Assembly: GCA_965240325.2 (NCBI GenBank)
Contig: OZ251233.1
Location: 496,001-560,000 of the forward strand
DNA from: Rebecca billardiae RCC1528
Taxonomy: Eukaryota > Protista > Haptophyta
DNA length: 64,000 bases
Direction of reading: 5' to 3'
Shown: positions 1-64,000 of the stretch, one piece after another
Numbering within the stretch: position 1 is the stretch's first letter
Layout of the letters: every line of letters begins with the position of its first letter
Notes under the pieces: generated by a model
Seen by the model: only the letters and a program-made list of their open reading frames with translations
What the model was told of the DNA's origin: nothing
Databases searched by the model: none
Translations under genes and position numbers: made by a program

Positions 1-755
1 GTCGATCACGCCTCGCGCCCGCCTGTCGGCCGTCGCGCAGGCGCTGGTCGAACCCTACTCGGACCAGTGCAAATCACCTAACTATCCTGGCGCTGCCGCG
101 GTGCGCGGTGACCCGCGGCGGGACAGCGGTCAGTCAGCAGCAGCGGCCCGAACGAATCCGCGGCCCCGCACCGTGCTCCCTGGCTGTCAGCTTCGCGTGG
201 CCTGGCGTGCACGTGGAGTCGCGCTCATGCGTCGATCACGCCTCGTCGCATCCGCCTGTACATAATCGGCGCCGCGCCGGCGGCTGCGAAGTGCGCCGAT
301 GGGCCCGCGCCCCGGGCGCGGCGGGCGGCGGCGCGCCGCTGGAGTCTAGTTGTACGGGCATGCAACTCCGGGTCTGTCAATAGACGACTGCGATGGAGGG
401 TGCACCGCCACCGCGGGCCCTGAACTACGTTCGTTCTACGGAAAAGGACCGCGGAACGCGGTCATGTATATATATATATATGATTAACGTGACGTGGACG
501 TGGTATGCAACGGCCAACGGGCAGGCGTCTGAGAGTCAGCAAGCTGTAGCAGCAGATCGAGCAGCAGAGACAAACACCAGTAGGATCAGCGCTCCTCGCA
601 TGTGTATATTGTAATATAATAACGTGCGTGCGCGCGCTAATATATTCCGTACTGATGTCCGTCACGCTGATGATGATGCGTAGTTAGTTATTATGTATAT
701 AGTCATCGTCGTAGTAGTATAGCTGTCGTCACGACACTGGAGACTGGCGGCGGGA

Positions 756-1964
756 TCATATCGGCATCGTGTCCATCAATGTCCAATTGCTGTGCCTTTG
801 GCCGCGGGTGCCCCGCCGTAAGACCGGGACCACGCCCGTGTACTTGTGGCGCAGCGCGACAGTGGTGCCAAGCTCCTCGTCACCTGTCCGTCTGTGCGCA
901 CATATCTGCCGCATCGGCAGGGCGCGCACGTAGCGTTGCGCCAGCACCACGCGCCTCGCGAAGCTGATACGCGGCAGCGGCCTGCGGCTCGCCTCGCTCT
1001 GGGTGCAAGCGCGGATGACCTGGCGCAGGTCCGGCTGCAGCCACATGCCGCCATCCCGGCGCACGAGCTGCACGATTCGTTTGTCGGCGGTATGCCTGAG
1101 CGGCCGTCGGCTGTCGAAGCCGTCATCGAGCAGGGCGCTCGCGTAGTCCCAGTACTTGAAGGCCTCGGCGGGGAGGGGCGACCAGAGCACCGACGGCACG
1201 CCGAGCGAGTCCGAGAGGATGAGGCCGTGCAGCGAGCTGGAGACGACCACGTCGCACCGGCCGATGGCGCGCATCACGTCGAGCGCCGCCTGCGCGTGCG
1301 AGATCACCTTGAGTCCGAGCGCGCGCGCCGCCGGCCGGAGCGTCCGGTCCACGCCATGCGGGATCGCGCACACGCCGTCGCCGCCGCGCGCGGAGATGTT
1401 GAAGGAGCTCGGGATCAGCAGCGGCGCGAACAGCCCGGGGTCGCCGATCGCAGGCGACAGGCTGGGGCGCCCGCTCGCCGCGCGCAGTACAGTGAGCGAG
1501 TGGTGGCCGCGCAGGGCGGCGATCGTCACGTTTCCCGAGCGAATGACTCCGCGCGCGTAGCTCGACAGCCGATGCTGGCGCAGCCCGACGCCCGCAAAGA
1601 TGTCGCCGGGCTGCACGAGATCTGCGTTGACGCCGATGAGCATCAGCTTGCCGTGCATCGCGGGATTCCGAGTCTCGGGCGCCTGCTCGAGAGGGAGGCG
1701 GAGTATCGCCGCCCACAAGTCGATGCTGAGGTCGTCACCAAAGTTCAAGCGCCCCCATTGCGCGTTGGGCGGCCTCAAGATGTACACGGGCGCGGGCGAT
1801 GCGCACGGCAGGTGCTTGTCGAGAATCGTGCGAAGCGAGCGCCGCGCGTTTTCAAGCGCGTCGGGATCCCCACGAAAGTGCCGCACCTCGGCGGGCGACA
1901 TGGGCACGCACGGGGCGTGATGAGGCGCCGCGCCGCAGAAGATGATCGCGAGGCCGAGGTGCAT
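756..1964 (-). CDS. Polysaccharide pyruvyl transferase family protein (ExoV/Pvg1-like), copy 1
   Basis: Motifs NFGDDL, LRG, IGDPGLFAPLL, IPH, VVSSSLHGLILSDSLGVP and FKYWDY are typical of PS_pyruv_trans/ExoV proteins. ATG at 1964 is followed by a hydrophobic N-terminus (MHLGLAIIFCGAA). No intron evident. Confidence 0.85.
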   Translation of the reverse strand: MHLGLAIIFCGAAPHHAPCVPMSPAEVRHFRGDPDALENARRSLRTILDKHLPCASPAPVYILRPPNAQWGRLNFGDDLSIDLWAAILRLPLEQAPETRNPAMHGKLMLIGVNADLVQPGDIFAGVGLRQHRLSSYARGVIRSGNVTIAALRGHHSLTVLRAASGRPSLSPAIGDPGLFAPLLIPSSFNISARGGDGVCAIPHGVDRTLRPAARALGLKVISHAQAALDVMRAIGRCDVVVSSSLHGLILSDSLGVPSVLWSPLPAEAFKYWDYASALLDDGFDSRRPLRHTADKRIVQLVRRDGGMWLQPDLRQVIRACTQSEASRRPLPRISFARRVVLAQRYVRALPMRQICAHRRTGDEELGTTVALRHKYTGVVPVLRRGTRGQRHSNWTLMDTMPI

Positions 1965-2217
1965 GGGTGAGGGATCGGGCGACAATCAGGGATCAGGGTG
2001 GAGGACCCGTGGACATCTCCCGAAGCGCTTTGATGCCCTCCGAGCGAACCAAGGTCGGAGGTTACCGCGTATGGGCTAATTATGATTAATATTGGTGTGG
2101 CTTCGTAACTCCCTGGTCGTAACTCCCCACATGTGACGATTACATATACATATATATATATATATATATATGTTACATATGATACGACTAGTAGCCATAG
2201 TAGGGAGTTACTGCAAT

Positions 2218-3452
2218 ACAGTTTACTAAGAATAAGAGACGCACACACTCACAGGCAGGCGAGATTTGACAGAATAGACGACGCACATGGTCATGTACAG
2301 CTCAGGCAGGCGCGAGATTGACGCCCGCCAACTGTCACCGCCCATGAAGCCGTCGCCCGAGGCCTAGATGAGGGCTGCGGCCGCCTCGCGGCGCGCCAGC
2401 GCCCGTCGTCCTCTCCCCACCGTCGTCCCCAAACCGTCTTCCTCCGAATTCTCCATCAACTGGGCGCCCTGGCACTACGGTCGCGGTTGTCAGGGAAGGC
2501 GTGACGCGTGTCTCAGTATCAAGCGGCATGACTGGGGTAGCATATCACACAGAAGGCTTGGCCCTCAGAAGATGTGGGCTCCAGTGTGGCGTGTTGGCCT
2601 CAAAGCCGGCGGCAGGGCTCTGTTGCCCGGAGGGTCCGCTGGCTCACCAGCTGTGGGGGCCGGGGCGTCCCAGGCTGTTTGCGCTTACGGGCTGGGGCCG
2701 GCACTGGACGCACTGGTGCCACCCTGCCACTCGTGCTGGCCTGCATGTATGGCTGCTGCCCGACTCACTCGCCCCGAGGGCTGCCCCAGCGGGCTGCTCC
2801 CAGGCAGGCTGGCACGAAGCGTCGTCATGCTGGCGAGGAGCTGCAGCTGTGCCTGCTCCGCGCATACGCGCGGCGCTGGCACAGCCTGGCAGACTTGCGG
2901 CACCGGGGGGGGGGGGGGGGGGCAGGTGATGGGGCTTGGGGCTGGTCAGGGGCAGGGGCGCCCGACCAGCGAGGCTGCTGCAGGGTGTCAAAATCTAGGC
3001 GGCCCCGCTTGGCCGGCGGGCGATGCCCCACTGCGCTAGTAGGGCCTAGGGGGATCGATCGCCACGCGGTGCGACGGGCGGCGCGTGCTCGCTGGCACTG
3101 TGACTGCTGCCACTGGCGGCACCCGACCCCGGGGGTATCCAAGCGTGGGGCCTCGTGCCACCGGTGACGGGGGGCTGTCTGTGTGGGCCCTGTGCATAGG
3201 GCGCTTGCCTGTGCCCGCAGCAGTGTGGGGCGGATGCAGTGCACAGCGGTCCGTGGCATCGTAACGAATGCCATCGATCTACTATAGTCATCAGCAGGTT
3301 GCCATTCAAGGCATTAGGCATTACGGTTGCGCGGTACTGGCCGTCACCTTACACTTACAGTTTATACTAAGAATATAATCAGAGACGCACACGGCTCAGG
3401 CAGGCGAGATCGACGCCCGCCAACTGTCACCGCCCGCCATGAAGCCGTCGCC
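2218..3452. repeat. Degenerate direct repeat pair (about 2218-2357 and 3358-3452) flanking about 1 kb of unassigned sequence
   Basis: cagttt(at)actaagaata...agagacgcacac...caggcaggcgagat..gacgcccgccaactgtcaccgccc..atgaagccgtcgcc occurs twice, with small indels. Confidence 0.7.
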
Positions 3453-3941
3453 GATGGTAAGTGCCGTACACGGACCGAGGGGGTCGGCTAGTTAGCACTT
3501 ATCATAGCGCAGTCTCTGAGCCGGCCGGGCCCGGCCCCGGGGCGGCGCCCGCGGGCTTACACCGCTTACAGGTCCAGGAACCGCGACGGCGCGACTGCGC
3601 ATACCGTGCGACCGTTGGCCGGCACACTCTCCGCGTCATGCTGAGCTGGCATCCTCAATAATAATGTGGTCGCAGACGACGATATACATCAATAATAATG
3701 AGCGGGCCTGGGGGCGCCTGGGCTCCGGCGAGCGAGCTAGGACGGGCCGCCGCGCCCGGCTGGCCGCGCGAGGCAACTGCGGCTAGCTTGCCTAGCAACC
3801 ATCATATCGCAGTGTATGTGGCGCCGGAGCCGAGCCGCACGCTTTGACGTGCCGTGCCGCGCGCCCGTTGCCAATCACCACTGCCCAGTCACTTTGGTGG
3901 CGGGCGGTGCTCACGGCTTCGCGCGCACAGTGGCAGGCTGC

Positions 3942-5093
3942 TCAGCTGCGCAGCCGTTCCGGGACCACGCCCGTGTACTGGCGGCGCAGCTCGACAGTGG
4001 TGCCAAACTCCTCTTCACCTGTCCGTCTGTGTGCACATATCTGCCGCATCGGCAGGGCGCGCACGTAGCGTTGCGCCAGCACCGCGCGCCTCGCGAAGCT
4101 GATACGCGGCAGCGGCCTGCGGCTCGCCTCGCTCTGGGTGCAAGCGCGGATGACCTGGCGCAGGTCCGGCTGCAGCCACATGCCGCCATCCCGGCGCACG
4201 AGCTGCACGATTCGTTTGTCAGCGATCCGCCCGAGCGGCCGTCGGCGTCCGTCATCGAGCAGGGCGCTCGCGTAGTCCCAGTACTTGAAGGCCTCGGCGG
4301 GGAGGGGCGACCAGAGCACCGACGGCACGCCGAGCGAGTCCGAGAGGATGAGGCCGTGCAGCGAGCTCGAGACGACCACGTCGCACCGGCCGATGGCGCG
4401 CATCACGTCGAGCGCCGCCTGCGCGTGCGAGATCACCTTGAGTCCGAGCGCGCGCGCCGCCGGCCGGAGCGTCCGGTCCACGCCATGCGGGATCGCGCAC
4501 ACGCCGTCGCCGCCGCGCGCGGAGATGTTGAAGGAGCTCGGGATCAGCAGCGGCGCGAACAGCCCGGGGTCGCCGATCGCGGGCGACAGGCTGGAGCGCC
4601 CGCTCGCCGCGCGCAGTACGGCGAGGGAGTGGTTGCCGCGCAGGGCGGCGATCGTCACGTTTCCCGAGCGAATGACTCCGCGCGCGTAGCTCGACAGCCG
4701 ATGCAGGTGCAGCCCGACGCCCGCAAAGATGTCGCCGGGCTGCACGAGATCTGCGTTGACGCCGATGAGCATCAGCTTGCCGTGCATCGCGGGATTCCGA
4801 GTCTCGGGCGCCTGCTCGAGAGGGAGGCGGAGTATCGCCGCCCACAAGTCGATGTTGAGGTCGTCACCAAAGTTCAAGCGCCCCCATTGAGCGTTGGGCG
4901 GCCTCAAGATGTACACGGGCGCGGGCGATGCGCACGGCAGGTGCTTGTCGAGAATCGTGCGAAGCGAGCGCCGCGCGTTTTCAAGCGCGTCGGGATCCCC
5001 ACGAAAGTGCCGCACCTCGGCGGGCGACATGGGCACGCACGGGGCGTGATGAGGCGCCGCGCCGCAGAAGATGATCGCGAGGCCGAGGTGCAT
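3942..5093 (-). CDS. Polysaccharide pyruvyl transferase family protein, copy 2 (tandem paralogue)
   Basis: Near-identical to copy 1 over about 826-1977 vs 3960-5106, with the same motifs. The C-terminus differs (VVPERLRS*) and there is a 6-bp indel near LLDDG. Confidence 0.85.
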   Translation of the reverse strand: MHLGLAIIFCGAAPHHAPCVPMSPAEVRHFRGDPDALENARRSLRTILDKHLPCASPAPVYILRPPNAQWGRLNFGDDLNIDLWAAILRLPLEQAPETRNPAMHGKLMLIGVNADLVQPGDIFAGVGLHLHRLSSYARGVIRSGNVTIAALRGNHSLAVLRAASGRSSLSPAIGDPGLFAPLLIPSSFNISARGGDGVCAIPHGVDRTLRPAARALGLKVISHAQAALDVMRAIGRCDVVVSSSLHGLILSDSLGVPSVLWSPLPAEAFKYWDYASALLDDGRRRPLGRIADKRIVQLVRRDGGMWLQPDLRQVIRACTQSEASRRPLPRISFARRAVLAQRYVRALPMRQICAHRRTGEEEFGTTVELRRQYTGVVPERLRS

Positions 5094-5230
5094 GGGTGAG
5101 GGATCGCACGACGGCCATGGCCGATAGGACGTGCACCACACCAAATAAAGGAATGGCGGTTTGTCCCTTGGTCGCACCTTGATTCGATTGGTCGCACAAC
5201 GGGTCGACCCCGGCCGGCCGGTCAATAATA

Positions 5231-7614
5231 GACCCCTTCAGGGACGGTTACGGCAGCCATGCTGACCCAGACCAGCGCAGGTCGTCTCGGGGTACGCTGG
5301 TGGCGTCTCTGGATGCCCGGCGAGCACCTTGCTGCGGCGTCGACGTGCTAGCCGACGGGCGTTAAGGACTTGTTGAAGGACTTGGCGCCCGTCTCGAAGG
5401 TGATCGGCGTTGATGAGCTCCGTCGACGCGAGCATCTGGATCCACCAGCTCGCCGCTGTCCGTGCTGATGTGCTCGATGCGGGTGATTATCCAACGCGGC
5501 CTCTTCTTGTCGCGCGCGCGACGGCCCCATCGCATGGGACTGATTGCACAAGGTTGCCTGCGCGATAGTTTTGCGAGCGCGTCCGACTCGGCTGCTCGGA
5601 GCGATGCTGCGAATACGTGTGCGCGCCTGTCAACAGCGGGGCAATCCTTCACCACGCGACCCTACTGGTTTCTGCGTGGGAACGATGGCGCAAGGGCAAG
5701 ACCACACCCACCAGTGACATCTGTAGCCTAGCGATCAGCCAGCTGTTCGGCGCGTGCCACGTGGCTGGCGCTGCTGCACCGCGAGCGGCGCGCGGGCTGC
5801 GCTGTCACCGCACGGCAGCAGCTGTGGCTGCGACACACCGGTCGAGCCGCGACAGGGTGCCTGCTGGCCCATGGCTGCACATGCGCGGATTCGTGCACAG
5901 CCACGACACGGTATGGCAGGGCCGCTTGATCTGCTCGCGCGAGAGCCTTTGGGTGCCAGCTAGCGGGGGCGCCGCACACGCGCCCGCTCGCGCTGCGCAG
6001 CAGACGGGTGCAGTGTTGCGAGTGCCGAGGGCTGCGCACGCATCGCACGCGTTGCTGTGCGCTGCTCGCGGGTGCTCGTGGGTGCTCGCTCAGGCGCGTG
6101 GACCGTCAGGCCACCCAGCGGCCGACGCGCCTCGTCCGCTGCCGCGAGCAGCCCCGCGCTGGCGACTGGCGGTGCCCGTCTGCAGCAGGTTGGCGGTGCA
6201 TCGGACGGCGCGCGCCCGGCGAGTGCCCTCAGCGGCATGCTGCTGGACGGTGCACGCCAGGGTTGTCCCCCACGCGAATATGAATCGCTCCTGGCAGGCT
6301 GGTAGCTTTTAGAGATGGACGACAAACTGCGCCGGGCGGGGCCGCGCTCGGCACCTCGGCCGAGAATCACAGCGTGTCGCCGCACTGCATGTCTCTCACA
6401 TCCGCACTACTGGAGGCACAGTGCACGGCCGCCCGCGGAGCGCCGCAGACAGCCCTTAGAGCAGTGCGGCAGGTGTTGAACAAAACTGAGCAGAGAGCGC
6501 GGCAGCACCGCGCGCGCGCACGGCGCAAGCAGCACGCGTACTCGCCGGATGCACTTACCCCCACGTGCGCGTGCACGCCCGCAGTGCGGTCTCACTGAGT
6601 GACCTAATTCGCGCCGCAGTGTTAGGCTCCGCGTATACAATGAGCACTACGTAGTTCGGCTGGCACAGGGCAGGCAGCTCCGCTCACGCCTGACGGGCGG
6701 TGATGCCGTGGCGCGGCGCGGCGTGGCTGAGATTTCGATCAATGATAGGAGTAGGCAGCACGCTGATGCTGCGCCACCGCCGCAGCGGCGTGGAACCCCG
6801 CGGTATTACCCACACGAGTGTGCATATAAGCACTACATCACGGCCTGCACAGCAGCAGCGGTAGTGCACCACTCTAGCTGAAGCCGAGTGTGTCACACCG
6901 TCTGTCAAGACTGGTGTGTGACGCGCACGACCCCTGAAGTGACGGCACTGACAGTGACTGACGCACACACGACGATGAGTAGTAAAATATTCGAGCCGCG
7001 CTTTCGCGGATGCACTGATGATGCTGAGTCGGTGCCACTGAGATCATGAAGCGCGAGGCTCCGTAGCATACCCGCACGAGTGCGCACGAGCTGGCCACGG
7101 CTCAGATTCGAGCTGTCCGTTCGGCCGCACGCTCGCAACGGCAATGGCAGCGCGTGCGGCGGTATAGTGGCCCCAGTGCATGCTACTCGACGGCGCGTGG
7201 CGCGAGAGCGTTGCAACGTACCCGGCGCCACGCACCAGCCGAACTGCCCCCGCCCCCGCACCCGGTCTCACATACCTCGCCCAACCTGACTCCAGTACGC
7301 GCCGTCACGGCCGAACCAAACGGCCGAGCAGCAACTACTGAATGCAGCTGGTCGTGGGTGCGCGTGGTGGTCGAGACGAGCACACTCGAGCGGGATCAGC
7401 GGGCCGGCGGCAGCGCCAACAGTCGCACAAGCATCGACCTGTCCCACAGGGCAGGTCGCCCCCTCGTGGCTTCTGGCCTCGGCGAGCTCGGCCGCCGCGC
7501 ATGCTCACCCTCATGGCCCCGAGACGCCCAGCGACCAGCGTACCCCGAGACGCTCCTCGAGACGGGCTGCGAACCGACATCAGCATGGCTGCCGTAACCG
7601 TCCCTGAAGGGGTC
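5231..7614. mobile_element. Non-autonomous TIR DNA transposon with TA target-site duplication
   Basis: 35-bp perfect TIR gaccccttcagggacggttacggcagccatgctga (5231-5265; reverse complement at 7580-7614), plus a second inverted block cgtctcggggtacgctggt. Flanked by TA at 5229-30 and 7615-16. No intact transposase seen. Confidence 0.85.
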
Positions 7615-8143
7615 TATCCTCCCGGACAAAAAGAAATGAGAAATCCGGACAGCCGCCGGGGCCAGAAGGCTAGGCTTGGGCGCCGCTGTGGCTCTGCCCC
7701 CCGGGCGCGTCGAGGCGCATGTCAGCTTTTGTCGTGCCCGTGTTCGCGGTTCACGCATGCCCCACGGCCGAGATGCCTGTCTGGAGTGCCTCAGTTCGCT
7801 CGTACTGAGGACGCGCTCTCCTCTGCGTCGACTGGCAGACTTGTGTCACCGCGGGCCGCGTGGGCCATTCAGCAGGCCTCTGCGCGCAGAGAGGGCGCGG
7901 GTAAGGGTGTCGACGAGGAAAAGCGATTGCTGCCTGCGGGGCTTCTTGCGCCCACAATGCGCCCGCGCACGGCTGTCACGCCCGTATGCAGCCTTGGGAG
8001 CGCTGCCAAGGCGGCACTGTCTCGCCCCCCCCCCCCCCCGGCCGTTCGTGACCGCCATTGGGCATTGGGCATTGGCAGTCGAAAATGCTTTATTGATTTC
8101 AGAATTCAAAATACGCACAAACCGCGTGGCCGCCGCCGCCGCG

Positions 8144-9790
8144 ATGCTGCGTCCGCGCGGGGCCGCGCACGTGGCGCCGGCCACGTCACCCCGCCCGCCT
8201 CCACGGACGACGCTGTGGGTGCGCGCGCTAGTCCTCGGCGCCGTCTACGTCTTCGCCTTCATCCACGGCTCCACCTGGTCCGCCGCGCGCGTCGGCAAGG
8301 GCCGGGGGGGGCTGGCACACGGCTCGAACGCCGCGGAGGACGTGATCGCGTGCATGCTGGTCGACGAGGACGCGCGCTCGGCGCTGCGGGCGCGGCTCGC
8401 GCGCTGTGCGCCGGCGCGTGAGCTGCCTGCAGCGCCCGCCGAGGCGGCGGAGCCCGCGCAGCCGGGCGGCCGGCGTGCGCGCGTGCCGCGCGCGAGCGAC
8501 ATTGCGCCGCGCGAGCCGGTGCGCTCGCCGGCCAACGGCTCGGAGAGCGGGGGCGAGAAGCGCGTGATCAGCTACTCGCTGTACGGCGCGAAGCCAAAGT
8601 ACGTCGGCGGCGCCCTCCAGAACGCCGAGCTCGTCGGCCGCGTCTTCCCCGGCTGGGTCGCGCGCTTCTACGTCGACGCGCGCACCGTGCCGGCCGACGT
8701 GCTCCGCGGTCTGGCCCGGCGCGGCGCGGAAGTCGTGGAGGTGGACACGGCGCGGCTGCGCGACCAGCACATGTTCTGGCGGTTCTGGGTGGCGGCCGAC
8801 CCGGCCGTCGACCGCTTCATCTGCCGCGACGTCGACTCGCGCCTGCTCGAGCGCGACGCGGCTGCGGTGCGCGAGTGGACGCAGTCGGGCGCGCCCTTCC
8901 ACATCGAGCGGGACCACCCGTCGCACTCCAACTACCCGATCTCGGGCGGGCTATGGGGCGGGACGAAGCAGGCGGCGCCGGACATGCTCGAGCTGATCGG
9001 CCGATTCCCCACCGACGCGAACTACCTCTCCGACATGAACTTCCTCAACGAGCGCGTCTGGCCGCGCGCGGAGGGCCGCAGCCTGCAGCACGACGCCTTC
9101 TCGTGCGACCGGTTTGGCGCGAGGCCATTCCCGATGGCGCGCTCGGCGCAGGGCGAGCACGTGGGGCAGGTGTTCGAGGAGGACGGGAAGCCGCGCGCGG
9201 AGGACGTGCGCCTGCTGCTCGAGGCCGCCGCGCCGCCCGAGTGCCGCCACCCGGACGACGCGCCCACGCCCGGCAACAGCCGCGCCGATCGGGCGCGCTC
9301 GAGGCCGGGCCGCGCGCCGCCGCGCCCGGCCGCTGACCGCGCGCGCGCGGAGCGCAGCTGCGTCGAGATGCGCGAGAGGTACGGCGTGATCCCGCGGGCG
9401 AGCTGGGGCACCGCGCCGCGCGCGCAGCAGGCCAACTGGACGTCGCTGTCGTGTGACGCCGTGCTCGACGATCTCCAGCGGCAGCGCAGCGCCGAGCGGC
9501 TCGGCCGCGCGAGCGGCGGCGAAGCGGTGGGTGCGGCGGCGCGCGCGCGGCGCGTGCAGGAGGCGGCGCCAGAGAGCGACGCACCGGACGGGTTGGGGGG
9601 CGACGAAGGGGAGGAGGGGGAGGCCGGCGTTGCCGACGCCGACGCGGACGACGAGGACTTCAACCTCGACGGCTCGTCGGACGGCGACGACTCGGAGGCG
9701 GAGGACGAGGATGAGGGCGAGGATGACGATGATGTCGATGAGGAGGCGGATGGGGATGCGGACGAGGCGGAGGGGTTGGAGGAGCGGTGA
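8144..9790 (+). CDS. Membrane-anchored glycosyltransferase-like protein with a C-terminal Cys/Trp module and acidic tail
   Basis: N-terminal TM segment (ALVLGAVYVFAFI). Core ISYSLYG...YVGGA...FPGW..RFYVD...MFWRF...FICRDVDSRL...RDHPSH...ISGGLWG with a DxD motif. D/E-rich C-terminus. AT-rich TSS-like patch at 8080-8120. Confidence 0.75.
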   Translation: MLRPRGAAHVAPATSPRPPPRTTLWVRALVLGAVYVFAFIHGSTWSAARVGKGRGGLAHGSNAAEDVIACMLVDEDARSALRARLARCAPARELPAAPAEAAEPAQPGGRRARVPRASDIAPREPVRSPANGSESGGEKRVISYSLYGAKPKYVGGALQNAELVGRVFPGWVARFYVDARTVPADVLRGLARRGAEVVEVDTARLRDQHMFWRFWVAADPAVDRFICRDVDSRLLERDAAAVREWTQSGAPFHIERDHPSHSNYPISGGLWGGTKQAAPDMLELIGRFPTDANYLSDMNFLNERVWPRAEGRSLQHDAFSCDRFGARPFPMARSAQGEHVGQVFEEDGKPRAEDVRLLLEAAAPPECRHPDDAPTPGNSRADRARSRPGRAPPRPAADRARAERSCVEMRERYGVIPRASWGTAPRAQQANWTSLSCDAVLDDLQRQRSAERLGRASGGEAVGAAARARRVQEAAPESDAPDGLGGDEGEEGEAGVADADADDEDFNLDGSSDGDDSEAEDEDEGEDDDDVDEEADGDADEAEGLEER

Positions 9791-10478
9791 CGACTGGTGC
9801 CCAACGGGTCCCGGCCGTTTCCTGAGTCAGCCGCTTTATTCGCGCCTGCTGCTGCTATATCTATACGACAATATGTGGTAACTACCAGCAAGCAGTCGAT
9901 CGGCCGCGCCGCATCCGGTCACGCTCCGAGGGCGGCTGGGCCCGCGGGCCGTGGCAGTCGTCTGCCTGCCATGCGGACGGCACGACGCGGTAACTCCTAA
10001 CTAGCTGCGCTTCTACTCCGACTACTGACTCGTCACTCATGCCCCTGGACCTGGACGACCTGATGAGTCACTACTGATGACACTCACTCCGCGTGAGTCC
10101 GGTCGGTCGTACCGGGTGTCACGGCTGCCAGCAGTGACAGTGTTCGGTCACTAACGAGTAACGACAACGCACTATTCACTAATAAACTGAAGTTGAATAA
10201 GCAGTAGTATCGCGATATCGCTTATTCTTAACATGCTGAGTCATGAGACACTCGGTAGACGCCGCGCGCGGCTGCTGGCGAGATGCAAGTGCCGAGTGCT
10301 GCCACTGCTGCGTCGTCTGCCACCTGATGCTGATTGCTAACTAGTGCTGGCGGGCACTCTGCGGCGCGGCCCGGCCGCCCGCGGCGCCCGCGGGCGCGGC
10401 TCTCAGGTGTGCGCACGCACGCGCGGGGCTGCCCTGCCGCGTGCTGCCACTCGCGCCCGCGCATGATTCTGTCCGACC

Positions 10479-12677
10479 TCACGCAATGCTGCCTTCTGCG
10501 GGTCGTTTACGGCTCGTGGTGATGGCCGCCGCAGTGTGTGCCACTCGACACTCGGTGGCAGCAGTGTCGCGGGCGTCGCGCGAGCTGCTCGCGACATGAG
10601 CCGCGCACTGCTCCGAGGGCGCTGCCCGTGCCGTGACGTCGGCCGCGGGCGCGTGCGCGGTGCACGCGTCAGCCGCGGGAGCGCTGCCACCGGGCTCGGG
10701 GGGCGTGTGGCTCTTTGCGCCAGCCGCCGCCGCCCGCGCCGCCAGCTCGTCCAGGCGCTCGCGCAGCATGGCCTCGACAGAGGGCTTGCTCCACGGGCGG
10801 CGAGCAGCCAAGGGCTCGGCCTCAGCGGGCGCCTCAGCGGGCGCGTCAGCGGGTGCGTCAGCGGGCGCGGCTTGCAAAGCGGCAGGCTCAGGCGCGGCAG
10901 CCGACGGGTCCGCCTTGCCCGCGGCGAGCGCGCGCTCGTACTCCCGCGCGTGCCCGGCAAGCATGGCACTGAACGGGTGCTCCCTCGCCTCCGCGCCGCC
11001 CTCCGCCCCCGCGCCGGCGGTCGCCGCGCGCGCCGCCGCCGCCAGCTCGGCGTCGGTCGCGAGCGCGCCGTCGAGCGCGGCCTCGATCGGCGCGCGCTCG
11101 AGCTGCGTGCCGATCAGGACGAGCTCGACAGCGCGCTCGGCGTGCGCGCGGCCCTCCCAGCCCTCCCGCGCCGCGAGCTCGCGCAGCAGCGCCTCGTCCG
11201 CGCCCACGTCCCGCGCGAGCGCGGAGAGCCACGGCCCGCTCACCTCGAGCCGCACGGCCGCGCCGCCCGCGCCCGACCAGTGCAGTCGCCACCGGGGCGC
11301 CTGCGCCACCCAGCAGAACCCCTTGGAGCGGACGACGCGCGCGCCGCTGAGCGGGTGCGACGGCTGGGCGCGCGCGGCGAGGAGGGCGTGCAGCCGGTGC
11401 GCGTCGAACGGCCGCTCGCGCCGGTACACCACGCTCGCGATGCCGAACGCCTCGCTCTCGGGCGTGTGCTCGTCCGCGCCGAGCAGCTCGGCGCCCCAGC
11501 CGCGCGAGCGCTGCGCGTCGTCGAGGTTGAAGCGGCGCGCGCCCAGCAGCAGCGAGGGGTCGAGCGCGCCGTGCACGCACTCGACGATCTCGGCGCGCGG
11601 GTTGAGCGCCGCCGCGCACGCGCGCACCGCCGCCAGCCCCTCCGCCGGCACCAGGTCCGCCTTGTTGAGCAGCAGCAGGTCGGCAAACTCCGCCTGCTCC
11701 AGCAGCAGCTCGGCCAGGAGCCGGCCGTCGGAGGGGGTCGCGCCGAGCGAGCGCGCGCGCAGCGAGTCGGCCGAGCCGTGGTTGGCGGCGAAGTTGGCGG
11801 CGTCGAGGACGGTGGCCATCGTGTCGATCCGCGCGAGGTGCGCGAGCGAGCGCCCGAGGCCGTCCTCGAACAGGAACGTCTGCGCCACGGGCATCGGCTC
11901 CGAGATGCCCGAGCTCTCGATCAGCAGCGCGTCGAACCGGTCGGCGAGCGCGAGCTCGGCGACCTGCGCGAGCAGGTCCTCGCGCAGCGTGCAGCAGATG
12001 CACCCGTTGGACAGCTCGACGAGCGCCTCCTCGCGCGAGCGCGCCAGCGCCGCGCGCCCGTCGCGCACCAGCGCCGCGTCCACGTTCAGAGCCGCCATGT
12101 CGTTCACCAGCACCGCGAGGCGCAGCCCGCGCGGCGCGTGCGACAGCACGTGCTGCAGGACGGAGGTCTTGCCCGCGCCGAGGAAGCCGGAGAGGACGGT
12201 GACGGGCAGCGGCTCTCGCGCCGGCCGCCGCGTCAGCGCCGCCATCGGGTCCACCTTTGCCACGCGCAGCTTGAGCGCGCGCAGGCCGTCGCGCGCGCTC
12301 TCGGGCGCGCCCTCGCCGTCGATCCGCTCCTCGACCGCGGCGAGCATGTGCGCGTAGAGCGGCGCGGCGCTGTCGAGCGCGTGGGCCGCGTAGAACGCCT
12401 CCCACGCCGCGAGCAGCCGGCCGCGCGCGAGGTGCACCTTGCCCAGCCGGAAGTGCGCCTTGTGCCAGCGCGGCGCGAGCTCGACGCACCGGCGCGCGTC
12501 CGCCTCGGCCGCGTCGAGCTCGCCGAGGCGGAGGAGCGCGGCGCTTCGGTTGGAATGCACGCGCTCGTCGGCCGGGCGCTGCTCGAGCGCGCGCGTGAAC
12601 AGCTCCGCCGCGCACGCAAACTCCGAGCGCCTGAACGCCGCGTTCGCCGCGAGGAAGTCGGGCGTCTCGTCGCCCAT
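10479..12677 (-). CDS. TPR-domain plus COG0523/CobW-family (G3E) GTPase metallochaperone
   Basis: N-terminal TPRs (ANAAFRRSEF...HSNRSAALLRLG...KAHFRLG). Walker A GFLGAGKT, VNDMA, GCICC metal motif, IESSGISEP, NKADL, HTPESEAFGI, and CobW_C RSKGFCW...ELVLIG. Confidence 0.92.
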   Translation of the reverse strand: MGDETPDFLAANAAFRRSEFACAAELFTRALEQRPADERVHSNRSAALLRLGELDAAEADARRCVELAPRWHKAHFRLGKVHLARGRLLAAWEAFYAAHALDSAAPLYAHMLAAVEERIDGEGAPESARDGLRALKLRVAKVDPMAALTRRPAREPLPVTVLSGFLGAGKTSVLQHVLSHAPRGLRLAVLVNDMAALNVDAALVRDGRAALARSREEALVELSNGCICCTLREDLLAQVAELALADRFDALLIESSGISEPMPVAQTFLFEDGLGRSLAHLARIDTMATVLDAANFAANHGSADSLRARSLGATPSDGRLLAELLLEQAEFADLLLLNKADLVPAEGLAAVRACAAALNPRAEIVECVHGALDPSLLLGARRFNLDDAQRSRGWGAELLGADEHTPESEAFGIASVVYRRERPFDAHRLHALLAARAQPSHPLSGARVVRSKGFCWVAQAPRWRLHWSGAGGAAVRLEVSGPWLSALARDVGADEALLRELAAREGWEGRAHAERAVELVLIGTQLERAPIEAALDGALATDAELAAAARAATAGAGAEGGAEAREHPFSAMLAGHAREYERALAAGKADPSAAAPEPAALQAAPADAPADAPAEAPAEAEPLAARRPWSKPSVEAMLRERLDELAARAAAAGAKSHTPPEPGGSAPAADACTAHAPAADVTARAAPSEQCAAHVASSSRDARDTAATECRVAHTAAAITTSRKRPAEGSIA

Positions 12678-12895
12678 GTCTTGCGGAGGCACCCGACCAA
12701 CCGTCGCGTCGCGGCTGTTTTCTGTTTTCAGCGGAGTCCGGCCCGGTACCTCTGTCCGGCGCCGGAGCTTTTATTCACATCCATCAATATCAATACAGTA
12801 TTTTTGGAGCGGAGCGGCGCCAACGCCGCCGCCGCCGCTGGGCTTGTCGATGGCCTCGCGCGCCACAGCGGGCCGTGTTGATGGAGGGCCACGTC

Positions 12896-14472
12896 TCACC
12901 GGCGAGCTGCGATCTGCGGGGCGGAGTAGCGCGCGACGCCGTTTGCATGCGAGAGGATGCTCGGCGCGTCGAACGTGGCGAACGGCTTGAAGCTCGCCGC
13001 GCCGTCGGCCGGCTTGCGCGGCACGAAGGTCGCCGCCTGCCCCTTGACGTCGAGCACGACGATGTCGAAGAAGAGCCAGCCGATCGAGCCGAAAACGAAC
13101 GCGCCGTCGGCCGTACTTGCCAGCCCCGCCTCGAGCAGCGCGAGCAGGCTCTCGAGCGCGAACGGCAGGCGCGCGGTCGAGCCGTCCGCGGCGGCCATCT
13201 GGACGAAGAGCGTCGCGTTCGCCGGCTGCAGCGCGCCCGCCGCGCTGAGCCGCTTGGCCTCGGCGACGACCGCCGTCGGGAAGACGAGCTGGCCGTTGCC
13301 CGTGTCGACGATCGCGTTGCTGAAGTCGGGCGGGCTGGCGACAAAGGGCACGTCGCCGACCACCTTGCCGGCGGCGTCAGCGAGCTCGAAGCCGGTCACA
13401 TCGAGCCCGTAGCCCCAGTCGGTCGAGAGCTTCACCGGCCCGACCGCGTCCTCCGCGCGGTAGAGCGCGCTGTCGGTGGCTGCCTCGTCGAGGAAGAGGG
13501 TCGCCGCGCCCTCGCCGAGGGCGCCGTTCCAGCTGATGCCGAGCTGGCCGAGCGGCTCGGGCGTGGCCGGGTTGTCGAGCATCTGGAAGACCGGGTTGGG
13601 CGCGTTCTGCGCGCTCGACAGCACGCTCAGCTGGTCGCAGTCCGGCTGGCCGTCCGGGGCAAGCGGCACCTTGCCGTCTGCGGGCAGCACAGCAAGCTGG
13701 TTCTGCACAGTCGGCCCGATGCCAAAGATGCCGCCGAGCGGCTGCGCGCCGCCGGCGACGACGCCGTTGCTCGCGCAGGTCATGCCGACCGTCTCCTGCA
13801 TCACCGTCATCGTGGTGACGGCCACCTTGAACGCCTCGCCGAGCCGCACGCCGCCATTGTACGCGTACCCCTGCGGCGCACGGCCGCGTGGGTCATCCGC
13901 CAGGAAGGGGCGCGCACGGCCGTGGCGCGCGCACGCGCGCGCGGGGGGCGGGGGCGAGGTCGGCCGTGCCGGGCGCGCGGTAGGGCGAGCACGGGCACGC
14001 AGCTCGGCGTGACTTGGCCCGCATCGGGCCGCGCGCGCACCCAGAAGCCCTCGGGCGCGCCGTTGCCGTACGCGTTGCACGAGCCGACCGGCTCGCCGCG
14101 CGTCGTCTTCACGATCAGCGCGCCGCGCCCGTCGGCGACACTGGCGTCGCAGGCGGAGAGCGTGGCCGAGCCCGAGTCGATGAGCGTGCGCACGGGCGGA
14201 GGCGGGTTCGGCTGGTTGTAGAAGAACTGCACGTCGAGCAGGAAGCCAAAGCCGAAGAGCTGGAAGCCGTCCGGCTCCGCAAACCACAGCGGCTCGACGG
14301 CGAGTGGAAAGACGGGCGAGAAGCCGGACGCGGCGGGCGAGGCGGACGCCGTGGCGGCGGGCTCGACGCGCGTCGAGGCCAGGAACAGGACACACGCCGC
14401 GGCCGCGGTCGTCGCGAGAACGCCGGCCCCGACGACGCGGCGCTTGATGGACGCGGACACTTCGATCTCCAT
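12896..14472 (-). CDS. Pepsin-like (A1) aspartic protease with N-terminal membrane anchor; intron 13871-14040
   Basis: Catalytic motifs TLIDSGS and AIVDTGN, plus GIFGIG and VFG psi-loops. Removing the GT..AG intron joins NAYGNGAPEGFW|GYAYNG (flap region) in frame. Confidence 0.85.
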
Positions 14473-15231
14473 TCTCGTGACGAACGTCCACGGACGGCCA
14501 ACAAATGGTTTCATGACGAATGAATAATTAAAACGGCCCGCCATTTATTAATTATTACCCAGAATATGATGATGATATGAAGTTTCCCACTTCGGAAAGG
14601 AAGCCATGGCGGGCGTGAATGCCCGTCCGACGGCGATCCAAGGCCCCAGCGCCACGGCCGGGTCACCGGGGCGTGGCGTAGGCAGGTTGGTGCGGTCGTA
14701 CGAGCGCATGGGCATGAGTGACAGCCTCCTTTCCGACTTTTCGACCACTCTCACGTCCACGTCCACGTCCTCGTGCGACCGGCGCGCGCGTGAGGCTGCG
14801 CATGGGAAGAATGAGCAAGTAGGGACCAGGATCACTGTTCCGACGGCCATGCCGACCTCTTTGGTATGCCTTGCGACGGTGCAGACCAGTCAATGTTCCG
14901 TCTGACCCAACACACTGCGAGTCTGACGATCAATGTTGACTGCGCGGTAGTCGTGCGACCGCCGTCCGACACGCGGGCACACGGCTGCCGTACGCCGTGA
15001 ATACGTGTGTCACAGCGTGTGCGCGCCTGTCAACGGCGAGGCGATCATCGACCGACATGGCTAGCGAGCTGATCAGGACTAGTAATAACCTTGTCTGATG
15101 GGACCACGCCACGCCATTTGGCGACCTCGCCACCGCTCAATGCCCGTCCAGAGGCACTGCCCGTGCCGAGTGCCGCACTATACCAGCAGTACCTGGCCAG
15201 CCACCGCCATTGCCAAACTCAAACTCAAAGT

Positions 15232-18200
15232 TCAGGCGAGTGAGGTGCCCCGCCCCGGGCACCTCAAGCGCGCGTTCGCGCAAAAGTCCGCACCGCCGAT
15301 TTTTCACAGTGGGCGGCAATTTCTGGCGCGCTATTTTCTGATTTTCCGCCGTGCGTGGCGCCGCCGCGTCGCGCGCGCTCTCGACGCGCGCGAGCTGCGC
15401 GCGCGTGGCGGCGGGTTTGGCCGCGCGGCACTGGGACGGCTGGGTCCGCACGGCCAAGGAGGCCACCCTTGCCGCGGTGGTCGTGGCGCGGGGACGTCTC
15501 CGCCGCTCGCAAACCTCCCGCGAGCGCCTCGCGCCGCCTCGCGCCGCCTTCACGCCGTCTCCGCGCGCCAACTGCACGCTCTGGACGCCTCGGCGGCAGA
15601 GACGCGCGCGGCGCGGTTGTGTGCCGCGTAGGCTGGGCCCATGCGCGTCCGCTGCCGGTGCGCCCCGACCACGCGCGCGCGCATCCCAGACCTCTCGCCT
15701 CACGCGTCGCCGCCGAGCACGGCCGTGCACCGCAGTCCGCCGTGGTGCCGCCCGCGCGGCCGAGCAAGCAGGCGGCGCGTTGTGGAGCGTGTGACGCGCG
15801 AGGCGGGAAGGCTTCCGAGCGCCCGAGCCACCGCCGACCGGCGGCGCGCACGCGATTGGCTCGAGCCATGGGCGCCGACGGCGCGCGCGCGCGCTGAGCC
15901 AGCTGAAGACTTGTGCGCCATGGCACGGCAGCCGCCAATCGCGGCGCGCGGGCGTGCTGTGCGGCAGGCGCGCTCGGTGCGGGCGCTTCGGGGCGTGGCC
16001 TCGCGAGAACGGAGCCCCTGGAAGCGCGACGCCTGTGAGCTCGCCCCGGCCCGAGTGAGTGTGCGCGCATCTGTCAGGGATCGGCACACGCAGCAGCACG
16101 GGGTGGCCGTCGTCATGAGCCATGGCCTGGTCACTGCCGCGCTGAGCGCGCCACGACACACGGCAACAGCGCCGCGTGAAGAGTAGTTATATGGCTTCTG
16201 GCGCTACCTGGGCCCGCGTGCGCTTGCGCGCACGGATGCGAGCATTCGCATGCTGCCTGACGCGTTTCATCTGAGCGTCTGTCCGATGCCAGCCACGTGC
16301 TTCCATTGACAGAGAGAGCGACTCTACTGGTCAGAAGTCGTAGCCCTCCAGTGTGAGAAGCGCACAGAGCTATGGCTGCAGTGTTGCTGGCCTGCTCACT
16401 CCGAGGCGGGCGCGCCACGGCAGCTCTCTCACTCACGGCGCACGGTCGGGGAGCAGCCGCGTCTGCGCAGACCCACTGCTCACCAACAAGTTCCCGGCAG
16501 GCCTGAAGGGTGGTGGGGTGCCAGCCTTTGTGATGGCGTGCGCGCGCGAGAGCTCTGTCGAAGGCGCATAGCTCAGGGTGGCGAGCGGGAGGCCGGTATG
16601 GTCGGTATGGGTGACGAGGAAGACGGTGGCCCGATGGGCTGCCACGCTCGAGCTCGACGATCTGGCCGACGGTCGTGATTCCCTCGATGATGGCGACAAC
16701 AGCGCGGACGAGTAGGCCGTTGAGACGCCAGCAGGCTCAGAGCCCGCGCGCGACGCTGAGGGCGGGGTACAGACATCTGGTCCAACGCCCAGACAGGGCG
16801 ACGCGCAAGGTCCAGGTGCTCAGCCCTCTCGCGGACGCAGGCGCGGCTGCGGTTCCGGTCGCTCACGCCCTCCTGGTGCCCGGCGTGCGGTCGAGCCTTC
16901 CAACCCATCTGCTGCAACGTCTATCACGGCTGGTAGCCTGCTGACCCAGACGACTTGCGAGCAGACGTCTCTCGCCGGTGAGCGCGAGCGAGCGCTGCTG
17001 CTGACACTCGATTCGTGCGCACACGCCCCCGCCCGACGCCCTCGCACGTCGGGCAGAGTGAGAGTCGGCTTGCGCGCGCCCCCGCGCACGATGACGCCAA
17101 CTGCTGCTCAGGTCATCCGACATGGGCTGACGTAAGCCAGGAAGTAGTGGGTCGTGCTACCTGGGCACGCGGCGCTCGAAGCGCGCGTTCTGGGTGACAA
17201 GAGCGTCTCAAGGTGTCAGCGTAGGTGCAGCGTTGGACACCGGGATGCCAGCCTTCTGCCGGTACGGAGATCAATAACGCGCACAGCCCTGCTGAATGGT
17301 CTCGCATGCACCAGCATGATCGTGCACGCACAGCGCCGCACCACGCATGCGAGAACTTCAAAAGTGCGCATGCTCGCTTGTTCTTTGTGCCTGGTCGACA
17401 CCCAGCGCGGCAGTGACCAGGCCATGGCTCATGACGACGGCCACCCCGTGCTGCTGACAGATGCGCGCACACTCACTCGGGTCGGGGCGAGCTCACAGGC
17501 GTCGCGCTTCCAGGGGCTCCGTTCTCGCGAGGCCACGCCCCGAAGCGCCCGCACCGAGCGCGCCTGCCGCACAGCACGCCCGCGCGCCGCGATTGGCGGC
17601 TGCCGTGCCATGGCGCACAAGTCTTCAGCTGGCTCAGCGCGCGCGCGCGCCGTCGGCGCCCATGGCTCGAGCCAATCGCGTGCGCGCCGCCGGTCGGCGG
17701 TGGCTCGGGCGCTCGGAAGCCTTCCCGCCTCGCGCGTCACACGCTCCACAACGCGCCGCCTGCTCGCTCGGCCGCGCGGGCGGCACCACGGCGGACTGCG
17801 GTGCACGGCCGTGCTCGGCGGCGACGCGTGAGGCGAGAGGTCTGGGATGCGCGCGCGCGTGGTCGGGGCGCACCGGCAGCGGACGCGCATGGGCCCAGCC
17901 TACGCGGCACACAACCGCGCCGCGCGCGTCTCTGCCGCCGAGGCGTCCAGAGCGTGCAGTTGGCGCGCGGAGACGGCGTGAAGGCGGCGCGAGGCGGCGC
18001 GAGGCGCTCGCGGGAGGTTTGCGAGCGGCGGAGACGTCCCCGCGCCGCGACCACCGCGGCAAGAGTGGCCTCCTCGGCCGTGCGGACCCAGCCGTCCCAG
18101 TGCCGCGCGGCCAAACCCGCCGCCACGCGCGCGCAGCTCGCGCGCGTCGAGAGCGCGCGCGACGCGGCGGCGCCACGCACGGCGGAAAATCAGAAAATAG

Positions 18201-18294
18201 CGCGCCAGAAATTGCCGCGCACTGTGAAAAATCGGCGGTGCGGACTTTTGCGCGAACGCGCGCTTGAGGTGCCCGGGGCACCTCACTCGCCTGA
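15232..18294. mobile_element. Foldback element with about 0.9-kb inverted arms (15232-16144 / 17404-18294) and a 1.26-kb spacer
   Basis: The arms are near-identical reverse complements (mirror ORFs 15264-16070 and 17461-18267). Termini TCAGGCGAGTGAGG. 4-bp TSD AAGT at 15228-31 and 18295-98, or alternatively an imperfect 6-bp AAAGTT/AAAGTG with CAGG termini. Confidence 0.9.
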
Positions 18295-18494
18295 AAGTGG
18301 GGCCCACCATCTGCCATCTGGATTTATTCTGGACCCCGCCCCCTGTAGCAGCAGCAGATACACGTGCGATATACGTCCGATATGCATGGTAGTACGCCAC
18401 CACATCAGCGTGCATCTCGTCGGCAGAGGCGGCGCTGCACCGTACACCGGCCGTCGCGGCTGGCTCCCCAGCTAGAATATGTAGCGCCTGCTGA

Positions 18495-19513
18495 TTACTT
18501 GGCGACCTTCGAGAGCTCGACGCACTTGGCGATGCACGGCTCGGTGTCGAGGTCCTCGAGCGCGTCGAAGAGCGAGCCCTTCGCGCCCGCGCCGTCGTAC
18601 GGCACGACGGGGTCGACCGACCACGCGCTGATCGTCTCGGCCGGCACGCCCGCCTTGAGCAGCGCGGCGCCGAACGGGTCGGCGTCGAGCGCGACGCCGA
18701 GCCAGTTCATCTTCTCCGCGAGGCCCTCGAAGGGCGAGGCGCTCGCGTGCACGCCGTTGTCGCCCGTGTTGGGCTCGGTCTCGAGGCCGAGCTCCTGCCA
18801 CCGCGCCATGATCATGCCGCGGATCGAGTCGGCGGGCGCGGTGGCCGGGTCGGTCGGGCCGAGCACCTTGCCGCGGAAGTCCGCCCACGCCAGCGTGCCC
18901 GCGTCGAACTGCACGACGTAGTAGTGGATGCACTTGGCGGGCAGCACAAACTTCTGCCGCATCTCCATGAAGAACGCGTTGAACACGTACGTGGGCGGCT
19001 TGCCCTCGACGGTGTCGATCACGCCGCAGTAGAAGCCGCCGCCGAACTTGACGAGCTTGTCCGCCTTCTTCGCCTTGCCCCACTGCCGCGCGCCGCCCGC
19101 GCGGCGGGCACGACTCAGCGCGCGCCGCATGCGCGCGCGGCGGCGCGAGCGCGCGCGCGCGCGGTGCTGCGACGCACCTCCGCGTTCAGCCCCGCCGAGT
19201 CGAGGCCCAGGAAGGTACACGCGTCCATCGCATTGTACACCGACTTCTCCGCCAGCGCCTGCGACCACTCCACGCCGAACTTCTCCTTGAACTTGTCCGC
19301 GGGCACGTTGAGCTGCTCGGGCTTGAGGATGGTCGCCTTGGACGCGATCGCGTAATAATGCTGGTCGATGAGCTTCTTCTGGTCGATGTCCTCGGACGAG
19401 ATGTCGCCCTCGTCGAGGATCTTGATGCCCTTCGCCTCGAGCGTCGACTTGACGAGCGCCTTCGTCGCGTCGGTCACGGCGTGCGGCTTGACGAACACGA
19501 ACGCGGAGTTCAT
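18495..19513 (-). CDS. Nucleoside diphosphate kinase-like protein (long protist type); intron 19083-19177
   Basis: AFVFVKPHA, LIDQHYYAIASKA, KFGGGFYCG, FRGKVLGPTDP..APADSIRG, and NGVHASASPFE (NDK active-site His context). The GT..AG intron joins LNAE|WGKA. Confidence 0.88.
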
Positions 19514-19642
19514 GGCGCGCGGCGACGACGGAGAGGAGCAGCAGCCTGATGCACGCGATCCGGGCGTGGCGTCCACGCCCGGCAGGCGCGCGCCCGGACT
19601 CCTGGGCCCAACCGGCGCAAAAGGGTTTGAACTTTGACCGCC
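19514..19642. promoter_or_regulatory. Putative compact bidirectional promoter
   Basis: Only 129 bp separate two divergent ATGs (19513 on minus, 19643 on plus). The interval contains an AT-rich patch, caaaagggtttgaactttga. Confidence 0.5.
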
Positions 19643-29124
<9,482 letters not shown>

Positions 29125-29326
29125 TGGCCTGCGGCCAGGAGGAGCGCGCTCGCGGCGCGGACGAGGCCCAAACGGCCTGTGACTACAGTGTCGTGTCGTA
29201 GTCACCAAGTGCAAGCAGTGCAAGCAGCAAGGCTGCGCTCGGTGCAGTACGTACGGGGGCATGCATGCATTCAGTGAGTCTGCGACTCGCACGAATGACT
29301 GACATCGTGGACTGGCGGCCAGTCAG

Positions 29327-30448
29327 CGGATATCCCACTGCTGTCCTGTGCCATAGGACTGGGTCCTATGCCACAGTCTCGACAGCCACAGGCAGTGACA
29401 GGGACGACTCAGTAGACGACATTTGCTCATATTGATGCCGAATGGTACGACTGCACCTAGGGGTCGGTAGCAGTGTCGCCACCATCCGCCAGAGCGAGCT
29501 TGTTGTGATTTTCGACCACCACCGCATGTTTTGGGCTCCACGGATGGAGCGCGTGAAGCCGTCGCGGTCAGTTGCCGCCTTGCAACTCCACGGCGGCAAC
29601 GCCGACCGCCATGTGGCACTTGTAGATGACACCCAGCTTGATGCTCACACATCGTGGTTCACTGTGTTCGACCAGAGCCGTATGAGGTTCATCCACAATG
29701 CGTTTTGGTCCTCGCCAAGCATGGCATTGTACGCCACGCCGGGGCTGCGCGCGCAAGCCGCTGCGGGTCTCTCGCGTTGTCAGGTGGTTGCGATCGAGCA
29801 TCGGCGCGCATGTAGAGCAAGCCTCGGAGGTAGCCGGAACATCTTGCCATGTCGCGTGCGTGGATGGTATCGCACCTGTAGACACGCCATGCGTGTGCCG
29901 CAGTCGATTTACGCGACGCTCGACCCGCACGCTCTTGGATTCGTGGGCTCGTGGTCCACAAGGACGGCCGCCACCATCGTGGGAGGTCCGTGGCCGCACG
30001 CACGATGGCGGTTGCCCTCTCTTCGCCCCGCCCCAGAATCGGTGTGCTACGGGCAGCAACGCGCCTGGCGGCGTGGGCGGCGGTGCGGGCGGCGGCGCGG
30101 GCATCCGGCGCGAGCACTCGCCTGCGCTGTCCGTGCCTAGGGTCGCCGCTCGGCTGCCAGGGGCGAGCAACTGACGCTGTCATCTGCTGGTTGTGGGGCC
30201 GTCCCTGGCGGCCGGTTGTCCCACAACCGACTACCGAGCGCGCGCGCGCGCGCGTACGCGCGCGCGCGCCCGATCGCTGTAGCAGTGGCGGCAGGCGGAG
30301 ACGGTGTGTGTCGATAGCCGGTTGAGTTGTGTGTACGATATAGCCACACCGATGATCGTACGCGCAGAACTGAGGCGCTGGCGCTCTGGTGATCTTGTCC
30401 TATGGCATAGGACTGAGTCCTCAATCTGTTGCAGGGCGGGGATATCCG
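29327..30448. mobile_element. Older short-TIR DNA transposon remnant with palindromic subterminal repeats
   Basis: TIR cggatatccc (29327-36) / gggatatccg (30439-48). Subterminal gtcct(a/g)tgccataggac motifs at 29343-74 and, inverted, at 30397-420. Apparent 4-bp TSD TCAG at 29323-26 and 30449-52. Confidence 0.6.
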
Positions 30449-31388
30449 TCAGGCAGTAGCAGTCATCACGACTACTAGTTATAGTATATATATATAGATC
30501 GACTCACTAGACACTATAGTCTGCCTCGGGCCGACAGCCTCGGGCCAATCAGTAATCACTATTATTATGAAGTATTATTATTCTAATTCATCACGATTCT
30601 GAAGTCGAAGTCGGCTCATCATAATTTTAATATCATTTCTGATGACGAATCAAGCCGCCTGCTATATACTGCTAGCTTAGTATAGGATGATGATCGATAC
30701 TACGTAATACATGATCGCAGTCGGCCCTCACTCCGCGAGCCCGCCCTCAGCCTCAGGCCCTGTGACTGAGGCCGACAGACTGAGGCGGCTTAGCAGCATT
30801 CTTTGACGGCACGACGCCGAGCCCGATGTCACCGCGATCGAACTCGATGCGCGTGCCAGAATATGCATCACAGAGCGGCACTTGCCGTTGGTATGACCGA
30901 CTGAGCCTGGAGACAGGGTGGTTGGACTGACTCCGAGGCCGATGGCGGCCACCCACGCCCAGCACCGGGAGCTCGCTGGCCCCCGCTGCTCAAGTGCTGG
31001 CCACAGCGAGGGCCGCGACATGCGCCGCGGCTGCAGACACGCTGATCCAAGATACGAGAGGTCACAACAATACTGGGCGCGAGTAGATGGGGCCGGCATT
31101 CGAGCGTATCTCGTGCCCGGCTCGCCCAGACCCGTGCCCGTCCGCAAGGCCTCCACTTGCTGGCGCACGCTGGCGGCGGGCGCAGGCGGCATCCGCCTGC
31201 GCTGCTTGCTGCTGCTCACATTTTACACCGAGAAAACAAGTATGGATACGGTACCCCCATACGGTAGCAACGGCCACGCAATAATTTGGGCTGACGCCTG
31301 GCCGCCGTTGGTAATCTTTCATTCATCGGGCGGCAATATTCAGTCAAGGGCCGCCTGGATTCAGTGCGGTTCCTCTGATTGCCTCAGC

Positions 31389-32517
31389 CAAGGGCGGTAA
31401 GGGCTGTCAACTCCCAGTGGCGGCGGTGGCAGAGGTTGGTCGCCGCTTCGTCGCTGCGCGGCCTCGCTCCAGCGACTAACTCTCGTGGGCGCCCGCCCTG
31501 GGGGGCGAGTGGGGCGCGCACGGCGCGAGCTCCTGTGGCCGTGTACGCGCGCGCGGAGGCGGCGCGCGTGGCTGGGCAGGTGCTAAGGAGTGTATGTCGC
31601 CCTCCCACGCCGCGCGCCTTGCTCGCCGCCGCTTTCGCCGCGCCTCAGGCCAGCGCGCACGCGTGCGCCGCCTCCAGAGCCAGCCTCGGGCAATCGGCAG
31701 CCGCCCGCGCATGTGTGGTGCGCGGTCTGGTCGGCGCGAGTCGGTCGGGGCCATCGGGCGAGGCTCGCATACTATAGACGCGCGCCATGCTGCCTCGCGC
31801 CGCCGCGCATGGGCCCGGTCCCATCCCGTGAAGCTGTTGAAGGAAGCTGATCGATGAATGCACGACAAGCAGAAATGAGCTCGAATACGTGACAGTGAGC
31901 GCACATGCGCGTGATAGGCGGCCGCATTGGGCGCGTGTACGGCGTCCTATGAGTGCATTGCCCCGCTCTTCATCGCCTGCGCGCGTCTATTGTGCTCTCC
32001 AGCGTCTCCATGAGCGTCCAAACATGAGCATTTTCGCATTCGTGCTGCAGTTCGTGTCAGACCTAAGATGCTTGCGTGTCGACCCATGACAACCCACGCG
32101 CGGCGGCGCGAGGCAGCATGGCGCGCGTCTATAGTATGCGAGCCTCGCCCGATGGCCCCGACCGACTCGCGCCGACCAGACCGCGCACCACACATGCGCG
32201 GGCGGCTGCCGATTGCCCGAGGCTGGCTCTGGAGGCGGCGCACGCGTGCGCGCTGGCCTGAGGCGCGGCGAAAGCGGCGGCGAGCAAGGCGCGCGGCGTG
32301 GGAGGGCGACATACACTCCTTAGCACCTGCCCAGCCACGCGCGCCGCCTCCGCGCGCGCGTACACGGCCACAGGAGCTCGCGCCGTGCGCGCCCCACTCG
32401 CCCCCCAGGGCGGGCGCCCACGAGAGTTAGTCGCTGGAGCGAGGCCGCGCAGCGACGAAGCGGCGACCAACCTCTGCCACCGCCGCCACTGGGAGTTGAC
32501 AGCCCTTACCGCCCTTG
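31389..32517. mobile_element. Foldback TIR element with 425-bp arms and a 7-bp TSD; P-superfamily-like termini
   Basis: Arms 31389-31813 and 32093-32517 are reverse complements around a 279-bp spacer. Termini CAAGG...CCTTG. TSD CCTCAGC at 31382-88 and 32518-24. Confidence 0.9.
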
Positions 32518-33055
32518 CCTCAGCTCCAGACGGGTGGTGAGCTGGGAAGCGAGTCCGGCCGGGGCCAGGCGAGCTCTTGATTTTCTCGTCAGTCTCGCGG
32601 CGTCTTTCTCACACTAATCAGGCATCTGGGTCAACCAGGTCCCCTGACTGAGTCAGCTGCGCTGCCCATCTCAAATGGGCCTCAACGGCGCCGCTGACGT
32701 GGCTGTCAGCCAATCAACCATATCACTTATCCAGCTGCTGATGATCAGCATATATGGAATAGAGATGAGCAGACCCTATGCCTTGCCTGCCGCCTTAAGC
32801 GGAGGCTTGCATGGGATTAGAGGGATGAGGCATTGCCAGGAACGGACGGCCCCTCCGCCCGCATTCATCCTGCCGACCGGCACTGCGCTGTCGGCAGCAG
32901 CCGCGTCGGCTGGGTGTGAGTGCGGGCGTGTGGCCGCCCTAGCCCCTCCCCTGTCGCCCGCCCTCGGGCGGGCGACCTCGGTGCCGCAGCCCTCAACAGG
33001 CCCAGCACCGCTGCCAGCAGCCCTGCGGACGGCCGCCGACAGGAGGGAGCTGAGC

Positions 33056-34900
33056 TCACGTCCTGCCGGATCCTATCCGCTGACGGCGTGCCCGGCCAGG
33101 CCGGGCACGCCGCGGGCCGCCAGCCCTGCCCTGCCCTGACACCTGCCCACCTGGCGTTGATGCCGGCTGCCAGGTGACAGGGCGAGGGCCTGCAGCACGC
33201 TGCAGCGTCCCCGACACCAGCGTGGCCGCGACCATGTACTTGCCCATAGTCAACCAGACCTCACAGCGCAAAGCAGCTGCCAAGGCCCAGAACGAGTGCA
33301 CGATGTGGGCCAAGTCGCGCACACCAGAGTAGCCAGTGAGCAGACCTGCCAAGGCACTCGTGTTGACGAGCCTGTGCTTTCGGAAGCGGAAGACCCGGGG
33401 GCGCAGGGCCCCCAGCATGACGGCCATGAATAGGAGAGAGGCCATAGATAGGCCAGAGTCCATCACTGCCCCCAACTAGTGCTGGAAGTGATCCTTCCCA
33501 GAGAGAGCCCTGCTGAACAGAGGCTGCAGGGCGGCCCTGCCGAAGCGGTAAGAAGCCCACTGCAGCTTGCCCAGAAGGCTGCCCATGTCCGACTGTTTGG
33601 CAATGCAACCTGCCGCAAGGATGGCTTCGATGGTATCCACCAGCAAAGAGATCCTGTCAGCATGCACGCTGCACCTGAGCTCGCTGCTGCGAGCAAAAGC
33701 AGAGAAGTCGTGTATGACCCTTAGGAAGGTTTTCACCAGACTTGGCCTGGTTGAACTGGAAGCCCATAAGGAGGCCCAGGTCCACCAGCAGCCCCTGCCC
33801 TCCTTTCGCAAAAGTGGGCTCACACACAGCAAAGCCCTACTCAAAGTAGTGCCCCACACAGATGGGAAGCGCCAGCACTGCGACCCTGGTGACGAACTCA
33901 GCCAGGCGATTGAATTGGATGACCGCGCTCTTCAGGCCAGAGTTGACCCCTGGAGACGAAAGAACACCACACGTCAGCGGAATGGGTCCCAGTGCGCGAG
34001 CAACGTGAATCGTGGCTGAGAGCACTGGATCCGGCGACACCCTGCTTCCATGTCCTCGATGCCCAGCATCATAGACCATCCAGAGTGGCCCAGCTGTCCC
34101 AGCACGTCGCTGACCAGGGCAGCCGCCCCTGCCGGGAAATCGCCCAAGGTGCACCGAAGCCGTTCGTGCAACGTTGTACACGAGTTGTGCAAGGAGGCCT
34201 TGGCGTTGTCGCACAGGCTGACCCTGCCGCCTTGTGGCACCCCGAGGCGGATCATGGGCACGCCACTTGTGCCTGCCGAAGAGGCGATCGACGTCTGGCG
34301 ACGAGCCGATCTCCGCCGGCCATCAGTCCTGCACCTCCTGCTGGGTGCGGGCCCACAGTGCTTCAAGGACGTCTGGGTGAGCGGCGCCGGCAGCCTGGGA
34401 TTGGAGTTGCTCCTCCACCGCTGCATCTTACCCGGCGTGATCCAGGTCCGCCACGCGGAGGCAGGCGTGCCGCGCATCTGCTCGGAAGACTCCGCTGTCC
34501 GCGCAATTGCCCACGCACTGGACACCGCAGACCAAATGAAAGCCACATGGGGCTTGCCGACGGTCTTACCATTCCGCGCTCCGAAGACCCACTCGGGTCG
34601 GCGGATGGAACCCGGTCCGAGCTGACGCAGTTCAGCCGACCAGCCAGACAGGCTGTCCGCCACCTCTCACGGTGTGGAACCAAGCCAGTCGGGCGTCGTG
34701 GACCGAGGTGCCTCTTGGTGCACAGATCCACGAGGCCGCCGCGCGCATGTCGAGTGCCAGGCCGAGCACAGGCGAGTTGAAGGGATGCTCCATCTGGCAC
34801 GCGGCCTCGATCCTGGGAGTGCCACTGCTGCTGCTTGAGCGTCGGCCGCTGGTATGCGGTGGCCACCACCAGGCCTGGGATGACCGACGTCGCCGCCTGG
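33056..34900 (-). pseudogene. Frameshifted and stop-interrupted pol: reverse transcriptase plus RNase H
   Basis: Fragments GFHLV..DSGVFR, LWARTQQEV, IRLGVPQGGRVSLCDNAKASLHN, EDMEAGCRRI, GLKSAVIQFNR, and CVGHYFE* (decayed YxDD). Downstream RNase H-like LVNTSALAGLLTGYSGVRDLAHIVHSFWALAAALRCEVW. Confidence 0.8.
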
Positions 34901-35163
34901 TGGACGGGCGGCCGGCGCATAACGTCGCGTTGCGCGCGCACCGCCTCCCGGCGCTGTGCGTCCGCTGCGACGCCGAACTCACCGGCCGCCATGCCGCATG
35001 TGCGACGGCCGTCCGGGACCGAAAGACCCCGGGTGTCCGGGGTGCGCAGGGTCACCGTGCGGCCGGGGCCGCGGCCCGCGGGCGGGAAATCAGCCGCCGC
35101 GCAGCGAGCGCCCCGATGGCAGCCGTCCCCAACCCCGCCGACGCGCCGCTGGCGCCCGACGAA

Positions 35164-35740
35164 TCCATCGAGCCACGAGGGCTGGACCCTGTCTCCATGA
35201 GACGACGGCGGCGGCCACAAGGGCGCACACGCCCAGACCGTCCGCTGCAGCACCGCGATATGCGGCGTGAGCTTCCCGGTTGCAGGTTGCAGGCAACCCT
35301 CACCGACTCACGAAGAGCCGACTGAGGCAGGCCAGAGCACCAGCGGGCCATCGAGCCACAAGGGCTGGACCCTGTCTCCATGAGACAACGGCGGCGGCCA
35401 CAAGGGCGCACACGCCCAGACCGTCCGCTGCAGCACCGCGATATGCGGCGTGAGCTTCCCGGTTGCAGGTTGCAGGCAACCCTCACAGACTCCCGAAGGG
35501 CCGACTGAGGTAGGCCAGAGCGCCAGCGGGCCATCGAGCCACGAGGGCTGGACCCTGTCTCCATGAGACACCGACGGTGGCCCCGAGGGCACGTACGCCC
35601 CGACCGTCTGCGGCAGCGCCGCGGAATGCAACGAGCGCTTCTCGGTTGCAGGTTGTTGGCAACCCTCGCCGACCCGCGAAGAGCCGGCGGTCGGGGGAGG
35701 CCCGATCCCCGCGGGCCATCGCGCCACGAGGACTGGGCCA
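35164..35740. repeat. About 183-bp tandem repeat, roughly 3 copies (same family as 37240-40450)
   Basis: Anchor ccatcgagccac at about 35164, 35348 and 35531. Confidence 0.9.
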
Positions 35741-37239
35741 TGTCGCTGTGCGAGCCCAGCTGCGGCCCCAAGGGCACGCTCGCCGAGGCCGTCGCCGCGC
35801 CCCCGGGGGGCAACGCAACGCGATGCAGCTGCGACTCGGAGCCGCCTGCTGATGCGCTGCTGATGCGCTGCCCGGGCCGCTCAACGCCTCGAAGAAGCTC
35901 CCCGGGCACTCGGAGAGATCTCCGGCGGCCAAGTGCCGCCGTTCCCGCAGTTCTCGGACGCCCTCGCCGCCGGGGCATCCGTGCCATCGCCGGAGGGGCG
36001 TGAGCAGTGCGCGTGCCCTGCTCCCTGAGCACATGGTGCTGGACGAGGTGAACGACACGGCCCTTGTGCCAGCGCTCCGAGACGACCAGTCACGGGCGTG
36101 TGCCACTCGTTCCAGCGGAGCGGCAGCTGCCCCAAGGTGAGGTGCCGCTTCCTCCATGTGCAGCAGAAGCAAAGCCGAAGGCTGGCGACGGCCGCGGGAA
36201 GCGCAAGGCAGGGTCAGACTCAGGTGGGGATCACACGTCCAATGATGAGTAGACGATATGACTGCACTGCAGCTTCCTTGTGTAGGGTGGGTTGGGTGGG
36301 ACGCGATGCAGCTGCGACTCGGAGCCGCCTGCTGATGCGCTTTTCCTTGCGGCGGCGAGTGCCGCCTCACCCGGAAGAACATCCGGTCCACTGTGAGTCT
36401 GCGCACTGCCGGACCGCGCACGGTCCGGGCACGATGCATGGTGTGTGTGACCTCTGGTTGTTTGAGCCATCTTCTGATTAGTAAGCTGCCACCAGCCTTC
36501 GGTGTTTATCGCACCACTAATCAGGCATCTGGGTCAACCAGGTCCCCTGACTGAGTCAGCTGCGCTGCCCATCTCAAATGGGCCTCAACGGCGCCGCTGA
36601 CGTGGCTGTCAGCCAATCAACCATATCACTTATCCAGCTGCTGATGATCAGCATATATGGAATAGAGATGAGCAGACCCTATGCCTTGCCTGCCGCCTTA
36701 AGCGGAGGCTTGCATGGGATTAGAGGGATGAGGCATTGCCAGGAACGGACGGCCCCTCCGCCCGCATTCATCCTGCCGACCGGCACTGCGCTGTCGGCAG
36801 CAGCCGCGTCGGCTGGGTGTGAGTGCGGGCGTGTGGCCGCCCTAGCCCCATTGATTGCCCTCCTGGCCACTGCGGTTGCCCGCACCCGGCGTCATCCCTT
36901 CCCATCGCTGCCTCAGATGGCGCACAGGGAGACTGCAGAGGTCTGCTCGGCCACTTCTGGCCTGCTCGCTGCATAGTATGTATGATGCAGCACAGTGCCG
37001 CATGCATCAGTGGAGCACGCGCGCCTGATGGCCATCACCGGCCAGATAGCACCATCAGGTGCTATCTGCGCTGCCAGTGCCACTGCTGGCACTGGCTGCG
37101 GCAGCGGGGGCAGTCCCTCGTTCGAGTAGTCCTGCCTCCCTGCTGGCGAGTCGGTCCATTGACCGCCGGTGTGCGCAATGGCATGCCCCACAGCTAGTGC
37201 GCACGAGTCAGTCCAGCGCACGCGAACTGCTCGCGCCTT

Positions 37240-40200
37240 GATGCAGGCACCCCTCACCGACTCACGAAGAGCCGAGTGAGGTAGGCCCGAGCACCAGCTG
37301 GCCATCGAGCCACGAGGGCTGAAACCTATCTCCATGAGGAGATAACTGCCCAGAGGGCGCACGCCCACTGACCGGACCCGCGCCCGCTGCAGCCCAGCTT
37401 CAGTATGCAGCATGAGCCAGTCCTGGTTGCAGGCTGCACTCGGCCAGCCTCACCGACTCCCGGAGGGCCGACTGAGGGAGGCCCGAGCACCAGCTGGCCA
37501 TCGAGCCACAAGGGCTGGGCCCTGTCTCCATGAGACAACGCAGCTGCCAAGAGGGCACACTCATGCCCAGACCGTAAGCTGCAGCCACCGCTGCATGCTG
37601 CAGTGATGCTGCGCGAGCTTTTCAGCTGCAAGTCGCAGGCATGCAACCCTCACAGACGCACGAAGGGTCGAATATGAGGTAATAAAGGTTGCGCAGGCTA
37701 TAACCCTCACCGACGACTCACGAAGAGCTGACTGAGGGAGGCCCGAGCACCAGCGGGCCATCAAGCCAAGATGACTGGGGCCCTGTCTCCATGAGACATG
37801 ACGGCGGTGGCCACCAGGGCGCACACGCCCAGACCGTCCGCGCAACAGCAATGCAATGTGCTGCGTGTCAGCGTGAGCTTCCAGGAGTTGTGACAGGCGG
37901 TTGCAGGCAACGCCCTCACCGACTCACGTGAGAGCCCTGGACTGAGGTAGGCCCAAGCATCTGCGGGCCATCGAGCCACGCGGGCTGGACCCTGTCCGTT
38001 CGCATAGCAGTTACTTGTCATAATCAGAGACAACCGTGTGGCGGCCACGAGGGCACACACACACAGTAACCGGTCTGCGCCTCAGCACCGCCTTGCGCAT
38101 TGTGCTGCGTGAGCTTCCAGGTTGCAGGCGGTTGCAGGCAACCCTCACCGACTTACGAAGAGCCCGGGACTGAGGTAGGCCCGAGCATCAGCGGGCCATC
38201 GAGCAACACGGGCCTGCTGACGGACCCTGTCTCAGCATGTGAGACAACTGCGCCGGCCGGGCCACCAGGGCACACACGCCCAGACCGTCCGCCGCGCCTC
38301 AGCACCGCAATGTAATGCTGCGTGAGCTTCCAGGTTGCAGGCGGTTGCGGGCAACCCTCACCGACTCACGAAGAGCCCGGGACTGAGGTAGGCCAGAGCA
38401 TCAGCGGGCCATCGAGCCACGCTGGCTGGACCCTGTCTGTCTTCATGAGACCGAACGGCGGCGGCCAAGAGGGCACACACGCCCAGACAGTCAGCTACAG
38501 CGCAGCAGTATGCTGCGCGTGACGAGCTTCCTGGTTGCAGGTTGCAGGCAACCCTCACCGACTGCCGAAGGGCCGACTGAGGTAGGCCAGCGCACCAGCC
38601 GGCCATCGAGCCACGAGGGCTGGACCCTGTCTCCGCGAGACAACGGCGGCGGCCACGAGGGCGCACATGCCCAGACCGCCCGCTGCAGCACCGCGACATG
38701 CGGCGTGAGCTTCCCGGTTGCAGGTTGGGGGCAACCCTCACCGACTCCCGAAGGGTCGACTGAGGTAGGCCAGAGCACCAGCGAGCCATCGAGCCACAAG
38801 GGCTGGACCCTGTCTTCATGAGACAAAGGCGGCGGCCACGAGAGCACACACGCCCAGACCGTCCACTGCAGCACAGCGACATGCGGCGTGAGCTTCCCGG
38901 TTGCAGGTTGCAGGCAACCCTCACCGACTCCCGAAGGGCCGACCGAGGTAGGCCAGAGCACCAGCGAGCCATCGAGCCACGAGGGCTGGGCCCTGTCTCC
39001 ATGAGACAACGGCGGCGGCCACAAGGGCACACACACCCAAACCGGCCGCTGCAGCACAGCTGTATGCGGCGTGAGCTTCCCGGTTGCAGGTGCAGGCGAC
39101 CCTCACCGACTCCCGAAGGGCCGACTGAGGTAGGCCAGAGCACCAGCGGGCCATCGAGCCACGAGGGCTGGACCCTGTCTCCATGAGACAAAGGCGGCGG
39201 CCACGAGAGCACACACGCCCAGACCGTCCGCTGCAGCACAGCAACATGCGGCGTGAGCTTCCCGGTTGCAGGTTGCAGGCAACCCTCACCGACTCCCGAA
39301 GGGCCGACCGAGGTAGGCCAGAGCACCAGCGAGCCATCGAGCCACGAGGGCTGGGCCCTGTCCCCATGAGACAACGGCAGCGGCCACAAGGGCACACACA
39401 CCCAAACCGGCCGCTGCAGCACCGCTGTATGCGGCGTGAGCTTCCCGGTTGCAGGTGCAGGCGACCCTCACCGACTCCCGAAGGGCCGACTGAGGTAGGC
39501 CAGAGCACCAGCGGGCCATCGAGCCACGAGGGCTGGACCCTGTCTCCATGAGACAACGGCGGCGGCCACAAGGGCACACACGCCCAGACCGTCCGCTGCA
39601 GCACAGCGACATGCTGCGCACGCTTCCCGGTTGCAGGTTGCTGGCAACCCCCACCGACTCCAGAAGGGCCGACTGAGGCAGGCCAGAGCACCAGCGAGCC
39701 ATCGAGCCACGAGGGCTGGACCCTGTCTCCATGAGACAACGGCGGCGGCCACAAGGGCACACACACCCAAACCGGCCGCTGCAGCACAGCTGTATGCTGC
39801 GTGAGCTTCCCGGTTGCAGGTGCAGGCGACCCTCACCGACTCCCGAAGGACCGACTGAGGTAGGCCAGAGCACCAGCGGGCCATCGAGCCACGAGGGCTG
39901 GACCCTGTCTCCATGAGACAACGGCGGCGGCCACGAGGGCGCACACGCCCAGACCGTCCACTGCAGCACCGCGATATGCAGCGTGAGCTTCCCGGTTGCA
40001 GGTTGCAGGCAACCCTCACCGACTCACGAAGAGCCGACTGAGGCAGGCCAGAGCACCAGCGGGCCATCGAGCCACAAGGGCTGGACCCTGTCTCCATGAG
40101 ACAACGGCGGCGGCCACAAGGGCGCACACGCCCAGACCGTCCGCTGCAGCACCGCGATATGCGGCGTGAGCTTCCCGGTTGCAGGTTGCAGGCAACCCTC

Positions 40201-40450
40201 ACAGACTCCCGAAGGGCCGACTGAGGTAGGCCAGAGCGCCAGCGGGCCATCGAGCCACGAGGGCTGGACCCTGTCTCCATGAGACACCGACGGTGGCCCC
40301 GAGGGCACGCTCGCCCCGACCGTCTGCGGCAGCGCCGCGGAATGCAACGAGCGCTTCTCGGTTGCAGGTTGTTGGCAACCCTCGCCGACCCGCGAAGAGC
40401 CGGCGGTCGGGGGAGGCCCGATCCCCGCGGGCCATCGCGCCACGAGGGCT
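37240..40450. repeat. Tandem array of about 17 units of 182-183 bp, with a 365-bp higher-order dimer and a degeneration gradient
   Basis: Anchor ccatcgagccac recurs at about 38603, 38786, 38969, 39151, 39334, 39516, 39699, 39881, 40064 and 40247. Copies at 37240-38520 are longer and carry many indels. ORFs at 38818 and 39183 repeat at 365 bp. Confidence 0.95.
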
Positions 40451-40856
40451 GGGCCATGTCGCTGTGCGAGCCCAGCTGCGGCCCCAAGGGCACGCTCGCC
40501 GAGGCCGTCGCCGCGCCCCCGGGGGGGAACGCAACGCGATGCAGCTGCGACTCGGAGCCGCCTGCTGATGCGCTTTTCCTTGCGGCGGCGAGTGCCGCCT
40601 CACCCGGAAGAACATCCGGTCCACTGTGAGTCTGCGCACTGCCGGACCGCGCACGGTCCGGGCACGATGCATGGTGTGTGTGACCTCTGGTTGTTTGAGC
40701 CATCTTCTGATTAGTAAGCTGCCACCAGCCTTCGGTGTTTATCGCACCAGAATTGAGCGCGCGGGTGGCGCTTCGCAACTCACGCCGGAGAGGGCTGCTC
40801 GCGCGACCCAGGCGCGCGCGGCGTTGTGCCCCTCGCCCGCGGCGGGCTCGCTGGCC

Positions 40857-42615
40857 ATGCGGACCGCCGGGGGCGCGGTCCGCGACGGGTGGGCGGCGCT
40901 CCGGCGCGGCGCGCAGGCGCTGGTCGAGTGGCCCTGGTTCGACCGCGCCATCCTGCTCATCATCCTCACCAACTGCGCGATGCTCGCGTGGGAGGGGCCG
41001 AGCGCGCGCGGCGTGGTCGTCGAGACGCCCGTCACGCACGTGCTGCACCGGCTCTCGTTCGCGTTCCAGATCGTGTTCACGGTGGAGGCGTCGCTCAAGG
41101 TCCTCGCGTACGGCCTGCTCGCGCCCTCGCGCGGCTACCTGCGCGACGCGTGGAACCTTCTCGACCTTCTGATCGTCGTGGTCGGCTGGCTGCAGTACAT
41201 CGTGCCCGGCGCGCACAACCTCTCGGCGGTGCGCTGCGTGCGCGCGCTGCGCCCGCTGCGCACGATCAAGCGGATGCCCGGCGTGCGCTCGCTCGTGGAC
41301 ACCATGGTCGCCTCCGCGCCCGGCATCGCCGACGTCGCCAAGCTGTGCGGCTTCTTCTTTGCGATCGCGGCGCTGTTTGGCATGCAGCTGTTCGGCGGCA
41401 CGCTGCGGTACCACTGCGTGCCGCCGGGGTGGGACGCGCCGGGCTCGGGGTTCGAGGTCGACGACGCGCGCGTGTGCCGCCAGCACGGCACGCGCTCGAG
41501 CGCGTCCGCCGGCTGCCCCGCCGGCCTCTCCTGCGCCGACGTCTCCGCCCCGGACACGGAGGCGCTCGGGTTTGACACGTTCGGCAAGGCGACGATGACG
41601 ATCTTCGTGCTGGTGACGCTCGAGGGGTGGGCGGCGCTGATGTACGACGAGGTGGACGCGATCGGCTGGCCCGCGGTGGTCTACTTCCTCCTCGTCGTGC
41701 TCTGCGGCGCGCTCCTCGTCTTCAACCTCGTGTGCGCGGTCATCATCGACCGGTTCGTGCCGCCCGAGCGCGACACCGCGCCGCCGCTCGCCGAGAGCGC
41801 CATGGTGGAGCGGCTGCTCTCGGTGTTCCGCGAGCCGCCGAGCGCGTGGCGGCTGCGCGTGCTCGCGCTCGTCGAGAGCCGCGCCTTCCGCGCCGTCATC
41901 CTCGGCGCCACCGCGCTGAACACGCTCGTGCTCGCGCTGTACCACCACGGGATGGAGCCGGCCTTTGAGAACATTCTCGAGGGCCTCAACAACGGCCTCG
42001 CGCTCGTCTTCCTGGGGGAGATGGGGCTCAAGCTGTTCGCGCTGGGGCTGCGCGCGTACATGGCGGACAGCTTCAACGTCTTCGACGGGCTCGTCGTCCT
42101 CTCCTCCCTGCTCGAGATGGCGCTCTCCCTCTCGGGCGTGGACGCGCTCAACGTGTCGCAGCTGCGCGCCTTCCGCCTCTTCCGCGTGCTCAAGCTCGCG
42201 CGCTCGTCCGCCGGGATGCGCCGCGTGCTCTCGATGATGATGAGCTCGCTGTTCCAGCTGAACTCGCTGCTCGTGCTGATGGCGCTCGTGCTCTTCGTCT
42301 TCGCCGCGCTCGGCATGCAGCTCTTCGGCCTGCGCTTCACGCCGGCCGCCGGTTTTGACGAGGTGCCGCGCGCAAACTTTGACGACATCCGCCACTCACT
42401 CATCACCTCCTTCATCGCGCTGTCCGGGGAGGACTGGCCGGACATCTACTCGACGTGCTTCCAGATCTCGCAGCCGGCGGCGACGCTCTTCTTCATCGCG
42501 CTGCACGTCGTGGGCAACTACGTGCTGCTCAACCTGATCATCGCCATCCTGCTCTCCAACATCGAGCTGGACGACGACGACGAGGACGACGACGAGGACG
42601 ACGACGAGGACGGCA

Positions 42616-42646
<31 letters not shown>

Positions 42647-45600
42647 CGGGGCCAAAGGGGGCGAAGGGGGCGCAGGCGGCGCGGGCGGAGGCGGAGGCGG
42701 CGGCGGCGACAGGGAAGGCGCCAAGGGCGCGGCCGGCGGGGGCACAGGCGGCGGCGGGGCCGCCGAGCGGGCGGGTGGGGACGCGGCGGCGGCGTGTGCG
42801 GCCGGCGGCGAGCGTGAGGGACCGGCGGCCGCGCGGGCCGGGGGCGCGCCGCCGCGGCCCGCGATGGCGGCGGCGGCGCTGGGCGCGGTAGGCGCCGCGG
42901 GGCGCGCCGCCCTGCGCGGGGCGCAGGGCGCGGCGGGGGCCGCGCGGCCGGCGCGCAGCAGAGGCGCGCAGGGCGCGCAGGGCGAGGCGGGGGCGGAGCG
43001 CGGCAGCGGCGCACGCGCGGAGGCTGCGCCGCAGCTCGCCCAGCAGGGCTCGGCCTCGGGCGGCGGCGCGTCGGCCGCCCCGAGGCGTGCCTTGCGCGCG
43101 GCGGCCAAGCTGCAGCGCGCGCGCTCGGCCGAGCAGCTGGAGTCGCAGCGAGGAGCGGCGGCGGAGGGGCCGCCGGCAGACGACGCGCGCGGCTGCATCG
43201 TGCGCGAGCGAGATCGCGCGTGCGGCTGCGTGCGCGCGGACAACCGCGCGCGCGCGGCCGCGCGCGCGGTGGTCGCGTCGCGCGCGTTCCGCTGGCTGGT
43301 CGTTTTCATGATCGGCGTGGGCTCGGTCGCGATGGCGATCGAGCCGCTCACGCCCGCGCAGGTGGCCGCGCGCCCGTGGCTCGCCGAGAGCACCGAGTGG
43401 GTCGACCGCGTGGTCACGGCCTTCTTTGTGGCCGAGCTCGGGCTCAAGCTGCTCGCTCTCGGGGTGCTCTGGCCCGCGCCGAGCGCGTACCTGCGCGACG
43501 CGTGGAACCGGCTCGACCTGGTGATCGTGCTCGCGTCCGTCGTCTCGCTGTGGAACGTGCCCGGCCTCGAGTGGCTCGCCGGCGCCATGTGCCTGCGCGC
43601 GCTCCGCCCGCTGCGTCTCGTCTCGCAGCACGGCGGCATGCGCGTGGTGGTGAACGCGCTGCTGCTCACGCTGCCCTCCGTGTGGAGCGTCGTCGTGATC
43701 TTCGCGCTGTTCATCCTCGTGTTCGCCATCCTGGGCGTGCAGCTCTTCGGCGGCGCGTTCGGCGCGTGCAACGACGAGACCATCCCCACCGCCGCGCAGT
43801 GCGTCGGCACGTTCGTGCCGCCGGGCGGCGGCGCGCCCGCAGCGCGCGAGTGGGCCAACCCGACGTACGGCCACTTCGACTCGGTCCCCTCGGCCTCGCT
43901 GCTCCTCTTTGAGCTCACGGGGCTCGAGGGCTGGCCGACGGTGATGTTCCGCGCGGTGGACGCCGTCGGCCCGGGCCTCGCGCCGTCGCGCGACCACAAC
44001 CCGTACGCCGCGCTCTTCTTCGTGCTGTGGGTCCTTCTGGGCGGCTTCTTCCTGGCGAACCTCTTTGTGGGCGTGATCGTCGACACCTTCTCCGAGCTCA
44101 AGCGCGCCGAGGAGGGGCTGCTCTTCATGACGGCGGAGCAGCGGCAGTGGGTGCGCATGCAGGAGGTGATGCTCCAGTCGGCGGCGCGGCAGAAGCCCGA
44201 GCGCCCGCGCTCCACGTGGCGCGGCGCGCTGTACGACGCCGTCGAGTCGAAGCACTTTGAGACCGTGGTGATGTGCGCGATCGGCCTGGGCGCGCTCGTG
44301 ACCGCGCTCAACGGGTACGACCGGCCGCGCTGGCTCGGCTCGGCGCCCGAGGTGGTGAGCATCGCGACGGGCGCGCTGTTCGCGCTGGAGGCGTCGCTCA
44401 AGATCGGCGCGTACGGCTGGGCCAAGTACATCGCGCAGGGCTGGAACCGCTTCGACTTCGTGATCGTGCTCGCCTCGGCCGCCGACTGGGTGATGCTGGC
44501 GATCCGCGTGAGCCTGCCCGTCTCCGGCGGCCTCGTGCGCGCGCTGCGGCTGCTGCGGCTCGTGCGCATCGTGCGCGCGGCGCGCTGGGCGCGCGGCGTG
44601 CTCGTGCTCGTGCGCGCTCTGCTGCTCACGCTGCCCTCGCTCGGCAACGTCGTCGTCCTCGTGATCGTCATCCTCTTCATGTTCGCCGTGCTCGGCACGC
44701 ACCTGTTCGTGCGCGTCACGGAGGGCGCGGTCGTCAGCGAGCACGTCAACTTTGGCTCGCTCGGCTCGGCGATGCTCACGCTCTTCCAGTGCGCGACGGG
44801 CGACGAGTGGAACGCGATCATGCACGACCTGATGCTCGGCGGCGGCTGCGACGCCGCGGCCCAAGTGCCCGCGTCCGCCGAGCACCACGGCGGGAGCGGC
44901 GGCGTCGACGGCGGCGTCGACGGCGGCGTCGACGGCGGCGGCGGCGTCGAGGGCGGTCCGTTTGCGCTCGGCTGCGCGACCGGCCTGGCCGTGCCCTACT
45001 TTGTGGCCTTCACGCTCACCTCGACGTTCATCGCGATGAACATCATCATCGCGATCGTGATCGACAACTTCTCGGACGCGGAGAACGAGCAGCAGCGGCG
45101 CGACGAGATGGTCACCACCGAGCACATCGACGCGTTCAGAGAGGCGTGGGCGCAGCTCGACCCGCAGGCGCTGCAGAGGCTGCACGTGCGCTGGCTCGAC
45201 GAGCTCGTGCGCATGACGCCGCAGCCGCTCGGGCTGAGCGGCGCGCTCGGCGCGGGGCGGCACTCGGCCTTCTTCGACTTCCTGCGCGAGGTGCGCACGC
45301 TGCGCGCGTACGCCGCGCACGCCGGCCCGGTCGTCACGTTCCACGACACGCTCGACGCGCTCATCGACCGCGCCTTCCCCGGCGCCAAGGCGGCGGCGAC
45401 CGAGCTGGGCAGCGGCGCGATGATTGCCGAGATGGAGCAGCGCAAGACGCAGCGGCAGCAGCAGCAGCTCTCGCGCACGCTGAGCGAGCGCAGGGCGTCG
45501 CCGCTCCCGGGCCGCATCGTCGCGACCATCGTGCCGGACACGATCGACGCGCCGATCGTCGAGGTGTACGCGGCGCTCCGGCTGCAGCGGCAGTGGCGCG

Positions 45601-45941
45601 AGCGAACGCAGCGCAGGAAGGGCGAGGGGCGGCGCTTCACCAGCCCGGTGCAGCTCAAGCGCATGCAGTCCGCGATGCGCAAGGCCAGGCTCTCGCGGCT
45701 CTCGATCACAGGGATCACAGGGGTGCGGCCGAGCAAGCGGCGCCTCTTCGACCTCGTCGACGGCGATGCCAAGTCGGGCGGCGGCCTGCGCAAGCCGCTG
45801 CGGCTCAAGTGGCGGCGCCCCGCCGCGCTCGCGGCGTGCGGCTGGCCGCGCCCGCCGCGCAGCGCCGACGCGCGCGAGGCGCGAGCAGCCGCGAGCGGGA
45901 AGAAGGCGGGAGGTAAGCCATCCATCACCGACCTGCTGTAA
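40857..45941 (+). CDS. Four-domain voltage-gated Ca2+/Na+ channel alpha subunit (intronless)
   Basis: Four 6-TM repeats with S4 sensors (RCVRALRPLRTIKR, RAFRLFRVLKLAR, LRALRPLRLV, RALRLLRLVRIVRAAR). Pore loops TLEGW, SGEDW, GLEGW and TGDEW. III-IV linker LFMTAEQ, EF-hand-like FREAWAQLDP, IQ-like AALRLQRQWR. Confidence 0.97.
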
Positions 45942-46995
45942 GAGGCCACTCGAGCGACTTCGTGTCAGGCGAGGCAGATCGCGCCAGTGCGAGGCGAGGC
46001 AGACGCTCGCCTGCCTCGCCCAGCAGGCGAGGCAGCTAAGCTAGTAAAGCCGCGGCCGAACTTTACGAAAGCCAAATGTCTGCCGGTGCGCCGCCCGTCT
46101 TTGCGCACGGTGACAAGGGCGCGCGAGGGCGCTTCCTCACGATCCCGAAGAGCGCTGCGCGCGGCGTCGCGTTGGCGGCGGCAGCGGCGCTGGGGTGTAT
46201 CTTGCCCATTCTGCTTGGCGGTGCGCGCTCATGACGCCTCGGCCGCCGCCACGCCATGCGCGACCGGGCGTGTCGCCTTCTTGACGGGCAGTGCACACGC
46301 CCTTGCAAGCGCACAGCCGTGAAGAGCCGAGAGCGTCCGTCGCGCGCACGCCGCCCACGCGGGATGAGGTTTCAGGACTATTCGTATGACACTGAGCGAT
46401 CGCGCTCTGGCATGTGCGAGCCATGATGACCATGGGTAGCAACTACGATGACCACTGCTCACCTGCATTTCAGCCGATGACATCCTCTCGTTCAGCGATC
46501 TTGACTGCTCTGAACGCATGGCGAACTCGGCGGAGCGCATGGGCAAGGTGGCTTCGTTGATAACACAAAGCATCCCGCGTGGGCGGCGTGCGCGCGACGG
46601 ACGCTCTCGGCTCTTCACGGCTGTGCGCTTGCAAGGGCGTGTGCACTGCCCGTCAAGAAGGCGACACGCCCGGTCGCGCATGGCGTGGCGGCGGCCGAGG
46701 CGTCATGAGCGCGCACCGCCAAGCAGAATGGGCAAGATACACCCCAGCGCCGCTGCCGCCGCCAACGCGACGCCGCGCGCAGCGCTCTTCGGGATCGTGA
46801 GGAAGCGCCCTCGCGCGCCCTTGTCACCGTGCGCAAAGACGGGCGGCGCACCGGCAGACATTTGGCTTTCGTAAAGTTCGGCCGCGGCTTTACTAGCTTA
46901 GCTGCCTCGCCTGCTGGGCGAGGCAGGCGAGCGTCTGCCTCGCCTCGCACTGGCGCGATCTGCCTCGCCTGACACGAAGTCGCTCGAGCGGCCTC
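45942..46995. mobile_element. Foldback TIR element with 425-bp arms, GAGGCC termini and 5-bp TSD TGTAA
   Basis: Arms 45942-46366 and 46571-46995 are reverse complements around a 204-bp spacer. TGTAA lies at 45937-41 (including the channel stop codon) and at 46996-47000. Confidence 0.92.
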
Positions 46996-47350
46996 TGTAA
47001 GCCGCAACCTCCGGGCGTCCTCGATCACTCCTCGAGTCCATTATAATTGAGTCTCGAGTGAACTGAGTCACAAATGAGAAGACCGCGATCGACGAGTCCG
47101 CGGACGAGTGGGATCGAGGCTGCTCGTTGTATGAGAATTAGCAGATACAATGCTGGACAGCGCTGTATTGGCGAGATGAATATGGAATCCATCATGACGA
47201 CAACGAGTCGGCTCATCTGCTACGGAATGTGGAATATCATCAGACATTCAGACTGCGCCCTGAATATGATATGATTATAATAATGAGTCGGGCTGGTTTA
47301 AGCGATGAGCCGGGAGTTGGCGGCCTTGAGCGGGGCCCCCCTTCGACGAG

Positions 47351-50248
47351 ATGAGTTTGCCCTCTCCGCAGAGCGCGACGGCGCAGCGCGTGGAAAGCCA
47401 CATCGCCGATCTCAAGTCGTTTGCCCGCGCGATTGGCGACGAGCGCGCGCAGCTGCTGTCCGATTGCCCGCCGCAGCGGTCGTCTGAGTGCGCCTCGTCC
47501 GACTCGGGCGAATCGGCGCACATGGTGTGGTCGCGGCAGGAGATTCTGCGCGTGACGACGCCGCCTCCGCTGCAGCTCTCCTGGCGCTACACGTACGCCG
47601 ATCCGTGCGAGGAGGCTGAGCAGGTGGCCGAGGAGCTGCGCCCGATGATGGGCCGCCGCCTGTTCCTCGTCGGCCGCTTCTTTGCGGGCATGAGCGCGTG
47701 GGTCGTCGTGCGCGAGGCGTGGGCGACGCGCGCCGAGCCGTCGGCCTTCCTCGCGCTCGCCCTGGCGGCGCTGTGCGCGCACCTCGCGATGATGACGGTC
47801 GGCCTGCGCTCCGAGCGCTGGGGTCTGCGCTACCGCACGCTCGAGGCCGTCGCGGTCGCGATCGGCATGGTGCACACGCTCGTCCAAGGCCTCGCGTTTG
47901 TGCCGTACCGGCTGGACGCGCTCTTCGGCGCGGAGCCGCCCGCGACAGCGCAGTTCCGGATGTCGGTCGCGGACGCGCGGCTGCGCGTCGCGCTCATCCC
48001 GGTCGCCTACTCAGTGTTCCTGCCGATGCAGCCGCTCGGCTTTGGCGTCCTCGGCGGCTGGATCTTCACGCAGGCGATCAGCGTGTGGTGGCTGCTGCCG
48101 CCGCCGCCGTCGGACGGCAGCCAGGACCTCGGCTCTGTGATCACGCTGTGCACGATCGTCGTCATGGCCATGTTCAGCCGCGTGTACGTCGTCCTCTCGC
48201 GCCGCGGGCAGTGGCACTACAAGCGGACCGTGCGCCGCGCGCTCGTCGACCTGGTCGAGATCGAGCGCGCGCGCCGCCGGCTCGAGTCGGCCGAGGCGCT
48301 GCAGAAGACCGCGCTGCTCACCGCGCAGGTGGCGCAGGGCGCGCGCTCGCGCCTCATCCGGATGGTGATGCACGACCTGCGCTCGCCGCTCCTCTCCGTC
48401 GTCAACATCGCCGCCTCGGTCGACGCGATGCCCGCGGGCACGGTGCTCGGCGACGCGCGCATGCGCTCGGCCACCGAGGCGCTCAGCACGTGCGCCACGC
48501 TGATGGAGCAGATCGTGAGCGACATGCTCGACTTTGAGCGGATCGACTCGGGCCGGCTGGTGCTCGTGCCCGCGCCGTTCCACGTCTCGCAGCTGCTGCG
48601 CGACGCGCTCGCCACCTTCGCGGGCCTGGCGCACAAGAAGGGCGTCGAGATGAGCACCGAGGCTCTGCCGGACGAGCTCGCGAGCCGCTGGTTCGTGGGC
48701 GACAGCCGCCGGCTGCAGCAGTGCCTCAACAACGGCATCTCGAACGCGATCAAGTTCACCGAGCGCGGCGGGAGCGTGCGCGTGCGCGCGTACGCGGCGC
48801 AGGAGGCCGCGGCCGAGACGCCCTCGCAGGAAGCCAGCCCCGCTGCGTCCGACGCCGAGCCGGCCGAGGGCACGGAGAGGGCGGCCGACGGCGCGCGCGA
48901 CGACGACGGCGACGCCGCGCTGCTGCTCGGAGCAGACGATGCGTGCGCGGCCGACGCGCCGCTGTGGCGCGTGCACGTGTGCGTCACTGACACGGGCGTG
49001 GGGCTGGACGCGGACGAGCTGGCGGCGCTGCAGAGCGGCGACCTGTTCCAGCAGGTGGGCAAGGGGCAGCTGCAGGGCAACGGCGGGACTGGGCTGGGAC
49101 TGAGCATCACACGGCAGCTGCTCGCGCTGCACTCGCGGTCCACGCTCCACCTCAGCTCAGCGGGCGCGCGCCAGGGGACCAGCTTTGAGCTGCGGCTCCG
49201 GCTGCGCGAGGCGCACGGGCGGCCCGTCCGCCGCCACTCGTCGCTGCGGCGGTGCAGCCTCGCCTCGAGCGCGCCCGCCGAGACCGAGGAGCTCGAGCGC
49301 GCGGACGGTGCCGCGCACGCCCACTCGCTCGAGCCGTCCGCGCTGCAGCTGCGCCCGGCCTTCCGTGTGCTGTACGCAGAGGATGATGCCTTCCTGCAGG
49401 TGCGCAGCGGGCTGGCCGCGCGGGAGCGGCGCGCGCGCCGAATGCGCACCGAGTGCCGGCGCCGTGCCGCGCGCGCACCTGCCCCCGCGCCGGTGCCCGC
49501 GCGCGCCGCTCGGCTCGCGGCTGCCCCCTGAGCCCGGCGCCCCCGCGGGTCGCGCGCCGCGCAGATGTCTATGCAGGCGCGGCTCTTTGGGCCGTACGCC
49601 GTGGCGGTGGACATGGCGCACGATGGGCAGGAGGCGCTCGAGGCCGTCACGGCGGAGCTGGGGAGGTACGATCTCGTGCTGCTGGACAACCAGATGCCGC
49701 GGATGAACGGCACGACCGCGACGCGCAGGATGCGCGAGGCGGGGTATGCAGGCGTCATCATCGGCATGACCGGTGCGCGGCGGGCGCGGCGCGGCGCATC
49801 GTGCCGGCACCGCCCCGCGTGCGCGCGCGCGCCCGTCGCGTCGGCTGACCCCACGCGCGCGCTGGCACTTGCGCGGCCGCCGCGTGACGGCGCAGGCGAC
49901 CCGGCCGGCTGCCCGGAGCGTGCGGAGTTCGAGGCGAGCGGCCTCGACTCGTGCATCGACAAGGACAACAACGGCGTGCAGTCCATCATCGCGCTCCTCT
50001 TCGAGCTGAGCCAGCAGGCAGCAGCAGACGTGGACTCGCTCGAGTTGAGCTGCGCCGAGCATCCGGGCGCGCAGTCTGATGAGCAGCTGGGACCCGCCGC
50101 CGGGGCCGACGGAGCTGACGTCGTCATCGACTGTCATCACGCGGTGGCGGACGCAGCAGGCGTCGCCGGCGCAGGCGGGGCTAGCCCAGCAGACGCCACC
50201 GATGACGGCGACGAGCGCTGCGCCGCATCAATCTCAATCTGTTCGTAA
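47351..50248 (+). CDS. Membrane-bound hybrid sensor histidine kinase (TM - HisKA - HATPase - receiver); introns 49400-49564 and 49773-49895
   Basis: H-box MVMHDLRSPL, N-box LNNGISNAIKFT, G1 DTGVGL, G2 GTGLGLSI. The receiver (VLYAEDD...DLVLLDNQMP...IIGMTG|D...IDK) is assembled across two GT..AG introns. About 5-6 N-terminal hydrophobic helices. Confidence 0.93.
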
Positions 50249-50613
50249 GTCAGCGGTCCCACCGCCGCGAATAATCCGTGCGCGCGCATCATCGCGATAG
50301 TAGATAGATCGTCGATCATATCATCATCGCCAGCAGCAGCAGCAGCATCTGACTCTCATCAGAAAGTCAGTAGCAGTACCGCCTCATCGCGATCGATCAT
50401 GATCATTTCATCCGCCGATATCGCGCGTCGTCGTGACGTGGCCCGGCGCGGACGGCGCGGTGCTGCAAAGCCTACAAAGCAGCCCCAGCGCCTGGCTTGC
50501 AAGCAGGCCCTGCGCGCGGCGCGCCCTCCGCGCGGCGCGGAGCACATCGAGTCCCGCGTGCACAGGGGCCACCGCTCGCCTGTCCGCTCCACCACCCGCG
50601 GCCCGGCGCCCCC

Positions 50614-52297
50614 TCAGGTGACGTTGAGAATCTTCTCAAACTCCTCGCCGTCCGTGTCGGGCGGGATCTCCTTGATCATGCCCTTGCGGTCGAAGTACTG
50701 TTCTATTTGCTGCAGCACCAACATCTCCTTGTCGTCGTGGATCATGTTCAGCGCCGAGCCCTTGCGCCCGAAGCGGCCCGTGCGGCCGACGCGGTGCAGG
50801 TACGTGTCCGGGTCGCTCGTGCCGCCCTTGCGCACCGGCATGTCGTAGTTGATCACGAGCGTCACCGCGGGCACGTCGATGCTGCGCGGCGCGGCGGCGG
50901 CAGCGCGCGCGCGGCGCGCGTGAGGGCCAGCTCTCGCGGTGGCCAGCTCGCGCGCAAGCCCTCGCCCAGCCCGCACCCTCGCGGCCGCCCGGGCGCTTGC
51001 GCTTGCGCGCGCTCCCTCGCGCGCGCACCCGCGCGAGAGCACGTTGGTCGTGACGAGAAAGCGCGTGACGCCCTCGCGGAAGTCAACAAGCACCTTGTCG
51101 CGCGCGGCCGACTCCATGCGCCCGTGCAGCGCGGAGACGGGGTGGCCGTTGGCGGTGAGCGTGCTCTTGAGCTGGTCCACCGTGTCGCGCAGGTGCACGA
51201 AGATGATGCACTGCCCCACATTCACCACCGACAGGATCTCGGTGAGCCGCTCGAGCTTCTCGGTCACGCCGTTCGTGCGGTAGAAGTACTGCGCGACCTG
51301 GTCGTTGAAGATGTGCTCGCGCTTCACCTCGATCTGGGACCAGGGGTTGTCCATCGAGAGCTGCGTGGCGAGCCGCTTGACCGGCTCCGTGTACGTCGCC
51401 GAGAAGAAGAGCGTCTGCACGTCCTTGCGCAGCCGCGAGCGGATGCGCTTCGACTGGTCGCCCAGCCCGCCGAGCATGAGCATCTCGTCCGCCTCGTCGA
51501 GCACAAACATCCGAATGGACGCGGGGTCGAGCACGCGCAGGTTGAGGAGGGAGACGATCTTGCCGGGCGTGCCGATCACGATCTGCTCGGTGAGCCGCTC
51601 GCCCTTCTCCCACCGCTCCTCGCGCAGGATGCACTTGATCTTGAGCCCCTTCTCCTGGATGAGGTACTTGCCCATCTTGAGCACCTCCTCCTCGATCTGC
51701 TTGGCGAGCTCGCGCGTGGGGCACACGCACAGCGCCTGCGGCGAGGGCTCGGGCGAGACGAAGCGGAGCATGCCCAGCACGAAGCAGCACGTCTTGCCCG
51801 TCCCGTTGTGCGCCTGCGCGAGCAGGTTGCGCCCCATCGTGATCTTGGGCAGCGAGGCCGCCTGGATCTTGGACGGGCGCGAGAACTTCATCTCGTACAG
51901 CCCCTTGAGCACGAGCGGGTCGAGGCCGAGCTCGGGGTCCTCGAACGAGGTGATCGAGACGGCGAAGAGCGCGTCCTTCCGGTCCGACTTGTCGATCACC
52001 TGGTCCGACTCCTTCTCGCGAAGGCCCACCTCCGGCTCTGGCGCTGCGAGCGCGAGGGAGCGCGCGCGCGAGCGCGCACGCGCGCCGGCGAGCGCGCGAG
52101 GGTCGGCGGCGGCGGCGGCGGCACACGCGCGCCGGGCGGCGCGGCGAGCGCGCGGGGCTGCAATTCGCCGCCGCCGTGTGCGCGCGCGCACTGTCATCCA
52201 CGTCCTCGGGGTCCTTCACCGTGCCCGCCTCCGCGAGCGAGTCTGCGAGGTCACTCGCCGCGGCCGCGGCCGGCGCGCTCGCGAGTGCGGCGGACAT
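50614..52297 (-). CDS. DBP5: DEAD-box RNA helicase DBP5/DDX19 (mRNA export); introns about 52044-52191 and 50882-51028
   Basis: LKGLYEMKFSRPSKIQAASLP, AQAHNGTGKT, PTRELA, GTPG, DEADEML, FSAT, RG|IDV and YLHRVGRTGRFGRKG. The PSKIQ and GRFGRKG signatures fit the DDX19/25 clade. Confidence 0.9.
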
Positions 52298-52533
52298 CTG
52301 CGGCTGAGTGGTGCGGCTGGGTGCCCAACGGTCGAGGCGGCGAGCCTCCTGGCGCCTCGGTGCTCAGCACGCGCGCGCGCTGCACGCGTTGGCTGCGCTC
52401 GCGATGGCGCGCTCCGCACGCGACGTGTCGTCGGCGCGAGTCGGGAGGGCGGCTGAGGCACGGACCAGGCACGCCAGCCAGCTGCTCACTCACTGCAGCC
52501 GCCAAGCGAGCGGCTGGCCCATACACATTCAGC

Positions 52534-54262
52534 ATGGCGGCTCCTCCCGCTCCGACCGCTGATGAAGCTCAGACTGCTGACGCTTCGGCCGTTGGCTCTG
52601 CTCTGCTTCTTGAAGGAACAATCGCCAAATTCAAGCGAAACACAACCATTCCCAAGCTGCACGCAGTTGCTCAGAGGAAGTACGACATCTTCTGCCGCAA
52701 CCGCACGGCCGAGCTCTACACCACGTGCTTCGGCTTGGTCGGCGATTCTCCTCCAGACTTTAGCGAGGCGGTATTTGTGAGGGAATTCGAGGCATGCGTG
52801 CCATTCCCGGGCAAAACGAACCAGCGCCCGGTCTGTGGCATGGCCAGAGGTGGGTCCACCCCGCACGGCCTCATTCGATACGAGTTCAAAGGCTGCAGTG
52901 TCGAGGAGTGCCGCGTCAATGGAAGGGAGCACGGTCTGCGCGTCGTCTGCACCCAGATGGGCGACTATTGGATCCGGCTCTATTCGAATGGCGTGCGTCT
53001 CGCCCAGATCGTGCTGACCGCGGACGGCACAGAGGGAGGTGGCCTCACAATCGACAATGGCGGGCTGGAGGCGCTCAAGGGCCACCTCCACTTGATACGC
53101 GGATGCATCACTTTGGCCCCGGGCAGTAAGAGGCCACTTCACCGAAATCCAGGTTGGGGAGGATCTCCGCTGCACTGGTGGGGAGGATGTCATCCTCCCC
53201 GCTCGCCACGGCTGGGGAGGATGTCCGCCGCGCTGTCCGGTCTTTCGCCGCTGACAAAACTTTCGAAAACGAAAGTCGCGCTATGGCGGACCCGGTGTTC
53301 CCGCCCGGCGGCGAAAGGGGCGCGGGGCCGGTGGCTCGCGATCCGAAGGGCAGTAGCTCGCGACCTCGCTTGGGCGGTGGCAGCGGCGCTGTGGCACGGC
53401 GTGTACCATCCGCGCGGCTGTGCGCGATCGCGCGGTCCCGTTCGTCGCCACGCCGCGCGCGACCGTTCACGCCACAGTCTTTCCGCACTGGCATGCACCC
53501 GTTGCAAGCGCATGACGGCGGAGAGCTCAGAGAGCCCGTCACGCGCGTGACGACCGTGTGGGATGGGTTGTGCCGATATGAAGGCTGCCCTTCGTAGGCT
53601 TTCTGATGAGCCCATCCAACGTTCAGACCATTCCTAACTGCTGAAAGATGAGTCATCGCCTGCCACACGGCCATGGAGTTGTGGACAGTACAGCAGCCGT
53701 CCATGATCCGCATGCCCGCCTCATGGGCCGGCGCGTGCCTCCCTGAACATGAAGACAAGCTGTACAACCCATCCCACACGGTCGTCACGCGCGTGACGGG
53801 CTCTCTGAGCTCTCCGCCGTCATGCGCTTGCAACGGGTGCATGCCAGTGCGGAAAGACTGTGGCGTGAACGGTCGCGCGCGGCGTGGCGACGAACGGGAC
53901 CGCGCGATCGCGCACAGCCGCGCGGATGGTACACGCTGTGCCACAGCGCCGCTGCCACCGCCCAAGCGAGGTCGCGTGCTACTGCCCTTCGGATCGCGAG
54001 CCACCGGCCCCGCGCCCCTTTCGCCGCCGGGCGGGAACACCGGGTCCGCCATAGCGCGACTTTCGTTTTCGAAAGTTTTGTCAGCGGCGAAAGACCGGAC
54101 AGCGCGGCGGACATCCTCCCCAGCCGTGGCGAGCGGGGAGGATGACATCCTCCCCACCAGTGCAGCGGAGATCCTCCCCAACCTGGATTTCGGTGAAGTG
54201 GCCTCAGTAACGCAGTTGAGTCTGGCTCGTCCGTCAGAACGCGGCGCCTAGCAGCGCCGTAG
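52534..54262 (+). pseudogene. Orphan ORF (about 215 aa when reconstructed) interrupted near its 3' end by a foldback element
   Basis: ATG at 52534 opens a non-low-complexity frame to 53129 (possible MORN-like NGREHGLRVV). Removing the element and one TSD copy gives ...APGSNAVESGSSVRTRRLAAP*, with TAG at 54260-62. GC is lower than in neighbouring genes. Confidence 0.55.
53130..54205. mobile_element. Foldback TIR element with 442-bp arms, GAGGCC termini and 5-bp TSD AGTAA
   Basis: Arms 53130-53571 and 53764-54205 are reverse complements with a few mismatches, around a 192-bp spacer. AGTAA lies at 53125-29 and 54206-10. Confidence 0.92.
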
Positions 54263-54578
54263 CGGTGGTCAGTGCGGTCCGCGCGGAAGACGCGGCCGGC
54301 TGCATGTGCGCGCCGGAAAAAATCGTTCGGCCGTCCGACTGCGAGGCCTGGATGAGGGCTGCGGCCAGTACCCGCAAATCATTATTAGAAGGTTCGACGA
54401 GAACTCGGTTATGATAATGTACGTACAGTTTAGGACACAACTAGATAACCAACTCGCCGGCCTATTTTTGTACTCCTATACTCATCACGCGGGCGGCCCT
54501 CGCGAGCCGGCACCCGCGTGCGCACCGGTTGGGAGCTTCAGTTAAAGGACAGATTCCTATCATAGCGCTAAGATCAGT

Positions 54579-57500
54579 ATGATGGCCACTGGCTCGCCCG
54601 CGCGGCGAGCTCTCGCGACGCTCGTCGTGCTCGCGGCGATGCGGACGGAGCGCACGCCCGGCTCGGCGCCGGTCGGCCCTCTCGGCGTGGGCGCCGAGTC
54701 CTGGTCGGACGTGCACGCCGGCGTCCACTTTGCGTGCGCGCGCACCGATCTGGGGCGCGTGAAGTGCTGGGGCATGGCGACGTGGGCGCAGCTGGGTACG
54801 GGGGATACCGCTGCGCGTGGCGACAGCGCGGGCGAGCTCGGCGGGGCGCTGCCGTTCATCGACTTCGGCACGGGCCGAACGGCCACGCAGGTCTCCGCGG
54901 GCGGCTACCACTCGTGCGCGCTCCTGTCGGACAGCTCGCTCACGTGGTGCGTGCGCGCGGCACAGAGGCACGCGGCACAGCGGGTCAGCGGCACTGCGGG
55001 CGGCGCTGTGCGCCCCGCGTGGTGGCGTGGCCAGCCACCGAGCCACCCGCGCGATGGCGCTGCGGCTGACGCGCTGCCCCGCGCCCCGCGGGCCTCACAC
55101 ACCGCCCGCCCTCGTCTGCGCGCGCCCGCGCGCGCCCGCGCGTGCAGCTGGGGCCAAGGCTCGGACGGACGCATCGGGACGGGCAACGAGAACCACATCG
55201 GCGACAACCCCGGCGAGATGGGCGACGCGCTGGTGGCCGTCAACCTCGGCAGCGGGCTCACCGCCTCGGACTTCAGCTGCGGCCGGCGCATGACGTGTGC
55301 CATCATCAGCGGCAGTAATCGGATCAAGTGCTTTGGCGTCAACGACCAAGCCAACCTGGGGCTGGGGGACATGGTGGCGCGCAAGCTGACGGCGCAGCTG
55401 GGCGACGCGCTGCCGTACGTCGACCTCGGCATCGACAGCGGTACCAGCGCGCCGCACGTGGTCCAGAAGGTCTCGTGCCGCTTCTACCACACGTGTGCCA
55501 TCACAGCCAAAGGGCTCAAGTGGTGCGCACGCACGCTGCTGCTGCTGCTGCTGCGTGTGTGCGAGCACGGGCCTCGGCGCCACGCCATAGACGGCGGGTG
55601 CCGCCGCGCCGCGCGGTGCTCACGCCGCCCGTCCCTCCCGCGCGTGCGTGCGTTTGTGCTGCTGCACTGCTGCACTGCCCTGCTGCCCTGCTGCCCCCCA
55701 GCTTTGGCGCCAACACGCAGGGGCAGCTCGGGTACGGGGACACGGCCACGCGCGGGGGCTCGAGCGCGCACATGGGCGACAACCTGCCCTTCGTGCAGCT
55801 GGGCGTGGCCGCGGCCGACCTGCTCGACGTCTCTGTCTCGGAGGAGCACTCGTGTGTGCTGGTGACCGGTGGCGGCATCAAGTGCTGGTGAGTGAGAGGC
55901 GCCGCGCGCGAGAGAGAGAGCGCGAGGGGCTCCGGCCGCGGGCAGAGCCGGCGGGCGGGCCGCGGCGCGGCGCGGTGCTCAGCCGTGCGCGAGCGCGTGC
56001 CCCCGCCCCCGCGTGCCGTGCGCAGGGGCCAGAACACCAACGGGCAGGGCGGGTACGGTGACAAGACCGACCGCGGCGCACTGAGCCCGCCGAGCACGGG
56101 CATGGGCGACAGCCTGCCGCTCGTCAGCCTCGGCTCCGGACTGAGCGCGAGCAGCGTGGTCGCAGGCGACCTTCACACGTGCGCGGTGCTCAGCACGGGC
56201 GCGCTCAAATGGTGCGCGCACAAGCACAGCCGCGCGGCGCCGCCGCTGTCCAGACACGCCGGCCGTCCTGCGGGGCGCCGGGCTGCTCTGCCGCGCGCGC
56301 CGCCCTCCGCCGCCGCCCTCCCTCGGCCGCCCGCCTGTGCTCTGAGCCGCGCGCGCCCGCCCCGCGCGCGCGTCGCTGCCCGCGCCGCGGCTGCCTCCAG
56401 CTGGGGCGGCAACACCAACGGCCAGCTCGGGCTGGAGGACACCAACGGGCGCGCGGACGGCGCGGGTGAGATGGGCGACGCGCTGCCGGCCGTGCCGCTG
56501 GGCGCGGGCCGCACGGCGACCAGCGTGAGCGTGAGCGCGTACGGCGGCTTCAGCTGCGCCACGCTGGATGACGGCAACGTCAAGTGGTGCGCGCGGCGCG
56601 CACCCCGCGGCGCGGCGGCGGGGGCGGGTCGCGCGCGGGGCGGGATGCCGGGGAAGGGCGCGGCGGGCGGTGCCGAGCGCGGCCGGCGGGGCGGGCGGCT
56701 GGCGTGCGGGGGTGCGGGCTGGGCCGCCGGGCCATCCTCGGGCCTCCCACCGCCGGTCCCACCGCCGGCTCCAGTCGCCCACTGCCTCCGGCCCAGTCCG
56801 CCCGGCCGCCCAGCCGCGCGTGCGCACGGCGCGGCGTGGCGCGCGGCCTTCCGAGCGCAAGCGCGCGCGCTCAGCTTTGTGGCACTGCGTACCCTGCGTG
56901 TGCGCGCCCCACCCTCCGCCCTTGCGTGCGTGCGCGCAGCTGGGGCGATGGCGCGTACGGGGTGCTGGGGCAGGGGGGCACCTCCACGATCGGCAGCTCA
57001 GCGGGGTCGATGGGCGACGCGCTGCCACCGATCGTGCTGTGGCCGCCTTCGCCTCCGCCCAGCCCGCCCGCGCCGCCACCGAGCCCGCCGCCTCCAAGCC
57101 CGCCGCCATCGCCACCGCCGAGCCCGCCGCCATCGCCACCTCCGAGCCCGCCGCCGAGCCCGCCGCCACCATCACCGCCACCCTCGCCGCCGCCGTCGCC
57201 CCCACCGAGCCCGCCGCCGAGCCCACCGCCGCCCTCGCCGCCGCCCTCGCCACCCCCCTCGCCGCCGCCCTCGCCGCCGCCAAGCCCACCACCCTCGCCG
57301 CCACCGAGCCCACCACCGAGCCCGCCGCCCAGCCCACCGCCCTCGCCACCGCCCAGCCCACCGCCGTCGCCTCCGCCCAGCCCACCGCCGCCATCACCGC
57401 CTCCGAGCCCACCGCCGAGCCCTCCTCCGAGCCCACCGCCCTCGCCGCCACCCTCGCCGCCACCCGCGCAGCCACCCTCGCCGCCACCAAGCCCGCCGCC

Positions 57501-60500
57501 ATCGCCGCCGCCGAGCCCACCGCCCTCGCCTCCGCCAAGCCCACCGCCGCCGAGCCCACCGCCGACCCCACCGCCCAGCCCACCGCCCTCGCCAACGCCG
57601 AGCCCGCCGCCGAGCCCACCGCCGAGTCCACCGCCCTCGCCACCGCCCAGCCCGCCGCCGAGCCCGCCACCCAGCCCGCCGCCGTCACCACCGCCCAGCC
57701 CTCCGCCGAGCCCGCCACCCAGCCCGCCGCCGCCGTCACCACCGCCGAGTCCGCCACCCAGCCCGCCCCCGTCACCACCACCCTCGCCGCCGCCCTCGCC
57801 GCCGCCCTCGCCGCCGCCCTCGCCGCCGCCGAGCCCGCCGCCCTCGCCGCCGCCCTCGCCGCCGCCCTCGCCGCCGCCGAGCCCACCGCCACCGAGCCCA
57901 CCGCCGAGCCCGCCGCCCTCGCCGCCACCGAGCCCGCCGCCCTCGCCACCGCCGTCGCCACCGCCGTCACCACCGCCGAGTCCGCCGCCGTCGCCTCCGC
58001 CGCCCTCACCGCCACCGTCACCGCCGCCGAGCCCGCCGCCCAGCCCACCGCCCAGCCCACCGCCATCACCTCCGCCCAGCCCCCCGCCGAGCCCGCCGCC
58101 GAGTCCGCCGCCGTCGCCACCGCCCAGCCCGCCGCCGAGCCCGCCGCCGAGCCCGCCGCCGTCGCCGCCGCCGAGCCCACCACCGTCGCCGCCGCCGAGC
58201 CCACCTCCGCCATCGCCACCGCCCTCGCCGCCGCCGAGCCCGCCGCCATCGCCGCCGCCATCGCCGCCCCCCTCGCCGCCGCCTTCGCCGCCACCCTTGC
58301 CGCCGCCCTCGCCGCCACCCTCCCCGCCGCCGAGCCCGCCGCCCTCGCCACCACCGAGCCCGCCGCCGCCGAGCCCGCCGCCAAGCCCGCCGCCGTCGCC
58401 GCCCCCGAGCCCGCCGCCGAGCCCTCCGCCAAGCCCACCGCCCTCGCCACCGCCGAGCCCACCGCCGTCGCCGCCACCGCCATCTCCGCCGCCGAGCCCG
58501 CCGCCTAGCCCGCCACCGAGCCCGCCACCGTCGCCGCCACCCTCGCCGCCACCGAGCCCGCCACCGAGCCCGCCGCCCTCACCGCCGCCTTCGCCGCCGC
58601 CGAGCCCACCGCCATCGCCACCTCCACCGAGCCCGCCGCCCTCACCGCCGCCCTCGCCGCCACCGAGCCCGCCGCCCTCACCACCGCCCTCGCCGCCGCC
58701 CTCGCCGCCGCCCAGCCCGCCGCCCTCGCCTCCGCCGTCGCCACCGCCGAGCCCACCGCCCTCGCCTCCGCCGCCGTCACCGCCACCGTCACCGCCGCCG
58801 AGCCCGCCGCCGATCCCACCGCCGATCCCACCGCCGTCGCCACCGCCCAGCCCCCCGCCGAGCCCGCCGCCGAGTCCACCGCCGTCGCCACCGCCCAGCC
58901 CGCCGCCAAGCCCGCCGCCCTCGCCGCCACCGTCGCCGCCGCCGAGCCCGCCACCGTCGCCGCCGCCGAGCCCACCGCCGCCCTCGCCGCCGCCCTCGCC
59001 GCCGCCGAGCCCACCGCCCTCGCCGCCGCCTTCGCCGCCCCCCTCGCCGCCGCCCTCGCCGCCGCCCTCGCCACCCCCCTCGCCGCCGCCCTCGCCACCG
59101 CCGAGCCCGCCGCCTTCGCCACCGCCGAGCCCGCCGCCGCCGAGCCCGCCGCCAAGCCCGCCGCCGTCACCGCCCCCGAGCCCGCCGCCGAGCCCTCCGC
59201 CAAGCCCGCCGCCGTCGCCGCCACCGAGCCCGCCGCCAAGCCCTCCGCCAAGCCCACCGCCCTCGCCACCGCCGAGCCCGCCGCCATCGCCGCCACCGCC
59301 GTCTCCGCCGCCGAGCCCGCCGCCTAGCCCGCCACCGAGCCCGCCACCGTCGCCGCCACCCTCGCCGCCACCGAGCCCGCCACCGAGCCCGCCGCCCTCA
59401 CCGCCGCCTTCGCCGCCGCCGAGCCCACCGCCATCGCCACCTCCACCGAGCCCGCCGCCCTCACCGCCGCCCTCGCCGCCACCGAGCCCGCCGCCCTCAC
59501 CACCGCCCTCGCCGCCGCCCTCGCCGCCGCCCAGCCCGCCGCCCTCGCCTCCGCCGTCGCCACCGCCGAGCCCACCGCCCTCGCCTCCGCCGCCGTCACC
59601 GCCACCGTCACCGCCGCCGAGCCCGCCGCCGAGCCCGCCGCCGAGCCCACCGCCGTCGCCACCGCCCAGCCCCCCGCCGAGCCCGCCGCCGAGTCCACCG
59701 CCGTCGCCACCGCCCAGCCCGCCGCCAAGCCCGCCGCCCTCGCCGCCACCGTCGCCGCCGCCGAGCCCGCCACCGTCGCCGCCGCCGAGCCCACCGCCGC
59801 CCTCGCCGCCGCCCTCGCCGCCGCCGAGCCCACCGCCCTCGCCGCCGCCTTCGCCGCCCCCCTCGCCGCCGCCCTCGCCGCCGCCCTCGCCACCCCCCTC
59901 GCCGCCGCCCTCGCCACCGCCGAGCCCGCCGCCTTCGCCACCGCCGAGCCCACCGCCGCCGAGCCCGCCGCCAAGCCCGCCGCCGTCACCGCCCCCGAGC
60001 CCGCCGCCGAGCCCTCCGCCAAGCCCGCCGCCATCGCCGCCACCGAGCCCGCCGCCGAGCCCTCCGCCAAGCCCACCGCCCTCGCCACCGCCGAGCCCGC
60101 CGCCATCGCCGCCACCGCCGTCTCCGCCGCCGAGCCCGCCGCCTAGCCCGCCACCGAGCCCGCCACCTTCGCCGCCACCCTCGCCGCCACCGAGCCCGCC
60201 ACCGAGCCCGCCGCCCTCACCGCCGCCTTCGCCGCCGCCGAGCCCACCGCCATCGCCACCTCCACCGAGCCCGCCGCCCTCACCGCCGCCCTCGCCGCCA
60301 CCGAGCCCGCCGCCCTCACCACCGCCCTCGCCGCCGCCCTCGCCGCCGCCCAGCCCGCCGCCCTCGCCTCCGCCGTCGCCACCGCCGAGCCCACCGCCCT
60401 CGCCTCCGCCGCCGTCACCGCCACCGTCACCGCCGCCGAGCCCGCCGCCGAGCCCGCCGCCGAGCCCACCGCCGTCGCCACCGCCCAGCCCCCCGCCGAG

Positions 60501-63500
60501 CCCGCCGCCGAGTCCACCGCCGTCGCCACCGCCCAGCCCGCCGCCAAGCCCGCCGCCCTCGCCGCCACCGTCGCCGCCGCCGAGCCCGCCACCGTCGCCG
60601 CCGCCGAGCCCACCGCCGCCCTCGCCGCCGCCCTCGCCGCCGCCGAGCCCACCGCCCTCGCCGCCGCCTTCGCCGCCCCCCTCGCCGCCGCCCTCGCCGC
60701 CGCCCTCGCCACCCCCCTCGCCGCCGCCCTCGCCACCGCCGAGCCCGCCGCCTTCGCCACCGCCGAGCCCGCCGCCGCCGAGCCCGCCGCCAAGCCCGCC
60801 GCCGTCGCCGCCCCCGAGCCCGCCGCCGAGCCCTCCGCCAAGCCCGCCGCCATCGCCACCGCCGAGCCCGCCACCGTCACCGCCACCGCCGTCTCCGCCA
60901 CCGTCGCCGCCCCCGAGCCCGCCACCCAGCCCGCCGCCGTCGCCGCCACCGTCGCCGCCACCCAGCCCGCCACCGAGCCCGCCACCTTCGCCGCCACCCT
61001 CGCCGCCACCGAGCCCGCCACCGAGCCCGCCGCCCTCACCGCCGCCTTCGCCGCCGCCGAGCCCACCGCCATCGCCACCTCCACCGAGCCCGCCGCCCTC
61101 ACCGCCGCCCTCGCCGCCACCGAGTCCGCCGCCCTCACCACCGCCTTCGCCGCCGCCCTCGCCACCGCCCAGCCCGCCGCCCTCGCCTCCACCCTCGCCG
61201 CCGCCGAGCCCGCCACCGAGCCCCCCACCGAGCCCGCCACCGCCATCGCCGCCGCCATCGCCGCCGCCATCGCCGCCGCCGAGCCCGCCGCCATCGCCAC
61301 CGCCATCGCCGCCGCCGAGCCCGCCACCGTCACCACCGCCTTCCCCACCGCCGAGCCCACCGCCTTCGCCACCGCCCAGCCCACCGCCGTCGCCGCCACC
61401 CCCGAGCCCTCCTCCAAGCCCGCCCCCAAGCCCGCCCCCGAGCCCGCCGCCGTCGCCGCCGCCATCGCCACCCCCGAGCCCGCCGCCGAGTCCGCCTCCG
61501 AGCCCGCCGCCGCCATCACCGCCGCCCAGCCCACCGCCGAGCCCACCGCCGTCGCCACCGCCGAGCCCACCGCCGTCGCCACCGCCATCCCCGCCGCCAT
61601 CCCCGCCGCCGAGCCCGCCTCCGCCAAGCCCGCCGCCCTCGCCGCCTCCAAGCCCGCCGCCCACGCCGCCGCCGAGCCCGCCGCCGAGCCCGCCGCCGAG
61701 CCCGCCGCCGAGCCCGCCGCCGAGCCCGCCACCATCGCCGCCGCCCTCTCCGCCACCGTCGCCACCGCCCAGCCCACCGCCGCCAAGCCCACCGCCAAGC
61801 CCGCCTCCTTCGCCGCCTCCGAGCCCGCCACCGTCACCGCCTCCGCCCTCGCCACCGCCGTCGCCGCCCCCGTCGCCGCCGCCTAGCCCACCGCCCAGCC
61901 CGCCGCCCTCGCCGCCACCTAGCCCACCACCCAGCCCGCCGCCGAGCCCGCCGCCGTCGCCGCCGCCGAGCCCACCGCCATCGCCCCCGCCGAGTCCCCC
62001 GCCATCGCCCCCGCCGCGCCCGCCGCCGAGCCCGCCACCGAGCCCGCCGCCGTCGCCCCCGCCGAGCCCACCGCCGAGCCCACCACCCTTGCCGCCGCCA
62101 AGCCCACCGCCAAGCCCGCCGCCGACTCCGCCACCCTCGCCGCCACCGAGTCCGCCGCCAAGTCCGCCGCCGTCGCCGCCGCCATCACCGCCACCGAGCC
62201 CACCACCAAGCCCACCGCCAAGCCCACCACCTTCGCCGCCGCCGAGCCCACCGCCGAGCCCACCGCCCTTGCCGCCGCCCAGCCCGCCGCCAAGCCCGCC
62301 GCCGACTCCGCCACCCTCGCCGCCACCGAGTCCGCCGCCAAGCCCGCCGCCGTCACCGCCGCCATCACCGCCGCCGAGCCCACCACCAAGCCCACCGCCG
62401 AGCCCACCGCCTTCGCCGCCGCCGAGCCCGCCGCCGAGCCCGCCACCGAGCCCGCCGCCCAGCCCACCGCCGTCGCCGCCACCGTCACCGCCACCGAGCC
62501 CACCGCCAAGCCCTCCGCCAAGTCCGCCGCCGAGCCCGCCTCCGAGCCCGCCTCCAAGTCCGCCACCAAGCCCACCGCCCTCTCCGCCACCAAGCCCGCC
62601 ACCAAGCCCGCCCCCGAGCCCACCGCCGAGCCCGCCGCCGAGCCCGCCGCCTTCACCGCCTCCGAGCCCGCCCCCCAGCCCTCCGCCCTCGCCGCCGCCA
62701 AGCCCGCCGCCGTCGCCACCTCCGAGCCCGCCGCCAAGCCCGCCGCCCTCACCGCCACCATCACCGCCACCGAGCCCACCACCGTCGCCGCCGCCTTCGC
62801 CGCCACCGAGTCCGCCGCCCTCACCACCGCCTTCGCCACCGCCCTCGCCGCCGCCCTCGCCGCCGCCGAGCCCGCCGCCTTCACCGCCTCCGAGCCCGCC
62901 CCCAAGCCCTCCGCCCTCGCCGCCGCCAAGCCCGCCACCGAGCCCGCCGCCGAGCCCACCGCCCTCGCCGCCTCCGAGCCCGCCCCCAAGCCCACCGCCT
63001 TCGCCGCCTCCGAGCCCGCCACCAAGCCCGCCACCCTCGCCGCCACCATCACCGCCGCCAAGCCCACCGCCCTCGCCGCCGCCATCGCCGCCGCCAAGCC
63101 CGCCACCAAGCCCACCGCCGAGCCCACCGCCCTCGCCGCCACCGTCGCCGCCGCCGAGCCCACCGCCCTCGCCGCCTCCGAGCCCGCCTCCAAGCCCGCC
63201 GCCTTCACCGCCACCATCACCGCCACCAAGCCCGCCGCCGTCGCCGCCGCCGTCGCCGCCGCCAAGCCCGCCACCGAGCCCCCCACCGAGCCCACCGCCC
63301 TCGCCACCACCATCGCCGCCGCCGAGCCCACCGCCGTCGCCACCGCCATCCCCGCCGCCAAGCCCGCCACCGAGCCCGCCACCCAGCCCGCCGCCCTCGC
63401 CGCCACCGTCCCCACCGCCGATCCCACCGCCCTCACCGCCTCCGAGCCCGCCCCCAAGCCCTCCGCCCTCGCCGCCGCCAAGCCCGCCGCCAAGCCCGCC

Positions 63501-64000
63501 TCCGAGCCCACCGCCCTCGCCGCCGCCCTCGCCGCCGCCGAGCCCACCGCCCTCGCCGCCTCCGAGCCCGCCACCAAGCCCGCCGCCCTCGCCGCCACCG
63601 TCACCGCCGCCAAGCCCGCCGCCGTCGCCGCCGCCGTCGCCGCCCCCAAGCCCACCGCCGAGCCCGCCGCCGAGCCCACCGCCCTCGCCGCCACCGTCGC
63701 CGCCGCCGAGCCCGCCGCCCTCGCCGCCACCGTCGCCGCCGCCGAGCCCACCGCCCTCGCCGCCTCCAAGCCCGCCACCGAGCCCGCCGCCTTCACCGCC
63801 ACCGTCACCGCCACCGAGCCCGCCGCCCTCGCCGCCGCCCTCGCCGCCGCCAAGCCCGCCACCGAGCCCGCCGCCGAGCCCACCGCCCTCACCGCCTCCG
63901 AGCCCGCCCCCAAGCCCACCGCCCTCGCCGCCGCCGTCACCGCCACCAAGCCCGCCACCCTCACCGCCGCCCTCGCCGCCCCCAAGCCCGCCACCGAGTC
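54579..64000 (+). CDS. Secreted RCC1/BLIP-II-repeat protein with a giant extensin-like Ser-Pro(2-4) domain (3' end outside the window); introns 54947-55147, 55523-55701, 55888-56025, 56212-56400 and 56587-56939
   Basis: Signal-like N-terminus, then seven KC(W/F)G..GQLG..D...GEMGD.LP.V.LG repeats with H(S/T)CA motifs. After the last intron the frame reads ...DALPPIVLWPPSPPPSPP... with no stop to 64000. Confidence 0.9.
57043..64000 (+). repeat. Coding minisatellite (SPPP/SPPPP units) containing about three 819-bp higher-order tandem copies
   Basis: The marker ccgcctagcccgcc recurs at about 58501, 59320 and 60139 (819-bp period). Antisense ORFs at 58505, 59324 and 60143 repeat accordingly. Confidence 0.93.

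Follow-up and report, generated by a model that had tools for sequence, protein, structure and literature searches.

The feature analysed here occupies 8.1 kb (32612-40749) of the window, the 64-kb stretch of DNA that was examined; it reads in the sense of the minus strand and has no further copy within those 64 kb. Two repeats bound and divide it, as had been described from the letters in the sequence-only reading: A, of 216 bp, and B, of 335 bp, are both found in two copies on the minus strand, 100% identical within each pair. In element sense, A1 (40534-40749) forms the 5′ terminal repeat, B1 (36515-36849) and A2 (36301-36516) lie internally, and B2 (32612-32946) forms the 3′ terminal repeat. 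The two internal copies overlap by the dinucleotide CA (36515-36516) and together constitute a circle-junction repeat, B1·A2 (referred to as R); read on the plus strand, B2 starts and A1 finishes with the same CA, which is common to all three joints as that reading proposed. Outside the element, CTTTCTCA directly precedes the CA of B2 and GAATTG directly follows the CA of A1; these flanks bear out the previously suggested empty site, CTTTCTCA-CA-GAATTG, with no target-site duplication (TSD) beyond the shared CA. The repeat edges are sharp, with identity ending abruptly there, and the sequences adjoining A1 and A2 are unrelated between the two halves of the element, as are those beside B1 and B2. 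The perfect identity of both repeat pairs suggests a recent insertion or movement of the element. A1 lies upstream of a four-domain ion-channel gene in divergent orientation, 108 bp from its likely ATG (40857).

The main tandem array (37242-40533, minus strand) consists of 12.6 regular units of 183 bp at 38103-40460, with an additional 365-bp higher-order period, and of decayed units (37242-38102) that reach down to about 37242. Its copies vary by substitutions, and its periods of 182, 183 and 365 bp form no steady multiple of 3. To this array, which had already been noticed, can be added a second, short one in the pol half (35165-35817, minus strand; about 3.2-3.6 units of 183 bp), joined to a 41-bp duplicate of the tail of repeat A (35818-35858, minus strand); the two together match the A1/array junction (39881-40574) with 98.8% identity over 694 bp. 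Neither an array segment nor the B/A junction, used as exact patterns, matched any of the metagenome contigs scanned (0 matches). The structured-RNA-like character attributed to the end of the element is retained for the sense strand of B (z = −4.5, with 0/100 shuffles folding as well) and lost for A, which has no excess structure over shuffles (z = −0.8), and for the array unit, which folds no better than they do (z = −0.2). An Rfam search of the element returned nothing at gathering threshold or at E ≤ 0.1; a tRNA scan gave one doubtful 95-nt tRNA-Ala prediction, distant from the element.

The other half of the element contains a pol pseudogene (33251-34941, minus strand), made of an N-terminal helical domain, a reverse transcriptase (RT) and a truncated RNase H. 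The broken gene was searched in pieces, or intact relatives were aligned against the DNA; in tblastn, the remnant aligns to residues 5-701 of one intact protein (P0002) and, with 42% identity over 735 aligned residues, to another (P0027), the nearest intact pol being only about 42% identical to that of the window. Its reading path involves at least 3 frame switches and at least 5 in-frame stops, the YFDD motif of the RT reads YFE-stop, with loss of the catalytic aspartates, about 86 aa are deleted from the N-terminal half of the RNase H, and the HFVDN motif reads HRLVN. With the RT catalytic aspartates and half of the RNase H missing, autonomy is excluded for this element. The earlier recognition of an RT-RNase H reading frame was correct, and the frame is homologous to a metagenomic protein family; what it represents is a heavily decayed pseudogene, which gave no Pfam match and was recognised via its metagenomic homologues alone. 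About 300 bp separate the end of detectable pol homology (33251) from B2.

Members of the pol family are ~770-820 aa long, about 700 residues of which are covered by the homology in the window, and come almost exclusively from marine metagenomes, TARA contigs included, in clusters of up to 114 member sequences. The single named homologue in these searches is a protein from a Prymnesium metagenome-assembled genome (MAG), whose gene model joins pol to a bicarbonate-transporter domain. PDB sequence searches yielded CaMV RT (E 0.009) as the sole relevant match of the pol profile and nothing relevant for the profile of the recombinase-like protein described below; fold comparison was needed. The best PDB matches of an AlphaFold model of the pol family (pLDDT 88) are the reverse transcriptases of CaMV, MoMLV, HIV-1 and Ty3 (E 1e-12 to 1e-10) and span both RT and RNase H, so that, as judged from this predicted structure, the family has a retroviral-type RT-RNase H fold. 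No more than about 30-60 residues follow the RNase H before the C-terminus, and no match to a methyltransferase (MT) domain was found in the family.

Adjoining A2, a 442-bp segment unique to the pol half (35859-36300) includes the relic of a CCCH zinc finger on the plus strand, antisense to the element (36101-36157; Pfam 20.8 bits against a cut-off of 20.5, E 3.7e-4). Only 2 C-x7-9-C-x4-5-C-x3-H patterns occur in the six-frame translation of the whole window, and the same finger ends the antisense gag-like genes of relatives. Apart from it, Pfam found nothing in 18 element ORFs; none of them has a detectable domain of a recombinase, an integrase or an endonuclease, in agreement with the earlier failure to see a tyrosine recombinase, a DDE integrase or an endonuclease, and exact-protein look-ups of two element ORFs returned no record. 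When the methylase, DUF4326, gag and recombinase proteins of relatives were compared with the window by tblastn, the only match was a weak one to residues 628-686 of the recombinase of relative L024 (37% identity, E 0.02). This possible relic of a recombinase C-terminus (37248 down to 37087) falls at the unique segment upstream of B1 (36850-37241, minus strand), the position expected from relatives. Moreover, a motif in A2 resembles box II of the relatives' recombinase (profile match of 9.8 bits, translation 36533 to 36234), a score reached by 1/300 dinucleotide shuffles of the region. Neither the methylase-like gene nor DUF4326 is present in the window copy.

Intact relatives carry four or five genes, and the set that recurs on their contigs comprises a methylase-like gene (+), a gag-like gene (−), pol (+) and a gene for a 520-750 aa protein (+); the first of these is a separate short C5-methylase-like gene, or DUF4326 instead. 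The 520-750 aa protein was modelled at pLDDT 83, and its best PDB folds are XerH, integron integrase, Cre/Tre, XerA and Flp, with probability up to 0.99; the Foldseek E-values are weak (0.06 and above) and the top matches mutually consistent. Its invariant residues are R, K, H-x-x-H, W and Y, the second catalytic Arg being replaced by His (H-x-x-H, not H-x-x-R), and its R-to-K spacing is 28, as is that of Cre. With the Foldseek E-values as weak as they are, the model points to a putative tyrosine-recombinase fold.

In the relatives, the recombinase cassette has an identical copy of R (B·A) on each side, 352-428 bp long and 100% identical. This R-cassette-R-cassette layout recurs in several relatives whose proteins are < 50% identical to each other, and is therefore ancestral. 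Relative L001 has the order A, recombinase, B, A, DUF4326/gag/pol, B, the same as in the window, where the main array stands in the place of the recombinase cassette; in L020, the recombinase cassette is duplicated in tandem with a 2430-bp period. The metagenomic contigs end at repeats; L025, a distant relative with host flanks, shows a B1/A2 overlap of CAA, CAA at both ends and no duplication. Full-length relatives of the type A-ORFs(YR)-B-A-B, where YR stands for tyrosine recombinase, had been named as evidence against the sequence-only proposal, and they are found only in part: L025 has the standard A-ORFs-B-A-B layout, but no recombinase is recognised in it, and the other two L025 proteins have no detectable relation to the recombinase profile, whereas the closer relatives do encode the recombinase, in a two-cassette version of the layout.

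The element is likely to be a single YR retrotransposon copy, degenerate and non-autonomous, of a kind that has two cassettes and split direct repeats. On the minus strand, its order is A1, the array in the place of the recombinase, B1·A2, the antisense gag zinc-finger relic, the short array, the pol pseudogene and B2. It shares with YR retrotransposons an RT/RNase H of retroviral type, split direct repeats and junction repeats without TSD, and lacks a tyrosine recombinase of its own; the sequence-only assignment to this type of retroelement, made from the split direct repeats, the internal circle junction, the CA core and the absence of both a TSD and a recombinase, is accordingly upheld. The window copy is a non-autonomous derivative of YR retrotransposons rather than an autonomous member, and its layout is the normal two-cassette plan of its family, not a new kind of system. 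The plan of the relatives, with the recombinase cassette replaced here by the array, accounts for both the missing integrase and a pol that follows the junction. The assumption that coding sequence comes ahead of the junction as a rule is not supported, since the position of B1A2 varies among PAT elements (PMC4157794) and the pol of L001 also follows the junction. Counted against the two-cassette reading are the weakness of the recombinase traces in the window (E 0.02; 9.8-bit motif), the low identity of the nearest intact pol, the weak Foldseek E-values and replaced second Arg of the recombinase-like protein, and the presence in both halves of the A-tail and array block, which requires an extra rearrangement; the evidence considered is one element copy, in the 64-kb window, plus the metagenomic relatives. 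The family is marine-algal, probably with a haptophyte host.

We infer that mobilisation in trans would involve a circular intermediate and a crossover at CA. RNA extending from A to B would be reverse-transcribed by the RT of an autonomous relative, and the internal B1·A2 would act as the template restoring a complete B·A junction on the circular cDNA. The recombinase of the relative would then cross this junction with a chromosomal CA, leaving A...B ends that share CA with the target and no duplication. The element probably moved in trans.

The same arrangement could have arisen as a composite, in which a circle of the form A-array-B and another of the form A-gag relic-array-pol-B integrated successively at the same CA/junction, the internal B1·A2 being a by-product of the second integration and no built-in replication template. 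The 98.8% identical A-tail and array block common to both halves speaks for such a history, as do the tandem-duplicated recombinase cassette of L020, which indicates that R-flanked units do recombine, and the reported preference of YR elements for inserting into their own copies (PMC7192593). This course of events is nevertheless improbable, considering that the R-cassette-R-cassette layout recurs among relatives with < 50% identical proteins and is thus ancestral, and that the halves hold relics of different cassettes in the order found in L001. A related proposal of the sequence-only reading, a tandem of two differently deleted copies, is likewise not the best fit, as the sequences beside the A and B copies are unrelated and the relics match different cassettes. 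Mis-joined reads of a repetitive family might also have produced the repeats and the duplicated A-tail and array block, given that collapsed or chimeric assemblies can give rise to patterns such as repeat pairs of 100% identity and a 694-bp block of 98.8% identity; the recurrence of the layout in independent relatives from other assemblies, the sharp repeat edges with their shared CA core and the substitutions between array copies, which are expected of real sequence, make an assembly artefact very unlikely.

The other proposal made from the letters, an undescribed architecture coupling this RT clade to non-coding RNA modules, is displaced by the finding that intact relatives encode the recombinase-fold protein in an R-flanked cassette. 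In its strongest form, an autonomous or semi-autonomous retroelement in which structured RNA modules replace the integrase, it could appeal to the absence of an integrase, the large size of the array and the significant folding of B; with pol a pseudogene that has lost its RT catalytic aspartates and half of its RNase H, no excess structure in A or the array unit, no Rfam match, and a recombinase-fold protein in intact relatives, it can be given hardly any credence.

Beyond the two-cassette reading of this copy, the relatives raise the tentative possibility, which we would not put at even odds, of an undescribed YR-retrotransposon clade of haptophytes or other marine protists, in which the recombinase (H-x-x-H) cassette is an R-flanked, exchangeable and independently duplicable module; the idea is based on the duplication of the cassette in L020 and its replacement by a tandem array in the window. 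With the same reserve, the other cassette of this clade might combine an RT-RNase H unrecognised by Pfam with a gag-like gene, antisense and of CCCH type, and with either DUF4326 or a truncated C5-methylase-like gene. Were this so, the circle would carry two identical copies of R, and opening of one or the other could generate two permuted genomic forms. The clade offers a natural test of junction choice in split-repeat YR elements. The gain for the window is modest: the 8 kb of puzzling repeats there are accounted for as a dead, trans-dependent retrotransposon near an ion-channel gene. The wider value lies in the family, which is abundant in marine metagenomes and whose RT and recombinase escape Pfam recognition. 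The clade looks unannotated, and its annotation would help to mask repeats and to call genes in algal genomes of high GC content, the fused pol/bicarbonate-transporter model of Prymnesium being an example, and would document a further retrotransposon with a cytosine-methylase-like gene.

Among known systems, DIRS-1 of Dictyostelium resembles the mechanism proposed for the element: its replication model has the ends restored from termini copied internally, and a short sequence common to circle junction and target defines an integration without duplication (PMC7192593); in DIRS elements this sequence is a species-specific trinucleotide (PMC7192593). DIRS-1 differs by its inverted terminal repeats and internal complementary region, in place of split direct repeats. 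SymbioDIRS-Dnmt3 elements of Symbiodinium are DIRS-like, with A-coding-B-A-B repeats, a cytosine-5 methyltransferase, an RT missed by Pfam models and an order of integrase and pol ORFs that is shuffled between subfamilies (PMC5890265). They share with the present clade the A/B repeats, a C5-methylase or methylase-like protein and a divergent RT missed by Pfam; their DNMT is however a domain of the Pol polyprotein, whereas here a short gene of its own encodes the methylase-like protein, if DUF4326 does not take its place, and the window copy has neither. Ngaro elements combine split direct repeats, an RT-RNase H without MT and a tyrosine recombinase (PMC4157794, PMC7192593). They differ in having their internal repeats downstream of the recombinase and their genes on one strand, whereas the relatives described here have an antisense gag and carry the internal repeat between the gag/pol cassette and the recombinase; the distant relative L025 shows the canonical layout.

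The split direct repeats of the PAT/TOC group are also present in the window element, but no MT follows the RNase H in its pol family. Compared by description only, the element is like TOC1 in having split repeats, no recombinase, non-functional coding capacity and an internal tandem array. The repeats of TOC1 measure 217 and 237 bp and its units 76 bp, against 216 and 335 bp and 183-bp units in the window. TOC1, a precedent for non-autonomous YR retroelements, is a non-autonomous version of the YR-encoding TOC3 of Chlamydomonas reinhardtii (PMC5613634, PMC9940879), and the title of Day & Rochaix 1991 (cited in PMC3623635) refers to its unusual LTR arrangement and internal tandem 76-bp repeats. 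In contrast to TOC1/TOC3, the pol family here has no MT after the RNase H, and its relatives are suggestive of haptophytes rather than green algae; the element is not assigned to a green alga as a TOC1 relative, given pol relatives that are marine-metagenomic, with one Prymnesium match, and devoid of an MT domain. Among PAT elements, whose internal B1A2 varies in position, it lies between MT and YR in nematode-form Pat1 and kangaroo (PMC4157794). Their pol has a DIRS-type MT domain, unlike the pol described here, and their pol cassette comes first and the recombinase last, whereas in L001 and the window the recombinase cassette comes first. Kangaroo resembles the present elements in having one gene inverted, which is the recombinase in kangaroo and the antisense gag here, and both nematode-form Pat1 and kangaroo have, like them, split direct repeats in the order A1-B1A2-B2, the internal one separating the recombinase gene from the pol genes (PMC4157794).

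On the minus strand, the element at 32612-40749 reads A1, array, a 392-bp unique segment (36850-37241), B1·A2, a 442-bp segment, a copied A-tail with a short array, a pol pseudogene and B2. The two copies of repeat B (335 bp; B2, 32612-32946, and B1, 36515-36849) and the two of repeat A (216 bp; A2, 36301-36516, and A1, 40534-40749) are each 100% identical, with a sharp loss of identity at the repeat edges, and A2 overlaps B1 by the dinucleotide CA at 36515-36516. CA also lies at both outer joints, where flank CTTTCTCA is followed by the CA opening B2 and the CA closing A1 is followed by flank GAATTG; its presence at three joints has, taken alone, a chance probability of about 1 in 16. Coordinates, repeat identity and joint sequences thus bear out the A/B layout and common CA described in the sequence-only reading. 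The long tandem array (38103-40460; 12.6 units of 183 bp, with a 365-bp higher-order period) extends as degenerate units to about 37242. In the pol half, from A2 to B2, a short second array (35165-35817) is preceded by a further copy of A's final 41 bp (35818-35858), the whole block being 98.8% identical to the A1/long-array junction over 694 bp; the 442-bp segment that separates it from A2 (35859-36300) occurs only in this half. Within the 64-kb window there are no further copies of any element part, and the reading is based on this one copy, whose nearest intact relative is distant. As to the structured-RNA-like end of the sequence-only reading, B is folded more stably than its dinucleotide shuffles (z = −4.5), and neither A nor the array unit shows excess folding; an Rfam search gave no match.

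The minus-strand ORFs of the element have no Pfam match, and a HMMER search of 1.8 billion representatives with the best-preserved pol piece returned 18 weak relatives. The broken gene was searched in pieces and intact relatives were aligned onto the DNA. Intact family members (P0002, P0027 and others; ~770-820 aa) align over nearly their whole length to window positions 34941 to 33251, P0027 with 42% identity over 735 aligned residues. Along the reading path the frame changes at least three times and at least five stops lie in frame. YFE-stop replaces the RT active-site motif YFDD and HRLVN the RNase H motif HFVDN, and ~86 residues are missing from the N-terminal half of RNase H; the window pol is a pseudogene. 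While the family barely matches Pfam RVT_1, its AlphaFold model (36 members, pLDDT 88) finds matches of 450-610 columns (E 1e-12 to 1e-10) among reverse transcriptases, namely those of CaMV, MoMLV, HIV-1, foamy virus and Ty3, and both aspartates of the RT active site (DD) fall in invariant columns. Homologues and fold match confirm the proposed RT-RNase H identity, for a copy that is itself dead.

All pol homologues but one derive from metagenome or read-archive assemblies, several of them TARA marine samples. The remaining one, P0091, is an 841-aa protein of a Prymnesium sp. MAG; its gene model joins a bicarbonate-transporter domain (PF00955) onto the retroelement pol, probably as an annotation chimera. 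Pol-bearing contigs carry a recurrent gene set, consisting of a methylase-like protein, a gag-like protein, pol and a protein of 520-750 aa. The methylase-like protein (470-560 aa, same strand as pol) matches C5 cytosine methylases in its C-terminal part, contains PPC, ENV and RxR motifs, and is marginal against Pfam PF00145, with profile matches to M.HhaI and DNMT2 in the PDB (E 1e-6). The gag-like protein is antisense, 450-630 aa long, and ends in a C-terminal finger C-x8-9-C-x4-5-C-x3-H; in some lineages DUF4326 is present, either as its own antisense gene or fused to pol.

The 520-750 aa protein has no sequence match in Pfam or the PDB. The best fold matches of its model (pLDDT 83) are XerH, integron integrase, Cre/Tre, XerA and Flp, with probabilities up to 0.99 and TM-scores up to 0.57 on the target. 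Its invariant residues, R286, K314, H406, H409, W448 and Y495, with R and K spaced by 28 as in Cre, form the catalytic pattern of a recombinase, except for a His at the expected second Arg. Since Foldseek gave weak E-values (0.06 and above), it is from the consistency of the fold matches together with this residue pattern that we take the protein as the family's putative recombinase.

In the relatives, the junction repeat R (B·A) separates a recombinase cassette from a gag/pol cassette. Contigs L021, L023 and L024 have identical copies of R (352-428 bp) on both sides of the recombinase gene, and the start and end of L021 and of L024 are identical in sequence, so that their assembly path closes into a circle of R, cassette 1, R, cassette 2. 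In L020, the recombinase cassette occurs twice in tandem (1-4926; 2430-bp period, 99.96% identity); this duplication and the identical contig ends may stem from molecules that are circular or tandem, or from the presence of both permuted genomic forms. The order in contig L001 is A, recombinase, B, A, DUF4326(−), gag(−), pol, B. The layout is canonical, A1-ORFs-B1A2-17 bp-B2, in L025, a more distant relative (24% identity) whose 22.6-kb contig includes host flanks; there CAA forms the B1/A2 overlap and lies at both ends, with no duplication.

Read against this plan, the halves of the window element appear to be remnants of two different cassettes, ordered as in L001. An antisense CCCH zinc finger in the 442-bp segment (Pfam 20.8 bits, threshold 20.5), one of two occurrences of the pattern in a six-frame translation of the whole window, agrees in strand and position with the relatives' gag-like gene; the other lies at 36832-36885 (+), on the antisense strand, spanning the B1 edge. 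The 392-bp segment ahead of B1, where the relatives' recombinase gene ends, weakly matches the L024 recombinase at its C-terminus (E 0.02). The earlier alternative, a tandem of two differently deleted copies of one monomer, fits less well, since the sequence next to A, like that next to B, is unrelated in the two halves. In the two-cassette reading, the A-tail and array block would have been copied later from one cassette to the other, through template switching or unequal recombination. The minus-strand translation of repeat A (36301-36516, 40534-40749) contains a motif like the relatives' recombinase box G-H-S-x-H-A-S-x-P-E-W-A-R (H-x-x-H); of 300 shuffled versions of the region, one attains its score. 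The likeness is suggestive, and is unexpected because the relatives' R is intergenic. The sequence-only reading had also offered an undescribed architecture that joins the RT clade to non-coding RNA modules, which falls away as intact members of the clade encode the putative recombinase, whereas its view of a tyrosine-recombinase-type retroelement lacking its own recombinase is supported. The element is thus quite likely a degenerate, non-autonomous representative of a clade with two cassettes, in which intact elements, judging by fold and residue pattern, encode the recombinase.

The proposed mechanism follows the model for DIRS-type elements (PMC7192593). RNA spanning A to B would be copied by RT, and the internal B1·A2 copy would restore the full B·A junction on a presumed circular DNA; the recombinase would then carry out strand exchange between this junction and a target with a common short core, leaving the core at both element ends without duplication. 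CA at the three joints of the window element and CAA in L025 are consistent with such integration, and we infer that crossover occurred at CA. As the window copy has no working RT or recombinase, it was presumably moved in trans by proteins of an autonomous relative, and the finding of two 100% identical repeat pairs beside a heavily decayed pol argues that movement or regeneration postdates pol decay.

The surrounding window has a GC content of 63-85%, which, taken with the marine and Prymnesium origin of the pol homologues, suggests a haptophyte-like host. An intronless ORF divergent from the element (40857-45941, +) encodes a voltage-gated-type cation channel with four domains (Pfam Ion_trans x4, E 1e-203); 108 bp separate its likely start codon from the A1 end upstream. 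Three foldback-like elements (31389-32517, 45941-46996 and 53130-54205; inverted arms of 425-442 bp, at least 99% complementary, loops of 200-280 bp) have short direct flank duplications, in order CCTCAGC, about TGTAA, and AGTAA; the first is 95 bp from the B2 end, the second begins at the channel stop codon, and the last two share the terminus GAGGCCAC and a ~86-bp internal stretch (76% identical). A direct repeat pair (824-1977/3959-5106; 1.15 kb, 97.5% identity) and an inverted pair (15231-16144/17403-18295; 0.9 kb, 97.0%), both unrelated to the element, may be other transposable elements. The stretch ~19600-29000, at 84% GC, shows codon-like periodicity, a marginal WD40 match and, on each strand, very long ORFs that overlap (up to 2397 aa); it may be a single, extremely GC-rich gene. 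A 95-nt tRNA-Ala called inside it by ARAGORN (24060-24154) is probably spurious. ORFs 47351-49531 (+) and 54579-55865 (+), with histidine-kinase domains (HisKA and HATPase_c) and RCC1 repeats, look like ordinary host genes, and a ~7-kb tandem array (57055-63998; 12-bp and 48-bp periods, unit CCGCCGAGCCCG, 82-85% GC, strong negative GC skew) reaches the window end.

In the literature searched, on haptophyte YR retrotransposons and on DUF4326 in retrotransposons, we found no description of this clade; the only trace was one Emiliania huxleyi DIRS-like sequence left unresolved in a 2011 survey (PMC3266345). The main value of the finding is the apparently unannotated clade itself. Its way of working is like that of PAT/TOC or Ngaro-type split-repeat YR retrotransposons. 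Unlike in PAT/DIRS proper, the defining MT domain after RNase H is absent from its pol, so that membership fails on this one tested feature; it could belong with Ngaro, although it differs there in gene orientation and internal-repeat position. Nematode-form Pat1 and kangaroo provide precedent for an internal repeat between the recombinase and other genes (PMC4157794), as does SymbioDIRS-Dnmt3 for a divergent RT that escapes Pfam, together with a cytosine methylase and a shuffled ORF order (PMC5890265). The window copy itself is similar to TOC1, a DIRS element that is non-autonomous (PMC9940879, PMC5613634) and, according to the title of a paper cited in PMC3623635, carries an internal tandem array.
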